Shown in pieces: positions 1 through 64,000 of a stretch of 64,000 bases of DNA. The notes under the pieces were generated by a model. The model was not told where the DNA came from, searched no databases, and saw nothing but the letters and a program-made list of their open reading frames with translations. Numbering within the stretch: the first letter of the stretch is position 1; each line of letters starts with the position of its first letter. The position numbers were made by a program, and so were the translations under genes. Source of the stretch: an uncultured Lentisphaeria bacterium (GTDB lineage: Bacteria > Verrucomicrobiota > Lentisphaeria > Victivallales > UBA1829); contig CASDPB010000047.1 of NCBI GenBank assembly GCA_949282305.1, positions 155,514 to 219,513 of the forward strand, given 5' to 3'.

Positions 1-689
1 TGCCGGACGATCTCCGCAGCCAGCTTGAGACCATACGGGAAATGATCCGCGCATTCGGCTGGAACATCATCGAATGGGACGGTTCGGAAGCGGATGACCT
101 GATCGCCGCGGCAGCGGAGAATTTCAAGGACCGCAAAGTCCTGATTGTCTCCTCCGACAAAGACATCTCGCAGATCATTGACGACCGCATCGAAATGCTC
201 GTGCCGGATCATGACGGAAAGGGTTTTACCAGGCGCGGTGTCCAAGAGACCATCGCGAAATTCGGTGTAAAACCTGCCGCAGTCGTGGATTATCTTTCAT
301 TGATCGGGGACAGTTCCGACAACATTCCCGGAGTCGAAGGCGTAGGCCCCAAAACAGCCGCCGCACTTTTGAATCAGTTTGAATCCATCGAAGACATGCT
401 TGCGAGAACGGATGAAATCAAGCGCGAATCCCTGCGCGAAAAGATCAGGGCGTCCGCCGAGGTCATGCGCCTGAATCAGAAATTGATTCTTCTGGATAAG
501 ACGATTCCCGAAGGACTCACGCTGACGGAGGAATCTTTCCGCCGGAATGCTCCCGACTACCGGAAGATCAGCGAACTCGCATCGCAAATGGAACTGAAAA
601 GCATTCTGAGAGAACTGGAAAAACAGGCTCCCCCCGCTCCGGTTCCGCCGCAAAAAACGCAGTCAACGCAGCTTGAATTCAACTTCTGA
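1..689 (+). CDS. 5'-3' exonuclease (FEN / PolA N-terminal-domain family), 5' end cut by window edge; stand-alone, no polymerase domain
   Basis: Frame open from base 3 to TGA 687-689. H3TH motif LIGDSSDNIPGVEGVGPKTAAALL. The next gene is convergent metH, so no Pol domain can follow. Confidence 0.8.
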   Translation, partial: PDDLRSQLETIREMIRAFGWNIIEWDGSEADDLIAAAAENFKDRKVLIVSSDKDISQIIDDRIEMLVPDHDGKGFTRRGVQETIAKFGVKPAAVVDYLSLIGDSSDNIPGVEGVGPKTAAALLNQFESIEDMLARTDEIKRESLREKIRASAEVMRLNQKLILLDKTIPEGLTLTEESFRRNAPDYRKISELASQMELKSILRELEKQAPPAPVPPQKTQSTQLEFNF

Positions 690-710
690 CCACCGGCTGG
701 AGCCGGACAG

Positions 711-748
711 AAAATCTCCATTGCGTTTTTCACGTCGATGGAGATTCC
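711..748 (-). terminator. candidate intrinsic terminator downstream of metH (possibly shared with the convergent exonuclease gene)
   Basis: 9-bp stem aatctccat/atggagatt (713-721 / 738-746) with a 16-nt loop. On the minus strand the stem runs into TTTTCT. Confidence 0.45.
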
Positions 749-792
749 CCGCATTTTCCGGAAAGCCCGCAATTTCCTGTCATAAAAAGGAA

Positions 793-3700
793 TCATCGCC
801 TTGCGAATGCAAGATACGCGGCGGTCTCCTCCGGAGTCCTGCCGGAACGCTCCGCATAGTCCGCAAGCTGATCGTCACCGATTTTTCCGATACTGAAATA
901 CTTCGCTTCCGGATGCGCAAAATACATGCCGCAGACCGAAGCTCCCGGCTGCATCATATAACTTTCCGTCAATTTCATTCCGAACTTTCTTTCCACATCC
1001 AGCAGACGGAATATTTCCGCCTTGAGCGCATGGTCCGGCGCCGCCGGATAACCTGGCGCGGGACGGATGCCGCGAACCTTTCCGCGGAGCATGTCGGACA
1101 GAGCGGCAGACTCATTCTTCGCATATCCCCAGAATTCGCGGCGAACCCGAAGGAACAGATATTCAGCGAATGCTTCCGCCAGACGGTCCGCAAGTGTTTT
1201 GACAAGGAGCGCGGAATAATTGTCGCCCTGCTCCATGTAACATTTTCCAAGCTCATCCGCTCCGGCGCATGTCACGGCGAAAAATCCCATCCAGGAGTGA
1301 AAGCCGGAACCTTTCCGCGGCAGATAATCCGCAAGGGAAAGATTCGGAATTTCAGTATTCTTCTTCAACTGCTGGCGAAGCATCGGCAGACGCGCCAGCA
1401 CTGACCTGCACCGGGAATCCTCATAAACCTCAATGTCATCCTGAACGGAAACCGCGGGGAAAAGCCCCACGGAGGCGGAACAGCGGAAAAGTTTTCCGCT
1501 ACGGATTTTTTCCAGCAAAGCCTGCGCGTCATGTATCAGCTCCTCGCGGGTATGCACGGCGGCTTCCGTGTCAACTTCCCAGGTATTCAGGAACCTGTCC
1601 CAGTCGATATACGGGATGACCGCCTCCAGCGGTTCATCGGAGAGATCCGTCACCCCCGGACACTGTGGGACTTCGTTCGGCGTGGCGGACCAATCAGAAC
1701 GGAACGCATTTGCACGGGCATCCTCCAGCGAAAGCAGAGGAGCATGCTTCTCCTCGGATTCCGCACGGATCGCCGCATATTCCGCCTGCATTTCGGCAAT
1801 GAACTTTTCCCGCGTGTCCGGATTCATCAGCGCATTCACCAGCAGAACTCCCTGCGAGGCGTCGAGGGCGTGAACCACCGGGCCGCTGTACTGCGGCTGG
1901 ACCTTGACCGCCGTATGCGCCTTTGAAGTGGTCGCCCCGCCGAGAAGCAGCGGAATCTTCATTCCGCGCCGCTCCATTTCGGCGGCAATCGCAACCATCT
2001 CATCCAGAGAAGGCGTGATAAGCCCGCTCAAACCGATCAGATCCGCCTTTTCCTTTTCCGCAGTGTCCAGAATCGTCTGCATGGGAACCATAACGCCGAG
2101 GTCGATGATCTTGTAGTTGTTGCATTGGAGCACAACGCCGGCAATATTCTTGCCGATGTCATGCACGTCTCCTTTCACGGTCGCGATCACGATCGTTCCG
2201 TTGGAGGACGCCGCGCCCGCGTTCCCTTTGCGTGCCTCAATGACGGGAAGGAGTCTGCCGACCGCCTTTTTCATCACACGCGCGCTCTTCACCACCTGCG
2301 GGAGAAACATCTTGCCCTCGCCGAAGAGCTTCCCGACCTGTTTCATGGCGCTCATAAGAGGTCCTTCGATGATTTCCACGGGGTTGCCGAACACTCCGAG
2401 CGCCTCGTCCATGTCAGACTCGATGAACGCATCGTCGCCTTTCAGCATCGCATGGCTGATTCGCTCCTGAAGCGGTTCGCTCCGCCAGTCGGGAGAGGCT
2501 GCGGTCTGCGCGGCGGAAGCATCTTTCCTGTATTTTCCCGCAACTTCGATCAACTTCTCCGCCGCATCGGGACGACGGTTCAGGATCACATCCTCGGCAG
2601 CGTCCCGAAGATCAGACGGGAGGTCTTCATAAATCGCAATCTGTCCCGGATTTACAATTCCCATATCCATGCCGTTGCGGATCGCATGATACAGAAACAC
2701 GCTGTGAAGCGCCTCGCGGACAGTATTATTGCCTCGGAATGAGAAGGAAACATTGCTGACGCCGCCGCTGATTCTGCAGAGCGGCATCGCCTCCTTAATC
2801 GCCTTGACCGAATCAATGAAGTCCTTTGCATAGTTGTCATGCTCCTTCATGCCGGTGGCGACGGCAAATACGTTCGGATCGAAGATGATGTCCTCCGGCT
2901 TGAACCCCGCCTTCTCCGTCAGCAGCTGATAAGAACGTTTGCAAACCGCAACCCTGCGCTCCAGAGTATCCGCCTGTCCCTCCTCGTCGAACGCCATGAC
3001 CAGCACCGCCGCTCCGTAACTCCTGATTCTGCGTGCCTTTTCAAGAAACGGCGTCTCGCCTTCCTTGAGGCTGATCGAGTTGACCACGCACTTACCCTGC
3101 ACACATTTCAGCCCCGTTTCGATGACATCCCACTTTGACGAGTCGATCATGACGGGAACACGGGCAATATCAGGTTCGGAGGTTGCATAGAGCAGGAATC
3201 TTTTCATTGCCTCCGGAGAGTCAAGCATTGCGTCATCCATGTTGACGTCAATGATCTGCGCGCCGTTCTCGACCTGGCTTCGCGCAATATGAACGGCTTC
3301 CTCGTAATTGCCGGCTTTAATGAGATTCAGAAATTTCCTGGAACCCGCCACATTGGTCCGCTCGCCGACATTTACAAAATTCGTGTGTTCCGTAACGACC
3401 AGCGGATCAAGACCGCTCAGCCGGAAATACTTTTTCACTTCCGGCACCCGGTGTCCCGGAATTCCCCTCACGGCATCCGCAATCGCCCTGATATGCGCCG
3501 GAGTCGTGCCGCAGCATCCGCCGACAATGTTCAGGAGATTCGACTCCGCGAACTCTCTGAGGATGCCTCCCATCATTTCAGGACTCTGCGCATAGCGTCC
3601 GAACTCGTCAGGCAGTCCGGCATTCGGATGCGCACTGATCATAAACGGCGCTTTTGCCGCAAGTTCCGCAATATGCGGGCGCATTTCGGCTGCGCCGAGC

Positions 3701-4452
3701 GCACAGTTGAAGCCGATGGTCAACAGGTCGGGCGTGTGTGAAACAGAAATCAGAAACGCTTCGACATTCTGACCGGCAAGCATGCGTCCGCTGGCGTCGC
3801 TGACCGTCCCGGAAATCATGACCGGCATACGGAGCCCGCGCTCCTGAAGCGTGGATTCGATTCCGCAGATCGCCGCTTTGCAGTTCAGCGTGTCGAAGAT
3901 GGTTTCGATCAGCAGAATATCCGCACCGCCGTCGATCAGCCCCGCCGCGGCGACTTTATAGGTCGCCGCAAGTTCGTCGAACGTGATGTTGCGCATGGCG
4001 GGATTGTTGACATCCGGCGACATGGAGGCGGTACGGCCCGTCGGTCCCATGGAGCCTGCCACGAAACGCGGTTTGCCCGGATTGAGCCGGGTATAGGCAT
4101 CCGCCGCTTTCCGGGCAACAGCCGCTCCGGCCTTGTTCAGCTCGTAAACAAGATCCTGAAGCCCGTATTCCTCCTGCGAAACGGCGTTCGAGTTGAAAGT
4201 ATTGGTTTCAATAATATCCGCACCGGCTTCGAGATACGCGTTATGAACCTTCAGCACGGCTTCGGGACAGGTCATGCAGAGCACATCGTTGTTGCCCTTG
4301 AGTTCTTTCCTGAAAGTGGTGAAGTGATGCCTGCGGAAATCTTCCTCCGTAAGCCCCTGCGCCTGAAGCATCGTCCCCATTGCGCCGTCCAGAATCAGAA
4401 TCCTTTCACGGAGCGCGGCATGAAGAAGATCCATATTCATATGTTTTTTCAT
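793..4452 (-). CDS. metH: cobalamin-dependent methionine synthase
   Basis: About 1220 aa. N-terminal LILDGAMGTMLQ homocysteine-methyltransferase start, B12-binding GDVHDIGKNI motif, long C-terminal activation region. Start placed at ATG 4452 (MKKHMNMD); the ORF is open to 4497. Confidence 0.95.
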   Translation of the reverse strand: MKKHMNMDLLHAALRERILILDGAMGTMLQAQGLTEEDFRRHHFTTFRKELKGNNDVLCMTCPEAVLKVHNAYLEAGADIIETNTFNSNAVSQEEYGLQDLVYELNKAGAAVARKAADAYTRLNPGKPRFVAGSMGPTGRTASMSPDVNNPAMRNITFDELAATYKVAAAGLIDGGADILLIETIFDTLNCKAAICGIESTLQERGLRMPVMISGTVSDASGRMLAGQNVEAFLISVSHTPDLLTIGFNCALGAAEMRPHIAELAAKAPFMISAHPNAGLPDEFGRYAQSPEMMGGILREFAESNLLNIVGGCCGTTPAHIRAIADAVRGIPGHRVPEVKKYFRLSGLDPLVVTEHTNFVNVGERTNVAGSRKFLNLIKAGNYEEAVHIARSQVENGAQIIDVNMDDAMLDSPEAMKRFLLYATSEPDIARVPVMIDSSKWDVIETGLKCVQGKCVVNSISLKEGETPFLEKARRIRSYGAAVLVMAFDEEGQADTLERRVAVCKRSYQLLTEKAGFKPEDIIFDPNVFAVATGMKEHDNYAKDFIDSVKAIKEAMPLCRISGGVSNVSFSFRGNNTVREALHSVFLYHAIRNGMDMGIVNPGQIAIYEDLPSDLRDAAEDVILNRRPDAAEKLIEVAGKYRKDASAAQTAASPDWRSEPLQERISHAMLKGDDAFIESDMDEALGVFGNPVEIIEGPLMSAMKQVGKLFGEGKMFLPQVVKSARVMKKAVGRLLPVIEARKGNAGAASSNGTIVIATVKGDVHDIGKNIAGVVLQCNNYKIIDLGVMVPMQTILDTAEKEKADLIGLSGLITPSLDEMVAIAAEMERRGMKIPLLLGGATTSKAHTAVKVQPQYSGPVVHALDASQGVLLVNALMNPDTREKFIAEMQAEYAAIRAESEEKHAPLLSLEDARANAFRSDWSATPNEVPQCPGVTDLSDEPLEAVIPYIDWDRFLNTWEVDTEAAVHTREELIHDAQALLEKIRSGKLFRCSASVGLFPAVSVQDDIEVYEDSRCRSVLARLPMLRQQLKKNTEIPNLSLADYLPRKGSGFHSWMGFFAVTCAGADELGKCYMEQGDNYSALLVKTLADRLAEAFAEYLFLRVRREFWGYAKNESAALSDMLRGKVRGIRPAPGYPAAPDHALKAEIFRLLDVERKFGMKLTESYMMQPGASVCGMYFAHPEAKYFSIGKIGDDQLADYAERSGRTPEETAAYLAFARR

Positions 4453-4613
4453 TGCTGAATCCGGTTGTTGTATTTCATTTCTGCTTATTGTAAGCACATA
4501 CTATATTGCATAATTGCTGTTTTTCCAAACTTAAACGGGAAAAAGGCTTGATTTCGCTCAAAATTATGGCATAGTTTCCTGCAACAGTCAAAACAGAAAG
4601 GCGGAAAACAATT

Positions 4614-5498
4614 ATGGATACGGCAAATCTGATTGCGGAACTCAACGGAAAATTCAGCTCGGAAAGCATCTCCTTCGGCACATGGAAGGGGTCTTCCCTG
4701 CCTGCGGCATTTATCAAAAATCAATATTGCAGAGGCGCGGTATCTCCCTACGGGGCACATGTGCTCTCCTACGTTCCGAACGGGGAAAAGGATCTGCTCA
4801 TGGTATCGGAACTCAGCGTGTATGAGCCGCCGAAGGCAATTCGCGGCGGCATCCCCGTCTGCTGGCCGTGGTTCGGCCCGGCAGCAAAGCCGATGCACGG
4901 CGTTGCGCGCATTCAATTCTGGAACGTCGCGGCTGTCCGGAAGGAAAGCGACGGCTCCGATACGCTTGTCTTTGAACTCTCCATCAGCGAACCGCATCGT
5001 CTCGACGCCGTGTTTGAAGTCAATTTCGGCGCAAAACTCGCCATGAAGCTGATTACGGTCAATCAGGGGGACAGCGCCTATTCCCTCGGCGGCGCGCTCC
5101 ACACCTACTTCTCGGTCGGAGAAATTGAAAAGGCGACGATCTCCGGTCTCGGCGGCTCCACCTACTGCGACCGCGCGGGCGGTGGAAATATTCCCGGCTG
5201 TCTCTGCAAAGGCGATTTCGGCTTCGCCGCCGAAACGGACAACATTTACGCATCGAATGCCGCGGTTACGATCATCGACCCCGTGTTCGGCAGGAAGATT
5301 CTTGTGGAAAAGAGCGGCTCCGAGGCAACGGTCGTATGGAACCCCTGGATTGAAAAATCCAAAAACCTCAGTGACTTCCGCGATGACGAATATCATGTCA
5401 TGGTCTGTGTCGAAGCCGCCAACTGCGGTGACGACATCATCGAACTCAAGCCGGGGATGAGCCACACCCTCGCCCAGACAATTTCGCTGGTCAAGTAA
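4614..5498 (+). CDS. D-hexose-6-phosphate mutarotase (aldose 1-epimerase family, YeaD-like)
   Basis: 294 aa. RGGIPVCWPWFG motif typical of glucose-6-phosphate 1-epimerases. Purine-rich SD-like stretch before ATG 4614. Confidence 0.75.
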   Translation: MDTANLIAELNGKFSSESISFGTWKGSSLPAAFIKNQYCRGAVSPYGAHVLSYVPNGEKDLLMVSELSVYEPPKAIRGGIPVCWPWFGPAAKPMHGVARIQFWNVAAVRKESDGSDTLVFELSISEPHRLDAVFEVNFGAKLAMKLITVNQGDSAYSLGGALHTYFSVGEIEKATISGLGGSTYCDRAGGGNIPGCLCKGDFGFAAETDNIYASNAAVTIIDPVFGRKILVEKSGSEATVVWNPWIEKSKNLSDFRDDEYHVMVCVEAANCGDDIIELKPGMSHTLAQTISLVK

Positions 5499-5513
5499 AA
5501 AACCGGCAGACAC

Positions 5514-5562
5514 AAGGCGCGGAACGTTCTCCGGAAGAAAAACCCGTTCCGCGCCTTTTTTC
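5514..5562 (+). terminator. rho-independent terminator after the epimerase gene
   Basis: 11-bp GC-rich stem ggcgcggaacg/cgttccgcgcc (5516-5526 / 5545-5555) followed by TTTTTT (5556-5561), about 18 nt after the TAA stop. Confidence 0.75.
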
Positions 5563-5618
5563 CGCAGCGGTGAGAGCGCGGAGGCAAAGGAGCCCCGGGA
5601 AAAAGGAAAGCGGAAAAT

Positions 5619-6341
5619 CTATGAAAGCCGCTTTCCGGCAAAACGGTCCATCAGAATCGCAATTCCGCAGACGGCGGCGGTTTCCACGCGCAGAATCCAG
5701 CTGCCGAAATGAAGTCCTCGGAAGCCGGAAATGCGCATCAGTTCCTCCTCGGCTTCCGTAAAGCCGCCCTCCGGCCCGATGAACCACGCAATGGCATTGC
5801 ATGTGCGGGGCATGTCCTCTTCCCCGCATTCGGAAACAGCGCCGTAGAAACTTGCGTCACAGCAGGCTTGGGAATCCCTTGCCGCATCGGAGAAACGCAT
5901 ACTGCCGCAGAGCTCCGGAACAAAGGCGTTGCCGGACTGTTTGCAGGCTTCAAACATCAGCTCCGTCCAGCGTCCGCTGATGGAATCATTGTCGGGAAGG
6001 GAAACGGAGCGCTCACAGATCACGGGAACAATCCTCCGGACCCCCAGCTCGGTGCACTGTTTGAGTATCTGATCCATTTTCTGACGGCGCGGCGGAGCGA
6101 TGTACAGGTGAACGGAAGGTCCCCGCGGAGGAGGCACAGCCGTGCGGGAGCGAAGCACCAGAGTGCGTCCGGCGGCAACTTCGGCTTCTCCGATGTTCCC
6201 TCTGCCGTCCATCAGCAGACAGCGCTCCCCTTCCGAGGCGCGCAGTATCTTGAAAAGATGCGTGCTCTCGTTTTTCTCCAGCCTGACGGAAACTCCGGGC
6301 TCCAGAGCGGCAAGTTCATCGCAGCGGAATCGATGCATCAC
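5619..6341 (-). CDS. rsmE: 16S rRNA (uracil1498-N3)-methyltransferase
   Basis: 240 aa. C-terminal FIGPEGGFTEAEEE and SWILRVETA motifs characteristic of RsmE. Confidence 0.85.
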   Translation of the reverse strand: MMHRFRCDELAALEPGVSVRLEKNESTHLFKILRASEGERCLLMDGRGNIGEAEVAAGRTLVLRSRTAVPPPRGPSVHLYIAPPRRQKMDQILKQCTELGVRRIVPVICERSVSLPDNDSISGRWTELMFEACKQSGNAFVPELCGSMRFSDAARDSQACCDASFYGAVSECGEEDMPRTCNAIAWFIGPEGGFTEAEEELMRISGFRGLHFGSWILRVETAAVCGIAILMDRFAGKRLS

Positions 6342-6347
6342 GTCACC

Positions 6348-7481
6348 TCATACCGCACGGGCTACAAATACAATATTCTCAATCATGCTCAGAATCCGCC
6401 GGGAAGCATCGGGAATTGCAATCTCCGCCAGCTTCTCCCCCATTTTCCGGTATTTCTCCGGATCTTGAAGCCAGTCCCGGACAATGCCAGCGAAACATTC
6501 CTCCGTATAATCGGAATCCCGGACAATCCGCGCCCCGCCGGAGGACGCCAGCCATTGAGCGTTGTCCATCTGATGATTCTCCGCCGCGTAAGGATATGGA
6601 ATCACGACCGCATATTTTCCGAAATAGGCAAGCTCCGTCACAGTGCTTCCCCCCGCCCGGCAGACAATCATATCCGCCGCGGAATAAAAGAGATGCATGT
6701 CCGGCGAAGACTCCAGCAGAAGTTTCCGTCCGCTTCTTCCTTCATAATACCGCTTCAGCTCTTCCAGTTTGCCGGGACCGGCAAGATGAATCAGCTGAAC
6801 CGTATCCCCTCCGGGAAGCGTCCCGGAAATCCGGCTGGCGCGGTTGAGCGACGACGCCCCGAGAGAACCGCCGAACACCAACAGCGTGGGGGCGTCCGCT
6901 TTGAAACCTACGTTCCAGCGGCGGTTGATCTCCTCCACCGCGGCGGCTTTTTCCATCTTGCCCGCCAGCAGCTCATGACGCAAGGGCATACCGGTCAGAA
7001 TCGCCGGGCATCCGCACCGAACACTGTCCGGCGACGGGAAGGAGAGCCCCAGCGCTTTCGCATAACGACTGAGAAATTTGTTCGCCTTGCCGAGACGTGC
7101 ATTGCCGTCATGAAGAAACAGCGGAATTTTCATGGATTTCGCCGCAATGGCGGGCGGCAGCGAAGCAAAACTGCCCATGCAGAGCAAAGCCTGCGGTCTG
7201 AATTCGCGAAACGCACGAATGCACTGGCGGCGTCCGCGCAGAAACGCCAGCAGGAACCGGAACAGTTTCAAAGGATTTTTCGACAGCGGCAGCGCCGCCA
7301 CCTGAAGCGTCTGCACCCCGAACCCGCGGGCGATTTCCGCCTGTTTTGGAGCATTTTTCCCGCCGAGGATCAGAAGGGCACGGCCTCCGGCGGCGTTCAG
7401 TTCACGCGCCACGCTCAGACCGGGATAAAAATGCCCGCCCGTCCCGCCGCAGCTTACGGCAAGTCTTTCCAGTTTCATCAT
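6348..7481 (-). CDS. murG: undecaprenyldiphospho-muramoylpentapeptide beta-N-acetylglucosaminyltransferase
   Basis: 377 aa. N-terminal glycine-rich GGTGGHFYPGLSVA motif. Adjacent to ftsW. Confidence 0.9.
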   Translation of the reverse strand: MMKLERLAVSCGGTGGHFYPGLSVARELNAAGGRALLILGGKNAPKQAEIARGFGVQTLQVAALPLSKNPLKLFRFLLAFLRGRRQCIRAFREFRPQALLCMGSFASLPPAIAAKSMKIPLFLHDGNARLGKANKFLSRYAKALGLSFPSPDSVRCGCPAILTGMPLRHELLAGKMEKAAAVEEINRRWNVGFKADAPTLLVFGGSLGASSLNRASRISGTLPGGDTVQLIHLAGPGKLEELKRYYEGRSGRKLLLESSPDMHLFYSAADMIVCRAGGSTVTELAYFGKYAVVIPYPYAAENHQMDNAQWLASSGGARIVRDSDYTEECFAGIVRDWLQDPEKYRKMGEKLAEIAIPDASRRILSMIENIVFVARAV

Positions 7482-7493
7482 ATCTCAACTCTC

Positions 7494-8738
7494 TCACTTT
7501 TTATGAAAAGGATTCCATCTGTCGAACGTCTCTCTGATTCTTGCCGCCACCCCCAGATGGTAATCGGGATACGCGGCATCCAGCGCCACGCTGACAATGA
7601 GTCCCGTCGCGACAAGACACGATACGAGACTGCTTCCGCCGTAGCTGATGAACGGCGCAGGCATCCCCTTGGTCGGAAATGCGCCGGAAATCACGCCGAT
7701 ATTGATGATCGCCTGCACCGCGATAAATGTTGTGAGCCCGAACGCCAGCAGCATTCCCTGACGGGTTCTTGCACGCGTGCTGATCCTAATCGCCAAAGAG
7801 ACAAACATCGCATAGGCAAAGATCACCACGCACATCCAGACATAGCCGAGCTCCTCGCCGACAATCGAAAGGATAAAGTCCGTATGCGCCTCCGGCAGAT
7901 ACTTGTGCTTGAGTCGGCTCTCCGCAAATCCGACGCCCGTCCAGCTTCCCGAGCCGAGCGCCAGCAGAGACAGCCAGAGCTGGTATCCGGAGCCCGACTG
8001 CGTCTGTTCGGGATTGAGAAACGTTACCAACCGATCCCAGCGGAAGGGGCTGAACCATTTGATCAGGTAGAATCCCGCAGGAATCCCGATCAGAGGCCAC
8101 GGCAGAAGGCAGAGCAGACGCACGCCGGCAGCATACAGCATCGCGAAAAACACCACCATCAGGAGCACCGTCGTGCCGAGATCCTTCCCGATGAACACCA
8201 GTCCCATCACCGGGCCACACACCAGGCAGCTTATGAAAAAGAATTTCCACGGGAACGCCTCGATCATCTTGACGCGATCCGCGCACCATTTCGCGAGAAA
8301 CAGCGACAGAACCACCTTCGCGTATTCCGACGGCTGGATATTGCCCACCCCGGGAATCCTGATCCAGCGCCGCGCGCCGTTGATCGGCGAAAACATCAGC
8401 GCGATGACCAGCAGAATGCAGATTCCCAGCATCAGAATCCAGCTCCAGTCGGAGATCCGTTTGTATCCCAGAAGCAGCGCCGCGCCAAAACCGATCATGC
8501 CGACGCACCCCCACATGATCTGTTTCACGAAATAGGTGGCTCCAGCAATCCCGAACGATGTGGAATACAGCACGGCAAGCCCGAAAAGCAGCAGCATGAC
8601 CGTGGTCACGCACAGCGCCGCCGCCTCCGCCAGAGGCGGTTCGCGCTGCTGAAGCTGAACGCTTTTCTTTTCAAGTTCCCTGGAAAATCTCGGTCTCATC
8701 GCTCCAATTCCGTATTTCAAAACATAAACCCCGTACAC
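7494..8738 (-). CDS. ftsW: SEDS-family peptidoglycan glycosyltransferase (FtsW-type)
   Basis: 414 aa, polytopic. Motifs RRWIRIPGVGNIQPSEYAKV and FISYGGSSL. The FtsW versus RodA call rests on murG adjacency only; start uncertain. Confidence 0.8.
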   Translation of the reverse strand: MYGVYVLKYGIGAMRPRFSRELEKKSVQLQQREPPLAEAAALCVTTVMLLLFGLAVLYSTSFGIAGATYFVKQIMWGCVGMIGFGAALLLGYKRISDWSWILMLGICILLVIALMFSPINGARRWIRIPGVGNIQPSEYAKVVLSLFLAKWCADRVKMIEAFPWKFFFISCLVCGPVMGLVFIGKDLGTTVLLMVVFFAMLYAAGVRLLCLLPWPLIGIPAGFYLIKWFSPFRWDRLVTFLNPEQTQSGSGYQLWLSLLALGSGSWTGVGFAESRLKHKYLPEAHTDFILSIVGEELGYVWMCVVIFAYAMFVSLAIRISTRARTRQGMLLAFGLTTFIAVQAIINIGVISGAFPTKGMPAPFISYGGSSLVSCLVATGLIVSVALDAAYPDYHLGVAARIRETFDRWNPFHKK

Positions 8739-8897
8739 TAATCCATCTTTTCAAAATATCATACCCCGAAACAATCTTTTTTTCATTTTTTTCAGGAACA
8801 GGGCAATTTCAGGCGTTCTCGTGCCCGATTGTCCTCTCCGGACTTGCATTCCATCCTTTTTGAGGGTATCTTACCGGATGAAAGAAAGGATTTGACA

Positions 8898-10301
8898 ATG
8901 GAAGACACAGCATACCGCATGGAAAGCGACAGCATGGGGGAAATCAAGGTTCCCGCCGACAAATACTGGGGAGCGCAGACACAACGCTCCAACACCTACT
9001 TCAATATCGGAATTGATTACATCCCCGAAGAAGTCATTCATGCGCTGGCAATCGTGAAAAAAGCCTCCGCCATCGCCAATATGAAGGCAAAACGCCTTGA
9101 CCCGGCACTCGGCAATGCAATCTGCGAAGCGGCGGACGAAATACTCGCGGGCAAACTCGACGGAAACTTTCCGCTCAAAGTCTGGATGACCGGCAGCGGA
9201 ACGCAATCCAATATGAATCTGAATGAAGTCATCGCAAACCGCGCGTCCGAACTGCTCGGAGGCGTCATCGGGACAAAAAAACCGGTACATCCGAATGACC
9301 ACGTCAATATGTCCCAGTCTTCCAACGACACCTTCCCGACCGCAATGCACATCGCCGCCGGCGAAGCCGTTGTCCGCAGGCTTGTCCCCGCAGTAAGCAA
9401 GCTGCGCGATGCTCTTGAGGAGAAGGCGTGGGAATACGATTCCATCGTCAAGATCGGGCGCACCCATCTGCAGGACGCCGTTCCCCTGACGCTCGGGCAG
9501 GAATTCTCCGGTTATGTGGCGCAGCTCGACTACGCCCTGAAACGGATCACCGCCGTCCTGCCGGAAATTTTCGAGCTTCCACTCGGGGGAACCGCAGTCG
9601 GCACCGGGCTCAATGCGCCGGAAGGATTCGCGGAAAATGCCGCCGGGGAGATCGCCTCCCTGACGAAACTGCCGTTCACTTCCGCCCCCAACAAATTCGC
9701 GCTTCTCGCCGGGCATGACGCCATTGTCGCGCTCTCCGGCACCATCAAGGCACTAGCATGTTCCCTGATGAAGATCGCAAACGATATTCGATGGCTGGCA
9801 AGCGGTCCGCGCTGCGGCATCGGAGAACTTGCCCTGCCGGAAAACGAGCCGGGTTCCTCCATCATGCCCGGAAAAGTCAATCCGACCCAGTGCGAAGCCC
9901 TGACCATGATCTGTGTGCAGGTTGTCGGGCTGGACACCGCCATTTCATTCGCCGGGACACAGGGAAATTTTGAACTGAACGTCTTCAAGCCCGTCATGAT
10001 CTTCGATCTCCTGACCGAAGTGCGTCTGCTTTCCGACTCATGTTCCAATTTCACGGAATTTGCAGTCGCGGGCCTCAGACCCGACCGGAAGCGCATTGCG
10101 GAACTCGTCGAAAAATCCCTGATGCTCGTCACCGCGCTCAGTCCGAAAATCGGATATGACAACGCGGCGAAGATTGCCAAACTGGCGCATAAGGAAAACC
10201 TGACGCTTCGAGAAGCCTGTGCCAAAGCGGGACTCATTTCCCCGGAAGAATATGACAATATCGTCAAACCGGAAAAAATGGCGAAGCCTTACGGCGGATA
10301 A
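8898..10301 (+). CDS. fumC: class II fumarate hydratase
   Basis: 467 aa from ATG 8898 (the ORF opens at TTG 8829). Lyase signature [16 protein letters not shown], of the fumarase rather than the aspartase type. Confidence 0.9.
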
Positions 10302-10343
10302 CGGCGGCACGGCGTCCGCTTCGGGAAAACAGGACAACATCCC

Positions 10344-11153
10344 ATGAGAACACTTCTTCTGTTTCTGTTGCTCACTGCATCGCTTTCATTGTCTGCGGAA
10401 GAATTGCGGGTGGTTTCACTTGCCCCCGCCCTCACGGAACTGATCTGCCGGCTTGGAAAGGAAAACTCCCTGGTCGGCCGCTCCTCCGCATGCAATTATC
10501 CCGCCGGAGTCAAAAAGATACCGGTCGCCGGAGAATTCGGGAAACCGAATCCGGAAAAAGTGATCGTCCTGAAACCAACTCATGTTTTTGCAAATGCCCT
10601 GGCAACCCCTGCCGCGGCGGCAATGCTCCGCAGCGCCGGGATCAGGGTGATCTTGAAGCAGTGCCGCAATCCGGATGAATACAGGGAATGGATCACGCTC
10701 GCAGGAAAAGAGCTGAAATGCGAGGCGGAAGCGCAGAAGGAAAGGGAACGCTTTGATAAAGAACTGGCGGAACTCCGGCGGAAAACACGCTCATCCGCCG
10801 GGAAAAATGTTCTCTGCCTGATCTGGGACAATCCGCCGACGGCGGCGGGAAAAGGCTCTCTGCCGGATACGGTAATCCGTCTTGCGGGACAGCGCAACAC
10901 CGCAGGCGGCATCCGGCAGGAATATTTCAATCCTTCGTTTGAATGGCTTCTGAAAAATCAGCCGGACATTCTCCTACTGCCCGGTTTTCCGGAAGCCCAG
11001 GTTAAAAATCTCAGGCAAAGCCTCCCATGGACCAAACTGAAGGCGGTGAGAGAAAACCGGATCATCTCCGACATCGACCCCGATCTCCTTCTGCGTCCGG
11101 GACCGCGTCTCACGCAGGGCATACGCCTGCTCTCGGAACGCTGTCAGGACTAG
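10344..11153 (+). CDS. periplasmic substrate-binding protein, BtuF/FhuD-like (Peripla_BP_2 type)
   Basis: 269 aa. Signal peptide MRTLLLFLLLTASLSLSA. The pattern LRVVSLAPALTELICRLG...VIVLKPTHVFAN resembles cobalamin/siderophore binding proteins. Confidence 0.7.
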   Translation: MRTLLLFLLLTASLSLSAEELRVVSLAPALTELICRLGKENSLVGRSSACNYPAGVKKIPVAGEFGKPNPEKVIVLKPTHVFANALATPAAAAMLRSAGIRVILKQCRNPDEYREWITLAGKELKCEAEAQKERERFDKELAELRRKTRSSAGKNVLCLIWDNPPTAAGKGSLPDTVIRLAGQRNTAGGIRQEYFNPSFEWLLKNQPDILLLPGFPEAQVKNLRQSLPWTKLKAVRENRIISDIDPDLLLRPGPRLTQGIRLLSERCQD

Positions 11154-11164
11154 GGGAACGGATC

Positions 11165-11644
11165 ATGGGACAGAAAAAAACAGCGATGGAATATGCGGTT
11201 CAGCTTCTCGGGCTCCGCGCCTGCTCCACGGCGGAACTTAAAAAGAAGCTCCATGCAAAAGAATATTCCGCTTCCGAAATCAGTCAGGTCATTCGGGAAT
11301 GCACGCGCCACGGGTTCCTGAACGATGAACTGTATGCGGAAAATCTCGCCGCCGCTGTCTATGCACGGGGCGGCGGCAGACGCAAGGCAATTCAGAAACT
11401 CCGCACCAAAGGCATTGATTCCGAGATCATCAAAGAAACCCTTGCGGAAAAAGAGGACGGAAAAATCATGAGCGAGCTGGAGGCGGCGACAGGCGCTCTC
11501 GCCCGCAAAGCATCCGCTTTAGCACGGGAACCCGATCCGCGCAAACGCAGAGAGAAAGCGCTTCGTTTTCTGGCGGGACGCGGCTTTTCCGCGCAGGTCG
11601 CCTATGAAGCCCTGCGGACAGCCGGACAACCGGACACGGAATAA
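11165..11644 (+). CDS. recX: RecA regulator RecX
   Basis: 159 aa from ATG 11165. AVQLLGLRACSTAELKKKL, repeated helical units, and C-terminal RFLAGRGFS typical of RecX. The upstream part of ORF 11027 overlaps the previous gene and is discounted. Confidence 0.8.
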   Translation: MGQKKTAMEYAVQLLGLRACSTAELKKKLHAKEYSASEISQVIRECTRHGFLNDELYAENLAAAVYARGGGRRKAIQKLRTKGIDSEIIKETLAEKEDGKIMSELEAATGALARKASALAREPDPRKRREKALRFLAGRGFSAQVAYEALRTAGQPDTE

Positions 11645-11741
11645 AATTTCCGGAGATCAGCAAGAACTCAATACAGAAATGCAGGACGGCGGCGTCCCGG
11701 ACTTGCGGATACCGCCATCCCTGCACCCGGAAAAGCAGAAC

Positions 11742-13769
11742 TCAGTCTTCCTCTTCGCCGTGTTCTGCCTTGAACTTGGCGATGATCTCGTTCGCCACAT
11801 TCGGCGGCACCATTTCATAACGTGCAAAAGACATCTCGAAGGTCCCCTGCCCCTGTGTCATGGAACGCAGTTCCGTAGCGTATTTCGCGAGTTCCCCCTG
11901 CGGAACTTCCGCCAGCAGAACCTGCATACCGTCCTCGGCGTCCATTCCAAGAATACGTCCCCGCTTATGGTTCAGATGTCCGGTGACGTCTCCCATGTAT
12001 TCTCCGGGAATGATGATTCTGACGGACATCACAGGTTCAAGCAGAACCGGATTTGCCTTGCCCATCGCCTCGTTGAATGCGCGACGCGCGGCAATCTTGA
12101 ACGCCATTTCGGAAGAATCGACGTCATGGAACTTGCCGTCGTAAACCGTGACCTTGACATTTTCCACCATGCACCCGGCAAGCGGTCCGCGCTCCATCGC
12201 CTCAAGCACGCCTTTCTCAACCGCCGGGATGAAGTTCTTCGGGATAGCGCCGCCGACCACCTCATTCGCAAACTGGAATTTCTCTTCGCAAGGCTCAATC
12301 CGCAGGTAAACTTCCGCAAACTGACCGTGCCCGCCGGACTGTTTTTTATGGCGGTAATGTCCTTCCGCCCTGCCGTTGATCGCCTCGCGGTAGGGAACTT
12401 TCGGCGTCGAAACGATGACATCGGTTTTGGTCAGCTCTTTCAGGCGGCGCAAGGCGATCTGGAGATGCTGTTCGCCCATGCCGCTGAAAATGGATTCATG
12501 CGTCTCGTGATTCGTGGCAATATGAAGCGTCGGGTCGCATTCGCACAGCCGCTGCAGACCGGACATGATTTTTTCCTCCTCCCCGCTCTTCGCCGCGGTA
12601 ATCGCATAGGAGATCACCGGAGCGGGAAACTCCATCGGCGACATCACATGACATTGACTGTTTTCACCGAGCGTGTCTCCGGTTTTCGTCGCCCGCAGCT
12701 TCGCCACGCCGCAGATACATCCGGAACATGCCTCCTCTATCGGGATCTGAGTCTTTCCGTTCAGGAAAATCAGATGCCCGAGACGCTCCTTCGTGCCGTT
12801 GTTCAAGTTCAGAATGTCGCTGTTCGCCCTGATCTTTCCGGTAAGAACGCGGAAAAAGGCGAACTGCCCGACATGCGGATCAATGACTGTCTTGAAAACA
12901 AATGCCGCCGCGGGACCGTCCTCCGCGGGCTTTACAATCGTGCCGTCGCTGGCGACGCGCGTGCGTTCCAACGGACTCTGGCTGATATTGATGATGCCGT
13001 CCATCACTTCACAGACGCCGATATCCTTCGCGACGCTTCCGGCGAAAATCGGAATCAGGGCGCCGCTCTTGAGCGCATCATGGAGTCCGCGCAGAATTTC
13101 CGCCTCGGTCAGCGGTTCGCCGCCGAGATAGCGTTCCATCAGTTCTTCATCCGCTTCCGCCACAGTGTCAAGCAGGATCTCCTTGCATTTCGCCGCAATG
13201 TCTTTCAGCTCCCCGGGAATCTGCGCAGGATCGCCGAGCACACTCACGACACGTTCCAGTTTTGCGCCGCTGCCGACCGGCAGGGTCATGGGGACGGCGA
13301 CGTTTTTGCCGTATGCCTCCTGAAGCTGCTGTACAACCTTGAAAAAGTCGGCATTGTCACGATCCATACGGTTCACAAAAGCAAGCTTCGGAATGTCAAA
13401 CGCCTTCCCGAGTTTGAATGCGCGGACAGCGCCGATTTCCAGTCCGTTTGCGGCGTCAAGCACGACCAGCGCCGCGCCGCTGGCGCGATAAGCGGGAATC
13501 ACCTCCCCGATAAAAGGCCCGTAACCGGGAGTATCCGAGAAAAAGAAACGAAAACCGTTCCATTCGCAGCTCATGTATGAAGTATAAATGCTGGACCCTT
13601 TTTCCTGCTCATCCGGAGTAAAATCCGATACGCTTGTCCTGGTATCGACGGAACCCAGGCGCTCCACGGCTTTCGCCTTGTAGAGCATCAGGTCGCAAAG
13701 AGAGGTTTTACCGCTGCCGCTGTGGCCCGCCACAACGAAATTTCTGATTTTGGATGACTCGAACTTCAT
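11742..13769 (-). CDS. elongation factor G paralog (EF-G-like GTPase)
   Basis: 675 aa. G motifs AGHSGSGKTS, DTPGY and NRMD, then EF-G-like domains II-V (e.g. GAIPKNFIPAVEKG, EPVMSVRIIIP). Not in an str-operon context. Confidence 0.85.
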   Translation of the reverse strand: MKFESSKIRNFVVAGHSGSGKTSLCDLMLYKAKAVERLGSVDTRTSVSDFTPDEQEKGSSIYTSYMSCEWNGFRFFFSDTPGYGPFIGEVIPAYRASGAALVVLDAANGLEIGAVRAFKLGKAFDIPKLAFVNRMDRDNADFFKVVQQLQEAYGKNVAVPMTLPVGSGAKLERVVSVLGDPAQIPGELKDIAAKCKEILLDTVAEADEELMERYLGGEPLTEAEILRGLHDALKSGALIPIFAGSVAKDIGVCEVMDGIINISQSPLERTRVASDGTIVKPAEDGPAAAFVFKTVIDPHVGQFAFFRVLTGKIRANSDILNLNNGTKERLGHLIFLNGKTQIPIEEACSGCICGVAKLRATKTGDTLGENSQCHVMSPMEFPAPVISYAITAAKSGEEEKIMSGLQRLCECDPTLHIATNHETHESIFSGMGEQHLQIALRRLKELTKTDVIVSTPKVPYREAINGRAEGHYRHKKQSGGHGQFAEVYLRIEPCEEKFQFANEVVGGAIPKNFIPAVEKGVLEAMERGPLAGCMVENVKVTVYDGKFHDVDSSEMAFKIAARRAFNEAMGKANPVLLEPVMSVRIIIPGEYMGDVTGHLNHKRGRILGMDAEDGMQVLLAEVPQGELAKYATELRSMTQGQGTFEMSFARYEMVPPNVANEIIAKFKAEHGEEED

Positions 13770-13887
13770 ACTTGGTCTCCCGTTTATTTAGGGTTAAGGA
13801 AACTCCCGGCGGAACCATGGGAAATCCGCCGCTGTTTCCGAAAAGAATTCAACCAAAGAACCAAATCACCTGAGTGGTTTAAGTTTG

Positions 13888-13916
13888 ACTATAGCATCAC
13901 TCAAACTTGATGTCAA
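13888..13916 (-). promoter_or_regulatory. sigma70-type promoter for the EF-G paralog
   Basis: On the minus strand, TTGACA (13916-13911), a 17-nt spacer, then TATAGT (13893-13888). It lies about 120 nt upstream of ATG 13769. Confidence 0.55.
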
Positions 13917-13989
13917 ATCCGATTTCATCCGTAAAATCAAATTTTATGCGGGAAACGGCATCCGGGCGACGCGCCGCCGCCCGTTCCGG

Positions 13990-15270
13990 TCATTTTTTCT
14001 CCGAAGCCGGCGGGGAAAGCAGTGCCGGCGACGCCGACACCATGCCGGAAGTATCGCTGCACTGCTGGAAAACACGCAAATCAAAAGTCGGCAGGATCGC
14101 CAGCAGATGGTCGAATATGTCAGACTGAATGCCCTCGTAAACAATCCAGCGCGTATCATTCGTGAAACAGTAAATCTCCAGCGGTATTCCGGTCGCACCG
14201 GGCTGGAGCTGGCGAACCAGCACAATCATGTCCTGGCGAATGTGCGGATTGTTCCGCAGATAGTGTTCGACATACGCGCGGAACGTCCCCAGATTCGTCA
14301 CACGCCGTTCATTGATCGGCCTGGCGCCTTTCGCTTCAAGTTCCGCATTCCAGGCGCTCAATTCCTCACGCTTCTTCTGCAGATAATCATCCAGCAGCAC
14401 AAATTCCTCCAGACGCCTGATCTCGGCGTCATCAAGAAAACGCACGCTGCGCTGGTCAAGATAAAGCGCGCGCTTGATGCGGCGCCCGCCGATTTCCTGC
14501 ATTCCGCGCCAGTTCTTGAAGGAGTCCGTAATGAGTTTGCGGATCGGAATCGTGGTAATGGTCTTGTCCCAATTCCGCACCTTGACCGTATGAAGCGCAA
14601 TTTCAATCACGTCGCCATCCGCGTTAAGGCTCGGCATCTCAATCCAGTCACCGATCCGCACCATGTCGTTGGAACCGATCTGAACGCTTGCCACAACAGA
14701 GAGGATCGTATCCTGAAAAATCAGCATCAGAACCGCCGCCATCGCACCCAGCCCGGAAAGCAGGATCAGCGGACTGCGGTTCACCAGAACCGCAATCATC
14801 AGAATGGCTGCCACCACACCGATAAAGATTTTGAAGAGCTGCAGATACCCCTTGATCGGCTTGCTTGCCGCATCCGGACGCCGGCGGTAGGCAATGTCCA
14901 CCAGATCCAGAATCTTCCCCAGCGCCAGCGCCGCACTCAGCACTATAAACGCGGAACACACGTTGCGTATGATGACGACAAGCGTCTCGCGAATGCCGGG
15001 AATCATCGCCGCGCCCCCCGCAAGCACAAGAGCCGGAACAATATTCGCCAGATGCGAGATGACGGACAGTCTTATCGGCGTTTCCTCGCTCTCTCCGGAC
15101 GGCAGAGCCCGCATCAGCCGGTCCACACCGTGCAACAGAATCCGTTTCGTAATCCAGTTGACAATCCATGCGATGACGATGAGCACACATGCGGCAATCG
15201 CGCTGTATGCCCACGGATAGGGCGACAGGTTTTCCTTCAATTCATGCAGATATTCCAAAAGCGTATTCAT
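13990..15270 (-). CDS. mechanosensitive ion channel, MscS family
   Basis: 426 aa. N-terminal TM helices plus the MscS beta-domain pattern DMVRIGDWIEM...GDVIEIALHTVKVRNWDKTITTIPI. GGAGG SD before the ATG. Confidence 0.85.
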   Translation of the reverse strand: MNTLLEYLHELKENLSPYPWAYSAIAACVLIVIAWIVNWITKRILLHGVDRLMRALPSGESEETPIRLSVISHLANIVPALVLAGGAAMIPGIRETLVVIIRNVCSAFIVLSAALALGKILDLVDIAYRRRPDAASKPIKGYLQLFKIFIGVVAAILMIAVLVNRSPLILLSGLGAMAAVLMLIFQDTILSVVASVQIGSNDMVRIGDWIEMPSLNADGDVIEIALHTVKVRNWDKTITTIPIRKLITDSFKNWRGMQEIGGRRIKRALYLDQRSVRFLDDAEIRRLEEFVLLDDYLQKKREELSAWNAELEAKGARPINERRVTNLGTFRAYVEHYLRNNPHIRQDMIVLVRQLQPGATGIPLEIYCFTNDTRWIVYEGIQSDIFDHLLAILPTFDLRVFQQCSDTSGMVSASPALLSPPASEKK

Positions 15271-15465
15271 TTCTTCTCCTCCGTTTCTTCTGGCGGTCTG
15301 TAATATATACCGGAAAAGGAAATTTTAAAATCTCCCTCCGTCCGGAAACGACTGCGGACAGAACGGAAAAGCGGATTCCCGGAATTTCCCGCGCCTCCCG
15401 GACAGCCGTCATTGAACTTCCGAGGCGGAGATTCATCAAAAGAAGGCGGAACGGCAAAGCGCCGA

Positions 15466-17034
15466 TCACCTGTCGGACTCTGTTTCCCGGTCAACGATTG
15501 AGAACTGATCCAGTATGATCTCCTTCCGGTTGTTTCCCGGCGGAGTCAGCCAGACAACAACCCGTTTGGAATCATAAGGAGTAAAGACGCACCCCTTTTC
15601 CCCGATGTTGAAAAACATCTGCACCTCTCCCCAGCAGCGCAGATGAAGCAGTCCCCATTTATCCGGGAAAACACGCCCGTCCGCATTCGGCTCCGCTTTT
15701 TTTCTTTCAGTCACCACGCCGACGGCATCGCCATCTCTCAGAGCCGCCGGAACCACCTGCCGCATTCTTTCCAGTTGAAACAGGTTGCCGTCATCCAGTC
15801 TGGCGTTCACAGTGTAAATGGCACTCGTCAGTATCCAGAGCAATATTGCAGTCAGCAGAAGAGCCCATCTCCATTTCCTCCCGTTCCGGCACCAGTTCGC
15901 CAAAATAGGCAGGGCCGCGCAAAAGAGCAGCATCCCGACGGAAATCACGGCAATCAGATAGCGGTGAATGACTCTCTCCGGATAAACAATCGGATGAATG
16001 TTGAAAATAATATAGCAGTGGCACAGATACGCCCCCAGAAAAGCAACGGCAAGAAAACGTCTCCTCAGATCCCCGTGGCATATCAGCACAAACGCGGCAA
16101 TACATCCCAGCGCAACGGAAAGATTCTGCGGAATGAAACTGTAATATTTCCCGTCCCAGCGGAATTGACGCAGGAAGCTGAACAGATACTCCAGGACGGA
16201 AGGGGCTTCCGGCTGGTTCTCCACAATCAGATGCGTATGGCAGAGCAGCTCATAACGTCCCAGTCTGCAGCCGTAAATTCCGTTGAGAATCAGAGTCTCC
16301 AGTCCGATGCCGGCAATGCAGCAGAAGAAGAAAAGCAGCATCCCCGGTGTAAGATGAACTTTTTTCCAGCGGAAACAATATTTTTCTGCCGGAGCAAACG
16401 CCAGAAACAAAAATATCCCCGGCGCCCAGAAAAAGGAGGTTTCCTTACAGCCGTAGGCAATCACCAGACAGCCCCCCGCAACCGCCATCAGCCAGCTTTG
16501 CCGCTGTTTCCCGTCAATAAAACGCAAAGTCACCAGCAGCGTCAGCAAAATCCAGACCGTGGCGGGAACCATCGGCAGAAACTGCGTCCCCTCATGGATG
16601 ATGACCGGATAAAAAGCATACAGCAGGACGACAAGCGGCGCCATGGCTGCGCTGAGAATCCGCCGCGCCAGAAGAAAAAGCACGAGCCCTCCTGCGCAAT
16701 AGCATAAAATCGGATACAGATAATACAGATAAATGGAATAACCGAAAAGTTTGCAGAACGCAACAGCAGGCCAGATCAATCCCCAGCGCAGCAAATGATG
16801 ATCCGGCTGCAACGGCAGAAACGTCCCGTTCTCAAGAAATACGCGGATCAGGAACCACTTATGGATTGCATCCCCTGATTTTGCAATAAACTGCAGGTTG
16901 CAGACAATAACAAACAAAAGGAACAAAAAGACCCACAGGCACTGCCGTCCCACGGGAAGTTTTCCGAACTGATCCGCAGCAATAGAAACTCTCATTACAA
17001 GTTTTTCATAGCAATGAACGATTTTCTGTTTCAT
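15466..17034 (-). CDS. polytopic membrane protein, probable GT-C-type (ArnT/PMT-like) glycosyltransferase
   Basis: 522 aa with many hydrophobic segments over the first ~400 aa and a soluble C-terminal tail. The ATG overlaps the upstream stop (ATGA at 17031-17034). Family call rests on architecture and context, not a strong motif. Confidence 0.5.
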   Translation of the reverse strand: MKQKIVHCYEKLVMRVSIAADQFGKLPVGRQCLWVFLFLLFVIVCNLQFIAKSGDAIHKWFLIRVFLENGTFLPLQPDHHLLRWGLIWPAVAFCKLFGYSIYLYYLYPILCYCAGGLVLFLLARRILSAAMAPLVVLLYAFYPVIIHEGTQFLPMVPATVWILLTLLVTLRFIDGKQRQSWLMAVAGGCLVIAYGCKETSFFWAPGIFLFLAFAPAEKYCFRWKKVHLTPGMLLFFFCCIAGIGLETLILNGIYGCRLGRYELLCHTHLIVENQPEAPSVLEYLFSFLRQFRWDGKYYSFIPQNLSVALGCIAAFVLICHGDLRRRFLAVAFLGAYLCHCYIIFNIHPIVYPERVIHRYLIAVISVGMLLFCAALPILANWCRNGRKWRWALLLTAILLWILTSAIYTVNARLDDGNLFQLERMRQVVPAALRDGDAVGVVTERKKAEPNADGRVFPDKWGLLHLRCWGEVQMFFNIGEKGCVFTPYDSKRVVVWLTPPGNNRKEIILDQFSIVDRETESDR

Positions 17035-18974
17035 ACCATATCCATTTCTTTTTTTATCTGGAGTTTTTCTTTGAATTTGACAATACTGTCAGCCAGGCGG
17101 GCAGAATCTCCGCGCGGACAGAAAATAATTTCCTCCGGATTCGCCTTAAAGAGCTCATGATTTGCCGGTGTATCTCCTAGAATGACAGGTTTCTTCATAG
17201 CTCTGTAAATATATGCTTTTCCCGGAATAGTGCGTGCAGCTTTCCTTATTTCCGCATTGAAATGTCCGGCAAGACAGAGGTCTGCACGTGAAATCTCAAA
17301 GGCAAGTTCCCGTTGACTTAGATAATCAAAAATAACAGCATTTGCAGAGGCAAGCCGTTTCTTCTGCATCTCCTTCAAAGGTCCAATAAGGATAAAACGA
17401 ATATCTGTTCTCTTTTTCAGAAGCAATATCGCATCAATAATCACTTCCACACCTTGAAGGGGTAAAATTGAGCCGAAATAAAGAACATTCAGTATTTTTC
17501 CGTCATAATCATATTTCGGATAAAGTGCCGGATCATAATAGGTTCTGTCAGCCTCAAGATACAGAACTTTAATCTTATTCTTGTCCGCCTTGAGAAATTT
17601 GATAAAATAACGACTGTGCGCCCTGGTATCGCAAATTATCTCATCGGCAAGGCGCAACGTGAGAACATCCAGACGATAAAGCAGATGTGCCGCCGGAGAT
17701 CTCCTCCGAAATATCTTGCGATCAGAAATAAAGGTATCATAAAGTGAAATGAAGAAGTCAATCGTAATCTTTTTGTGTCTAAACTTCCAATACCAGAAAG
17801 GCAGCACAAGCTGTGGTGAAAAACCACAGAAGAAATGATCAATTTTTCCCGCGGAAGTAAATAATAAATGCCAGTAGACATAAATCAGCCTCGCAAAATA
17901 ACTTCTGCCTGAACTTGCAATCCGGCTTACCCGCCGTCCACTGCTGTTCAATAATTTTATCTCCTGGGTATTGCGCAGATAATCACGATTTTTAGTGGAC
18001 ACAAAAAGAACTCTTTCGGATGAAGCATCTTGCCCCGGTGAACAATCGGTTTTGAATAAAATCTGTGTCATTCGCAATATCTTGATTCCAATAAAGGCAA
18101 ATACCTCACCGACAATCGTCCAGCATCTCGCTGCAACAAGCAATACGATCAACTGTGCCGCTTCCAGTGCTCCTGTTCCGAAAAACTGCAATACATATTC
18201 TCTTACTCCCAGCCCATTCGGTGTCGGACTTAAGAACCCAGCCACCCAGGCAACCGGATAGGCGACCCCAAGACGCGCCGCCGCCCCGAAGCTGGTATCT
18301 CCTATCGAAATGCAAAGCACTGCAAGCCCCATGCCGACACTGAACCACATTAAGATATATCCGACAAACAAGCCATAGACCGCAGTATTGCTCAACGAAT
18401 ATTCTGACTGGGATTTAAAAAGCCGGCAGAGCAACTTAAATCCCAGTCGGATAAAAAAAGGCAGAAATGCAAACGCTGAAATGCCGCAAGCAAAAACCGC
18501 AACTCCAGCAATGGCTGAATTCTTGAAAATGAACGGCAGAAAAAACAGCAGAAAGAAAAGTGATGACATAATCTGAAATAGATATTCAACGCAAATCGCT
18601 CCGGATGTCCGGCAGGGAGATGCTCCGCGCTTTATGCACCATACAGCCTTGCCGACAATATTCCAGATACCACCGGGAATGTAACGGGCAAATGCACTGG
18701 TAATGAAAATATCAATATAATCCAGCTTACTGATGTTTTCTTTTCTGTCATACTGTATATACATCCACAAGTATGCCATAAAAATAAAAGAAACACCATA
18801 CATCAGCGAGGCAGCAAGAAACAGAGCAATTCTGATATTCTTTACTGATTGCGACAGTTCCTGATATGAACCGGAAAAATTCCGATACACAAAATAAAAC
18901 ATGACAATGGCAAGAAACAACCCCAAAAGACGTAAAACTGTCTTTAACGGAAACTTGGATTCTTTGCGAATCAT
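17031..18974 (-). CDS. fusion protein: flippase-like TM domain (LPG_synthase_TM/UPF0104 type) + C-terminal GT4-type glycosyltransferase
   Basis: 647 aa. The N-terminal ~300 aa are polytopic, with FARYIPGGIWNIVGKA and SPTPNGLGVREY motifs seen in the MprF-like flippase-type domain. The C-terminal half has a GT1/GT4-like pattern (YFGSILPLQGVEVIIDA...IPGKAYIYRAMKKPVILGD). ATGA overlaps at both ends. Confidence 0.65.
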   Translation of the reverse strand: MIRKESKFPLKTVLRLLGLFLAIVMFYFVYRNFSGSYQELSQSVKNIRIALFLAASLMYGVSFIFMAYLWMYIQYDRKENISKLDYIDIFITSAFARYIPGGIWNIVGKAVWCIKRGASPCRTSGAICVEYLFQIMSSLFFLLFFLPFIFKNSAIAGVAVFACGISAFAFLPFFIRLGFKLLCRLFKSQSEYSLSNTAVYGLFVGYILMWFSVGMGLAVLCISIGDTSFGAAARLGVAYPVAWVAGFLSPTPNGLGVREYVLQFFGTGALEAAQLIVLLVAARCWTIVGEVFAFIGIKILRMTQILFKTDCSPGQDASSERVLFVSTKNRDYLRNTQEIKLLNSSGRRVSRIASSGRSYFARLIYVYWHLLFTSAGKIDHFFCGFSPQLVLPFWYWKFRHKKITIDFFISLYDTFISDRKIFRRRSPAAHLLYRLDVLTLRLADEIICDTRAHSRYFIKFLKADKNKIKVLYLEADRTYYDPALYPKYDYDGKILNVLYFGSILPLQGVEVIIDAILLLKKRTDIRFILIGPLKEMQKKRLASANAVIFDYLSQRELAFEISRADLCLAGHFNAEIRKAARTIPGKAYIYRAMKKPVILGDTPANHELFKANPEEIIFCPRGDSARLADSIVKFKEKLQIKKEMDMV

Positions 18975-19957
18975 TTTTCTTCTCCGTCAAACAGCTTTGC
19001 CCTTCTCATTGTATATTGTATGTCTTCAAGCATCATCCGATTGACAGCAAGCAGGTCGGCGACAAAAGCAATCATCCCGGCAATCACCCCAGTCAGCAGA
19101 AAAAGTGCCGCTAAAAGCAAAGATTGTATTTTTCCACTTCCAGCACCCTGAAAAAAATACCAGAGGAAACGGCAACCAAGAATGGAACCAATGCAGAAAC
19201 AACCAATCCCCAGGGTCATGAAAAAGCGGAACGGATAATAAAGAATCGCAATGCGGATCATGGTGAAAGCGGAACGCTTGATATATTGCGGAATGCTTTT
19301 CACCAGCCGAGATGGACGAAGATCCTCATTGACATGAATCGGCACGCACAGAATTCCAAGATTCTTGTAACCAGCCTGAATGATTGTCTCCAGCGTGTAG
19401 GTATAATTATTGAAGACATTCATCCGCAAGGCAGCCTCCCGGGAAAGAGCCCGGAATCCGCTGGGAGCGTCCTCCACCACCGTGCCGGAAAATTTCCGCA
19501 CCATGAAACTTCCGAATTTCTGAAGCATCTTCTTGAGCGGCGAAAAATGCCGGATCTCCGAAATCGGACGGGTTCCAATCACATACTGCGCCTTTCCGTC
19601 CAGAATCGGCTGTGTCAGCAGGGGAATATCACGCGCATCATATTGATTGTCCGCATCCGTATTGACGATCACATCCGCATCCGCCGACAGAGCCGCATGA
19701 AGCCCGCTCATGAATGCCCGCGCCAGACCGAGATTCGCATGATGCCGGACAATATGCTCCACTCCGCACGCCGCCGCCACCTCCGCCGTATTATCAGTCG
19801 AACCGTCATCAATCACCAGAAATTCCACCTTTTGAAAACCGGGCACTTCACGCGGCAGCTCCCGGATTGCCAGCGCCAGTGTCTCAGCTTCATTATAACA
19901 TGGAATCTGGATCACCAGTTTCCGCTCATGTCGCATAATATATTTTATGTTATTCAT
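18971..19957 (-). CDS. GT2 glycosyltransferase, polyprenyl-phosphate sugar synthase type (DPM1/ArnC/GtrB-like)
   Basis: 328 aa from ATG 19957 (GGGAG SD; ORF open to 20041). Motifs QIPCYNEAETL, VIDDGSTDNT and NTDADNQY, plus C-terminal TM helices. Confidence 0.85.
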   Translation of the reverse strand: MNNIKYIMRHERKLVIQIPCYNEAETLALAIRELPREVPGFQKVEFLVIDDGSTDNTAEVAAACGVEHIVRHHANLGLARAFMSGLHAALSADADVIVNTDADNQYDARDIPLLTQPILDGKAQYVIGTRPISEIRHFSPLKKMLQKFGSFMVRKFSGTVVEDAPSGFRALSREAALRMNVFNNYTYTLETIIQAGYKNLGILCVPIHVNEDLRPSRLVKSIPQYIKRSAFTMIRIAILYYPFRFFMTLGIGCFCIGSILGCRFLWYFFQGAGSGKIQSLLLAALFLLTGVIAGMIAFVADLLAVNRMMLEDIQYTMRRAKLFDGEEK

Positions 19958-20164
19958 CAAAAACTCCCTGCCGGAATAATAACTTTTAACACCACCTTCA
20001 ACATCAGACAAACCCAGGTATTTCCACTCAAAATACACCACATAAAATATATTATGCGAACTTAAATTCAGCCTCAGCCGACACTTGGAAACAGCCTGCA
20101 GTTAATAAAAATATTACAGAAAATAATTTTTTCAAGCAACGAGCAGTTTTTTATAAAAAGATAT

Positions 20165-21268
20165 TCACTCGACGGACTTCAATATCTCATGCTCAAGCAG
20201 CCGGACAGCTTCCTCCTCCGGAAGAATCGCAAATTTCACACCGGATTTGAACAGGACAAGTTCACCTCCGGCGGCACCGCCGGCAATGCCGATATCGGCA
20301 TCCGCCGCCTCCCCGGGACCATTCACGGCACACCCCATCACCGCCACTTTCCGCAGATTGATTTTCCTGCCGTCCGCCTTGATCGAATCAATGAAATTCT
20401 CCACGCGGGAAACCAGGGAAATCAAATCGTAAGAGGTTCGCCCGCAGGTCGGGCAGGAGACGATTTCAGGCAACGAAGCACGCAGTCCGGCGGCTTCCAG
20501 AATCGCCTTCGCGGCACGGATTTCCTCCACCGGCGGAGCGCTCAGACTGACACGGATCGTATCTCCAATGCCGTCCAGGAGAAGAGCACCGATTCCGACG
20601 GCGGACTTGATCGCCCCCCGGAACGCGGTCCCGGCTTCCGTCACACCGAGGTGCAACGGCAAATCAGAACGGGCGGAGAACATGCGGTATGCGGCAACCG
20701 TCACGGGAACGGAACTGGCTTTCAGAGAGACCTTGATCCGGTCGAATCCGAAATTTTCCAGAATTTTCACCTGCTCGAAAGCGGCTTCGACAAGCGACTC
20801 CGCCATGGCATCGTCACGTGTCATGCCGTTGCGCATTTTCGACTCCAGCAATCCTTTCGGCAGACTGCCGGAATTGGCACCGACACGAATCGGAACCCCC
20901 GCTTCCCCAGCCGCCTCCGCAACTTTTTCCGCACGGTCGGAACCGCCGATGTTGCCGGGATTGATCCTGACGGCGTGGACGCCGGCCTTGATGGAAGCGA
21001 TCGCCAGACGGTAATCGAAATGAATGTCCGCAATCACCGGTATGGGGCTTTTCTCAAGGATCTCATGAAGCGCTTCCACGGCTTTCATGTCAGGCACAGT
21101 CACACGGATGATCTGGCATCCCGCACGACAGACTTCCCGAATCTGCGCCACCGTCGCCGCGGCATCCCGCGTGTCGGTATTCGTCATGGACTGGATTGAC
21201 ACGGGAGCTCCGCCGCCGACGACGACGGAACCGACCTTAATTTGCCTTGACGGGCTCCGCCTTGACAT
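20165..21268 (-). CDS. ispG: 4-hydroxy-3-methylbut-2-en-1-yl diphosphate synthase
   Basis: 367 aa. SCPTCGRT and MGCAVNGPGEA Fe-S motifs. Conserved N-terminal VVVGGGAPVSIQSMTNT. Confidence 0.95.
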   Translation of the reverse strand: MSRRSPSRQIKVGSVVVGGGAPVSIQSMTNTDTRDAAATVAQIREVCRAGCQIIRVTVPDMKAVEALHEILEKSPIPVIADIHFDYRLAIASIKAGVHAVRINPGNIGGSDRAEKVAEAAGEAGVPIRVGANSGSLPKGLLESKMRNGMTRDDAMAESLVEAAFEQVKILENFGFDRIKVSLKASSVPVTVAAYRMFSARSDLPLHLGVTEAGTAFRGAIKSAVGIGALLLDGIGDTIRVSLSAPPVEEIRAAKAILEAAGLRASLPEIVSCPTCGRTSYDLISLVSRVENFIDSIKADGRKINLRKVAVMGCAVNGPGEAADADIGIAGGAAGGELVLFKSGVKFAILPEEEAVRLLEHEILKSVE

Positions 21269-22922
21269 CCTGCGACTCCAAGTTTTCCGTTTTCAGTTCC
21301 TCTTTTTCCTCCATGGAACGGATCAGCGGTGTTGCCAGCTTTTTCACGTCGTAGAAAGAAACGAACAGCATGAAACTGATCAGCAGCACCACGAAACCAA
21401 TCGTGATGGGCTCCAGAATCTTCTGCGGCATCGGACGCCGGAAAATGATCTCAAGGAAAGCCAGCACAATATGTCCGCCGTCCAGCACGGGAATCGGCAG
21501 AAGGTTCAGCAAGCCGAGATTGAACGTAATCAGCACGACCAGCATCAGCCCCTGAATCACGGAACCGTAATACACGGACGTGTAAAGATACCTGCCGATG
21601 CCGATGGGGCCGCTCATGTGCTTGGGCTCAATCGTAGTGTATTTCTCCGTCAGGTTCAGTTTCTTTCCGATGCTGACGCCGATGCCGCGCAGAGATTTCC
21701 ATGTCATGACGATCACATTCTCGAACTGCGCCCAGGGCGTAGGATGAGTCAGCATCGCAAAGTTCACACCCGTCAAAGTGTAATATTTGACATACACCGG
21801 GGTAATGTCCGTCTCCTGCATCTTGCCGTCGCGCTCATAAACCACTTTCAGCGTCTTTCCCTGCGTCCTGTCTATGACGGCGCGGACGTCGGCAGTATCA
21901 CGGATTTTTATTCCGTCCAGCGAAACAATTCTGTCGCCCTTTTTCAGTCCCGCCTTTTCCAGCGGCGACCCGTTCGGCACCCGCAGCAGCGGATTTTCGC
22001 TCATACGCAGGAAGTAGCCCCCCTCGGCACCATCGGCATCCTTGACGGGAGTCGGCATGACTCCTTTGAACTCCAGTTCTCTGCCGTCGCGCAGAACGGT
22101 AAACGTCATCGGTCTGCCGCCGCACTCGAACAAAAGCATTGAGGAAAAGTCGCCGGCCTCGTTGATTTTCCTGCCGTCCACCATAATCAGGCGGTCGCCG
22201 TTTTCAATACCGAGTTTCGCGAGCTGGGAATTCTTCTCCGGATAAAGGTAAACCGGAATCTTCGGGAAGAAGAAGGGATACGCGATTCCCTCCTCCGGAC
22301 TGATTTTCCTGTTGACGGCGGGGAAGTAGGAAACTTCAAATTCTCTGCCGTCGCGCTTTACGCCGAGCCTGACCTCGCCGATTGTAAAAAGAATCTTGCT
22401 GACGAAGCCGTTCCACGTGGTATCGAAAGTCTCGCCGTTCAATTTATAAATCACGTCGCCCTTCCGCAGACCCGCATTGTATTCGGGACTCTTCTCCTCA
22501 ATGCTCTCCACCTCAATCTCCTTCAAGGTGGGCGTATCCTGCGGCACGCCGCAAATCCAGATCACAGTCCCCAGAACAAAACCGAACAGAATATTGAACA
22601 GCGGCCCCGCGACCACAGCGATCATGCGGTCCAGCGGTTTCGCCTTCGGCAGAGGCTTGCCGTCTTCATCCAGCGCCTCGCCGCTTGCATCGACCTGCGG
22701 GATTTCCACATAGCCGCCGAACGGAATCCAGCCGATCCGGTATTCAACCCCGCCGATCTTCCTGCTCCATATCTTGCGGAAGCCGATGGAGAACGCAATC
22801 ACATGCAGTCCGCGCCACTTCGCGGCAAGAAAATGCCCCAGCTCATGAATGAAAATACAAAAGCCGAAAAAGAACACCATGAAGGCGACGGCGCCGATTT
22901 TCAATAAAATATCACCCAACAT
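21237..22922 (-). CDS. rseP: RIP site-2 zinc metalloprotease RseP with an extended multi-PDZ region
   Basis: 561 aa. HELGHF zinc motif and LLNLLPIPVLDGGH. Three PDZ-like cores are visible (GDVIYKLNG, GDRLIMVDG, GDRIVSLDG). The 3' end overlaps the ispG start by 32 nt. Confidence 0.9.
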   Translation of the reverse strand: MLGDILLKIGAVAFMVFFFGFCIFIHELGHFLAAKWRGLHVIAFSIGFRKIWSRKIGGVEYRIGWIPFGGYVEIPQVDASGEALDEDGKPLPKAKPLDRMIAVVAGPLFNILFGFVLGTVIWICGVPQDTPTLKEIEVESIEEKSPEYNAGLRKGDVIYKLNGETFDTTWNGFVSKILFTIGEVRLGVKRDGREFEVSYFPAVNRKISPEEGIAYPFFFPKIPVYLYPEKNSQLAKLGIENGDRLIMVDGRKINEAGDFSSMLLFECGGRPMTFTVLRDGRELEFKGVMPTPVKDADGAEGGYFLRMSENPLLRVPNGSPLEKAGLKKGDRIVSLDGIKIRDTADVRAVIDRTQGKTLKVVYERDGKMQETDITPVYVKYYTLTGVNFAMLTHPTPWAQFENVIVMTWKSLRGIGVSIGKKLNLTEKYTTIEPKHMSGPIGIGRYLYTSVYYGSVIQGLMLVVLITFNLGLLNLLPIPVLDGGHIVLAFLEIIFRRPMPQKILEPITIGFVVLLISFMLFVSFYDVKKLATPLIRSMEEKEELKTENLESQDVKAEPVKAN

Positions 22923-22954
22923 TCATTATCTCCTTTCAGACAGTTTACTCTAAT

Positions 22955-23428
22955 TCACTTTTGACAGCTTGCAACCAAAGATTTCAAAAAACGAAAATAA
23001 TTCATCAGATGGCTTTTCTCCCAGCCTGTCCGTTCATAAAATTTTCCGGCGGGCAGATTCGTTTCATCGCATAAAAGCTGCATTCTGGTGATTCCGCGCC
23101 CGCGCGCCCACTGTTCCGCCTCCTCAAGAAAACGGCTCCCGATTCCGCGCCTGCGGAATTCCCGGCTTACAACAATATCTTCGATCATTGCCGAAAGACC
23201 GCCCTCCGCAGTGGAAATCAGAGTTTGGACACTGCATGTGCCCACAATGTTCCCTTCGCATTCGGCGGCAAGGAGCAGACAGTCCGGATTTTCCAGGATC
23301 ATGCGGAGGGCGCGCATCTGCTTTGCCCGATCCGGTTCAAAATCCACTTCGAGCGACAAAAGTTCATGTAGCATCTCCACCATCGGCGGAAGATCGCTTT
23401 CCACAGCCCTTCGGATCACAACCTTCAT
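22955..23428 (-). CDS. GNAT-family N-acetyltransferase
   Basis: 157 aa. Acetyl-CoA binding pattern VSREFRRRGIGSRFLEEAE. The start overlaps the dxr stop (4 nt). Confidence 0.8.
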   Translation of the reverse strand: MKVVIRRAVESDLPPMVEMLHELLSLEVDFEPDRAKQMRALRMILENPDCLLLAAECEGNIVGTCSVQTLISTAEGGLSAMIEDIVVSREFRRRGIGSRFLEEAEQWARGRGITRMQLLCDETNLPAGKFYERTGWEKSHLMNYFRFLKSLVASCQK

Positions 23429-24576
23429 CCGTTCCCCTCCACCGATGCGGCTTTCATGCGTGCCCAGCGGTCCGCCTCCAGAATATCGTCCAGTCCGGCG
23501 TTCTTCACAGTATGATGCGCCCGCATCGTCTCTTCGATCACATGCCAGATTCCGGTAAAGCCGATTCCGCCTTGCCGGAACCGTTCAAAAGCCACCTCAT
23601 TCGCCGCATTCATGACACACGGCATCGTCCCCCCCGCTTTCAGCGCCTCGCGCGCAAAGCCCAGCGACGGAAAACGTTCCGTATCCGGCGCTTCAAATTC
23701 CAGCGTGCCGATCTTCGCCAGATTCAGCTTCTCCAATCCCCCGGGGCAGCGCTCCGGACAGGTAAACGCATACTGAATCGGGAAACGCATGTCCGGCACG
23801 CTCATCTGCGCCATAATCACGCCATCTGTGAACTCGACCATGGAATGGACGATCGACTGCGGATGAATCACCACGTCAATCTGCCGCTCCGGACAGTCGA
23901 ACAGAAAAGAAGCCTCAATCATTTCCAGCGCCTTGTTCATCAGGGTTGCGGAGTCAATCGTGACCTTCTGCCCCATCGACCACGTCGGATGCACCAGAGC
24001 GCGCTCCCACGTCGCATTCTTCATCTCCTTCGGCGACGCCTTGCGGAACGGACCGCCGCTCGCGGTAAGAATCAGGCGCTCCACATTCACAGGCGCACGA
24101 TTCCCGAGACACTGAAAAATGGCGCTGTGCTCACTGTCCACCGGAATCAGACGCGTCTTGTACTGCTTCACCATCGGCATGACCACCGAACCCGCCATGA
24201 CCAGCACTTCCTTGCTGGCAAGCGCAATCTCCCTGCCAGCCTTGAGAGCCTCCATGACGGGAATCAGCCCGCCGGTGCCGACAATGGAACAGAGAATCAT
24301 GTCAACCTTGTCCGAGCGCACCATCTCAAGAATTCCGTCAAGTCCGGCAAGCGCCCGGCAGGTTCCCGGCAAAGCCGCGGAAAGCTGTTCCCGCATCCCC
24401 GGCTCCGCAATGCAGGCATAGGAACAGCCGAGCGCCCGCGCCTGTGCCGCCAGCAATGCGGCATTGGATTTCGCAGCGACGCCAACCACCTGCACACGGT
24501 CGCGCAGAGCCTCTGCAACCCGGCAGGCATTCCTCCCGACCGAACCGGTCGAACCGAGGATCACAACCCGTTTCAT
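23425..24576 (-). CDS. dxr: 1-deoxy-D-xylulose 5-phosphate reductoisomerase
   Basis: 383 aa. [14 protein letters not shown] motif, [12 protein letters not shown], and [20 protein letters not shown]. Confidence 0.95.
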
Positions 24577-25031
24577 ACGCCGACCCCTTCCCTGCTCTCC
24601 AGCAGAAACGTCACGGGACCGTCATTGAAAATCTTCACCTTCATGTCCGCGCCGAAGCGTCCGGTCTGAACCGTCGCAACATTCTGCTGTTTCATGAGTT
24701 CCACAAAACGCTCATATAATTTCTCCGCGACTGCGGGGTCTGCGGCATCACTGAATCCGGGGCGGCGTCCCTTGCGGCAGTCGCCGTAAAGCGTGAACTG
24801 CGATATGACCAGTGCTCCGCCGCCTATGTCCAGCAGGGAAAGGTTCATCTTGCCGTTTTCATCACAGAAGATGCGCAGATTCGCGCATTTCTCGGCAAGA
24901 TAGACCGCATCCTTCTCCGTATCGCCGTGCGTGACGCCCAGCAGGATCACAAGTCCCTGCCCGATATTTCCGATCATCTCGCCATCAACGGATACGGAAC
25001 CTTCGGTCACTCTTTGAACCAGCGCCTTCAT
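24573..25031 (-). CDS. dtd: D-aminoacyl-tRNA deacylase
   Basis: 152 aa. MKALVQRV start, [11 protein letters not shown] motif, C-terminal NDGPVT. ATGA overlap with dxr. Confidence 0.9.
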
Positions 25032-25036
25032 GAGAA

Positions 25037-25957
25037 TTATTTCTTGACCTGCGGAAAAGTGTCAAGCGCTTCCTGAGCGCACTGCTGAAGAAACTTCGCC
25101 TCGCTTTTTCCGATCATCTTCGGGATAAACTTGACGTCCGAAGTCTTCCTGTCATACAATGCGGCAAACCAGAGACACGCCTGCAGATAATCGCCGCGGT
25201 CATTCAGATGGGAAGGATCCCGCCGGATTTCCATTTCGCCGCTCTTTCTGTTTTTGCCCCAGTAGAACTTGCCGACGACGTCCCCTGCCTGCGGCGGAAG
25301 ATCAGGACATTTGAACGTCCTGAGAATTGCAGGGTCATAACTTTTGAATCTCTGACTGTCGGGAGTCTTTGCACGGGTCAGCTGGACGGCGGCGCCTGTC
25401 GGAATCACGCGAAGCTGATATTTCTTCGCAAGGTCGCTGTAACACTTTGTCAGGCGGTCATACATTTCCGTCTGTCCTATTTTCCAGTTCCTCAGGCGTC
25501 CGTCGTCAAGACGATACGCCCATGTCTGCTGGATCACAATTTCAGCCTGCGGCGCAAGTTCGCGGATCAGCTTGATGAGATTCTCCGCATAAGGTTCATA
25601 GGATTCCGGCTTCCAGCTCTGATGACTCCCCTGCTGAATCGTCACGACGTCCCATTTCTTCGAGGTCAGAATTTCCCGCAGAGTACGTTTCTTCTTGCTC
25701 CAGCCGTAAGGTTTGTAATCCGGTTTCTCCTCCGCTTTCTGATGCTCCTTCCAGTGGCGTTCCAAAGTGCAGCCGCCAATGTTCGCGCGATCCATTTCGA
25801 TCTTGCAGCCGGGGACGGATTTCACGACGGACGGAAGGTAATGAAACACACTGTCGGCAAAACTGTTTCCGATCGTCAAAACCTTCAGTTCTTTTGCGGA
25901 ACAAACCATCGCCGCCGCAAAAACGGCGGTCAAAGCGATTTTCTTCAAACACTGCAT
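25037..25957 (-). CDS. secreted SGNH/DUF4886-like hydrolase-fold protein
   Basis: 306 aa. Signal peptide [34 protein letters not shown] resembles the GDS(L)-type block I. Family call is tentative. Confidence 0.5.
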
Positions 25958-25982
25958 GTTACCTGCTCCTCCTGTTTATTTT

Positions 25983-26525
25983 TCAGTTTTTAATCAGTTT
26001 CAAAAATTCCATCCGCGTCGTCTGCTGACTGCGGAAGGAACCGAACATGGCGGATGTCACCATGGTGGAATTCTGTTTCTGGACGCCGCGCATCAGCATG
26101 CACAGATGCTGCGCCTCCATCACTACCCCGACGCCCTCCGGCTGAATCGTCTCGTAAATCGTGCGGGCGATCTGATTGGAAAGCCGCTCCTGTATCTGAA
26201 GACGCCGCGCAAACATATCGACGATGCGCGCCAGCTTGCTGACTCCGAAAATCTTTCCCCGCGGAATATAGCCGATGGCGCATTTTCCGAAAAACGGCAG
26301 CATGTGATGCTCGCACATACTGTAGAATTCAATATCGCGGACAATCACCATATCCTGGCTCTCCACCTCGAAAACAGCGCCGTTGATGACTTTTTCCAGA
26401 TCCTGCTGATAGCCGCGCGTCAGATATTCCAGACTTTTGCGGACCCGTTCCGGCGTTTTCTTCAATCCTTCGCGCTCCGGATCCTCTCCGAGCCGAAGCA
26501 GTATCTTTCTGATTTCCTCTTCCAT
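25983..26525 (-). CDS. folE: GTP cyclohydrolase I
   Basis: 180 aa from ATG 26525 (ORF open to 26579). Motifs [12 protein letters not shown] and [11 protein letters not shown]. Confidence 0.9.
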
Positions 26526-26727
26526 AAATTTCCCACTCTGTATGATGATTAAGTCGCTTAATATACACCGTCTTTCCAATTTATGAAACGGAGAAAAGAG
26601 TTATTTTGCAAAAAAGACGCCGGGAACATCCGCCGGGGGGAAAGCAGAGGAACCGGAAATTTTCATCTTTCCGCGCAAACACCCCGGAAGAACATACGCA
26701 AAAAACACGGAGACGTCCGTCCCGGGC

Positions 26728-26756
26728 TTGATTTTTCCGGCAAATCGTTGTAATCT
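26728..26756 (+). promoter_or_regulatory. candidate promoter for the 26784 membrane-protein gene
   Basis: TTGATT (26728-26733), 17-nt spacer, TAATCT (26751-26756). CAGGAG SD before ATG 26784. Confidence 0.35.
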
Positions 26757-26783
26757 ATCCAAAAAACAGGAGCAGGTTCGTTC

Positions 26784-28676
26784 ATGACGGCAGAAAAAAA
26801 ACAGATACACTGGGAAAAACATCCGCATCTTTATGGCGGCGTCATTATTTTTCTTGCCTGGTTCCTGCTGCATGTCTTTACGATCTCGTGGGAACTGCCG
26901 CACACCATGCCGCCGGAAACAGACGGCATCTCCCCCGACACGTCTCTCAATGCGCGCGCAATGATGGCGAAGGAAACATTCAAGTACCCGCCGCTGCAAT
27001 ATCTGACGGTGGACTGGCTGACGCCGCGGATCGCGGAAAAAGGAATGACGCCCGAGCAAATCCTGGAACACCGGTCCGCACGCCTTGAAACAATGCGCTG
27101 GATCACGGCGTCGCAGGAACTCCTGACCGCATTCCTGATCCTCTTTTTCGCCGTCGGAATCCTTTCGCTTCCCCTGCTTCCCTCCCTCTGCGCGGCGCTC
27201 TCCTTTCTTCTGCTGCCTCTTTCGCTTTTCTACTCCCAGACAACCAACATGGACATGCCGTGCACATTCTGGTTTTTTGCCTCCGTCACTTGCGCGGCAT
27301 TTGCGGAATCTTTTGCCGAACGGAAAAGATTCTACCTCCCGCTTTCTCTGGCGACAGGCATTCTGATCGGCTGCGCGTTCTGCACCAAGGATCAGCTCTA
27401 TGCGGCATATCTGCTTCCCGCCGCGGCATTTGCAATCTGGAAATTCCGGCAGCACGGAAAAATCGCGCAGACTCTCCTCCCGTTTCTTCTGTGGTTTGCA
27501 GGATTCCTGATTTCAACCGCGTCCATCTACCTGCTGATCGGAAAAGAGACCTTTCTTCCGCATTTCAAATGGATTACCGGAAGCGGTTCCGATGCGTCCT
27601 ATGCCATGGTCGCCGACTCCGTCTCCGGACATCTGCGCCTCCTTCTTCTTCAGCTTCAGGATACGGGGACGGCTCTTGACTGGCCGCTTCTGCTGTTCTT
27701 CCCGCTCATGATTATCCTGTTCGCCGGAAAACCGTCTGCCCTCAGGGAAAACAAAGCGATACTGCCTCTGGCCGCCTTCACTCTGCTGACGGTGTTTTCC
27801 ATTCATCTCTTTTTCTGCCAGGCGGTCCGTTACACCTATCCCCGCTACCTCGTCCCCGTCCTGCCGTTTTTCTGTCTGCTCGCGGCATTGCTCTGGCATC
27901 AGGGACTTTCCCGGAAAGCGGTACGGTACACATTTCCCGCACTTCTTTTCCTGCAATGCGCCATTGCGGTTCAATTTCTCTGCGGACTGAATCATACGCC
28001 GCGGTCGCAGCTGGTACGTCTCATCGAAAACGACAGGGAATCCCTGTCGCAAATTCGGATGAACACGGTTTCCGCAGCCGTCGGAGCGCGTTACATTCTG
28101 AATGAGGACGGGTCGATGCACCCGAAGAAAAAAATACAGCCATGGGGCGCGCAGCTGGGGCTCAGCCGTTTCGGGATTTATGACATCATGCCCGACGACA
28201 TCTCCATTTTCATGGTTGCTCCGGCATTGCTCGTTTCCGAATCGCCGGCGGAAATCCTGCAGGATTCCGGTTTTCAGCTCCGTCAGACTTTCCATTTTCC
28301 GTCCCCCCTGATCCCGACTCTGTACCGTCATGATGCGCATCCGCTCTTTCTGTATGCCGCGGCGCAGCGTCCCGCCGTCCGGGATTCGCTGGCGGATTTC
28401 AGAAAAGAATCCCTTGAAATGCAGATGATCAAGCTGGCATATCTTGTCAGCAGAAAGCCGCCGCTGAGCAATCAGAAACTTGCGGAAATCGGCAGGGCGC
28501 TTGCGGCGTTCCATCCTCCGGACACTGCAAACTACGACCTGCCGCATTTCGTGCATCTTTTCCTGTATTTCGCCTACCGTGCCGCGGGGCGCGGCAAAGA
28601 CGCGGAGATGCTCCGGGACTATCTCCGCCGGGCGTTCCCGCAGGAGTCGCTGCCGCCTCAGATGAAACAAGCCTAA
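26784..28676 (+). CDS. polytopic membrane protein, probable GT-C (GT39/PMT_2-like) glycosyltransferase with a soluble C-terminal domain
   Basis: 630 aa. The first-loop KYPPLQYL resembles the conserved PPL-x-Y(W/L) block of ArnT/PMT_2 proteins. Many TM segments to about aa 400, then about 230 aa soluble. Confidence 0.5.
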   Translation: MTAEKKQIHWEKHPHLYGGVIIFLAWFLLHVFTISWELPHTMPPETDGISPDTSLNARAMMAKETFKYPPLQYLTVDWLTPRIAEKGMTPEQILEHRSARLETMRWITASQELLTAFLILFFAVGILSLPLLPSLCAALSFLLLPLSLFYSQTTNMDMPCTFWFFASVTCAAFAESFAERKRFYLPLSLATGILIGCAFCTKDQLYAAYLLPAAAFAIWKFRQHGKIAQTLLPFLLWFAGFLISTASIYLLIGKETFLPHFKWITGSGSDASYAMVADSVSGHLRLLLLQLQDTGTALDWPLLLFFPLMIILFAGKPSALRENKAILPLAAFTLLTVFSIHLFFCQAVRYTYPRYLVPVLPFFCLLAALLWHQGLSRKAVRYTFPALLFLQCAIAVQFLCGLNHTPRSQLVRLIENDRESLSQIRMNTVSAAVGARYILNEDGSMHPKKKIQPWGAQLGLSRFGIYDIMPDDISIFMVAPALLVSESPAEILQDSGFQLRQTFHFPSPLIPTLYRHDAHPLFLYAAAQRPAVRDSLADFRKESLEMQMIKLAYLVSRKPPLSNQKLAEIGRALAAFHPPDTANYDLPHFVHLFLYFAYRAAGRGKDAEMLRDYLRRAFPQESLPPQMKQA

Positions 28677-28690
28677 TTGTTAGGCAGAAT

Positions 28691-28718
28691 TTGACAGATC
28701 ACATTTTCCATCTATATT
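28691..28718 (+). promoter_or_regulatory. sigma70-type promoter for the LacI-family gene
   Basis: TTGACA (28691-28696), 16-nt spacer, TATATT (28713-28718). It lies 42 nt upstream of ATG 28760. Confidence 0.55.
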
Positions 28719-28759
28719 AAAGTCAAAAGCTCAAACGATTAGGCAAGAAAAAAACGGCG

Positions 28760-29770
28760 ATGAATGTGAATGAAACACATCAGGAAATCAGCTTGAAGGA
28801 GCTTGCGGCGCATTGCGGGCTCTCCTCCGCGACGGTATCCGACATCATCAACGGGAAAGCACGCCGGAAACGGATCTCCGTCAAAACGGAAACACGTGTC
28901 CTTGACGCCGCAAAACGTCTCGGCTACCGCCCGAACCGTCTGGCGGCATGTTTCCGCCGCGGACAGAATCCGGCAATCGGAGTCTTTCTGCCGGATCAGG
29001 CTTATGCGCCCGTAGCCGCACTTTCCATGGGAATCTCCGACGCCGCGCTGAAAGACAACATTCCGCTGAATTTCTATTACGGGCTCCAGGACAGCGATTA
29101 TGCGTCCTTTCTGGATCTTGTCAGCATCAACGGCAACTGCGGCATCATCTCCTATATGCCGAGTTTCGCCGCATTTGAAGACAAGATCAGGCGGTTTACG
29201 GAACGCGGCGGAACCGTTGTCATGCTGAACTCGCCGTCTATGGAAAACCTGCATGTGAAATATCTCTCTCTGCGCAATTACGACGCGGGGGTCATTGCCG
29301 CACACGGACTGCTCAAAAGCGGATGCGAAGAATTTCATGCGTTCTGCGGGCATGACATTCAGGGCGGACAGCGGGAGGCCGGTTTCCGGGACTGTCTGCT
29401 GGAAAAGAAAATCCTGCCGCACCTGCATGACGGCAACGGGTGGAAAGAGGCGGATCTGAAAACAATCATCCGGAAAGCCGCCGGTAAAACCGTCGGCATT
29501 TTCGCATGGACCGATTTTGTCGCGCTGGAAATGTTCCGTTGTTTCCGGGCTCTCGGCGCCTCTGAGAAAATCGGGAAAAGCATCAGGATCATCGGATGCG
29601 ACAATTCACCGTTCTGTCATTCGATGGATCCGCCCCTGAGTTCGGTCGATCTTGCATTCCGCGAGCTCGGTTTCACGGCAATGAAATATCTGCTGGAGTG
29701 CATGGATACGCCGGACGCACCCCCGCCCCCGCTTCCGGAACCGCGTCTGGAACAGCGGGAAAGTTCTTGA
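28760..29770 (+). CDS. LacI-family transcriptional regulator
   Basis: 336 aa. N-terminal HTH ISLKELAAHCGLSSATVSDIINGK and a periplasmic-binding-fold effector domain. Confidence 0.85.
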   Translation: MNVNETHQEISLKELAAHCGLSSATVSDIINGKARRKRISVKTETRVLDAAKRLGYRPNRLAACFRRGQNPAIGVFLPDQAYAPVAALSMGISDAALKDNIPLNFYYGLQDSDYASFLDLVSINGNCGIISYMPSFAAFEDKIRRFTERGGTVVMLNSPSMENLHVKYLSLRNYDAGVIAAHGLLKSGCEEFHAFCGHDIQGGQREAGFRDCLLEKKILPHLHDGNGWKEADLKTIIRKAAGKTVGIFAWTDFVALEMFRCFRALGASEKIGKSIRIIGCDNSPFCHSMDPPLSSVDLAFRELGFTAMKYLLECMDTPDAPPPPLPEPRLEQRESS

Positions 29771-29818
29771 ACACAACGAAAAGTTCACAATATCAAACTC
29801 AAAAAAAGGAGGCTTGAA

Positions 29819-30652
29819 ATGAAAAAACTCGGATTCATCGATCTCTTTATCGACGAATGGCACGCAAACAATTATCCGGCATGGATCAAGGAAGCGAAAC
29901 GCGGAACGGAATTTGAACTTGCCTATGCCTGGGAAAAAGCTCCGCGCAACGGGCGTCCGCTTGAAAAATGGTGCGAAGATTTCAGTGTAACGCCGCTCGG
30001 AAGCATTGAGGAAGTCGTAGAAAAATCGGATGCGGTTTTCGTGCTTGCGCCGTCCAATCCGGAAGTTCACCGCGAACTGGCTGAAATTCCCCTGAAGAGC
30101 GGTAAGCCGGTCTTTGTGGACAAACCGTTCGCTCCGTCAAAAGCCGATGCGGAGGCAATGTTTGAACTTGCGGCAAAGCACAACACCCCGCTGATGTCAA
30201 GTTCCGCCCTCCGTTTCTCCACCGAACTGAACGCCTATCGTAATCAGCCCGGCACGACTTATATCGAAACAACCGGTGGAGGAAGTTCCTTCTGGGAATA
30301 TTCGATTCACCAGGTGGAAATGATCGTTTCCGTGCTCGGGACAGGCGCAAAACGCATCATGCAGTGCGGCGCGAACGGCGTGGAACACATGGTCATACAA
30401 TACGGAGACGACCGCAGGGCATCCCTGACTTATACTTCCAATGCCCCGTTCACGGTCAATCTGGTTCACGAGGGAAAAATGATTGTCAACCCCCAGTGCT
30501 CCGATTTCTTCCCGGTTCTTCTTTCGGAGATTCTGGACTTCTTCGCAACAGGAAAATCTCCGATTGATGCCGCTCAGACGATTGAAATCGCAGCACTTGT
30601 CGCCGCCGGAATCAAAGCTCTCGAAGCAAAAGACGTCTGGCACAATCTCTGA
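29819..30652 (+). CDS. Gfo/Idh/MocA-like protein (atypical N-terminus lacking a clear GxGxxG)
   Basis: 277 aa. KKLGFIDLFIDEWHANNYPAWI start and ...PVFVDKPFAPSKADAEAMFELA, resembling the EKP/DKP block of this family. AAGGAGG SD. Confidence 0.55.
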   Translation: MKKLGFIDLFIDEWHANNYPAWIKEAKRGTEFELAYAWEKAPRNGRPLEKWCEDFSVTPLGSIEEVVEKSDAVFVLAPSNPEVHRELAEIPLKSGKPVFVDKPFAPSKADAEAMFELAAKHNTPLMSSSALRFSTELNAYRNQPGTTYIETTGGGSSFWEYSIHQVEMIVSVLGTGAKRIMQCGANGVEHMVIQYGDDRRASLTYTSNAPFTVNLVHEGKMIVNPQCSDFFPVLLSEILDFFATGKSPIDAAQTIEIAALVAAGIKALEAKDVWHNL

Positions 30653-30668
30653 TCCGACAAGATCAGGC

Positions 30669-30716
30669 AAAAAAAATGCGAGGCTTGCAGACAACTGGCA
30701 GACCTCGCATTTTTTA
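30669..30716. terminator. bidirectional rho-independent terminator between convergent genes
   Basis: Stem aatgcgagg/cctcgcatt (30675-30683 / 30703-30711), flanked by an A-run on the left and a T-run on the right. Confidence 0.7.
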
Positions 30717-30730
30717 TATGCGCAAAAAGG

Positions 30731-32134
30731 TTATTTTTTCCTGGCACTTCCGGCTTTTTTCACAGGCGCGGCAGCTTTGGCTTTGACTGCTACTTTCTTC
30801 GCAGGTGCGGCGACTTTAGCGGTCGCAGTTTTCTTCGCGGGCTCCGCTTTGACTGCTACTTTCTTCGCAGGTGCGGCAGCTTTGGCGGTCGCAGTTTTCT
30901 TCGCGGGCTCCGCTTTGACTGCTACTTTCTTCGCAGGTGCGGCGACTTTAGCGGTCGCAGTTTTCTTCGCAGGTGCGGCAGCTTTGACTGCTACTTTCTT
31001 CGCAGGTGCGGCAGCTTTGGCGGTCGCAGTTTTCTTCGCGGGCTCAGCTTTGACTGCTACTTTCTTCGCGGGTGCGGCGGCTTTGGCTTTGACAGGAGCG
31101 GCTTTCCTGACTGCGCCGGCTTTGACGGATGTTTTGGAATTTGTTTTACGCATCCTCGGCTCCACCGCTTTCTGTTCCTTGTTGGACTCTATGATTGCCA
31201 TGCACAACGCAAGAGCCTCGCGTCCGACTTTCCAGTTTTCATTGCCGCCCTTTGCAATTGACGAGGCAAATACAGCATGAGAATTCGGAATCGCCTTCAG
31301 CGATGCAAACTTGATCACTTTCGGTTTTTTCTGTCCTTTCTTATGAATTTCAATGCTGTCATCGGTCAGCAGAATGGCGCCATTCTGTCCGTAAATTTCA
31401 AACTTGTTCCCGCCGATCGGGAAAGTCCAGCTCAGTTCCAGCGTTGCCGTCGCGCCGTTCTTATAACGGAACAGGGCAACCACATTGTCCGGCACCTCAT
31501 GCGTCAGATTCGTCGTCTGCGACATGACAGTGTCGACGGGTCCGAAGTACCATTGAAGCAGGTCGGCCATGTGAACCGCAATGTCCGTCACGAGACTGCC
31601 TTTGTATTTCTTCTGGACAAACCATGTCGCTCCCGGAGACCAGCCGACATCCGGGCTGGATGTGGCGGCACGCAGACAACGGGCATGGAGCGGCTTGCCG
31701 ATCTCGCCCGCCGCCACAAGTTCCGCGATTTTTTTGTACAGCGTATGGAAACGAAGCGACTGATTGACCTGAAGAATCAGGCCGTTTTTCTCTGCAAGAT
31801 CAATCATTTCATCCGCTTCCTCCACGCTGGAAGCCATCGGTTTTTCAACAAGGACATGCTTGCCGGCGTTCAGACACTGGAGAGTCTGTTCGTAATGATA
31901 CAGGTTCGGCGTCGCAATGATGACCGCGTCGACATCGGATTTCAGGAGTTCATCCAGGGATCTGCAGAACTTCGGTTTCACTTTATGCTTCCCTGCCAGA
32001 GCTTCCGCTTTGCCTTTTTTGATGTCGAACATCGCCGTCACTTCTGCATTTTTGCCGAGAGAAAGCATTTCCGGCATGTGATTGGCATCCGCGATTTTTC
32101 CGCACCCGACCAGACCGACTTTCAGTACACCCAT
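30731..32134 (-). CDS. Gfo/Idh/MocA-family oxidoreductase fused to a C-terminal Lys/Ala/Pro-rich histone-H1-like repeat tail
   Basis: 467 aa from ATG 32134 (AAGGAGG SD 6 nt upstream; the track start 32158 is TTG). Rossmann motif VGLVGCGKIADANHMP and VLVEKPMA block. The last ~135 aa are AAPAKKVAVKA / EPAKKTATAKA repeats. Confidence 0.85.
   Translation of the reverse strand: MGVLKVGLVGCGKIADANHMPEMLSLGKNAEVTAMFDIKKGKAEALAGKHKVKPKFCRSLDELLKSDVDAVIIATPNLYHYEQTLQCLNAGKHVLVEKPMASSVEEADEMIDLAEKNGLILQVNQSLRFHTLYKKIAELVAAGEIGKPLHARCLRAATSSPDVGWSPGATWFVQKKYKGSLVTDIAVHMADLLQWYFGPVDTVMSQTTNLTHEVPDNVVALFRYKNGATATLELSWTFPIGGNKFEIYGQNGAILLTDDSIEIHKKGQKKPKVIKFASLKAIPNSHAVFASSIAKGGNENWKVGREALALCMAIIESNKEQKAVEPRMRKTNSKTSVKAGAVRKAAPVKAKAAAPAKKVAVKAEPAKKTATAKAAAPAKKVAVKAAAPAKKTATAKVAAPAKKVAVKAEPAKKTATAKAAAPAKKVAVKAEPAKKTATAKVAAPAKKVAVKAKAAAPVKKAGSARKK
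30770..31115. repeat. in-frame tandem repeat, about 5 units of 66 bp (each two 33-bp half-units), encoding the basic tail
   Basis: The marker ctttgactgc recurs at 30781, 30847, 30913, 30982 and 31048 (periods 66, 66, 69, 66). Units are nearly identical. Confidence 0.9.
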
Positions 32135-32245
32135 TTCTCCTCCTTGCTTTTTTGCCAACTTGATATTTTCCTGTGGAACTTATGGAAGTTAACACATAAA
32201 ATATGAAATTTCAATATCACCGCAACAATTAAATGCAAATAATTT

Positions 32246-32923
32246 TCATATCAGCATGCCATCTTTCAGTTCTACCGTCCGGTCCGCCAGCCCCGCCACA
32301 TACTTGTCATGTGTAACCATGACAATCGTCACTCCGCCCTCCGAGCGCAATTCATGAAAAATATCGAGGATTCCCTGCCCCGTCACCGAATCCAGATTCC
32401 CGGTCGGTTCATCCGCGAGAAGCAGTTCCGGCGAATTCATCAGGGAACGTGCAATCGCCGCGCGTTGCTGTTCACCGCCGGACAGTTCGTTCGCCCGGTG
32501 TTTGACACGATGCGCCAGCCCCACACGTCCGAGCAGGGCAAGCGCTTTTTCACGTGCCTCTCCTTTCGACATGCCGTCCAGCATCGACGGAAGCATCACG
32601 TTCTCGCAGATATTGAGTTCAGGCAGCATGTGGTATGCCTGAAAGACAAAACCGATCTTATGCCGCCGGAAGGTTACGGTTTCCCGCGCAGAAAGCGCAA
32701 GCACGTCCACCCCGCCGATCAGCAGACTGCCGGAATCGGGATGGGAAATCGTCCCCATGATATCCAGCAGAGTTGTCTTCCCGCTTCCGGAGGATCCCAG
32801 AAGCGCCACCCACTCGCCCTGCTCCACAGTCAGGGAAACGCTTTTCAGCACCTCCACCTTGTGAGAGCTTATTTTGAAAGACTTCGATATATTTTCCGCA
32901 TTCAGATAAATCATTTCTGCCAC
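32246..32923 (-). CDS. lolD: ABC transporter ATP-binding protein, LolD-type
   Basis: 225 aa. Walker [18 protein letters not shown], Walker [13 protein letters not shown]. Follows an FtsX/LolCE-type permease. Confidence 0.8.
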
Positions 32924-32932
32924 TCCTGCAAC

Positions 32933-34228
32933 TCACTCATAACGCAATGCTTTTGACGGATCCAGTTTGGCGGCGCGCAGTGCGGGAATCACTCCGCCGA
33001 AAGTGCAGAGGAGAACGGAAATCACTCCAATCCACAACAGGTCGGTCATAATAATACGGGCGGGAAGTTCGTCAAAGAGATAAATCTCCTGCGGGAAAAT
33101 CTCCTGTCCCGTCACAAAACGAAGCGCGCGCAAAATACTCATCCGGTAGATTACAACCAGTGCTCCGAGAATAATCCCGGAGGCAGTGCCGATCACTCCG
33201 ACATAAAATCCCTGCAGAATAAAAATGCGCATTACCGTTCCGGAACTCGCGCCCATTGCTTTCAGAAGCCCGATCTCGCGCGTCTTCTGGATCACCTGCG
33301 TAATGAGTGTGTTTGTAATGCTGAACGCGGCGACAAGCACAATAAAAACCAGCAGGAAAAACTGCATGTTCTTTTCCACGGCAAGCACTCCCAGAATCCG
33401 CCCGTTGATCTCCTGCCAGGACTCGATGAAATAAAGCGGTGCCTGTTCCTTCAGGCTCTTTTCCATTTTCGCCATAAAATCATCCATATGGAACGGATCG
33501 TCGGTCCAGACGTAAACCGCCGTTGCCGTTCCCCAGTCAAGCGAGAAAAGTTCATCGGCATCATCCAGATTCATGAAAATGAAATCGCGGTCGAAATCAT
33601 ATTTTCGGAAATTGGAAATCCCGGTAATTGTGAATTCGGACGGCAGATAAAGTTCGGAGTCCTTCGTCAATTCGATTCTGCCGTCTTTCCCTTTCCTGAA
33701 CAGTTTTGCAATGTTCGTCGAGGAATGGATCAGGATTTTGTCCCCGACATTCAATCCGAGTTCGCGCGCAATCACATAACTGACAATCACCTCTCCGCGC
33801 TTCAGGGAATATTCTCCGGCGAAAACAACCTCATCCACCCGCAGCTTGTTCGAGGTCTGCGCCGGATCGAATCCGATCACGACCTTCGGAACAAATGTAT
33901 CGTTCTTCTGCATCAGCACCGGAGCGATCACCGTCGGAAGAGCCTCGCCCCCCGCCTCTTTCACAAGATTCACAACGCGGTCAGGCTCGTCAATCACCAT
34001 CGAACGGAATTTGGGACGAATCTGCGCGTGCGAAGTCGTATCAAGAAGTTTCTCGCGCATCTTATCGGAAAAACCGCTCATGACTGCCAGCACAACGATC
34101 AGGACGGCAACGCCGAGCGCCACACCGACCACGGAAATCAAGGTTATGACAGAAACGGCGCTGCGTTTCGGTTTGAAGTATTTCCACGACAGGAAAAATT
34201 CTGTTCTGATTTTCATTCTTTTCTGCAC
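32933..34228 (-). CDS. lipoprotein-releasing system permease, LolC/E family (FtsX fold)
   Basis: 431 aa. N-terminal FFLSWKYFKPKR, a large periplasmic loop, and three C-terminal TM helices with GLLKAMGAS. Confidence 0.75.
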   Translation of the reverse strand: MQKRMKIRTEFFLSWKYFKPKRSAVSVITLISVVGVALGVAVLIVVLAVMSGFSDKMREKLLDTTSHAQIRPKFRSMVIDEPDRVVNLVKEAGGEALPTVIAPVLMQKNDTFVPKVVIGFDPAQTSNKLRVDEVVFAGEYSLKRGEVIVSYVIARELGLNVGDKILIHSSTNIAKLFRKGKDGRIELTKDSELYLPSEFTITGISNFRKYDFDRDFIFMNLDDADELFSLDWGTATAVYVWTDDPFHMDDFMAKMEKSLKEQAPLYFIESWQEINGRILGVLAVEKNMQFFLLVFIVLVAAFSITNTLITQVIQKTREIGLLKAMGASSGTVMRIFILQGFYVGVIGTASGIILGALVVIYRMSILRALRFVTGQEIFPQEIYLFDELPARIIMTDLLWIGVISVLLCTFGGVIPALRAAKLDPSKALRYE

Positions 34229-34358
34229 CTTCCAAGTTATCCTGATAAATTATCACTCATTTTATGATTTTTCATCCCCGTTCTCTGTATTTTCAGCAAA
34301 AAACAATGTATATTACCTCTCCTGACAACCCAAAACGGGACTTCCGGGGAAAAATGCA

Positions 34359-36608
34359 ATGAGAAAAAACAAATTATCCGAAATCGAGCTTCTGGCGCCG
34401 GCGGGAAACATGGCAAGCGCACTTGCCGCATTCGACGCGGGAGCGGATGCGGTTTACTGCGGCTTGAAAAAATTCAACGCCCGGGACCGTTCCGAGAACT
34501 TCACACCGCAGGAAATGTCCAAACTTATTGCTTATGCGCACAAAAACGGAAAGAAAGTCCATATCACTTTCAATACCCTCGTCAAAGAGTCGGAAATCCC
34601 TGCGGCGGCGGAAGAACTCTCCCTGCTTGAGGAGCTGGGGCCGGATGCCGTCATTGTGCAGGACATCGGCATTCTTTCCATGATTCGGGATTTTTTCCCC
34701 TCGCTTGCGATCCACGCCTCGACACAGATGGGGATTCACAATTCCGCCGGGCTTGAGCTTGCCGCGAAAACAGGGGCGAAGCGCGTGATTCTGGAACGCC
34801 AGGTCTCGCTGGACGAAATCAATCAGATGACGGATTACGGAAAGAACCTTCCGCTGGAACTGGAGGTTTTCGTTCACGGGGCGCTCTGCTGCTGTCTCTC
34901 CGGCTCCTGTCTTTTCTCCTCGTGGTTCGGCGGATGGAGCGGAAATCGCGGAAAATGCAAACAGCCTTGCCGCAGACAATATTTCGACTCCGGAGACATC
35001 GCGAAAAAGCATGGGGAATTTCTCTTTTCCCCCGACGATCTCTGCGCCATCGAACTGCTGGAGGATTTCAGAAAAGCCGGAGTCTGTTCCTTCAAAATAG
35101 AAGGACGGCTGCGGCGTGCGGACTACGTTTCCAAAGTCGTGTCCGCATACCGCATGATTATGGATGCCGAACCTGAAAAACGGACTCAGGCAATGGAAAA
35201 GGCAAAAAGCATTCTGCAGGGAACCTACACAAGAAGACTGTCCCTCGGATTTTATACGGATGTATCAGCAAAGGGACTGGTCCGCCGCGACGGAACAGGC
35301 GGATCCGGACTTTACTGCGGCAAGGTCACGGCAGTACGCCCGGACGGCTTTACGGCGTCCCTGACAAAACGTCTGCACGTAGGCGACACGATCCGCGCAC
35401 AGGGACTTTCCGATTCAGGAGACGGAACTACTTTTTCCGTGCTGAGTCTCTTTGTTCATAACAAGCCGGTCATGAAAGCACTTTCCGGCGAGCAGTGCTT
35501 TATCAGGACAGACAGGAAAATCACAAAAGATTCCCTGCTTTATAAAACAGGAGAATCCAGCTCCGACTATACTCAGAGAATCTCCGCCATGCCGATGGCG
35601 AAAACCGCCCTGAACCTGAACATCAGCTTGTCCCGGCGGGGCATATCCGCGGAAGTGAAGAATTTTCCGGAAAAGCTGCTTTGGCAAATGGAGCTGCATC
35701 TGGAGGAGGCGGCAAAGAATCCGCTGAGGAAAGAGTCTGTCATAAAAGAATTCTCGGCAGCGGCATCCAGCCGTTTCACCCTGGGGGAAGCGGAGATTTC
35801 CATTGCGGAAAATCCTTTTGTCCCCGCCAGTGAACTGAAGAAAATCCGGCGGGCATTCTGGCAGTGGGCGGAAGCAAACATCACGGAGGAAATGCCGGCG
35901 TGGAGAAGAAAAGAATCGCTCCGGATTTTTACACAGTTCCACTGCAATCTGAAACAAACGGATTTGAAACCGTTTCAGGACTGCACCGCTCTCCCGAAAG
36001 GCAAAAAGAACAATACGGGAACGGCAACCGCGCGGGCATGGAATGAAGTACTGTCTCCTGAAGATGAAGTGATACTGCCCTATTTCACAACGGAAAATGA
36101 ACTCGGCGCGCTGAAATCGGAGATTGACGGTCTCATTCGCAGGGGATGCAGAATATTCAGAGTCACTTCACTTTTTCATTTTGAACTGCTGAAGGACAAG
36201 GGAGTAACGCTTCGCACCTGTTTTCCCCTGCCCTTGACCAACTCGCTGGCAGTCCGGGAATGCCGGAAACTCGGCGCATCCGGTGCGCAGGCATGGATTG
36301 AACTGGGAAAGGAGGATCTCACCGAATTGCGGAAACATTCCGTTCTGCCGCTGGAACTTTATGCCTACGGGCGTCCCGGGCTTTTTTCCACGCGGGCATC
36401 CATCAGAAAGAAAGAACAGGAAATCTCCGACATCCGCAACAACCGCTTTTTTCTGCGCAGGAACGGGAAACTGACCTGCATTTTTCCGGACCGCCCGATG
36501 AAACTGGAATGGGATGCTCCCGGTTTTTCCCGTTTCACGGATTTGAGAAATGCCGTCCCGGACGAGAAGGAAACATCCGGCTTCAATTTCAGCAGGGGAC
36601 TTTCCTGA
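34359..36608 (+). CDS. peptidase U32-family protein (long form with C-terminal extension)
   Basis: 749 aa. N-terminal ELLAPAGN...AGADAVY and the U32 signature ELEVFVHGALCCCLSGSCLFSS. Confidence 0.85.
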   Translation: MRKNKLSEIELLAPAGNMASALAAFDAGADAVYCGLKKFNARDRSENFTPQEMSKLIAYAHKNGKKVHITFNTLVKESEIPAAAEELSLLEELGPDAVIVQDIGILSMIRDFFPSLAIHASTQMGIHNSAGLELAAKTGAKRVILERQVSLDEINQMTDYGKNLPLELEVFVHGALCCCLSGSCLFSSWFGGWSGNRGKCKQPCRRQYFDSGDIAKKHGEFLFSPDDLCAIELLEDFRKAGVCSFKIEGRLRRADYVSKVVSAYRMIMDAEPEKRTQAMEKAKSILQGTYTRRLSLGFYTDVSAKGLVRRDGTGGSGLYCGKVTAVRPDGFTASLTKRLHVGDTIRAQGLSDSGDGTTFSVLSLFVHNKPVMKALSGEQCFIRTDRKITKDSLLYKTGESSSDYTQRISAMPMAKTALNLNISLSRRGISAEVKNFPEKLLWQMELHLEEAAKNPLRKESVIKEFSAAASSRFTLGEAEISIAENPFVPASELKKIRRAFWQWAEANITEEMPAWRRKESLRIFTQFHCNLKQTDLKPFQDCTALPKGKKNNTGTATARAWNEVLSPEDEVILPYFTTENELGALKSEIDGLIRRGCRIFRVTSLFHFELLKDKGVTLRTCFPLPLTNSLAVRECRKLGASGAQAWIELGKEDLTELRKHSVLPLELYAYGRPGLFSTRASIRKKEQEISDIRNNRFFLRRNGKLTCIFPDRPMKLEWDAPGFSRFTDLRNAVPDEKETSGFNFSRGLS

Positions 36609-36621
36609 CTGCGGAAACGAC

Positions 36622-36660
36622 AGAAAAAAACCTCTGCGGGGCAAAGTCCGGCAGAGGTTC
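36622..36660 (-). terminator. rho-independent terminator of the pst-pho string (hairpin may also stop the convergent U32 gene)
   Basis: Stem aacctctgc/gcagaggtt (36629-36637 / 36651-36659). On the minus strand it is followed by TTTTTTT (36630-36624), about 22 nt after the phoR stop. Confidence 0.6.
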
Positions 36661-36680
36661 ACAAAGAGAAAAGGGTTATT

Positions 36681-38468
36681 CTATTCCGCTTTCCTGTTTT
36701 CCAAAGGCAGCTGGATATAAAAATCGCTGCCCTTTCCGGGTTCGCTGACAAGACCCGGTTTGCCGCCGTGAAGCAATGCCACATGTTTCACGATCGCCAG
36801 TCCAAGTCCCGTCCCCCCGAGTTTACGGCTCCTCGCCTTATCCACACGGTAGAAACGCTCGAACACCCGTTCCTGATGCTCCTTTGCGATCCCGATTCCA
36901 TGGTCAAGCACATCAATGCGGAACAGATTGCTGCCGCTTCGCTTCATCGTAACTTTGACGTCGGAACCCTCATTGCTGTATTTGATCGCATTGTCGATCA
37001 GATTGATGACCGCCTGTTCCAGGAGCTGGGCGTCGGCGCGGATCATCACATTATCCACGACATCAAGATTCAGCTTGATGTTTTTCGCCTCGGCGCGCGG
37101 ACGGCAAAGTTCCACGGCTTCGCGCACGGCTCCCTCCACCGAAATTTCCGGCATTTCCTCGGTGGAGCTCAAACGCTTGTGCTCCAGATTGGAAAGGCTC
37201 AGAATGTCCTGAACCAGCGCATTCAGCCGCGTGGCCTGCTGGGTGATAATCTTCATGAAACGACTCTGCGCCTCTTTGTCATCTCCGACGTTCTCCAGAG
37301 TTTCGACAGCGGCAATGATTGAGGTCAGCGGCGTCTTGATCTCATGCGTGACATCGGCGATGAAATCACGACGGAACTCCTCCAGTTTGCGGATCACGGT
37401 AATGTCCGTAATGACGAGAAGCACGCCGGGCTTGCGTTTTTCACCGAGATTCAAACGGCCGGCGCGAGCGATGAAACTGCGTTCGCCGTCCGGCATGTTG
37501 AGTGTCAGCTCCGACTCAAAAACACCGTCGGAATTCTTCGCGTCCTCAGCCAGTTTGATTAATTCGCGACTGCCTACAATCGCCGCAAAGGAAAGCCGGT
37601 TTCCATCGGAGGAGAAGTTGAACATCGCCTCCGCTGCCTTGTTCCAGCGCTTGATGATCCCGTTGCCTTTCACGAGGATCACTCCCTCCGTCATGCTGGA
37701 CAAAATCGCATCGCGCTCATTTTTTTCACGTGTGATCTTCGCCAGTTTCGCTTTGAGCTCCTCGCTCATGGAGTTCAGGGCAATCGCAAGGCTCCGTATC
37801 TCCCCGTTGTTCGGGACAGGCAGGCTCACGTCAAAATCACCTTGCGCGACCCGGTCCGCGGCACGGCGCAGTTCCTCCAGAGGATGCGTGATCAGCCGGA
37901 ACAGATAAAAAGCAAGTCCCGCGGCAACCAGAGCGCCGATGATCCCGGCGAGAAGAATCGTGCGGAACGCCTGTTTCAGAAGGACGCCGAGCCGTGCGGC
38001 TCCGACCGCCGTCCGGATGCAATAGGTCTTTCCATTCACCACGACCGGCATGGCATAGTAGGACATATAAGTTCCGAGCGTGCTGCTGTACCGGGTTGCT
38101 CCCGCGGCTTTCCCCTCCAGCGCGGAGGCGACTTCAGGGCGTTCCAGATGGTTTTCCATGAAATGGGGATCATTTTTCGAATCGGCAAGAATTTTACCCT
38201 TGTCATCAATCACAGTAACGCGGGTGTCCATTTTTTCCGAGATTTTTCTGCAGTATGCGCGCAGTTTGTCGAGATCCCCTTTTCCGATATATTCCGCAAC
38301 GGTGTCGCTCATCAGGAAATCACGCGCGGCGAGATTGTTGCGAACCGTCTCAAAATAACCGTCCTCCAGATTCGCTGCCTGCTTGTAAACGGCGAACAGC
38401 AGAAGCACAATCGCCAGCAGAAGAATCAGAGGAAGATAAATGAAGAGTTTGAAGTTGAACGTTTTCAT
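36681..38468 (-). CDS. phoR: phosphate-regulon sensor histidine kinase
   Basis: 595 aa. Two TM helices flank a periplasmic domain, then HAMP and PAS-like regions. H-box FIADVTHEIKTPLTS and G2 box GGTGLGLAIVKH. Sits directly downstream of phoB. Confidence 0.8.
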   Translation of the reverse strand: MKTFNFKLFIYLPLILLLAIVLLLFAVYKQAANLEDGYFETVRNNLAARDFLMSDTVAEYIGKGDLDKLRAYCRKISEKMDTRVTVIDDKGKILADSKNDPHFMENHLERPEVASALEGKAAGATRYSSTLGTYMSYYAMPVVVNGKTYCIRTAVGAARLGVLLKQAFRTILLAGIIGALVAAGLAFYLFRLITHPLEELRRAADRVAQGDFDVSLPVPNNGEIRSLAIALNSMSEELKAKLAKITREKNERDAILSSMTEGVILVKGNGIIKRWNKAAEAMFNFSSDGNRLSFAAIVGSRELIKLAEDAKNSDGVFESELTLNMPDGERSFIARAGRLNLGEKRKPGVLLVITDITVIRKLEEFRRDFIADVTHEIKTPLTSIIAAVETLENVGDDKEAQSRFMKIITQQATRLNALVQDILSLSNLEHKRLSSTEEMPEISVEGAVREAVELCRPRAEAKNIKLNLDVVDNVMIRADAQLLEQAVINLIDNAIKYSNEGSDVKVTMKRSGSNLFRIDVLDHGIGIAKEHQERVFERFYRVDKARSRKLGGTGLGLAIVKHVALLHGGKPGLVSEPGKGSDFYIQLPLENRKAE

Positions 38469-38471
38469 GTT

Positions 38472-39179
38472 TTACGGCTCCTGAGAGAAACGGTATCCGA
38501 TTCCGCGGACAGTTTCGATCAATTCTCCATATTCCCCCATTTTGCGGCGGAGTCCGACAATCTGCACGTCGATGGCGCGTTCCGTCACGGGATAATCGTC
38601 GCCGCGGATCGCGTTCACGATCTGATTGCGGGTAAACACCCAGCCGGGGCGTTTCGCCAGATGATAAAGGATATTGAATTCGGAACAGGTAAGGTCAAGT
38701 TCCTGCCCGTTCAACATCGCGGAACGGCGCGCCGCATTCATGTGCAGGGGACCGCGGGAAAGCTCCTTTTCATCCTCCGACGTCTCCTCCAGGGCGGCAA
38801 TGCGACGAAGAACCGCGCGGATGCGCGCCGTCAGGATTTTCGGGCTGAACGGTTTCGTGATATAGTCGTCCGCGCCGAGCTCCAGCCCGATCACGACATC
38901 GCTTTCTTCACTTTTCGCGGTCAGCATGATGACCGGAATATTCTTTGTGACAGGATCCGCCTTCAGATTCCTGCAGACCGTCAGCCCGTCCACTCCGGGA
39001 AGCATCAGGTCAAGCAGAATCAGATCCGGCTTGTAAGTGGCCGCGCTTTCCAGTGCGGATTCGCCGTTTTCGCAGCAGACAGGCACCTGATATCCCTCTC
39101 TCTGCAAATTGTACTTGATCAATTCCTGAATGGATTCCTCATCCTCGACGATCATGATTCTTTCTTTGCTCATCGGCAA
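38472..39179 (-). CDS. phoB: phosphate-regulon response regulator (OmpR/PhoB family)
   Basis: 235 aa. Receiver IMIVEDEESI...DLILLDLMLPGVDG, winged-helix C-terminus IETVRGIGYRF. Confidence 0.9.
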   Translation of the reverse strand: MPMSKERIMIVEDEESIQELIKYNLQREGYQVPVCCENGESALESAATYKPDLILLDLMLPGVDGLTVCRNLKADPVTKNIPVIMLTAKSEESDVVIGLELGADDYITKPFSPKILTARIRAVLRRIAALEETSEDEKELSRGPLHMNAARRSAMLNGQELDLTCSEFNILYHLAKRPGWVFTRNQIVNAIRGDDYPVTERAIDVQIVGLRRKMGEYGELIETVRGIGYRFSQEP

Positions 39180-39230
39180 AACCTTTCAAGGTTAAAAACA
39201 AGTCAAAATGTTTCTCTGTAAAATAATGCG

Positions 39231-39938
39231 TCAAAGTTCTTTTTCAACTACGGAAGAATGTTCTCCGCCGCCGGAAAAGCGGGAATAGGCATGACGCACG
39301 ATGCGCCCCGACTCCAGATAGATCACATCCTCGGCGATGTTCGTGGTGCAGTCCGCAATCCGTTCCAGACTCCGCGAAACGCCGAGCAGCGCCTGATAGG
39401 CGGCGACATGTTCCGGATCAGTCCGGACACGTTCGGGAAAATGTTCCGAATAACGTTCATGCAGCTCGTCAATCACATCATCCCCCATGATGACCTCCGT
39501 GGCGAGCGGGACATTGTGGCTGGAAAGCGCCTTGATCGAAGAATCCAGCATCCTGCGCACGGAAGCGGTCATGGCTTCAAAATCGACCGGAAGCGGCGGC
39601 ACGACGGAATCAGGCTTCGACTCCGTTGTAAACTCCGCAATGTCCACGGCAAGATCGCCGATGCGTTCCAGCTCGCCATTGACCTTCAGAACAGTGATAA
39701 TGTAACGGAGATCCCCCGCGACGGGCTGATAAAGGGCAAGCAGCTTGAGGCACTCTTCCTCGATCATGATTTCATTCCGGTCGATGTCTTCGTCTTTTTC
39801 AACGGTTTTCGCGGCAGCCTGCACATTGCCGTTCAAGAACGCCTTGACCACATTTCCCAGCATTTCGGCAACATCCACAGCCTGAGAGTAAAGTTTCTGG
39901 TCCAGAGCGCGAATCTCTTTGTAAAGATGTGTTTTCAT
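39231..39938 (-). CDS. phoU: phosphate signalling modulator PhoU
   Basis: 235 aa. Duplicated PhoU repeats, each containing an ERI(G/A)D motif. Confidence 0.9.
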   Translation of the reverse strand: MKTHLYKEIRALDQKLYSQAVDVAEMLGNVVKAFLNGNVQAAAKTVEKDEDIDRNEIMIEEECLKLLALYQPVAGDLRYIITVLKVNGELERIGDLAVDIAEFTTESKPDSVVPPLPVDFEAMTASVRRMLDSSIKALSSHNVPLATEVIMGDDVIDELHERYSEHFPERVRTDPEHVAAYQALLGVSRSLERIADCTTNIAEDVIYLESGRIVRHAYSRFSGGGEHSSVVEKEL

Positions 39939-39958
39939 TTCCGTATTTCTCCTTTGTA

Positions 39959-40738
39959 TCAGCCGAAACGTCCGGTGATGTATTCTTCCGTTTTCTTATT
40001 GGATGGATTGGTAAAAATCTTCGCCGTCGTGTCATGTTCTATGATGCGCCCTTTGTAGAAAAAGGCGGTGTAGTCCGAAATTCGCGATGCCTGCTGCATG
40101 TTGTGCGTGACGATCACGATGGTGAACCTCTGGCGCAGTTTCAGGAGCAGTTCCTCGATTTTCAGCGTGGCGACGGGGTCGATTGCGGAGGTCGGTTCGT
40201 CGAGCAGAAGAATATCCGGCTCGGCGGCAATCGTACGCGCAATGCAGAGACGCTGCTGCTGTCCTCCGGAAAGTGCCAGTCCGCTGCCGTTGAGTTTGTC
40301 CTTGACTTCATCCCAGAGGGATGCGCCGCGCAGAGCCGTTTCCACCCGTTCGGCGATCTCGCTTTTTCTGAGCTTGAAGTGAAGCCGCATTCCGTAGGCA
40401 ACATTGTCGAACACGGACATCGGGAACGGGGTCGGACGCTGGAAGATCATACCGACTTTGCGCCGCAGTTCCAGCACATCGACATTGCGGTCAAGAATGT
40501 TCTGTCCGTCGATGACGACCTCGCCTTCGACGCGCTGTTCGCGGTAAAGTTCAAAGATGCGGTTGTAAATTCTCAGATGAGTGGATTTTCCGCATCCGGA
40601 GGGCCCGATCACAGCGGTGATGCGGTTTTCCGGGATTTCCAGATTGTTGTCAAACAGCGACTGGTGGTCTCCGTAAAAGAAATTGAGGTTCTTCGCGGCG
40701 ATTTTGATTTTCGGTTTTTCTTCGTTTTGAATGGTCAT
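39959..40738 (-). CDS. pstB: phosphate ABC transporter ATP-binding protein
   Basis: 259 aa from ATG 40738 (ORF open to 40780). [10 protein letters not shown], Walker [23 protein letters not shown]. Confidence 0.95.
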
Positions 40739-40739
40739 G

Positions 40740-41612
40740 TCAAGCATTTTTCTTCTCCCTGCAGATGTAACGGAGGACAATGTTCATCAGCAGCAATGTT
40801 ATCGTAATCAGGAATGCGGCGCCCCATCCCATCGCGTGCATCTCTTCGCTCGGAGAGTTGGTGGCGTATTCGTTGATGAGGACAGGCAGATTCGCGGTCG
40901 GCTGTGTGAAATAATGCCACGGCCAGGCATCGCTCCAAAGCGCCGTAAACAGAAGGGGAGCAGTCTCCCCGGCGGTTCGGGCGACGGCAAGCAGGATGCT
41001 CGTCACGAGCCCGCCTTTGATGGACCGGCAGACAATGCACAGAACGGAACGTGCGCGCGTCATGCCCAGAGCGAGGGAAGACTCATGAACAGCCGCAGGC
41101 ACCATCAGGATCATATCCTCCGTCGTGCGCATGACAACCGGAAACATGATGATCGCAAGGGAGAGCGATCCGGCAAGCCCCGAACGATGCCCGGTCGTGA
41201 CAACCAGCAGCGCATATACAAACACACCTGCGAGAATGGAAGGCAGCCCCATCATCACGTTGACGGAAAACCGGATCAGATTGCCGAGCTTGCTGTTCTG
41301 TCCGTAAATGGCAAGCCCGATTCCCCCGGCAAATGCGGCAGGCACTCCGATCAGAACCGCCATCAAGGTAATGAAAATGGTTCCGAGGATCGCGTTTCCG
41401 ACTCCGTTGTCAGGCTCGCCCGCAGGTTTGCTCCCGCAGAAAATAAAATCCAGACTGATCACCCCCGCGCCGTTTCTGATGACCGACCAGAGAATCCACA
41501 ACATGCAGAAAACCGCAAGCGCGACGCCCGCCACGGAAAGAAGCCACATCACCGAGTTCAGAAGTTTCCGGAAGAACATCGGGCGTCTGGCGACAGTAGT
41601 TGTCTCACTCAT
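40740..41612 (-). CDS. pstA: phosphate ABC transporter permease PstA
   Basis: 290 aa, polytopic. EAA-like loop [16 protein letters not shown] overlap with pstC. Confidence 0.9.
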
Positions 41613-42544
41613 TTTTCACCTCTCTTTCTGTCCATATTCTTCAGGTAAAGCTGCGCGACGGCCTGGACAGAGAGGGACAGCAGCATCAGGATCAGCCCGA
41701 GTGCGAAAAGAACACTGCGGAGAAGACCGTCCGCCTCATTGAAATTGTTTGCAAGAGTCGCGGCAATCGTGGTTCCGCTCCCGAACAGGGAAGTCGGGAG
41801 TTCCGCAATGCCGCCGATCACGAACAGGACCGCCATCGTTTCCCCGAGGGCGCGTCCGAGTCCGATAAACACTGCGCCGAAAATCCCGCGGATGCCATAG
41901 CGCAGAATGATGTGCGAAGCCACCTCCCACGAGGTACAGCCAATCCCGTAGGCGGCTTCCTGAAGCGGAGCGGGAGTCATGCGGAACACATCGCGCATGA
42001 CGGCGCAGATATAAGGAAGAATCATCAGGGCGAGGATGAGTCCGGCGGTCAGGAAGCCGAACCCGTTGTAATCCTCGCCGAAGAATGGAACTTTCCCGAG
42101 GTAAAGCGTATCAGCCAGAAACGGCTGGATGTAATCCTGCATGACGGGAGCCAGGACAAAGAGTCCCCACATACCGTAAATGATGCTGGGAATCGCCGCC
42201 AGCAGATCCAGCGCCTGGCTCAGCGGATACCCGAGCCATTTCGGCGCGTTCACGAGAAACAGCGCCGTGATGAAGCCCAGCGGGGCGGCGATGCCCACCG
42301 CAATCACCGTTGTCACCAGCGTTCCGGTGATCGCGGGAAGCGCCCCGTAAAGCTGCTGGACGGGATCCCACTGCGTTGACAGGATGAATTTGAAACCGAA
42401 TGTCCGGAATGCCTCGACCGAGTTGCCCCCCAGCAGGATAAAGAATCCGGCCGCAACCACCAGCGGGATGAAGGTGCACAGGAGCGTCAGGATCATGAAC
42501 ATCCGGTCCCGGATATTTTCTTTCTTTCCGAACTGATAAAACAT
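41609..42544 (-). CDS. pstC: phosphate ABC transporter permease PstC
   Basis: 311 aa, polytopic. QEAAYGIGCTSWE loop. Position between pstS and pstA. Confidence 0.9.
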   Translation of the reverse strand: MFYQFGKKENIRDRMFMILTLLCTFIPLVVAAGFFILLGGNSVEAFRTFGFKFILSTQWDPVQQLYGALPAITGTLVTTVIAVGIAAPLGFITALFLVNAPKWLGYPLSQALDLLAAIPSIIYGMWGLFVLAPVMQDYIQPFLADTLYLGKVPFFGEDYNGFGFLTAGLILALMILPYICAVMRDVFRMTPAPLQEAAYGIGCTSWEVASHIILRYGIRGIFGAVFIGLGRALGETMAVLFVIGGIAELPTSLFGSGTTIAATLANNFNEADGLLRSVLFALGLILMLLSLSVQAVAQLYLKNMDRKRGEK

Positions 42545-42563
42545 ACCTCAGGATCCGTTTCTC

Positions 42564-43598
42564 TTAAAGTGCGTTTTTCTGCCCGTTGACGGTGATCTCG
42601 TTTTTCCAGTAATCGCCGATCATTTTGACCACATTTTCGGGCATCGGGACATAGTGCATCTTCGCGGCGGAGGCGCGCCCGCTCGTGAAGCACCAGTTGA
42701 AATATTTAAGCATCGCTCTGGCGGCGTCGGCATTTTTCTGGTCGCGATGAATCAGAATGTAGGTGACGCCGACAATCGGCCAGCTGTCCGCGCCGGGCTG
42801 ATCGGTCAGCATCTGGTAAAAGCCCTGATCGGCTTTCCAGTCGGCATGGGCGGCAGCAGCGGAAAACGCTTCGCTGTCCGCCGTGACGAATTTTCCGTCT
42901 TTGTTTTTCAGGGAGGCAACCGGAAGTTTGTATTCCGTTGCAAACGTGTATTCCGTATAGCCGATCGCGCCGCGGCTCTTTCTGACCATATTGCAGACGC
43001 CGGGGTTCTTGCTTCCGCCGATACCCGCGGGCCACTTCACGTCAGAGCCTGCGCCGACCTTGTCCGCCCATTCCTTGGAAATCTTGGCAAGATAATCCGT
43101 AAAGATATAGGTTGTTCCGGAGCTGTCGGTTCTGTGCACAACGGTGATTTTGAGTTTCGGCAGACGGAGCCCCGGATTCAGAGCCGCAATGCGCGGATCG
43201 CTCCAATTCTTGATCTTCCCGAGGAAAATATCGGCAAGAACCGCCTGATCCAGCTTCAGCTGATTCGTTTTGACACCCGGCAGATTGTAAATCAGAACCA
43301 CGCCGCCGCTGAGCATCGGGAACTGAAGAAGCCCGGATTTGTTGAGCTCGTCGATTTTGAGCGGTTTGTCGGTTCCGCCGAAGTTTGCAGTCGCCGACTT
43401 GATCTGATTGATTCCGGCTCCGGAACCGAGAGGCTGATAATTCACGCGAACGTCCTTGTTGACATTGCTGAATCCGTAAGTCCAGACCCGATACACCGGC
43501 GCGGGGAACGACGCCCCGACTCCATTGATCGTGAGGTCTGCGGCGGAGACACTCAGTGCAAGAGCCCCGGCCAGTACAGCGAGAGTTTGTTTCAACAT
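42564..43598 (-). CDS. pstS: periplasmic phosphate-binding protein
   Basis: 344 aa from ATG 43598 (AAGGAG SD; ORF open to 43631). Signal peptide MLKQTLAVLAGALALSVSA. GVGASFPAPVY motif. Confidence 0.9.
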   Translation of the reverse strand: MLKQTLAVLAGALALSVSAADLTINGVGASFPAPVYRVWTYGFSNVNKDVRVNYQPLGSGAGINQIKSATANFGGTDKPLKIDELNKSGLLQFPMLSGGVVLIYNLPGVKTNQLKLDQAVLADIFLGKIKNWSDPRIAALNPGLRLPKLKITVVHRTDSSGTTYIFTDYLAKISKEWADKVGAGSDVKWPAGIGGSKNPGVCNMVRKSRGAIGYTEYTFATEYKLPVASLKNKDGKFVTADSEAFSAAAAHADWKADQGFYQMLTDQPGADSWPIVGVTYILIHRDQKNADAARAMLKYFNWCFTSGRASAAKMHYVPMPENVVKMIGDYWKNEITVNGQKNAL

Positions 43599-43620
43599 AC
43601 CATTTTCTCCTTTTTTCAAT

Positions 43621-43689
43621 TTTCCGGGCATCTCCCGGAAAACCTGTTTTGTTGATTTATTTCAAGCGGGGCAGATTCCGCCGCCCCGC
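43621..43689 (-). other. two stem-loops in the 100-nt secretin-pstS spacer (possible partial terminator / processing or attenuation site)
   Basis: GC stem gcggggc/gccccgc (43666-43672 / 43683-43689) begins 10 nt after the secretin TAA. A second 8-bp stem tttccggg/cccggaaa (43621-43628 / 43634-43641) lies about 20 nt before the pstS SD. Neither has a strong minus-strand U-tract. Confidence 0.4.
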
Positions 43690-43698
43690 CCTTTTTCT

Positions 43699-45585
43699 TT
43701 AATATGTGTCCAAATCCAGTTTCTTTCCGGAATCGAATCCCCATTGTCCATAGCCGTAGGAATTGCTGTTTCCGGCATCTTTGGTCGCATCGCGGATGAC
43801 CTGAATATCGGAATTGATGTTTTCCGGAAGCGCGCTGTCGGGACGGACACTTTCGCATTCCGCCACTACGACCAGCTGCGATTTCTTTGTGGATTCGCTT
43901 TCCGTCGAAAACGCCCAGCCGATCAGCGGAATGTCCTTGAGAATCGGAATACCGCCCTGCCCTCTCACGACATCCAGTTTCTCAATGCCGCCGATCACGA
44001 AACGGTTGTTCCTGTTGCCGATCATGATACGGGTCGTCAGAGGCTCCAGCTGTGACTGCCGCGGCGTGCCGTCGGAAAGATACCCCATCAGCGTATTCGA
44101 TGTGATGGAAACGTCCAGAATCGTGGCATTCGCCGTAATGGAAGGCGTCACATCCATCCTGAACTGATAGCCGTTGGAGATTCCTTCCTCAATCTTGAAT
44201 CCGCTGTCGGAAAGAACATTTTCCTCTTCGCCCCACGTGATTCCCTGCACGCTGTCCGAAACCACGACTTTCTTCCCGTATTCCTGCCCGTTCTTGTAGA
44301 AGCGGGCCCCGTTGTGCGCCGTCAGTGTCACACGGACATCGCCGTTGGCGTCGGTTGTCTTCGCCGCCCCGACCACAGCATTTGCGGGGACGACCGCAAC
44401 CGCCGTTCCGCCCATGTCGATCATGTTCGTAACCGGCGTCACAGTGCCGTTTTCACTGTAGTTGCTGCCGAGCTGCATCTTGAACGCCGGATCAATCTGA
44501 TCGCCCTGTTTGGCATAGACGATTCCGGTGTTCCTCACAAGAGAGCCCTTTTTATTGTTGCGGACGGAAAGTTCTCCGGTGTAGGCGACTTTGCCTTTTC
44601 CCCTGGAGACAAGGAAGTCAAGATAACGGGTATTCCACTTCGGATTGAAATTGAAATACTGGGAATTGTTGGAACCGGCGCCGCGCTGAAGTCCGCCGCC
44701 GAAAGCCGCAGACCAGTTGTCGCGGTATCTCGCGCCCGTGCTGAAGAAATCCGCGCCGTCATTGTTCTTCCATGCCTGGAAGTCGGCGCCGAGGCGTCCG
44801 TCGTTTTCCGCGTAAATTTCATAAATCATATATTTCACGCGGACTTCCGGATGCGGGATGTCGTAAAGTTTCAGCATGTCCTCGATATTCTTGCGGGAGT
44901 AGAGAGCGGTGCTGAAGAAGAGACAGTTCAGTCCGCCGTCCACGGCGACTTTGTCCTTGCCGCCGATCAGTTCCACCGTGTCGTCGGAAACGTTTGCACC
45001 GACATTTTTGATCATCGTCTCAAGTTCACTCGCCGGACGGTTCGCGGGGAAATAGATGAATTTCGGCTGACCGGACGAGTTTCTGATGCCGGGCTTGTCC
45101 AGATGGGCAACGATGGAATCAATCCCCATGCCGTTCGGACTGTCTTTGAAACGGTATTCCTCGGCGGAGATGATGACCGCCCCGGTGCCGTCGGCAAACT
45201 TGACGCACTCAACTCCGGAGGGAATCGCAATATCGTTCTTGGTGCGATAGATGTTGTAATAGTTGTGCGGCTGGTTCGGATCTTCCCCGTCCTTGTAGTT
45301 TACGCGCAGCGCCTGGACCATTTCACGCAGATACGGGCGAATCTCATAGGCGTCGGCGTGCTTCAGGAGATAAGTTTTCGTAATGATTTTCGGATCGTTG
45401 GTATCGCGGATGAAATGAACCATTTCGGTGCCTTCCCTGATGTTCAGGCGGAGCTGAGCCTGCACCATGGACGGAGAATACGCGGGATTTGCATTGCCGG
45501 TCGGCATTTCATTGGCAAGAAGTGTCGAACCGCAGAGTGCGAGAAATGCCGTGACAGCCGATCTTTTCATATTTTTTCTTTTCAT
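43699..45585 (-). CDS. secretin-family outer-membrane protein (paralog B)
   Basis: 628 aa. Signal peptide MKRKNMKRSAVTAFLALCGSTLLA. N-domain-like KTYLLKHADAYEIRPYL. C-terminal secretin signature GGIPILKDIPLIGWAFSTESESTKKSQLVVVAECE. Confidence 0.8.
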   Translation of the reverse strand: MKRKNMKRSAVTAFLALCGSTLLANEMPTGNANPAYSPSMVQAQLRLNIREGTEMVHFIRDTNDPKIITKTYLLKHADAYEIRPYLREMVQALRVNYKDGEDPNQPHNYYNIYRTKNDIAIPSGVECVKFADGTGAVIISAEEYRFKDSPNGMGIDSIVAHLDKPGIRNSSGQPKFIYFPANRPASELETMIKNVGANVSDDTVELIGGKDKVAVDGGLNCLFFSTALYSRKNIEDMLKLYDIPHPEVRVKYMIYEIYAENDGRLGADFQAWKNNDGADFFSTGARYRDNWSAAFGGGLQRGAGSNNSQYFNFNPKWNTRYLDFLVSRGKGKVAYTGELSVRNNKKGSLVRNTGIVYAKQGDQIDPAFKMQLGSNYSENGTVTPVTNMIDMGGTAVAVVPANAVVGAAKTTDANGDVRVTLTAHNGARFYKNGQEYGKKVVVSDSVQGITWGEEENVLSDSGFKIEEGISNGYQFRMDVTPSITANATILDVSITSNTLMGYLSDGTPRQSQLEPLTTRIMIGNRNNRFVIGGIEKLDVVRGQGGIPILKDIPLIGWAFSTESESTKKSQLVVVAECESVRPDSALPENINSDIQVIRDATKDAGNSNSYGYGQWGFDSGKKLDLDTY

Positions 45586-45604
45586 AATCGCTCAATCTCC
45601 TCTG

Positions 45605-47095
45605 TTATTTCTTCGCCGGGACAAGATCCGTCAGAGAGGTCATGCGGCCGGAGAGCTCCGCAATGTCCGCATCAGGATGGATGAACTCGGCGGTGACGGT
45701 CAGGAAAAAATGGGTCTTGTCAATATTTTTCGTGGTATAGCCGAAAATATATTTCAGCACCGGAAGTTCGCAGAGGAACGGAATGCCGATCGTCTGCTCC
45801 ACTTCGGAATCCTTCGTCCACGAGGTCAGCAGCTTTTCATGGTTGACTGCCATCGTCACATAAGAGTCGACGCTGCTGGACTCCGTCAGCTCTTCACCGT
45901 AGTTGTTCCGTTCCACAACCTGCGAAGAATTCAGCAGATAATTGAAATTGACGTTGCCGCCGAATTTTCTGCTGTAATCCTCCTTTGTAAAAGGCAGGAG
46001 CCCGTCTTTGTCCGGCTTGACGGAATTGAAGCAGATCACCGGATTGGAAATCGTAACGGAAAATTCAGGCATGGAGGAACGGATAAACGTCTTGTCGTTC
46101 TCCTCGCCGTCCTTCACCAGATTCTGGTATTCCGGCGTGAAAGCGAGCTCGTAGCTTCCGCCCTCGTTATTGGTGATCGTGAGGCTGCCGCTGCCCGCAA
46201 GCGTTGCTTTCCCGTTCTGCTGCAGAAGACGGATGAAGCTCATGTCAAAGGCAGGCGCCACAAAAAAACCGCCGTAGGAATAGGAAAACGCGCCGGCAGC
46301 GGAGGGAGCCGCCTGGAGCAGCGTCTGAATCAGCGCCTCATTCAATTTCAGACTTGTCAAATCGAATCCGGCAGCCATGAGATCCATGCCGGGACCGTTT
46401 TTCCATGCCAGATAGTCAACGCCGAGATCACGCATCGTACTTTCGCGGATTTCGTAAATATGGAATGTCAGGTTGACCTGCGGAAGCGGGCGGTCCAGCC
46501 AGCCGATGTATTTGATCAGGTCGCGCGTCTTGTTGCCGGAATCCTTCCAGTAGATCAGGTTTGTGGCTTCGTCGTATTGAACGACCGCGTCCTGCTTCCG
46601 GTCGCTCGTCGCATTGGAGGGAATTCCCGTGTCGCTCATGATATCCACAATCTCCTGACTGGAGCGGAACTTCGGCGTATAGACGTAACGCTGAATCCCG
46701 GTTCCGTCAAGAAGAGAACCGAACGGTCCGCGTTTCGCCGATGGACGGTCCAGCTTGGCGACCATGTCATCCACGTAAGGCATCATTTTCACGCCGGTGG
46801 TGACAACGATCATCTGTTTTGCCGAATAGTTGATGCGGTCAACCGTGGAGTTTGAGGAGTAACGCTTCACGGCGCCAAGGACAAACGGCACCAGATCGTT
46901 CGCCTTGAGATGCTTCAGATCATAGACCTTGCTGACCATATAGTTCTGGGCATCGTCCTCCTTGAATCTGATTTTCTGGACTTTGTCCGGTGCTGGCTCT
47001 TTCGTTTCAGAAGCGGGGTCGAAAGCTGCCGCGTCCATCGCGCACAGCAGTCCGCAGGCACCGCCAAGACTGACTCGAAACCATTTGTCATTCAT
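45605..47095 (-). CDS. secretin-family outer-membrane protein (paralog A)
   Basis: 496 aa from ATG 47095 (AAGGAG SD; ORF opens at TTG 47149). Signal-like MNDKWFRVSLGGACGLLCAMDAAA. N-domain-like SKVYDLKHLKANDLVPFV. C-terminal IGIPFLCELPVLKYIFGYTTKNIDKTHFFLTVTAEF. Confidence 0.75.
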   Translation of the reverse strand: MNDKWFRVSLGGACGLLCAMDAAAFDPASETKEPAPDKVQKIRFKEDDAQNYMVSKVYDLKHLKANDLVPFVLGAVKRYSSNSTVDRINYSAKQMIVVTTGVKMMPYVDDMVAKLDRPSAKRGPFGSLLDGTGIQRYVYTPKFRSSQEIVDIMSDTGIPSNATSDRKQDAVVQYDEATNLIYWKDSGNKTRDLIKYIGWLDRPLPQVNLTFHIYEIRESTMRDLGVDYLAWKNGPGMDLMAAGFDLTSLKLNEALIQTLLQAAPSAAGAFSYSYGGFFVAPAFDMSFIRLLQQNGKATLAGSGSLTITNNEGGSYELAFTPEYQNLVKDGEENDKTFIRSSMPEFSVTISNPVICFNSVKPDKDGLLPFTKEDYSRKFGGNVNFNYLLNSSQVVERNNYGEELTESSSVDSYVTMAVNHEKLLTSWTKDSEVEQTIGIPFLCELPVLKYIFGYTTKNIDKTHFFLTVTAEFIHPDADIAELSGRMTSLTDLVPAKK

Positions 47096-47164
47096 AGAAA
47101 CTCCTTTGTTTCCTTGTTTGGTTTTCGGCATTTCCGCCGTCGATACCAATAAGATAAACCCTGA

Positions 47165-47204
47165 AAATTAGCCTCGGGTAAAGTGCTTGTTAAAGTTTCG
47201 TTAA
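47165..47204 (-). promoter_or_regulatory. candidate secretin-operon promoter with a proximal pair of phased TTAACA-type repeats
   Basis: On the minus strand, TTAACG-aaact-TTAACA (47204-47188, 11-bp period). The second hexamer acts as the -35, followed by a 17-nt spacer and TAATTT (47170-47165). Confidence 0.4.
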
Positions 47205-47266
47205 CTTCTTTTCCGCATCTTTTTCTAACAATATACTGTCCGGAAATTCAGGATGAATTAAGAAAA

Positions 47267-47283
47267 TGTTAGACTTCTGTTAA
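47267..47283 (-). promoter_or_regulatory. distal pair of phased TTAACA-type repeats (Pho-box-like)
   Basis: On the minus strand, TTAACA-gaagt-CTAACA with an exact 11-bp period. Confidence 0.35.
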
Positions 47284-47442
47284 ATGCGGCAAAAAGTCCC
47301 CGCCCCCGAATGTTGGAAATCCGCAAGGAAAATATGAAATGCGGCACGGCAATGGCACCCCGACGGCTTTTCCGCCGGAAGCCCCGGAACCGGCGGAAAC
47401 CGGAACATTTCCAGAAAAATGTATTTATTTTCCGCCGTCCAA

Positions 47443-47470
47443 TTGAAAAACTGAAAAAGAAGAGTATATT
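47443..47470 (+). promoter_or_regulatory. sigma70-type promoter for the second LacI-family gene
   Basis: TTGAAA (47443-47448), 16-nt spacer, TATATT (47465-47470). It lies 50 nt upstream of ATG 47520. Confidence 0.5.
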
Positions 47471-47519
47471 GGCAAAGTCCCTAAACCGCTTTAGGATAAC
47501 ATCTTATCTGGAGAATACG

Positions 47520-48506
47520 ATGCTGAAGAAACGACTTACCTTACGCGATATTGCAAAAAAAGCAAATGTATCTTTGACTTCGGCATCCATGTATCTGAAC
47601 GGGAAAGCCCGCGCAAACCATATTTCCGAAAAAACCTGCGCCCGGATTGAAGAAGTCATCCGGCGGGAAAATTATCAGCCCAATGTCAATGCGCGCGCCA
47701 TGGCTATGAAACGGACAAATCTGGTCGGATGCGTCATGCGGGACAGCCTGGAAAGTTCCTTCTGGGCGGACATCCTTGCGGGAATTGATGAACAGCTTGC
47801 GCCGGAGAATATTCATCTGCTCCTGACCGTCTCCTCCGGCGGACTGGAAGCGGAAATGCAGGCTTTTGAATTTCTGCGCGCGAAAGGCGTCGATTCCTAT
47901 ATCTGGATTCCGACTGTAAAACGGGGCGGCAGCAACAATTATGAATCAATCCGGGAGTTTTCCGCGGAGCGCCCGGTTGTCACGCTCACAAGTCTGGTGG
48001 AGGGACTTCATGGAGTTGCCGTCGACGATGAAGCGGGAGGGCGTCTCGCCGCACGCCATTTTGTGGAAAACGGACACCGAAAACTTGCAACACTCGCAGG
48101 AAGCCGGGTCTACAAACGCTGCGAATACTTCGCGGACGAGGCAGAAAAACTCGGAGCGGAAGTCACCGCATTCAAGCACCTGGAAGACATCGCACCGGTC
48201 ATTCGGGACTTTACGGCCGTATTCTGTTTTTCCGACATGAAGGCGCTGGAGCTGTACAAATTCTGCGCCGGAGCAGGAGTACGCATTCCCGCAGACCTTT
48301 CAGTAATCGGTTATGACAATCTTTTGTTCACAGACCTCATGCTGCCTTCCCTGACCACAATTCACCAGCCGAAGCACGAACTGGGGCGTGAAACGGGAAA
48401 GCTCGTATTGAAAGCACTCGCAGACAAGAAACTGCCGCCGGAACAGATCAAACTCCCGCCGGAGCTGATTCTCCGCGCAAGCACGGCGAAATTCGTGCCG
48501 CAATGA
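47520..48506 (+). CDS. LacI-family transcriptional regulator
   Basis: 328 aa from ATG 47520 (GGAG SD; the longer ORF from 47310 is a basic low-complexity extension). HTH LTLRDIAKKANVSLTSASMYLNGK. Confidence 0.85.
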   Translation: MLKKRLTLRDIAKKANVSLTSASMYLNGKARANHISEKTCARIEEVIRRENYQPNVNARAMAMKRTNLVGCVMRDSLESSFWADILAGIDEQLAPENIHLLLTVSSGGLEAEMQAFEFLRAKGVDSYIWIPTVKRGGSNNYESIREFSAERPVVTLTSLVEGLHGVAVDDEAGGRLAARHFVENGHRKLATLAGSRVYKRCEYFADEAEKLGAEVTAFKHLEDIAPVIRDFTAVFCFSDMKALELYKFCAGAGVRIPADLSVIGYDNLLFTDLMLPSLTTIHQPKHELGRETGKLVLKALADKKLPPEQIKLPPELILRASTAKFVPQ

Positions 48507-48625
48507 ATCCGCTCAGGAAAAAACGCCCGGAACAGGCGGTCCGGCGCTCCGGAGATGCAGAATTCCGAAGATTACCGGAACGATGCCGCCATCGTGAAAA
48601 AAAGGCAAATCAATTTTTCCCGCTA

Positions 48626-48654
48626 TTGCCATATTTCCATTCAGGATGTATATT
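48626..48654 (+). promoter_or_regulatory. sigma70-type promoter for the LysM...murI gene string
   Basis: TTGCCA (48626-48631), 17-nt spacer, TATATT (48649-48654). It lies 33 nt upstream of ATG 48687. Confidence 0.5.
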
Positions 48655-48686
48655 GATTCCCCAATATAACTGTGTGGGAGATTTTT

Positions 48687-49715
48687 ATGCCTAAACCGGG
48701 AATAACCTACAAAGGAAAATCAATTGGGGCGTCTGGAAAAGGCGGCTCGAAAAAGAAAAACGGCGAAAGCGCCGGAAGCAGCAGATGGCTCTGGTTCTTC
48801 GCAGTTGTCCTGATCGTTGCCGCCATTGCTTTTGCCGGCTACTGGTTTACACGCAGGCAGACGGTGCTGATTCCCACGACTCAGGAGGTTTCCGAAACGA
48901 TGCGCCGTCTGACGGGCACCGGGGAGGAGGAGCCCGCGGTTCCGGCAAGCAATCTGCCGGTCAGCATTCCGGAGGATCAGGGCATCGCCATCAAGACTCT
49001 GGCAAACGGAGAAAAACTGTTCGCCATGAAGCGTTATTCCGCGGCAAGAGACCATGCGCGGCGCGCAATCGGGATTTTCAAGTATGCGGATCCGAACTGG
49101 CAGAAAAGCGTGGAGCTTCTGAATAAAGCCAGCACCCGGATTCTGAACGGCGACGGCAATTCGCCCGAAACATTCGTGTACACGGTTCAGCGCGGAGACA
49201 CCTTCACCAGAATAGGGGCGAAATTCGGAACAACCGCGGAAGCCGTCCAGCGGATCAATAAAATCTCCATTGCAAGAAGCGACCTGAAAATCGGTCAGGA
49301 GCTGACCGTTTACCATGGCAAATGGAATCTGAAGATCAGCAATGCCCGCAAGAAACTGTTCCTCTATGACGGGCAGAATCTCTTCAAGGTTTATCCGATC
49401 GGCGTTGCCATGGAGTTCAATTCCGCGCAGGGGCTTTACAAGCTCACTTCCAAGGTGAAGTATCCTATCTGGAAATACAAGGAAAGCAGTTACAATCCCG
49501 GCGATCCCCTGAATATTCTCGGCAGCCGGTATCTCGGCTGCGAAGACGCCGCCGATTACAAGATAAAGCAGCCGTTCCTGATTCATGGAACCAACAGGGC
49601 TGAAAATATAGGGAAAACAATCGCCGGACCGGGTTTCATCAGCATGAGGAACGAAGACATCAACGAGCTGTTTTCGATCATCCCGAACGGCATAGAAGTG
49701 GAAGTAATCAGATGA
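48687..49715 (+). CDS. membrane-anchored LysM + YkuD (L,D-transpeptidase)-like protein lacking the catalytic cysteine
   Basis: 342 aa from ATG 48687 (GGGAG SD). TM anchor WLWFFAVVLIVAAIAFAGYWF. LysM YTVQRGDTFTRIGAKFGTTAEAVQRIN. YkuD-like core LIHGTNRAENIGKTIAGPGFISMRNEDINELFSIIPNG, where the usual (S/H)xGC(I/V)RM is GPGFISM. Confidence 0.75.
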   Translation: MPKPGITYKGKSIGASGKGGSKKKNGESAGSSRWLWFFAVVLIVAAIAFAGYWFTRRQTVLIPTTQEVSETMRRLTGTGEEEPAVPASNLPVSIPEDQGIAIKTLANGEKLFAMKRYSAARDHARRAIGIFKYADPNWQKSVELLNKASTRILNGDGNSPETFVYTVQRGDTFTRIGAKFGTTAEAVQRINKISIARSDLKIGQELTVYHGKWNLKISNARKKLFLYDGQNLFKVYPIGVAMEFNSAQGLYKLTSKVKYPIWKYKESSYNPGDPLNILGSRYLGCEDAADYKIKQPFLIHGTNRAENIGKTIAGPGFISMRNEDINELFSIIPNGIEVEVIR

Positions 49716-49762
49716 CTGCCCGTGCGGGGCGGATCGTCCAAGAACAATATCGGAGAAGATAA

Positions 49763-50734
49763 ATGGCTGAAATCGTGCTTGAGTTTGAAAAACCGATTGC
49801 TGAGCTGGAAGCAAAACTTGCGGAATGGGAGTCTCTCAGCTCGTCCAACAATATGAGCGTTGACGACGAACTGAACGCTTTGAAGCGGAAGATTGAGGAG
49901 ACGAAAAGGAATGTCTACAGCTCCCTGACGCCGTGGCAGAGAGTTCAGCTCGCCCGTCATCCGAACCGCCCCTATACCCTGGACTATATAGAGCGCATTT
50001 TCACGGATTTTCTTGAATTCCACGGCGACCGCCGTTATGCGGACGATCCCGCCATCGTCGGAGGGTTCGCCAAACTCGACGGCAATCCCGTCATGGTCAT
50101 CGGGACTCAGAAAGGCAGAAACACCAAGGAAAACGTCTTCCGCAATTTCGGCTGTCCGCATCCGGAAGGCTACAGGAAAGCCCTGCGCCTCATGAAGATG
50201 GCGGATCTCGCGGGGGTTCCTGTCATCACCTTCATCGACACCCCCGGGGCATTCCCCGGAGTCGCATCCGAGGAACGCCACATCGGTGAAGCCATCGCGG
50301 TCAACCTGCGTGACATGTTTTCGCTGACGGTTCCCGTTGTCGCGGTCGTGATCGGCGAAGGAGGCAGCGGCGGCGCGCTCGGCATCGGCGTCGGCAACAC
50401 CGTGCTCATCATGGAAAACGCCTATTACTCCGTGATTACTCCCGAAGGCTGTGCGGCAATTCTGTGGAAAGACCGCGCCTACTCCGAAAAAGCAGCGGAG
50501 GCGCTTCATCTGACCGCAGGCGATCTGACGGAACTCGGTCTGGTTGACGGCATCGTCAAAGAACCTCTCGGAGGAGCGCACAAGGATTACGATACGGCTG
50601 CGGAGCTCCTGAAAAAGTCCGTAGTTTCCGCCCTCGGCAAATATGAAAAGATGTCCGGCGAAGAATTGAAAGCATCCCGTTACGAACGTTTCCGCAGTAT
50701 TGCATTCTATCGCGACCCCTCGGACGCAAAGTAA
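49763..50734 (+). CDS. accA: acetyl-CoA carboxylase carboxyltransferase alpha subunit
   Basis: 323 aa. Conserved RPYTLDYI, PVITFIDTPGAFPG, and VVIGEGGSGGALGIG. Confidence 0.95.
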   Translation: MAEIVLEFEKPIAELEAKLAEWESLSSSNNMSVDDELNALKRKIEETKRNVYSSLTPWQRVQLARHPNRPYTLDYIERIFTDFLEFHGDRRYADDPAIVGGFAKLDGNPVMVIGTQKGRNTKENVFRNFGCPHPEGYRKALRLMKMADLAGVPVITFIDTPGAFPGVASEERHIGEAIAVNLRDMFSLTVPVVAVVIGEGGSGGALGIGVGNTVLIMENAYYSVITPEGCAAILWKDRAYSEKAAEALHLTAGDLTELGLVDGIVKEPLGGAHKDYDTAAELLKKSVVSALGKYEKMSGEELKASRYERFRSIAFYRDPSDAK

Positions 50735-50748
50735 AAAGTGGCGGCATC

Positions 50749-51216
50749 ATGGATCATTTGAACATTCGTCCCGCGGAACCGGGGGATGTCGGAAAAATCT
50801 GGGAACTGCTTGCGGCTTATGCGCACGAGCGGCTTCTTCTCGCGCGTCCGCAGGAGGACATTCAGGAAAAGCTGAAAAATTTCCGCGTCGGGGAAATCGA
50901 CGGGGAATTCATCTGCTGTCTCGCCCTGCGGAATTTCGGCAACGGGCTCTACGAGGTGCGCTCGCTGGCAGTCCGCCGCGAATACAACAATCGCGGCATC
51001 GGTTCCAGACTGGTTCAGGGGGCGGTCGATCACCTGAAGACGCTGGGGAAGCCGTGCCGCGTTTTCGCCTTGACCTACCGCGCTCATTTTTTCCATCGTC
51101 TAGGCTTTCAAACTGTCGACAAGGAACTGTTCCCGCAAAAAATCTGGAGTGACTGCTCGAAATGCCCGAAGAAAGAACATTGCGACGAGACGGCGGTTCT
51201 GCTGGAACTGAACTGA
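50749..51216 (+). CDS. GNAT acetyltransferase of the ArgA/N-acetylglutamate-synthase-like type
   Basis: 155 aa. YEVRSLAVRREYNNRGIGSRLV acetyl-CoA motif and the C-terminal LFPQKIWSDCSKCPKKEHCDETA Cys cluster typical of this small GNAT subgroup. Confidence 0.75.
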   Translation: MDHLNIRPAEPGDVGKIWELLAAYAHERLLLARPQEDIQEKLKNFRVGEIDGEFICCLALRNFGNGLYEVRSLAVRREYNNRGIGSRLVQGAVDHLKTLGKPCRVFALTYRAHFFHRLGFQTVDKELFPQKIWSDCSKCPKKEHCDETAVLLELN

Positions 51217-53123
51217 TTCACCTGACGCCCCACCACGACGATCCGGAGGAAGCCGCGCAAATCCGCGACTCCTTCAAGGCGGTGCGCAGCGACAAGGTGG
51301 ATCTCTTTGTCTATGGCACCATGATGAACGATCATCATGTCCGTCTGCTGTTCAACCGCAAAGTGGACAGCGAACCGGCAATTCTCCATAATTATATGCG
51401 TGTCGTTCCTCCGGGAGCTTTCTTCTTCATCGTCAAACAGCACGGCGCGGTCACGCAGGGGCGCCTACTGAAAGATCTTACCCGCGAAGAGCTTGCGCGG
51501 ATCGACGCCTTCGAGGACGAAGGCAATCTCTATTACAGAAAAGTGGTCGTCGTCCGCACGCAGGAAAACCGGCGGCGGCGCTGCATGACCTACGTCGGCA
51601 ACATTTCCGCGCTCCAGAAATCCTTCGGGAAGGAAATTCTCTTTGAAGACCGTTACAGTCTCTATCTGGAGCGAAAAATCGACCAGATTCTCGAGAAGAT
51701 CGAACCGGACCGCCACGAAATCACGCGCCGCGCCCTCCGCGAACTCATGGGTTCGGCGGTGGACAGCCTGATCGAATCTCATTTCGACGGCAATTACATC
51801 TGCAACTATATCATGATTCAGGCATTCAATGATGCGCGGCCTCCCCTTCTGGCGAATGTCATGGCGATTGAGGAACTGCGTCCCTACGCGGACAATTATA
51901 TCCGCTTTGCCTGCAAGCACATCATTTTCAATCAGCTTGTGGAACTGATCCGCCACCATTTCCCCGACGCCGTCCGCCTCTCGAAGAAATATTTCAGACA
52001 CGGTGTTGCAATCCTGCTGGCGTTTCTTTACTACAACGGGCGTTATGAACGCATCCGCAGGTTGATGATGGAAAAGTCGCTGGATCGGATCGTTCCGGGG
52101 CGTCTTTACCGGGATTACGCAGTGCTCTGCATCAATCTGGTTGAGGAAATCTACAACCGCGATGAAATGGCGGCGATCTGCAACGATGTAGATCAGCACT
52201 GGTATTCCACACCGACGCCGCTGGGAGCGGAACTGGAATTCAGTCATCTCGGCGCGCGTGCAGTGGTGGCGGAGCCCGGCGAAGACCAGTTCTACGACGG
52301 TTTCTTCTGGTTCAACGACTTCGATCTCCAGCGCCGCACCTGGCGCATGGGGGGGCACGTGGATTCCCATAGGACAGTGGTCGCGGGAAACGAGCGTCAC
52401 CGCGGCTTTTTTGAATATGCCTTCGGACGCTTCAATATCGTCGGCGACCTCTCGCGCCCTCTGTTCGACTGTCCGTGGGCAATGTCCAAACTGATTAATG
52501 AAGCGGTGCGTTTTCTGGACATTCCTCCGCACAGTCTCCACATTTCCATGGAACTCTCCGGCGAAAAGCATTCGCACATCACCGCGGTGCCGCACAAATT
52601 CAGCGATCTGGCGTGTCTGCTGATGCTCGGGGGGGATCTGCGCAGGGATGACGAAGGCAGACTCCGCGAATGGCGTATCTTCAACAGGGAACTGGACACC
52701 AACATGCGCGGCTCCCTGAATTTCTCGGACCGCAAATACCATTACAGCCGTCCGGAGCAGAGCGAAGACGAGGCGTCGGACGTCATGGAATACAAGTTTC
52801 TGCGTCTGCGGGAGGAAGAGACGGACTACTCCAATGTGATCGTGGCATTGAAAGGTTATCAGTTCGGCACCCACGCCCGCCCGATTTCCATTCCGAAACA
52901 AGGGCAGCCGGAGCTTCCGGAACAGCTTTTTCTGCGTGAGTGGGCGGCTTCTCCCCAGTCGCTCTCCATTCCGGAAATCCAGGCGTTCGTCGATACGGTC
53001 GAACGGGGGCTCTGCGAAGAACACAACGTGAAGAAAGTGAATAAACGCGGACAGACCTATCTCGAAAACATCTATTTCACGCTGCTGGAAAGGAATGCCT
53101 ATGTCGCAAAGAATGCCAGATAG
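51162..53123 (+). CDS. fusion protein: N-terminal gamma-glutamylcyclotransferase (GGCT/AIG2-like) domain + about 500-aa uncharacterised domain
   Basis: 653 aa if ATG 51162 is used (55-nt overlap with the GNAT gene; alternative GTG starts at 51282 and 51297). GGCT motifs DLFVYGTMMN and RIDAFEDEGNLYYRKVVVV. The remainder matches no family I recognise. The 3' end overlaps murI by 29 nt. Confidence 0.65.
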   Translation: MPEERTLRRDGGSAGTELIHLTPHHDDPEEAAQIRDSFKAVRSDKVDLFVYGTMMNDHHVRLLFNRKVDSEPAILHNYMRVVPPGAFFFIVKQHGAVTQGRLLKDLTREELARIDAFEDEGNLYYRKVVVVRTQENRRRRCMTYVGNISALQKSFGKEILFEDRYSLYLERKIDQILEKIEPDRHEITRRALRELMGSAVDSLIESHFDGNYICNYIMIQAFNDARPPLLANVMAIEELRPYADNYIRFACKHIIFNQLVELIRHHFPDAVRLSKKYFRHGVAILLAFLYYNGRYERIRRLMMEKSLDRIVPGRLYRDYAVLCINLVEEIYNRDEMAAICNDVDQHWYSTPTPLGAELEFSHLGARAVVAEPGEDQFYDGFFWFNDFDLQRRTWRMGGHVDSHRTVVAGNERHRGFFEYAFGRFNIVGDLSRPLFDCPWAMSKLINEAVRFLDIPPHSLHISMELSGEKHSHITAVPHKFSDLACLLMLGGDLRRDDEGRLREWRIFNRELDTNMRGSLNFSDRKYHYSRPEQSEDEASDVMEYKFLRLREEETDYSNVIVALKGYQFGTHARPISIPKQGQPELPEQLFLREWAASPQSLSIPEIQAFVDTVERGLCEEHNVKKVNKRGQTYLENIYFTLLERNAYVAKNAR

Positions 53124-53934
53124 GACCAATCCGCCGGACAATCGTCCCATCGGCGTTTTCGATTCCGGAATCGGAGGGCTGACTGTCGTGCGCGCCCTGC
53201 GGTGCGCCCTGCCGAATGAGGACATCTGCTACCTCGGCGACACGGCGCGTGTCCCCTACGGCAGTAAATCCGTGGATTCGATCATCCGTTTTGCCGGGGA
53301 AGACGCCGCATTTCTTGTGGAAAAAGGGGTCAAGGCGCTGATCGTTGCCTGCAACACCGCTTCCGCCGTGGCAATGGATTCCCTGCGGAAACACTTTCCC
53401 GCCCTTCCCGTCATGGGAGTGATTGAAGCCGGGATCGAAGCCGTCATGCGAACCGGCGCGGAACGGATCACGGTCATCGGGACACGTGCAACGGTCAGCA
53501 GCGACGCCTACCGGCGCGGACTTCACGAACGCAGACCGTCGCTCCTGATCGAAAGCATTCCGTGCCCGCTTTTTGTCCCGCTGGCTGAAGAGGGGCAGTT
53601 TGAGGGCAAACTTGCGGAGGAGGCGTTTGACCTTTATCTTTCGCATCTGCGCAGATCGCCGCCGGAGGTGCTTCTGCTCGGCTGTACGCATTATCCGCTT
53701 TTCCGCCAGGCGCTGGAACGTTATTTTGAATGAAAAGTGAGGATCATCGACAGTGCGGAGGCGTGCGCGGAATCCGCACGTGTGTTTCTTGATGGAAATT
53801 CCATTGCGGCAAGCCTTGCAAAAACAGGGAATGTACGCTATTATTTTACGGATCTGCCGTCCGACTTCAACGGCGGTCTGTGGCGTTTTCTCGGCAGCGC
53901 GCCTTCCTATATGGAAAAAGCGCAGCTGGGATAG
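53095..53934 (+). pseudogene. murI: glutamate racemase reading frame interrupted by one in-frame TGA (53731-53733): pseudogene, assembly error or read-through gene
   Basis: IGVFDSGIGGLTV, first catalytic motif VACNTAS, second LGCTHYP, then ..ERYFE*KVRIIDSAEACAE.. continuing in the same frame to TAG 53932-53934. The combined length of 279 codons is normal for MurI. Confidence 0.75.
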
Positions 53935-53975
53935 TCGGAAAACAAAAATGAATCCTATTCGGAGAAGAAAAAGTA

Positions 53976-55580
53976 ATGAATGAAAAGCGGGAACATTGGT
54001 CTGGGAACTGGGGATTCCTGATGGCTCTGGCGGGTTCGGCAATCGGTCTCGGCAACATCTGGAAATTCCCTTATGTAACAGGAAAATACGGAGGCGGGGC
54101 ATTTGTCCTCGTCTATCTGTGCTGCATCATGGTGATCGGGATTCCGATCCTGATCGGGGAACTGACCATCGGGCGCGCCACGGGTCTGAATCCCGTCGAA
54201 GCCTTCGCGGCGCTCTGCCCGAAACGTTCCAAACTGGCGGACTTTCTCGGCGGCATCGTTCTGCTTTCGGGAATCGCCCTGATCACTTTCTCCCAGATAG
54301 GCTACGGCATTCTGGTCATGATTCTCGGCGCCGCCATTCTCTACGGAGGATGGAAAACAATCGGGCTGGTCAGCGGCGTCATCACCCCTTTTCTGATTCT
54401 CGGCTATTACGGCGTGGTCGGCGGCTGGACGCTGATCTATGCGGTCAAAGCCGTCACCGGCAATCTCGTGTTCAAGACCGCAGCGGAAGCACAGGCGGCA
54501 TTTCTTCCGATTCAGCAGGCGGCTCCCGGAACCTGGTGGTATGTGATCGGCGGACAGCTTGCATTCATGACATTGTGCGGAATCGTCCTCTGGTTCGGGG
54601 TTAAAAAGGGAATTGAGCGCTGTTCCAAGGTGCTGATGCCGTCACTCTTCCTCCTGCTGATCGTGCTGATTCTGCGCAGCATCTCCCTGCCGGGAGCAAG
54701 CGCCGGAATCAAGTTCTTCCTTTCGCCGGACTTTTCAAAACTCTCCGCCGAAGCGGTGCTTGTGGCGCTGGGACAGGCATTTTACACGCTGAGTCTCGGC
54801 ATGGGCATCTCCATTGTATACGGCAGCTACGTCAAGAAGGAAACAAACCTTCCGAAGAGCGTTCTTCAGCTGATCGGGCTGGACACGATGGTGGCAATGA
54901 TGGCGGGACTGGCAATCTTCCCCGCAGTCTTCGCCATGGGATTCGAGCCGGCGGCGGGCGAGGGACTGGTGTTCCAGATTCTTCCGACCGCATTCAACAT
55001 GATTCCCGGCGGACTCGGCCCCGTCTGGAGCACATTCTTCTTCATTGCCGTGGCAATCGCCGCCATCACGAGCGGCATCAGCCTCATGGAAGTGATCGTG
55101 TCCGTACTGATTGACTACTTCAAAATGAAACGCCGGACGGCGGTGCTTCTGTCCTGGAGCACCATCTCCGTCCTCGGCGTCTTCTGTTCCATCAGCATGA
55201 GTTCCTGGAAAAACATTCCGTGGATGGAAAAGGGACTGACCACTCTCTTCGGAACACCTCCCGAAAGCCTGTTCCTGACGCTGGACAACCTGACCGCGAA
55301 CTGGTTTCTTCCGGCGGCGGGCATGGCAATTTCATTTTTCGTCGGCTGGGTATGGGGCGTGCGCAACGCCATGAATGAAATCCGCAGAGGCGCGGGACGC
55401 GAGCTGGATACCAACTTCTTCATTCTGCTTTCCGGCATGCGCGGCGAATCCGGTTACGGTGATTCCTACAAGCATATTTTCACTCCGGCATCCGTCTGGG
55501 GATTCTTCATTCGTTTCATCACGCCGATCAGCGTCATGTTCGTGTTCCTGAATATGACGGGAGCCATCAAGTTCAACTGA
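53976..55580 (+). CDS. sodium-dependent transporter, neurotransmitter:sodium symporter (SNF/NSS) family
   Basis: 534 aa. N-terminal signature WGFLMALAGSAIGLGNIWKFPY. About 12 hydrophobic segments. Confidence 0.9.
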   Translation: MNEKREHWSGNWGFLMALAGSAIGLGNIWKFPYVTGKYGGGAFVLVYLCCIMVIGIPILIGELTIGRATGLNPVEAFAALCPKRSKLADFLGGIVLLSGIALITFSQIGYGILVMILGAAILYGGWKTIGLVSGVITPFLILGYYGVVGGWTLIYAVKAVTGNLVFKTAAEAQAAFLPIQQAAPGTWWYVIGGQLAFMTLCGIVLWFGVKKGIERCSKVLMPSLFLLLIVLILRSISLPGASAGIKFFLSPDFSKLSAEAVLVALGQAFYTLSLGMGISIVYGSYVKKETNLPKSVLQLIGLDTMVAMMAGLAIFPAVFAMGFEPAAGEGLVFQILPTAFNMIPGGLGPVWSTFFFIAVAIAAITSGISLMEVIVSVLIDYFKMKRRTAVLLSWSTISVLGVFCSISMSSWKNIPWMEKGLTTLFGTPPESLFLTLDNLTANWFLPAAGMAISFFVGWVWGVRNAMNEIRRGAGRELDTNFFILLSGMRGESGYGDSYKHIFTPASVWGFFIRFITPISVMFVFLNMTGAIKFN

Positions 55581-55590
55581 AAAAACAAAA

Positions 55591-55635
55591 GGGTGGAAAC
55601 AGAGAAAACGGAATCTCTTTTCCACCCGTCTTCCA
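55591..55635 (+). terminator. candidate terminator after the NSS transporter gene
   Basis: 9-bp stem gggtggaaa/tttccaccc (55591-55599 / 55619-55627) starting 11 nt after the TGA. The trailing sequence is only moderately T-rich. Confidence 0.4.
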
Positions 55636-55745
55636 TTTCCCTCCCCCGGGAAAGCATAATTTTTCATTTTTTCTTCTGAAAACCGCTTTCTTTGACAGCT
55701 TCCTATGATAAATTAAGTGCCCGTCAAAACAACAAGAAGGCATTT

Positions 55746-56885
55746 ATGTCTGAAATTCTCAGAATCGAAAACATCAGCAAGAGCTTCGGCTCTCAGAAAG
55801 TCCTTGACCACATTTCCCTTTCCATCGGTGCCGGCGAGATTTTTTCCATGCTCGGTCCCAGCGGCTGCGGGAAAAGCACCCTGTTGAGGATCTGCGGAGG
55901 CTTTGAAGAGCCGGACGAGGGACGGATCATCCTGGACGGGGAGGACATTACACGTGTTCCCCCCAATAAACGCGGAATTCACACGGTATTTCAGAGCTAT
56001 GCGCTCTTTCCGAACATGACCGTGTGGGACAATATCGCGTTTCCCCTGAAAATCGCAAAGGCGGAGAAGAAGTACATCAGACAGGAGGTCGAGAAATATC
56101 TTGACATGATCCAGATGACCGAACACGCCGACAAGAAACCGCGGGAACTCAGCGGCGGTCAGAAGCAGCGTGTCGCAATCGCCCGCGCCCTCGTGAACCG
56201 TCCGAAAGTGCTTCTGCTGGACGAGCCTCTTGCCGCGCTGGATCTGAAACTGCGCCAGAGAATGCTGGTGGAACTGGATTCCCTGCATGAAGACGTCGGC
56301 ATTACATTCGTCTACGTGACCCATGACCAGCAGGAGGCAATGAGCATCAGCAACCACATCGCCGTCATGCACCAGGGAGTTGTGGAACAGGAGGGGACAC
56401 CGACTGAAGTCTACGAGGCGCCGAAAAACAGTTTCGTCGCCGCATTCATCGGAGACACCAATTTTTTCGAGGGGACAATCTGCGACCTGCACGGCGACTA
56501 CTGCATCCTGAAAATCGAAGGGTTTCCCCCGTTGGAAGTCTTCAACGACAAAAAGATGAAGGAAGGCGAACACGCCCACCTGAGCATACGCCCGGAAAAA
56601 TTCTCGGTCACGCTCGAAAAACCGGAAAATCTGCCGCCCCGGACCAATCTCTTCCGGGGCAGAGTGGAGGATGTGATTTATCTCGGTGCACAGACACGGC
56701 TCTGGATCCGCGTCGGAGAACGTCTTGTCGCCGTGGTGAAGCAGCACACGTCGTTTGCGCTCGACCGGAAAATCCGTTACAAAGACGATGTCTGGCTCAC
56801 CTGGCACGCCGACAACGCATATATGCTGGAGGACTACCGTCCCGCGGATGAATCTCTTGTCCTCCACCCGGATATCGGAAAATGA
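55746..56885 (+). CDS. potA: spermidine/putrescine ABC transporter ATP-binding protein
   Basis: 379 aa from ATG 55746. Walker [23 protein letters not shown], and a C-terminal TOBE-like domain. Confidence 0.9.
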   Translation: MSEILRIENISKSFGSQKVLDHISLSIGAGEIFSMLGPSGCGKSTLLRICGGFEEPDEGRIILDGEDITRVPPNKRGIHTVFQSYALFPNMTVWDNIAFPLKIAKAEKKYIRQEVEKYLDMIQMTEHADKKPRELSGGQKQRVAIARALVNRPKVLLLDEPLAALDLKLRQRMLVELDSLHEDVGITFVYVTHDQQEAMSISNHIAVMHQGVVEQEGTPTEVYEAPKNSFVAAFIGDTNFFEGTICDLHGDYCILKIEGFPPLEVFNDKKMKEGEHAHLSIRPEKFSVTLEKPENLPPRTNLFRGRVEDVIYLGAQTRLWIRVGERLVAVVKQHTSFALDRKIRYKDDVWLTWHADNAYMLEDYRPADESLVLHPDIGK

Positions 56886-57772
56886 AAACCTCCGCAAGAA
56901 AAAAACTCAATGAGATTCTCCTCTCCTCGCCGTCGATGATCTGGCTGATTCTCTGGTTCGTGATCCCGACCGTCATCGTGTTCCTGATGGCATTCAAGCC
57001 AGTGGATCCATGGGGCGGAATCGGTTCCGGCTGGACTCTGCAGACAATCCGGGAGCTCTCGAACCCGAACTATCCCGAAATCGTCGTCAGGACTCTGGCG
57101 CTCGGCGTCGGTTCGACTCTGATCTCCATCCTGATCGCCCTGCCGCTGGGGTATTATCTGGCGCGCGTCCCGAAGAAACTGCGCGACCTGCTCCTGCTGC
57201 TGATTATTATTCCTTTCTGGACCAACTTCCTGATCCGCATCTTCGCATGGAAGGTTCTGCTCCATGCGGAGGGGCCCCTCGCAAGATTTCTAATTTATGT
57301 CGGGGTTCTGCCGCAGGACGCGACTCTGCTTTACAATCCGTGGGCGGTGCTGGCAGTCATGGTCTATTCCTACCTTCCGTTCGCGATTTTGCCGGTCTAT
57401 GCGGCGGCGGAGAAGTTCGACTTTTCCCTGATCGAAGCCGCACAGGACCTCGGAGCGACACGGCTTCAGGCATTTTTCCGCGTTTTCATTCCCGGTATCA
57501 GCCGGGGCATCTGGACCGCGACCATCGTGGTATTGATTCCTGCGCTCGGTGCGTATCTGATTCCGGACCTCGTCGGCGGAACCGCCAGCGAACTGATCGG
57601 CGACAAAATCGCGCAGCGCACATTCATCGACCGCAATCTGCCGCACGCCAGCGCACTGTCCGCACTGCTGATGTTCGTCGTGATGATCCCGATTTTCTTC
57701 GTCGTGTTCTTCACCGGCTCCCGCAAGTCCATCACGGGAACCGGGCATTCACGGGGAGTGAAGCAGAAATGA
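56882..57772 (+). CDS. potB: spermidine/putrescine ABC transporter permease
   Basis: 296 aa, polytopic. EAAQDLGATRLQAFFRV loop. ATGA overlaps on both sides. Confidence 0.85.
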   Translation: MKTSARKKLNEILLSSPSMIWLILWFVIPTVIVFLMAFKPVDPWGGIGSGWTLQTIRELSNPNYPEIVVRTLALGVGSTLISILIALPLGYYLARVPKKLRDLLLLLIIIPFWTNFLIRIFAWKVLLHAEGPLARFLIYVGVLPQDATLLYNPWAVLAVMVYSYLPFAILPVYAAAEKFDFSLIEAAQDLGATRLQAFFRVFIPGISRGIWTATIVVLIPALGAYLIPDLVGGTASELIGDKIAQRTFIDRNLPHASALSALLMFVVMIPIFFVVFFTGSRKSITGTGHSRGVKQK

Positions 57773-58599
57773 AAGAACATTACCTGACAAAACGGAGTTT
57801 CTTCCCGAAATTCGTCACGTGGACGACGATCGTGTTTTTCTACATCCCGCTTCTCGTGGTCGCCGTCAACTCCTTCAACCGGAGCAAGGGCGGCGGCGTC
57901 TGGAAAGGATTCACATTCCAATGGTATGCACAGCTGTTTTCCGACACCCGCATTTGGGAGGCTCTGCGAAACACGCTCGTCATCGCCTCGTTCGCAACTG
58001 TCATTGCAACGGTTCTCGGTACACTCTGCGCTTTTGCCCTGCACCGCTACCGCAGCAGACTCCAGAAAACCCACTACATGCTGGTCTACCTGCCGCTGAT
58101 CGTGCCGGACATCCTGCGCGGAATCAGCATGTTGCTGCTGTTCGTCCTGCTGTTCGCATGGATCAATCCCATTCTGCGCCGGACAGTGGGCATCCGGATC
58201 AATCTCGGTATCACGACGATCATCATCGCGCACATTACATTCTGCCTCAGTTACGTGGCGATGGTAGTTCTGGGACGGCTTCAGGACTTCGATTTCTCGC
58301 TTTATGAAGCCGCTCTGGATCTGGGGGCGAACAAATTCCAGGCATTTTCCAAAGTCGTGATTCCGGCAATTATGCCGGGGATTCTCGCCGGCGCCCTGCT
58401 CTCGTTCACGCTCTCGCTGGATGACTACGTAATCACGTTCTTCGTGGCGGGCAAAGGCTCCCTGACGCTTCCCATTTACATTTACGGTTCCATGAAACAC
58501 GGCAATCCGGCAGTGATCAACGCACTCTCCGTGATCCTGCTGATCGTCACGTTCATCACAGTCTATATCGCACAGAAACTTCTGGAGGATAAAAAATGA
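57769..58599 (+). CDS. potC: spermidine/putrescine ABC transporter permease
   Basis: 276 aa from ATG 57769 (MKEHYLTK). EAALDLGANKFQAFSKV loop. The longer ORF from 57010 is an out-of-gene extension over potB. Confidence 0.85.
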   Translation: MKEHYLTKRSFFPKFVTWTTIVFFYIPLLVVAVNSFNRSKGGGVWKGFTFQWYAQLFSDTRIWEALRNTLVIASFATVIATVLGTLCAFALHRYRSRLQKTHYMLVYLPLIVPDILRGISMLLLFVLLFAWINPILRRTVGIRINLGITTIIIAHITFCLSYVAMVVLGRLQDFDFSLYEAALDLGANKFQAFSKVVIPAIMPGILAGALLSFTLSLDDYVITFFVAGKGSLTLPIYIYGSMKHGNPAVINALSVILLIVTFITVYIAQKLLEDKK

Positions 58600-59630
58600 A
58601 ACAACTTTCCCTGTCCCTTCTCGTCTTCCTGGCTCTCCTGTTCTCCGGGTGCGGCGGCAGACCGGCGCTTTACATCTACAACTGGGGCGATTACGTTTCG
58701 CCGGAGGTCATCAGAAAGTTCGAGAAGGAATACAATTGCAGGGTTGTGCTGGATTTCTTCGACTCGAACGAATCCATGTATGCCAAGCTGAAAGCCGGCG
58801 GTGGCGGATACGATCTGATCGTCCCGTCCACTTACATGACGGATATGATGTATGACCAGAAAATGCTCCGTGAACTTGACAGAAGCAGACTCCCGAACCT
58901 GAAATACATCGATCCGGACTATCTGAAGAAAGTGCGCGATTCGGAAATGAAGTATTCCGTGCCGTATCTCGTAAGTTTCACCGGCATCGGATACAACAAG
59001 AACAAAGTAAGAAACTTTGAACCCTCATGGCGCATGTTTGAAAGGGAGGACATCCGGGGACGCTGTGTGCTTCTGAACGATCCGCGTCAGGTGATCGGCG
59101 CGGCGCTGATCACGCTCGGTTACGACCCGAACACCCGCAACGAAGAGGAGATCGGCAAAGCCGCGGATCTTGTGATTCAATGGCGCCGGAATATCGCAAA
59201 GTTCGACGTCGACGAGGCAAAGCGCAGCCTGATTTCCGGAGAATTCTGGCTGATCCAGACTTACAGCGGCGATATGCTTCAGGCTCTGGACGAAAATGAA
59301 AATATTGAGTTTGCTTTCCCGAAAGAGGGCTGTATCTTCACCGCCGACACCTTCGTGATCCCCGCCGATGCAGTCAATGTGGATCTGGCGTATGACTTCA
59401 TCAACTTCATGCACCGCCCGGAAATCGCCGCGGAAAACATGCAGTTCGTCAAATTCCGCTGTCCCAATACCGAAGCCCTGAAAATGCTGCCGGAAAAACT
59501 GAAAAACAAGCCGAGCATCAATCCGACGAAAGCACAGTGGGACGCCGCCATGCCGACACTTGATCTCGGAGCGGACACCCGTCTCTACAATGCCGCGTGG
59601 GACAGAATCAAAAGCGGAAGCGCGGACTGA
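58596..59630 (+). CDS. potD: spermidine/putrescine-binding periplasmic protein
   Basis: 344 aa. Lipoprotein-type signal LFSGCGG. LYIYNWGDYVSPEV and DLIVPSTYM blocks typical of PotD/PotF. Confidence 0.85.
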   Translation: MKQLSLSLLVFLALLFSGCGGRPALYIYNWGDYVSPEVIRKFEKEYNCRVVLDFFDSNESMYAKLKAGGGGYDLIVPSTYMTDMMYDQKMLRELDRSRLPNLKYIDPDYLKKVRDSEMKYSVPYLVSFTGIGYNKNKVRNFEPSWRMFEREDIRGRCVLLNDPRQVIGAALITLGYDPNTRNEEEIGKAADLVIQWRRNIAKFDVDEAKRSLISGEFWLIQTYSGDMLQALDENENIEFAFPKEGCIFTADTFVIPADAVNVDLAYDFINFMHRPEIAAENMQFVKFRCPNTEALKMLPEKLKNKPSINPTKAQWDAAMPTLDLGADTRLYNAAWDRIKSGSAD

Positions 59631-59643
59631 ACCGGTTCCGCGG

Positions 59644-60654
59644 TTATGCGGATTTTCCGGTTCCGCAGATTTTCCCGCGGAAAAACAGCATTCCGCCGCC
59701 AATCAGCAGAAGGCAGACTCCCGCCCGGAACAGCCATCCGGTCTGATTCAGCCGGCTGGACAGGATATATTCGACCGTGTCCGTGCCATCTCCGGAATCC
59801 ACTCTCCTGCACTCCGCCGCCATGCCGCCATCGGGTAGAAACTCCACCATCCAGTAACCGTAACGCGGGTCCTTCCCTTCCCCCTTCTGTCCGGAAGTCG
59901 GAACAACCAGAAGCGGCGCACCCGCGAACTCCCAGCGCGCCTCCGCATGCTGGTGCCCGGCAACGATCAGCGAAACGCGATACTCCCGCAGAAGCGGTTC
60001 CAGGCGGCGGACATCCTCATCAGGCAGACATTCGCCGCGCCCGTCGCCGCGCAGATCGACCGGGGGAACATGCGTGAACACAACCAATCTGCTGAAATGG
60101 CTTCTTTCCGCCTTGAGAACCTCTTCCAGACGTTCAACTTCCCCGGCTGCCAGACGTTCCGCGGAGGTGTCCAGCGACACAAACAGCGAATCCCCCCAGG
60201 CAAACCAGTATCCGGGCTGTCCGAAGGAACCTTTGTATGCACGCAGACCGTTTTCACGCGGATCCCTTGATTCCCTGTCATTGTTTCCCGGCGTGCAGAA
60301 AATCTTCAGATCCCCCGCCGCGCGTTTCATCCGTTCGGCAAGCCAGCAGAAATGCCGGACTTCACGTTTTCTCGCCATGTCCCCGACGCAAAGCGCAAAA
60401 TCCGCCCCACTGCTGCGGACAGCCCTCACCACCGCTTCAAACGGCTCCGTTTGAATCCGGAAGTCGCCGAACACGGCAAAGCGCATCCCCGGCTTCTCCG
60501 GATGGAAAAAACGTCCTGCCGGGGGAAGCATCAGCGGGGAGGCGTGCCCGTCATATCTTCGCTGCAGTTCATAGCAGAGTGTGCACAACACCGCCCCGAC
60601 GGCAATCAAAGCGCAGCCTCCGGCTGACAAGATTTTTTTGCGTATGTCCGACAT
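59644..60654 (-). CDS. membrane-anchored metallophosphoesterase (calcineurin-like)
   Basis: 336 aa. FAVFGDFR, CVGDMA, TPGNNDRE and VFTHVPP motifs. Hydrophobic segments at both termini. Confidence 0.8.
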   Translation of the reverse strand: MSDIRKKILSAGGCALIAVGAVLCTLCYELQRRYDGHASPLMLPPAGRFFHPEKPGMRFAVFGDFRIQTEPFEAVVRAVRSSGADFALCVGDMARKREVRHFCWLAERMKRAAGDLKIFCTPGNNDRESRDPRENGLRAYKGSFGQPGYWFAWGDSLFVSLDTSAERLAAGEVERLEEVLKAERSHFSRLVVFTHVPPVDLRGDGRGECLPDEDVRRLEPLLREYRVSLIVAGHQHAEARWEFAGAPLLVVPTSGQKGEGKDPRYGYWMVEFLPDGGMAAECRRVDSGDGTDTVEYILSSRLNQTGWLFRAGVCLLLIGGGMLFFRGKICGTGKSA

Positions 60655-60675
60655 TTTCCCGAGTTCCGTTCCAGG

Positions 60676-60710
60676 TTGACCAGCAGAATTTCTATACTAT
60701 ATCTATACTA
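60676..60710 (+). promoter_or_regulatory. candidate promoter overlapping two 11-bp-phased TCTATACTA direct repeats
   Basis: TTGACC (60676-60681), 16-nt spacer, TATATC (60698-60703). TCTATACTA occurs at 60691-60699 and 60702-60710. Confidence 0.4.
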
Positions 60711-60817
60711 AATTCTAAATCAAGTATAAAAGAAGTTTTTTTTCTGGAAAAAGAAGGTGGACAGCACATGTTATAGGAAAAAAGTTATGAAAATGGAAAT
60801 TGATATGGTCTTGCCTT

Positions 60818-61183
60818 ATGGGACGAAGAATCAGAATTACGAATGAAATCCGCTCGGCAATTTCCCAGGCGATTGAAGCGCTTGGCTCGCAAAGCGAACT
60901 GAGCCGCCGAAGCGGGGTTCCGCAGAAGAACCTGAGCAACTATATCAGCAGTGCGAACAGCCTGATGAACGAGGCAACCTGGATGCAGCTTCATCCTTTC
61001 GTCCGTGATTTCCTGCCGTATGAAAAGACAGCGGAAAAAAAGGATCTTCTGACCGTCTGCCATCTGGAAGGGATCACCACGCGGGCAGAAATCATATCGG
61101 AGCTGGTGCAGCGTGTCGCGGAATGTGACGAACTTGATGAACATGCGCGCCTTACCGTCATCCGCCTGCTTTCCCGGAAATAG
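60818..61183 (+). CDS. small XRE-like helix-turn-helix protein
   Basis: 121 aa from ATG 60818 (the ORF opens at TTG 60800; no clear SD). HTH-like LGSQSELSRRSGVPQKNLSNYIS. Confidence 0.55.
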   Translation: MGRRIRITNEIRSAISQAIEALGSQSELSRRSGVPQKNLSNYISSANSLMNEATWMQLHPFVRDFLPYEKTAEKKDLLTVCHLEGITTRAEIISELVQRVAECDELDEHARLTVIRLLSRK

Positions 61184-61432
61184 GGGAAACTCCGGCATGT
61201 TTTTGCGCCGCACACTCTAAAACCGCATGGAGAAACGGAGCAAGCGTCAAGCTCCGCCGTGCCGCCGCAAACGCACATCAGACACGTTCTGAAAACAAGT
61301 CAGACTTCAGCCGGAACGAATCCGGCGGAATATGCGGACCGCGGTCTCACCGGTTCGGAACCCACCGGCACGGCATTCAGTCATTCTCCGCATCATGAAA
61401 CCGTTCTCTCTCCATGCGGACGAAACGGCAAG

Positions 61433-61804
61433 TCACTCACCTTCCAGGATCACCGTCGCGACGGCATGGAGCTTTTCATGGCTGATGGAAAGATGGATCC
61501 GCTTCACGCCGAGGGCGTCCGCCGTCCGTTTCGCATTGCCGGAAAGCGTCATGACGGGGCGCCCGCTTTCCGCATCGCGCAGAATCTGAATGTCCTCAAA
61601 CGCGCATCGGGAACCGATTCCGGTTCCGAGAGCCTTGGAAAGCGCCTCCTTCGCGCACCAGCGCCCCGCCAGATAGGAAACACCGTCAAATTCGGCGGCT
61701 TCCCGTTCCGTCAGGACACGGCGCAGGAAACAGTTTCCGTGACGCAACATCATCTTTTCAATGCGTGCGCAGTCCGTAATGTCCGTTCCGAGTCCAAGAA
61801 TCAT
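61433..61804 (-). CDS. acpS: holo-[acyl-carrier-protein] synthase
   Basis: 123 aa. MILGLGTDITDCARIE start, WCAKEALSKALGTG, and the SISHE motif. Confidence 0.9.
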   Translation of the reverse strand: MILGLGTDITDCARIEKMMLRHGNCFLRRVLTEREAAEFDGVSYLAGRWCAKEALSKALGTGIGSRCAFEDIQILRDAESGRPVMTLSGNAKRTADALGVKRIHLSISHEKLHAVATVILEGE

Positions 61805-61812
61805 GAATGCAC

Positions 61813-62499
61813 CTATCGCAAAAGACGATGTTCCTTAAAGCTGAACGCATCATTCCGCGAAACGACCAGATGGTCCAGCAGATAAATATCCAGAAGTTTC
61901 AAGGCATCGGAAACGGCACGAGTGAACTCGCGATCCGCCATGGACGGCTGCGTCACTCCGCTGGGATGATTATGAACGATAATCACTCCGGCAGCCTTCT
62001 TGCGCAGTGCGTCCGCCGCAATCGTGCGGGGATAAATCACCGCCGCATCAATCGTTCCCCGGGAAACGATTTCCGCATCAATCACATGATTTTTCGTGTT
62101 CAGGCAGATGACCATGATGACTTCGTCCGAATAACCGGCCAGCTTCATTCTTGCGTAGTTGACCAGTTTCTCGGGGGAGGAAATCACATCGATGTCACGC
62201 ACCTTGTTTTCCAGATAACGGACACAAAGATCGCGCATGATCCTGAACAGCAGAGCGGAATTGTCGCCCATGCCGCCGATCTCGCAGAGCTCCTTCGGAT
62301 CGGCATCCATAACTCCGGCAACATCCTTGAAACGGCGCAGAAGCTCCCTTGCAATCGGCTTGACGTCACGGCGCGGGATGGCATAAGTCAGAACCAGCTC
62401 AACAATATCATAGTCGGTAAAGCCATCGCCACCCGCCTTGAGATAACGCGAACGGAGCCGCCCGCGATGTCCGTCCCTCTCAATTTCCATTTCCTTCAC
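61813..62499 (-). CDS. radC: RadC-family JAB/MPN domain protein
   Basis: 228 aa. HhH-like N-terminus (LLRRFKDVAGVMDADPKELCEIGGMG) and the JAMM motif VHNHPSG. Confidence 0.85.
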   Translation of the reverse strand: MKEMEIERDGHRGRLRSRYLKAGGDGFTDYDIVELVLTYAIPRRDVKPIARELLRRFKDVAGVMDADPKELCEIGGMGDNSALLFRIMRDLCVRYLENKVRDIDVISSPEKLVNYARMKLAGYSDEVIMVICLNTKNHVIDAEIVSRGTIDAAVIYPRTIAADALRKKAAGVIIVHNHPSGVTQPSMADREFTRAVSDALKLLDIYLLDHLVVSRNDAFSFKEHRLLR

Positions 62500-62538
62500 T
62501 CCTGTATTGCCTTTGGAACCGTTACGCCATAATATAAC

Positions 62539-63762
62539 TTATGAAACATATTTTAGCAATGTCACAGTTTCAAAATGTGCGGTGGAAGGAAACATGTCAA
62601 TCAAACCGGTCTCGAGAATGCGGTATCCGGCGGCGGTCAGCAGCTTCAGATCACGCGCCAGAGTGTCCGGAGAACAGGAAACATATACAAGATATGCGGC
62701 ACCGCTCCGGCAGACCGCATTCAATGTCCGGAGCTCAATTCCGGAGCGCGGAGGATCCGCCAGAAGCAGACTTCCCTGCGGCAGACGGCGGGGAAAAAGA
62801 CGGTTCATCCCCTTCCCCGCATCCCCTGCGGCGAAACGGCACTGCCGCGAAACGCCGTGAAGCGCCGCATTCCGTTTCGCGGTGTCAATCGCCCCGGGGT
62901 CAATTTCGACCGCACTGCATTTCAACCCGGGAAACCGCTCCGCCGCGATGATCGAAAAGCAGCCGCTCCCGCAGTAAAGCTCCATCAGATGCGATGGCAG
63001 GCAGGCTTCAATCAGGGAAACAACCCGTTCCGCAAGCTGTCCGGACATTCCGGAGTTGATCTGGAAAAAGGAAGTTTCGGGAACGCAGAAATCTCCGAAA
63101 TATCCGATTGTCTCCGTCAGCAGGCGCGATTTGCTGCCGCTGCGCTCCGTAAACCACCGGACGCCGTCCGCCGCAGTAAAGCGGAATGTGACGGAGCTGT
63201 CCGCCGCTGTCACATCCTTCTTCCACTCTCCCCGCCGGAACGCCTCGCTGATCTCCTCCACAGCAAGCGGGCAATCCTCAATTTCAATCAGAGACACATT
63301 GTCCTCCGCACGATATCCGGCATGAATTCCTCCCTCTGCGTCATGCTCCAGCGACAACTTGAGTTTATTCCGCCAGCGGGTCCGGCGGTCCGCTCCCAGC
63401 GGCTTCCGGATTCTGTCCGGTTCAACGAGCTTTCCCCTCACCAGAAAGGATTCCAGCTGTCTCTGCTTCCATTCCAGTTCCGTTTCATAAGAGACATGCG
63501 CATAGGAACACCCCGGGCACGGATTCGGACAGCCGGCGGCAACCCGCAGCGGAGATTCATTCAAAACACTCTCCAGACACCCTTCGGAATATGATTTCTT
63601 ATCGGCGATGATCTTCACCCTGACCGTTTCTCCGGGAACTGCTCCACGCACAAAACAGACCTTCCCGTTTTCCCGTCTGCCGATGGCACGCCCGCCGAAG
63701 GCAAATCCATAAATTTCCACTTTTTCCATGCACATCACAGCGTTTTCCATGTTCATCTTCAA
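62539..63762 (-). CDS. TRAM-domain RNA (uracil-5-)-methyltransferase, RlmD/RumA/TrmA family
   Basis: 407 aa. N-terminal TRAM-like GRAIGRRENGKVCFVRGAVPGETVRVKI, SAM motif ELYCGSGCFS, and C-terminal YVSCSPDTLARD...DMFPSTAHFETV. Start among several Met codons is uncertain. Confidence 0.8.
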   Translation of the reverse strand: MKMNMENAVMCMEKVEIYGFAFGGRAIGRRENGKVCFVRGAVPGETVRVKIIADKKSYSEGCLESVLNESPLRVAAGCPNPCPGCSYAHVSYETELEWKQRQLESFLVRGKLVEPDRIRKPLGADRRTRWRNKLKLSLEHDAEGGIHAGYRAEDNVSLIEIEDCPLAVEEISEAFRRGEWKKDVTAADSSVTFRFTAADGVRWFTERSGSKSRLLTETIGYFGDFCVPETSFFQINSGMSGQLAERVVSLIEACLPSHLMELYCGSGCFSIIAAERFPGLKCSAVEIDPGAIDTAKRNAALHGVSRQCRFAAGDAGKGMNRLFPRRLPQGSLLLADPPRSGIELRTLNAVCRSGAAYLVYVSCSPDTLARDLKLLTAAGYRILETGLIDMFPSTAHFETVTLLKYVS

Positions 63763-64000
63763 AACCGGTACAGATACTCGTGTTTCACCCGTTTTTCAAT
63801 GCGGGAAACAAAAAAGACGCAGAATCACCCTCGGGAAACCTCCGCAAAATGCAGAAAGACGAACGGGACACTCTGCGAAAATATTTTCCGACCGACATCA
63901 TCCGTTCTGCGGTCTTCCGGCAGAAGGGCGGAAAACCGGGGTAATCAATTTTTTCTGGCTTTTTCCGCCGCTTTGCGCCAGCGGACAGATTCCACATTGT

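Follow-up and report, generated by a model that had tools for sequence, protein, structure and literature searches.

Putative tandem Pho-box promoters ahead of a secretin pair and the pst-pho genes in an uncultured Lentisphaeria bacterium

The minus-strand region 47145-47283 of the stretch analysed here is best explained as two tandem PhoB-dependent promoters of a single transcription unit, secA-secB-pstSCAB-phoU-phoBR, a reading to which we give a probability of about 0.8. The window means hereafter the whole 64-kb stretch (128 kb when both strands are counted), and related loci carry L numbers. In each putative promoter, four YTAACA-type hexamers spaced by one helical turn (11 bp) would stand in for the -35 element, with exactly 9 nt between the last hexamer and a candidate TAnnnT -10 (TATATT in the distal promoter, TATCTT in the proximal one). 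When phosphate is scarce, PhoR would phosphorylate the OmpR-family regulator encoded at 38472-39179, whose head-to-tail dimers would fill the consecutive pairs of hexamers and bring RNA polymerase to these -35-less promoters. Transcription would then pass through secA and secB and on into the pst and pho genes, resulting in positive autoregulation. We infer that PhoB is the protein that binds the hexamers and that phosphate limitation induces the operon, and the start sites given below are predictions.

The genes of the putative unit are, in the order of transcription:

45605 to 47095, minus strand: secretin-like protein A (secA), 496 aa, first gene; Pfam Secretin at 29.2 bits, Secretin_N weak and below cut-off
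43699 to 45585, minus strand: secretin-like protein B (secB), 628 aa, 19 nt past A; Pfam Secretin at 56 bits
43599 to 43698, minus strand: secB-pstS gap, with two 11-bp hairpins, no Pho box and no U tract
42564 to 43598, minus strand: pstS; NCBIfam PstS equivalog at 387 bits (cut-off 205 bits)
39959 to 42544, minus strand: pstC, pstA and pstB; Pfam BPD_transp_1 twice and ABC_tran once
39231 to 39938, minus strand: phoU; NCBIfam phoU_full at 179 bits (cut-off 130 bits)
38472 to 39179, minus strand: phoB-like OmpR-family response regulator; Pfam Response_reg and Trans_reg_C
36681 to 38468, minus strand: phoR-like sensor kinase; Pfam HAMP, PAS, HisKA and HATPase_c

About 22 genome loci share the order secretin-secretin-pst-phoU-phoBR. 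In the window's clade, neither a Pho box nor a promoter-like site is present between secB and pstS (the best score of our 32-column matrix, described below, is -1.2 in the equivalent gap of L081-L084); several relatives have one there. The conserved order and the empty gap make plausible the single unit put forward in the original prediction, which had likewise seen no convincing -10 in front of pstS. The likely start codon of this gene is ATG 43598, behind GGAG. A pair previously raised as a caveat in the gap, TTGAAA-taaa-TCAACA, was rejected as a promoter: it has a 10-bp period, or can at best be read as CTTGAA-5-TCAACA, has no -10 at 9 nt and scores below 5. The unit presumes read-through from the secretin genes into pstS, which the pair of hairpins between secB and pstS could weaken by attenuation (the gap folds at -35.3 kcal/mol, z -4.6).

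Of the NCBIfam models, PhoB fits the phoB-like regulator best, at 240 bits, short of the 296-bit equivalog cut-off. The best matches of the phoR-like kinase are PnpS, WalK and PhoR, all below their cut-offs. The DNA-binding domain of the regulator shows no greater similarity to E. coli PhoB than to other members of the OmpR family, and compared with solved structures it is a generic OmpR-family winged helix, which gives no readout of specificity. Among related loci, this PhoB-like protein is the only regulator conserved in the operon.

The start codons of secretin A (ATG 47095) and of the divergent LacI gene (ATG 47520) are separated by 424 nt (425 nt in the original prediction). All the elements it had described are present when the minus strand is read directly: the distal pair TTAACA (47283-47278), gaagt, CTAACA (47272-47267), the proximal pair TTAACG (47204-47199), aaact, TTAACA (47193-47188), and TAATTT (47170-47165), which lies 17 nt past the proximal TTAACA. 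Each pair also extends in phase into two weaker repeats that had gone unremarked, giving four in-phase repeats per array with an exact 11-bp period in both. The distal array begins 79 bp upstream of the proximal one. Since 79 is not a multiple of 11, the arrays do not form one continuous phased platform.

The pattern YTAACR-N5-YTAACR has two matches in the window (both strands), both in this gap, where dinucleotide shuffles give an expectation of 0.01, i.e., the observed number is 200 times that expected by chance. Single YTAACR hexamers are depleted (10 in the window against 50 expected), and five of the ten lie within 47188-47283. Selection against stray PhoB sites was considered as the cause of this depletion and set aside for a simpler account, because in four of the six reading frames the hexamer introduces either a stop or a rare codon for leucine. 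The summed scores of four in-phase hexamers are 22.1 and 20.7 for the two arrays, the two best values in the window (128 kb, both strands). An Rfam scan of the whole window matched no family, and the 424-nt gap therefore contains no known riboswitch or small RNA. A scan for sigma-70 promoters found no canonical -35/-10 pair on the minus strand of the gap, a result that is consistent with an activator-dependent promoter and that we do not count against a promoter. The best sigma-70 match of the region is the promoter-like site at 47443-47470 on the LacI side, in agreement with the earlier suggestion that the LacI gene has a better promoter of its own.

The elements of the two putative promoters are:

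47278 to 47283, minus strand: distal repeat 1, TTAACA; 9.1 bits (hexamer matrix); unchanged in L001, L002, L081 and L083 while the spacers diverge
47267 to 47272, minus strand: distal repeat 2, CTAACA; 9.5 bits
47256 to 47261, minus strand: distal repeat 3, TTAATT; 4.1 bits; in 11-bp phase; invariant in 93%-identical relatives
47245 to 47250, minus strand: probable distal repeat 4 (weak), TGAATT; -1.9 bits; in phase; TGAATT or TGAATC in relatives
47230 to 47235, minus strand: candidate distal -10, TATATT; 9 nt past repeat 4; invariant in L001, L002, L081 and L083
47199 to 47204, minus strand: proximal repeat 1, TTAACG; 5.1 bits; poorly conserved in L003-L005 (CAAATC, TGAATG)
47188 to 47193, minus strand: proximal repeat 2, TTAACA, originally proposed as a -35; 9.1 bits; TTAACA, CTAACA or TTAATA in all close relatives
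47177 to 47182, minus strand: proximal repeat 3, TTTACC; 3.4 bits; TTCACA, TTCACG or TTCATC in relatives
47166 to 47171, minus strand: proximal repeat 4, CTAATT, overlapping the TAATTT above; 4.5 bits; CTAAT invariant in alignment A2
47151 to 47156, minus strand: candidate proximal -10, TATCTT; 9 nt past repeat 4; invariant in the window, L001, L002 and L003; TATTGT in L004 and L005
47096 to 47146, minus strand: predicted 5' untranslated region of secretin A, containing a small hairpin (47139-47126) and a GGAG ribosome-binding site; conserved in alignment A2

The phase and conservation of TGAATT (47250-47245) suggest that it is the fourth distal repeat. The predicted start sites are at about 47223-47226 for the distal promoter and about 47144-47147 for the proximal one; the untranslated region downstream of the latter folds at -11.4 kcal/mol (z -2.3). 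TATCTT is the commonest -10 of the motif family, and the same hexamer at the same 9-nt spacing is common to many pstS promoters in L089-L152. The strongest hexamers of the window are the promoter-distal ones of each array and the repeats beside the -10 are weak, unlike in most relatives, where the two repeats beside the -10 are the strong ones. The putative distal promoter (TATATT, 47235-47230) was not recognised in the original prediction.

Comparisons with close relatives show that the repeats are selectively conserved. In the distal array, 93%-identical relatives differ from the window at 0-1 of the 30 positions in the hexamers and the -10 and at 13-15 of the 24 spacer positions (p between 2e-5 and 1.5e-7). 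The figures for the proximal array are 4-7 of 30 and 11-14 of 24, respectively (p 0.012-0.051). The distal array is kept only in very close relatives (L001, L002, L081-L084) and is absent from L003-L005, and because of this restricted distribution its role as a promoter is less secure. LacI is missing from the upstream flank in relatives that are 80-94% identical (L001-L005). The arrays persist there, which supports the original assignment of the repeats to the secretin side.

The same motif emerges from other genomes. An unseeded Gibbs search of 20 non-redundant regions upstream of secA orthologues returned CTAAC-N6-CTAACA with TAnnnT 9 nt downstream (i.e., CTAACA-N5-CTAACA-N9-TAnnnT), and hexamer scores rise as well at offsets -22 and -33, which played no part in the training. 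With a 32-column matrix whose training set was 15 distant loci only (45-53% protein identity), the two highest-ranking positions in the window (128 kb, both strands) are 47283 and 47182, in that order: the first match covers distal repeats 1 and 2 (17.5 bits) and the second covers proximal repeats 3 and 4 with TATCTT (15.5 bits). We used 60 distinct metagenomic pst loci lacking secretins as an independent test set. Directly upstream of pstS, 41 of them have a match of at least 14 bits (0.6% of control segments) and 31 have one of at least 20 bits (0.2% of control segments). In 662 kb there are 43 matches of at least 19 bits; with three exceptions, they precede pstS, secA or a porin gene. The -10 sits 9 nt past the last repeat in the 15 training loci and in more than 40 test loci, never at 17 nt. 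These 11-bp direct repeats abutting a -10, found before pstS across related genomes, have the characteristics expected of the Pho-box-type operators that had been predicted.

The box is also found in other positions. Some loci have it in the secB-pstS gap (L018, L020, L025, L026, L044, L137), and it is kept upstream of the secretin pair in loci where pst is not adjacent (L024, L036, L042, L046, L078). With the exception of L011, L032 and L038, all secA homologues of at least 45% identity with an examinable upstream region have either a Pho-box array or a hexamer pair that resembles a Pho box. In secretin-less relatives, the same box precedes genes for beta-barrel porins near pst: in L101 the gene belongs to the Porin_5 family, and in L157 it encodes an Alginate_exp-type barrel and is itself directly upstream of pstS. 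The 32-column matrix revealed no further convincing site in the 64-kb window. Matches at 60799 (13.8 bits, upstream of a calcineurin-like phosphoesterase gene), 17437 and 62523 were discarded because they have noise-level scores and no phased repeats; the context is implausible for two of the three.

Could the hexamers be a chance product of A+T-rich intergenic DNA? Intergenic DNA here is indeed A+T-rich, and among 200 local shuffles, with a four-repeat window maximum of 12.8 +/- 2.6, the largest value (22.8) is just above the observed 22.1. Yet there are two arrays rather than one, the hexamer pairs are in 200-fold excess, the hexamers are conserved relative to the spacers, and both sites are recovered by a matrix trained on other genomes. 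Chance is thus effectively refuted. A more specific alternative is the one originally proposed, a single promoter starting at about 47158 in which the proximal TTAACA is a sigma-70 -35, TAATTT is the -10, and the distal pair is an auxiliary PhoB site. The two hexamers are at the textbook spacing of 17 nt, TTAACA agrees with TTGACA at four of six positions, and L003-L005 do without the distal array. However, TAATTT overlaps the conserved fourth repeat, CTAATT, and reads TAATCA in L001, L002, L081 and L083, with loss of the final T, whereas the register of the CTAAT repeat is invariant. The promoter scan does not report the pair, the family never has its -10 at 17 nt, and the distal array has an invariant TATATT of its own at exactly 9 nt. 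We therefore consider this promoter unlikely and move the predicted proximal start to about 47144-47147, downstream of the invariant TATCTT at the family's fixed distance.

The distal array raises a different question, because it might be a platform for cooperative binding upstream, or a duplicate in decay with no output of its own, and leave the proximal array as the only promoter. Its confinement to the closest clade and its weak fourth repeat (-1.9 bits) fit this explanation, as does the E. coli pstS gene, which has several Pho boxes upstream of one start site. Against it, TATATT is invariant exactly 9 nt past repeat 4 in L001, L002, L081 and L083 even if 7 to 8 of the 9 intervening bases have changed, the 79-bp offset precludes a single phased platform, and a similar array (TTAACA/CAAACA/TGCATA/TGAAAG) is found in a group at 55% identity (L009, L010, L013, L019, L064). 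A silent distal array is thus conceivable, if rather improbable. Finally, the sites could be operators of a regulator other than PhoB, either another OmpR-family member or the divergent LacI-family repressor, and control of the secretins could be unrelated to phosphate. The motif does accompany secretin-pair orthologues that lack an adjacent pst, and the regulator scores under the PhoB equivalog cut-off. But the motif is directly upstream of pstS in 41 of the 60 secretin-less loci, it recurs in the secB-pstS gap of six loci, and the PhoB-like protein is the sole regulator conserved in the operon. Operators of the LacI family are inverted repeats; the direct repeats here and the persistence of the arrays in L001-L005, where LacI is missing upstream, led us to reject a LacI operator. 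We regard control by a regulator other than PhoB as very unlikely, and retain the two tandem PhoB-dependent promoters as the best explanation.

The likeness to B. subtilis PhoP and E. coli PhoB boxes, invoked in the original prediction, holds for the 11-bp geometry and fails for the E. coli hexamer. PhoP of B. subtilis binds TT(A/T/C)ACA repeats, also within coding regions and on repressed promoters. Its hexamer is nearly the same as the one described here and its period is about the same; its regulator belongs to a Gram-positive PhoP-PhoR pair. Here we saw no sites in coding regions or on repressed promoters. In the Pho box of E. coli, repeats follow one another in tandem every 11 bp, and TAN3T lies about 10 bp downstream of them (PMC1906773). 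As in the phoA and pstS promoters of E. coli, the repeats here appear to replace the -35 and end about 10 bp before a TAnnnT -10, they precede pstS, and the putative regulator is encoded in its own regulon. In contrast, the hexamer is CTAACA (TTAACA in the window) instead of CTGTCA, with only T2, A4 and A6 in common, and there are four repeats per array and two tandem arrays, each with its own -10. The sites do not match the consensus CTGTCAT-N4-CTGTCAT. One locus, L160, has GTCATA-N5-GTCATA-N9-TACACT in the same position, which is a hexamer of the enterobacterial type in exactly the same frame. Because the consensus here is CTAACA/TTAACA and the GTCATA type occurs only in L160 among the fetched loci, the box is a lineage-specific variant and not of the E. 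coli type.

The box of cyanobacterial SphR, CTTAACCT, lies before pstS and sphX and is built of at least three 8-bp repeats in tandem, joined by a 3-bp linker (PMC1906773). It shares with the present sites the TTAAC core, the 11-bp period, the occurrence of at least three repeats in each site and the position before pstS; it comes from another phylum, and the 3' half of its repeat is ACCT instead of ACA. The fixed 9-nt distance to the -10 is established for Victivallales only. Within the PVC superphylum, a 21-bp ChIP-derived consensus, (T/A)NTNAA(G/A)AAANTGN(T/A)AAATTT, is available for the PhoB of Waddlia chondrophila, whose targets are not pst genes (PMC4989314). This regulator is also of the OmpR/PhoB family, but its consensus is unlike CTAACA-N5-CTAACA. 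We found no other PhoB motif determined within the superphylum in the literature searched, and the authors of the Waddlia study ask explicitly that PhoB regulons be worked out in other PVC members too (PMC4989314).

The first two genes of the operon are its most unusual components. Both proteins match Pfam PF00263 above cut-off, and the predicted model of secA (pLDDT 63) matches GspD, InvG, PilQ and pIV, the best being GspD (E 2e-16). The C-terminal domain and the modelled fold are thus those of the secretin superfamily. We found more than 1,000 homologues of secA, assigned to Victivallaceae or Lentisphaerota wherever named, and secB is always paired with secA in related loci. The Pfam analysis of the operon revealed no platform or ATPase genes of type II, type III or type IV-pilus systems, and no ATPase or platform family is among the 25 commonest Pfam families in 126 neighbours of about 50 paralogous pairs, where the only such matches are two N_methyl pseudopilin-like ones. 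The genes of a secretion machinery could lie elsewhere in the genome. Some paralogous pairs adjoin importers of small nutrients (an NMT1-type ABC system, a ModA/Sbp-type binding protein, FeoB, Amt). These neighbourhoods are heterogeneous and transporters are found beside only a minority of the pairs, so we treat this as a hint rather than a finding.

Among outer-membrane channels, PhoE of E. coli and OprP and OprO of Pseudomonas are Pho-regulated. As in those systems, the genes described here encode predicted outer-membrane proteins under a Pho box, beside pst or in step with it; two secretin-superfamily proteins take this place instead of a beta-barrel porin. The fold predicted for secA is that of a secretin, not a PhoE/OprP-type barrel, and the analogy would concern only regulation and operon position. 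The conservation of the box without an adjacent pst, together with its presence at porin genes of secretin-less relatives, suggests that the pair is a Pho-regulated outer-membrane channel. We tentatively raise the possibility that it is a stand-alone, perhaps hetero-oligomeric import channel of the phosphate regulon, a functional counterpart of PhoE/OprP independent of any secretion or pilus machinery, through which phosphate or bulkier phosphorus sources (polyphosphate, nucleotides or DNA, for instance) might reach the periplasmic PstS. The distribution of the box at secA homologues (regardless of pst) and at porin genes is consistent with such a channel, as are the importers next to some paralogous pairs and the lack of secretion ATPase and platform genes nearby.

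The regulatory element itself is of an ordinary and well-understood type. What is described here is a familiar sort of switch, placed before unusual first genes in a phylum of gut bacteria that has been little studied. It provides a predicted operator consensus for the phosphate regulon of Lentisphaerota, CTAACA-N5-CTAACA-N9-TAnnnT, for which we found no precedent in the literature searched, and the 32-column matrix can serve directly for the prediction of phosphate regulons in gut and sediment genomes of Victivallales. It also places a widespread and uncharacterised pair of secretin-family proteins in the predicted response to phosphate starvation, making the role of these orphan secretins testable, as an uptake channel for phosphorus sources or as an export route. 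If the first of these holds, the secretin fold would have become, in Victivallales, the basis of a family of uptake pores regulated by nutrients.

The repeats lie in the gap between the ATG of secA (47095), the first of two genes encoding secretin-like proteins, and the ATG of a divergent LacI gene (47520). Pfam and NCBIfam bear out the identities originally given to the surrounding genes:

45605-47095, minus strand: secretin-family ORF (secA), Pfam secretin domain
43699-45585, minus strand: secretin-family ORF (secB), Pfam secretin domain
Downstream of secB: pstS, pstC, pstA, pstB, then phoU (Pfam, NCBIfam)
Same gene set as pst-phoU: OmpR/PhoB-type response regulator (Pfam, NCBIfam)
Same gene set as pst-phoU: HAMP-PAS-HisKA kinase (Pfam, NCBIfam)

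Exactly as in the original prediction, the minus strand of this gap reads TTAACA-gaagt-CTAACA (47283-47267), TTAACG-aaact-TTAACA (47204-47188), and TAATTT (47170-47165). The phased hexamer pairs are real and exceed chance: YTAACR-N5-YTAACR has two matches in the whole window (both strands) versus 0.01 expected, both of them in the secA-LacI gap. As a single hexamer, YTAACR is scarce: the window has 10 copies where dinucleotide shuffles give 50 ± 6.6, a roughly five-fold deficit, and 5 of these copies lie in one 96-bp stretch of the gap. The likely cause of this depletion is that in four of the six reading frames the hexamer introduces a stop or a rare leucine codon, rather than selection against stray PhoB sites.

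There are more than 1,000 homologues of secA, and those with a name belong to Victivallaceae, Victivallales, or Lentisphaerota. A genome scan for relatives gave 80 loci, whose gene order was established by tblastn with the window proteins; about 22 of them show the order secA-secB-pstS(-CAB-phoU-phoBR), with secA identity from 94% down to 45%. In the upstream alignment of close relatives, the proximal TTAACA, an invariant CTAAT, and the block GTTATCTTATTGG are conserved, and the remainder has diverged. Distant secA orthologues show a recurrent order of hexamer, 5 nt, YTAACA, 9 nt, and TAnnnT. An unseeded Gibbs sampler run on 20 non-redundant upstream regions returned CTAAC-N6-CTAACA with the identical downstream -10. 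Once the window is re-read in this family frame, each of the two pairs forms the stronger half of an array of four repeats, one distal and one proximal to secA:

47283, 47272, 47261, 47250, minus strand: distal repeats 1-4 (TTAACA, CTAACA, TTAATT, TGAATT)
47235-47230, minus strand: distal -10 (TATATT), 9 nt past repeat 4
47204, 47193, 47182, 47171, minus strand: proximal repeats 1-4 (TTAACG, TTAACA, TTTACC, CTAATT)
47156-47151, minus strand: proximal -10 (TATCTT), 9 nt past repeat 4

This anatomy replaces the one originally proposed, in which TTAACA served as -35 and TAATTT as -10. The latter is the fourth proximal repeat in a reading shifted by one base, which explains why CTAAT is invariant while its last base varies (the position reads TAATCA in the relatives L001, L002, L081, and L083). 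The element at the family's fixed distance is TATCTT, which is conserved: it is invariant in the window, L001, L002, and L003, and is TATTGT in L004 and L005. The transcription start placed near 47158 falls with the earlier assignment. We lean towards regarding the two arrays as separate promoters. A small hairpin, CGGCG-GAAA-UGCCG (47126-47139, minus strand), also sits at the start predicted for the secA mRNA, in a block conserved in L001-L005; its arms seem shifted or compensated in L003-L005 (GGCG...CGCC), and it may act as a 5' stabiliser.

We trained a 32-column matrix for hexamer-N5-hexamer-N9-TAnnnT on 15 distant loci only, leaving out the window and its close relatives. Over both window strands, it ranked 47283 first (17.5 bits) and 47182 second (15.5 bits). 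A hexamer matrix built on the same 15 loci also scored above background at offsets -22 and -33, on which it had not been trained. With this matrix, repeats 1-4 score 9.1, 9.5, 4.1, and -1.9 in the distal array and 5.1, 9.1, 3.4, and 4.5 in the proximal one, and just 0.4% of window hexamers reach at least 4 bits. Summed over four repeats, the arrays reach 22.1 and 20.7, the two highest values in the window, against a local-shuffle maximum of 12.8 ± 2.6. Comparison with 93%-identical relatives revealed 0-1 changes in the 30 hexamer and -10 positions of the distal array versus 13-15 in its 24 spacer positions (p 2e-5 to 1.5e-7); the corresponding changes in the proximal array are 4-7 and 11-14 (p 0.012-0.051).

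The motif also occurs at pst loci, mostly without secretins, of which a metagenome scan by PstS alignment yielded 80. The 32-column matrix, trained on secretin-upstream regions, found CTAACA-N5-CTAACA-N9-TAnnnT at about -35 to -165 relative to the start of pstS. Scores of at least 14 bits were observed in 41 of 60 distinct loci (0.6% of control segments) and of at least 20 bits in 31 (0.2%); this independent test is the decisive one for the Pho-box reading of the repeats. Among 662 kb there were 43 matches of at least 19 bits, all but three upstream of pstS, a secA homologue, or a porin gene. One metagenomic locus, L160, carries GTCATA-aagcc-GTCATA-9 nt-TACACT (~3040-3075) upstream of pstS (3129). 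This site is of the E. coli/enterobacterial type and is set in the frame of the CTAACA boxes, so the geometry is shared and the hexamer differs.

Some strong matrix matches lie just downstream of phoU (L123:5889, 23.5 bits; L093:10329 and L094:6365, minus strand, 20.3 bits). There is no ORF of at least 100 aa behind the first, and an opposite-strand 181-aa ORF without Pfam match accompanies the others; these sites may mark further regulon members or small genes. In the window, the A+T-rich leader of a phosphoesterase gene (59644-60654) contains a near-perfect tandem, TAGTATAGA-TA-TAGTATAGA (60690-60730, minus strand), adjoining a weak Pho-matrix match (13.8 bits at 60799). It may be the operator of a putative local HTH-type regulator, encoded on the opposite strand by a small gene from ~60808 that was recognised as such by eye alone.

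In its phased repeats, its spacing to the -10, and the presence of the motif before pstS in related genomes, the window element behaves like a PhoB-type Pho box; its one clear departure is from the enterobacterial sequence consensus, which points to a lineage-specific repeat variant. Its nearest sequence counterparts are the TTAAC core of the cyanobacterial box and the TT(A/T/C)ACA repeat of B. subtilis. In the E. coli Pho box, repeats follow one another every 11 bp and lie ~10 bp ahead of TAN3T; the cyanobacterial box has at least three tandem CTTAACCT repeats (PMC1906773). Both fit the geometry of the motif. We therefore read the motif as this lineage's Pho box, with the window arrays as instances of it. 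We estimate at about 80% the probability that the window repeats are, as predicted, PhoB-type operators driving the secretin-pst operon. The sole PhoB motif of the PVC superphylum found in our literature search, that of Waddlia (PMC4989314), is different.

As to the side that the arrays serve, L001-L005 lack LacI upstream of the operon but keep the arrays (tblastn, alignment), and the best LacI-side promoter is 160 bp away from them (promoter scan). This argues that they serve the secretin side, as was first suggested. The single secretin-pst-pho unit is plausible too. The two secretin genes are 19 nt apart, and the matrix and promoter scans detect neither a Pho box nor a promoter-like site in the 100-nt secB-pstS gap (43599-43698, minus strand); the best matrix score in the same gap of the same-clade L081-L084 is -1.2. 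In this clade, pstS is thus probably expressed from the promoters in front of secA. A second box is present in this gap in the more distant L018, L020, L025, L026, L044, and L137. The window gap is filled by two strong 11-bp hairpins, GGGCGGGGCGG...CUGCCCCGCUU and GGUUUUCCGGG...CCCGGAAAAUU (fold -35.3 kcal/mol, z -4.6), neither followed by a U tract. They might modulate the secretin:Pst ratio of the transcript halves, e.g., as partial attenuators, or could be processing or stability elements.

The secA AlphaFold model (pLDDT 63) matches GspD, InvG, PilQ, and pIV (best E 2e-16). Almost all secA homologues with at least 45% identity whose upstream regions were examined have either a Pho-box array or a hexamer pair resembling a Pho box; neither is found upstream of secA in L011, L032, and L038. 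One or the other is kept without adjacent pst in L024, L036, L039, L041-L043, L046, and L078, and also in a 55%-identity group (L006-L010, L013, L019, L064), and is mostly absent from paralogues at 40-44%. This conservation suggests that the pair is a Pho regulon member in its own right, not a passenger. In L006, L008, L009, L010, L013, L019, and L064, four-repeat arrays lie ~110-180 nt upstream of secA with no pst following; one example, TTAACA/CAAACA/TGCATA/TGAAAG, resembles the distal array of the window. The Pho-regulated pair therefore appears to be a single orthologous group, repeatedly linked to and unlinked from pst.

Two secretin-less loci have the box before beta-barrel genes: a Porin_5-family gene ~4 kb upstream of pstS (L101:494-1975, 31.7 bits) and an Alginate_exp-type barrel immediately preceding pstS (L157:640-2078, 21.7 bits), in the operon slot held by the secretin pair in the window. 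This is positional evidence that the pair has the role of a Pho-regulated outer-membrane channel, and it is possible, though less likely than not, that the pair acts in uptake. Some paralogous pairs neighbour importers of other small nutrients: in Victivallis vadensis (L055) an NMT1-type binding protein together with an ABC permease and an ATPase, in L068 FeoB, and in L038 a binding protein of the ModA/Sbp type. Pfam analysis of 126 neighbours of such pairs gave 2 Amt, 2 FeoB, and no common secretion ATPase or platform family; most other contexts are heterogeneous and unrelated (AraC, GntR, glycosyltransferases, M48 peptidase).

The literature searched describes neither a Pho box from Lentisphaerota nor secretins under Pho control. 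The arrays are a known kind of element; what is unusual is the first genes behind them, and the interest of the finding comes chiefly from this link to secretins.

Follow-up and report, generated by a model that had tools for sequence, protein, structure and literature searches.

Glutamate racemase, the product of murI, is essential in most bacteria that make peptidoglycan, and it is indispensable wherever there is no alternative source of D-glutamate (D-Glu). The 64-kb stretch of DNA analysed here (the window) carries a murI gene whose reading frame is broken by an in-frame TGA. The question raised by this locus is whether the codon reflects special decoding, loss of the enzyme, or an accident confined to one sequence.

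The interrupted murI gene and its neighbourhood

The murI frame comprises 279 codons, and codon 213, which stands as TGA within GAA TGA AAA GTG, is its sole internal stop (Table 1). An earlier note, made from the sequence alone, had described a single TGA within an otherwise intact glutamate racemase gene, and this description is borne out by translation and by Pfam and PDB matches. With X in place of the stop, the product matches the Asp/Glu racemase family PF01177 (E=4.8e-23; 82.5 bits, the cut-off being 31) and 23 glutamate racemases of known structure at E<1e-20, the best being 3out (E=6.6e-60, residues 15-274). Both catalytic Cys motifs, VACNTAS and LGCTHYP, lie intact upstream of the TGA, as had been claimed; C86 and C197 are invariant in the alignment of relatives (A1), and the other invariant residues are also present. 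Beyond the TGA the frame does run on to a normal MurI length, with 66 sense codons followed by TAG at 53932-53934. For the intact orthologue, gene callers start at the ATG equivalent to position 53101, giving a protein of 277 aa, and such a gene is called at the equivalent place in contigs L012, L013, and L001-L009. The uninterrupted frame of about 255-290 codons expected of MurI is lacking in the window, and contigs L012 and L013 of the same strain have it. The C-terminal remnant of the window gene has an entry of its own, protein P0121, which stems from one NCBI contig (239,496 b), and the internal TGA therefore exists in the public record.

Upstream of murI lies a gene for a 653-aa protein in which only an N-terminal GGACT domain (gamma-glutamyl cyclotransferase-like) is recognised, leaving some 500 residues with no assigned domain. 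The gene order GNAT, GGACT-653, murI, SNF transporter is kept in sister Lentisphaeria species, and the GGACT protein may be functionally connected with D-Glu or gamma-glutamyl metabolism.

Table 1. Position of the features discussed in the text, numbered from the first base of the window
Feature	Position	Strand	Remarks
630-aa ORF	26784..28676	+	good coding score, no Pfam match
Short Gfo/Idh/MocA protein gene	29819..30652	+	277 aa, N-terminal Rossmann domain only
66-nt tandem repeat	30780..31087		4.6 copies, 91% matches; within minus-strand gene 30734..32158
Two tandem adjacent secretin-domain genes	43699..47149	-	628 aa and 514 aa
GGACT-domain protein gene	51162..53123	+	653 aa, domain N-terminal; end overlaps murI start
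murI, glutamate racemase	53095..53934	+	one interruption; translation, Pfam, alignment, PDB matches
Internal TGA	53731..53733	+	codon 213; T53731 is the sole base unlike contig L012 (GGA, Gly)
C-terminal remnant ORF	53737..53934	+	GTG start, 65 aa, the last 65 MurI residues
7-bp inverted repeat gtgcgga/tccgcac	53753..53779	+	arms 53753-53759 and 53773-53779; within murI coding sequence
SNF-family sodium symporter gene	53976..55580	+	downstream of murI

Codon 213 in other assemblies and in relatives

Contigs of the same strain were fetched via the downstream SNF transporter protein, which two ENA metagenome contigs encode in identical form. Gene calls on both give an intact adjoining murI of 277 aa, and over 881 aligned bases both differ from the window in one column, G (GGA, Gly) against T53731. 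One of them, L012 (ENA ERZ17292903, 14,573 b), corresponds to window positions 43976..58548 with that single mismatch; the other, L013, comes from a near-identical strain (ERZ17292901) and also reads GGA at codon 213. The contigs of ERZ17292903 span window positions 1742..58548 as three pieces with two short gaps between them. L014 is 100% identical to 1742..19950, L016 and L018 are 100% identical over 19973..42506 except for the length of the 66-nt tandem repeat, and L020 and L021 are 100% identical to 57633..64000. It follows that T53731 is the sole substitution between the window and ERZ17292903 over the ~55 kb compared. The window contig bridges the three short-read contigs of ERZ17292903 and carries two extra repeat units; it therefore represents this strain in a separate assembly.

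ERZ17292901 carries a few other SNPs, which mark it as a slightly different population from that of the window. Eight are clustered at a contig end (L013 1..61, window 52367..52427), and five are scattered along contig L015 (window 7270, 7272, 9591, 15123, and 16148); none occurs in the ERZ17292903 contigs. The pattern suggests that the two samples hold two closely related populations. When a collection of 15 billion proteins was searched for alleles, the intact form (P0151) was found on two ENA contigs and the interrupted form on one NCBI contig, where it is represented solely by the 65-aa ORF P0121. Exact look-ups with the N-terminal products (212 and 210 aa) and with P0121 yielded no contig encoding them. 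The earlier note had named a sense codon on re-sequencing as the outcome that would reduce the stop to a trivial error; the GGA of two other assemblies, from the same and a near-identical strain, is in effect that outcome, and these samples may share a study or host with the source of the window, so that the two GGA observations may not be fully independent. An established pseudogene would show a lesion common to independent genomes of the lineage, or else several lesions or relaxed constraint. The window murI does not fit this description: it has a single substitution and is elsewhere identical to the intact allele over the 881 aligned bases.

Two further genes of the window recur in the contigs of the same strain. 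The 630-aa ORF is also called there, again with no family assigned. The short Gfo/Idh/MocA gene, which is convergent with a full-length paralogue, is called identically in them and is thus not an assembly artefact. The 66-nt tandem repeat lies in the 3' part of that paralogue, an oxidoreductase gene, and encodes an Ala/Lys/Pro-rich tail of 22-aa repeats (AAPAKKVAVKAEPAKKTATAKA...). In the short-read contig (L016/L018) two units, amounting to 132 nt, are missing here, which represents either a true difference in copy number or collapse of the repeat in the short-read assembly.

The closest MurI proteins are full length (266-279 aa), 74-92% identical, and derive from gut metagenomes and from Lentisphaeria or Victivallales MAGs. 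The comparison of orthologues that had been called for is clear: the TGA aligns with Gly, not Cys, and in relatives the codon specifies an amino acid. The TGA column of alignment A1 holds Gly in 15 of the 19 informative sequences and E, K or P in the remainder; Gly is found in every full-length relative at least 74% identical, and all full-length relatives in related Lentisphaeria have a sense codon at this position. The aligned residue of the Aquifex enzyme (1b73) is likewise Gly. At the DNA level sister species read GAA GGC GGC GTG against GAA TGA AAA GTG in the window. A scan of genome contigs matched only two sister species, the GTDB representatives UBA11452 and HRGM_Genome_2866; in both murI is intact and 91% identical, and the translated loci have Gly. 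Being mostly Gly and otherwise E, K or P, residue 213 is, as judged from the alignment, a substitution-tolerant position directly before the conserved V-x-I-I-D-S strand.

P0009, a murI relative from another ENA metagenome (81% identical), is 212 aa long, as is the truncated product of the window gene, and was considered as a second truncation at the same site. It was rejected, since it is frameshifted just before LGCTHYP and does not share the stop; the equal length is a coincidence. A second cluster (P0002) holds many fragmentary murI calls of 88-186 aa from short contigs. A scan of JGI metagenome contigs with the 26 nt around the site, the variable base being left as N, gave no match, and a literature search on interrupted glutamate racemase genes returned nothing relevant.

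Stop-codon usage and candidate recoding signals

Genes of the window were predicted with a codon-usage model trained on genes whose boundaries are backed by homologous gene calls. The 50 predicted genes end in TGA (30), TAA (13), and TAG (7). TGA is thus the usual stop, in agreement with the earlier view that it is a genuine terminator for the neighbours of murI and that a reassigned code is unlikely. The genes that it ends include those for the exonuclease, metH, dxr, dtd, an ABC ATPase, a U32 peptidase, and potB. Under a reassigned code TGA would stand in frame in many genes and rarely serve as terminator, which is the opposite of what is seen. Pfam scans of essentially all 50 genes returned family matches, among them a 5'-3' exonuclease fragment at the window edge, metH, murG, ftsW, fumarase, an EF-G paralogue, ispG, rseP, dxr, dtd, folE, the pst/phoU/phoR operon, two secretins (the second of the tandem pair being a weak match only), a LysM-YkuD protein, accA, and potABCD. 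Besides murI, none of the scanned genes has an in-frame interruption, and this absence, together with stop-codon usage, led to rejection of an alternative genetic code. Two other places where a frame continues across a TGA, rsmE/murG/ftsW (5619..8738) and an ABC ATPase with its permease (32246..34228), proved to consist of separate complete genes and were rejected as interruptions. The 64-kb window contains no tRNA gene, no selA, selB, selC or selD, and no second racemase or D-amino-acid aminotransferase.

The hairpin that had been pointed out downstream of the TGA exists in that both 7-bp arms are present, starting 19 nt after the stop. The arms encode part of the gene itself, the conserved peptide SAEACAESAR. 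The RNA of 53728-53800 folds at -19.2 kcal/mol, compared with -17.65 +/- 2.89 for shuffled sequences (z = -0.54), a stability that 53 of 200 shuffles equal or exceed. In a sister species the 3' arm reads TCGGCAC, which breaks one pair. Rfam at gathering score found no family anywhere in the window; at E-value level, 53600..53950 gave no SECIS-like match and a single chance match to a snoRNA (E=1.2). The inverted repeat is not a recoding signal. Selenoprotein genes are expected to carry a conserved UGA at a Cys or Sec position together with a stable and conserved SECIS stem-loop, and neither feature is found here. Selenocysteine, which had been called improbable beforehand, is rejected on the quality of the fold, the lack of an Rfam match, and the absence of tRNA genes from the window. 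Programmed read-through would require that the stop and its context be conserved across both strains and species, and they are not.

Origin of the TGA and comparison with known systems

Read from the aligned sequences, the internal TGA is a private G-to-T singleton (GGA, Gly213, to TGA), found in one assembly alone. The TGA is not conserved, and an intact allele is present in the same strain. Since the other assemblies of the strain read a Gly codon, an error or a private mutation is indicated rather than a special coding mechanism. The murI of this strain would then be an ordinary intact glutamate racemase gene in need of no special decoding, and T53731 would be an error of sequencing, consensus calling or polishing, or else an unfixed variant taken up by the assembler. 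We regard an error or non-fixed variant of this kind as probable, and infer that an artefact, instead of a real mutation in the sequenced cells, is the most likely source of the T. Because murI is essential in most peptidoglycan makers, selection would purge a real nonsense allele that had become fixed, while errors are invisible to selection. Against an error stands the window assembly itself, which is otherwise error-free relative to ERZ17292903 over ~55 kb and not visibly error-prone. This accuracy elsewhere keeps alive the main rival, a genuine nonsense mutation that arose very recently in the clone or population sequenced, which deserves to be taken seriously without being the favoured account. 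Here murI would be a nascent pseudogene, and the cells would survive on D-Glu obtained by another route or from the surrounding gut, or would depend on basal leakiness of UGA. The presence of the TGA in the public record is consistent with such a mutation, as is the single lesion free of further decay that is expected of a very young one; and the variability of position 213 (G, E, K, P) means that an occasional read-through residue could be tolerated. It is opposed by the GGA of the same and the near-identical strain and by the lack of another racemase or aminotransferase gene in the window. Moreover, in the MurI fold the 67 missing residues complete the N-terminal domain, and the truncated product should therefore be inactive in an essential pathway. 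A genuine T that endures in a subpopulation of gut Lentisphaeria with a UGA-interrupted murI, sustained by leaky read-through at a loop position tolerant of substitution or by scavenging of gut D-Glu, seems highly improbable.

The options listed earlier were an error, a recent pseudogene, and read-through. The former two stand as ordinary readings, and read-through finds no support, given that the stop lacks conservation. More generally, the absence of the TGA even from the same strain means that all conserved or programmed readings (selenocysteine, programmed read-through, a changed code, a gene split by design) do not pass the tests that define them. Recoding of the UGA, whether as selenocysteine, by programmed read-through, or through a code in which UGA means Gly or Trp, could draw on the alignment of the TGA with Gly, as code 25 would give, and on the nearby hairpin. 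It is essentially excluded by the absence of the TGA from the same strain and all relatives, by the aligned residue being Gly and not Cys, by the role of TGA as terminator of most genes with no other gene interrupted, by the unremarkable and unconserved fold, and by the lack of tRNA and sel genes in the window. Just as implausible is a functional two-piece enzyme, in which translation would stop at the TGA and restart at GTG 53737, and fragments of 212 and 65 aa would assemble. The GTG does lie only 3 nt past the stop, and, to go by MurI structures, the break would fall close to where the polypeptide crosses back from the C-terminal into the N-terminal domain. The stretch before the GTG, however, shows no visible Shine-Dalgarno-like motif, no other assembly has the split, and the gene is one base away from the intact form in the same strain.

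Compared with known systems, the window gene resembles MurI (PF01177; 3out, 1b73) in similarity over its full length, in both catalytic Cys motifs and other invariant residues, and in the gene order of related Lentisphaeria; it is unlike MurI in one base, T53731, which turns codon 213 into a stop in the window assembly alone. Bacterial selenoprotein genes likewise have an in-frame UGA with a hairpin within ~20 nt, but the UGA of the window aligns with Gly at a non-catalytic, variable position, is not conserved within the strain, and is followed by a hairpin no better than shuffles. Laboratory mutants of E. coli defective in murI are D-glutamate auxotrophs and survive only with an external or alternative supply of D-Glu. 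A real nonsense allele would resemble these mutants, yet the window gives no sign of auxotrophy or of an alternative source. With the private nonsense SNPs and consensus errors known from draft genomes or MAGs, the window gene shares a single substitution with no other decay that is missing from other assemblies of the same strain. The change in the window is a G-to-T transversion, the kind of substitution that classically arises as an artefact of oxidative damage (8-oxoG) during library preparation. The value of the case is mainly that of a negative result, in which a striking in-frame UGA in an essential cell-wall gene comes down to a one-base singleton. It should be taken neither for recoding or an altered code nor for evidence that the lineage lost MurI; the record is best read as carrying a functional murI, or at most given a flag for a possible error or a private nonsense SNP. 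The murI of the window is ordinary in every tested respect save one base and presents nothing new, its nearest known category being that of private nonsense SNPs or errors in draft genomes or MAGs.
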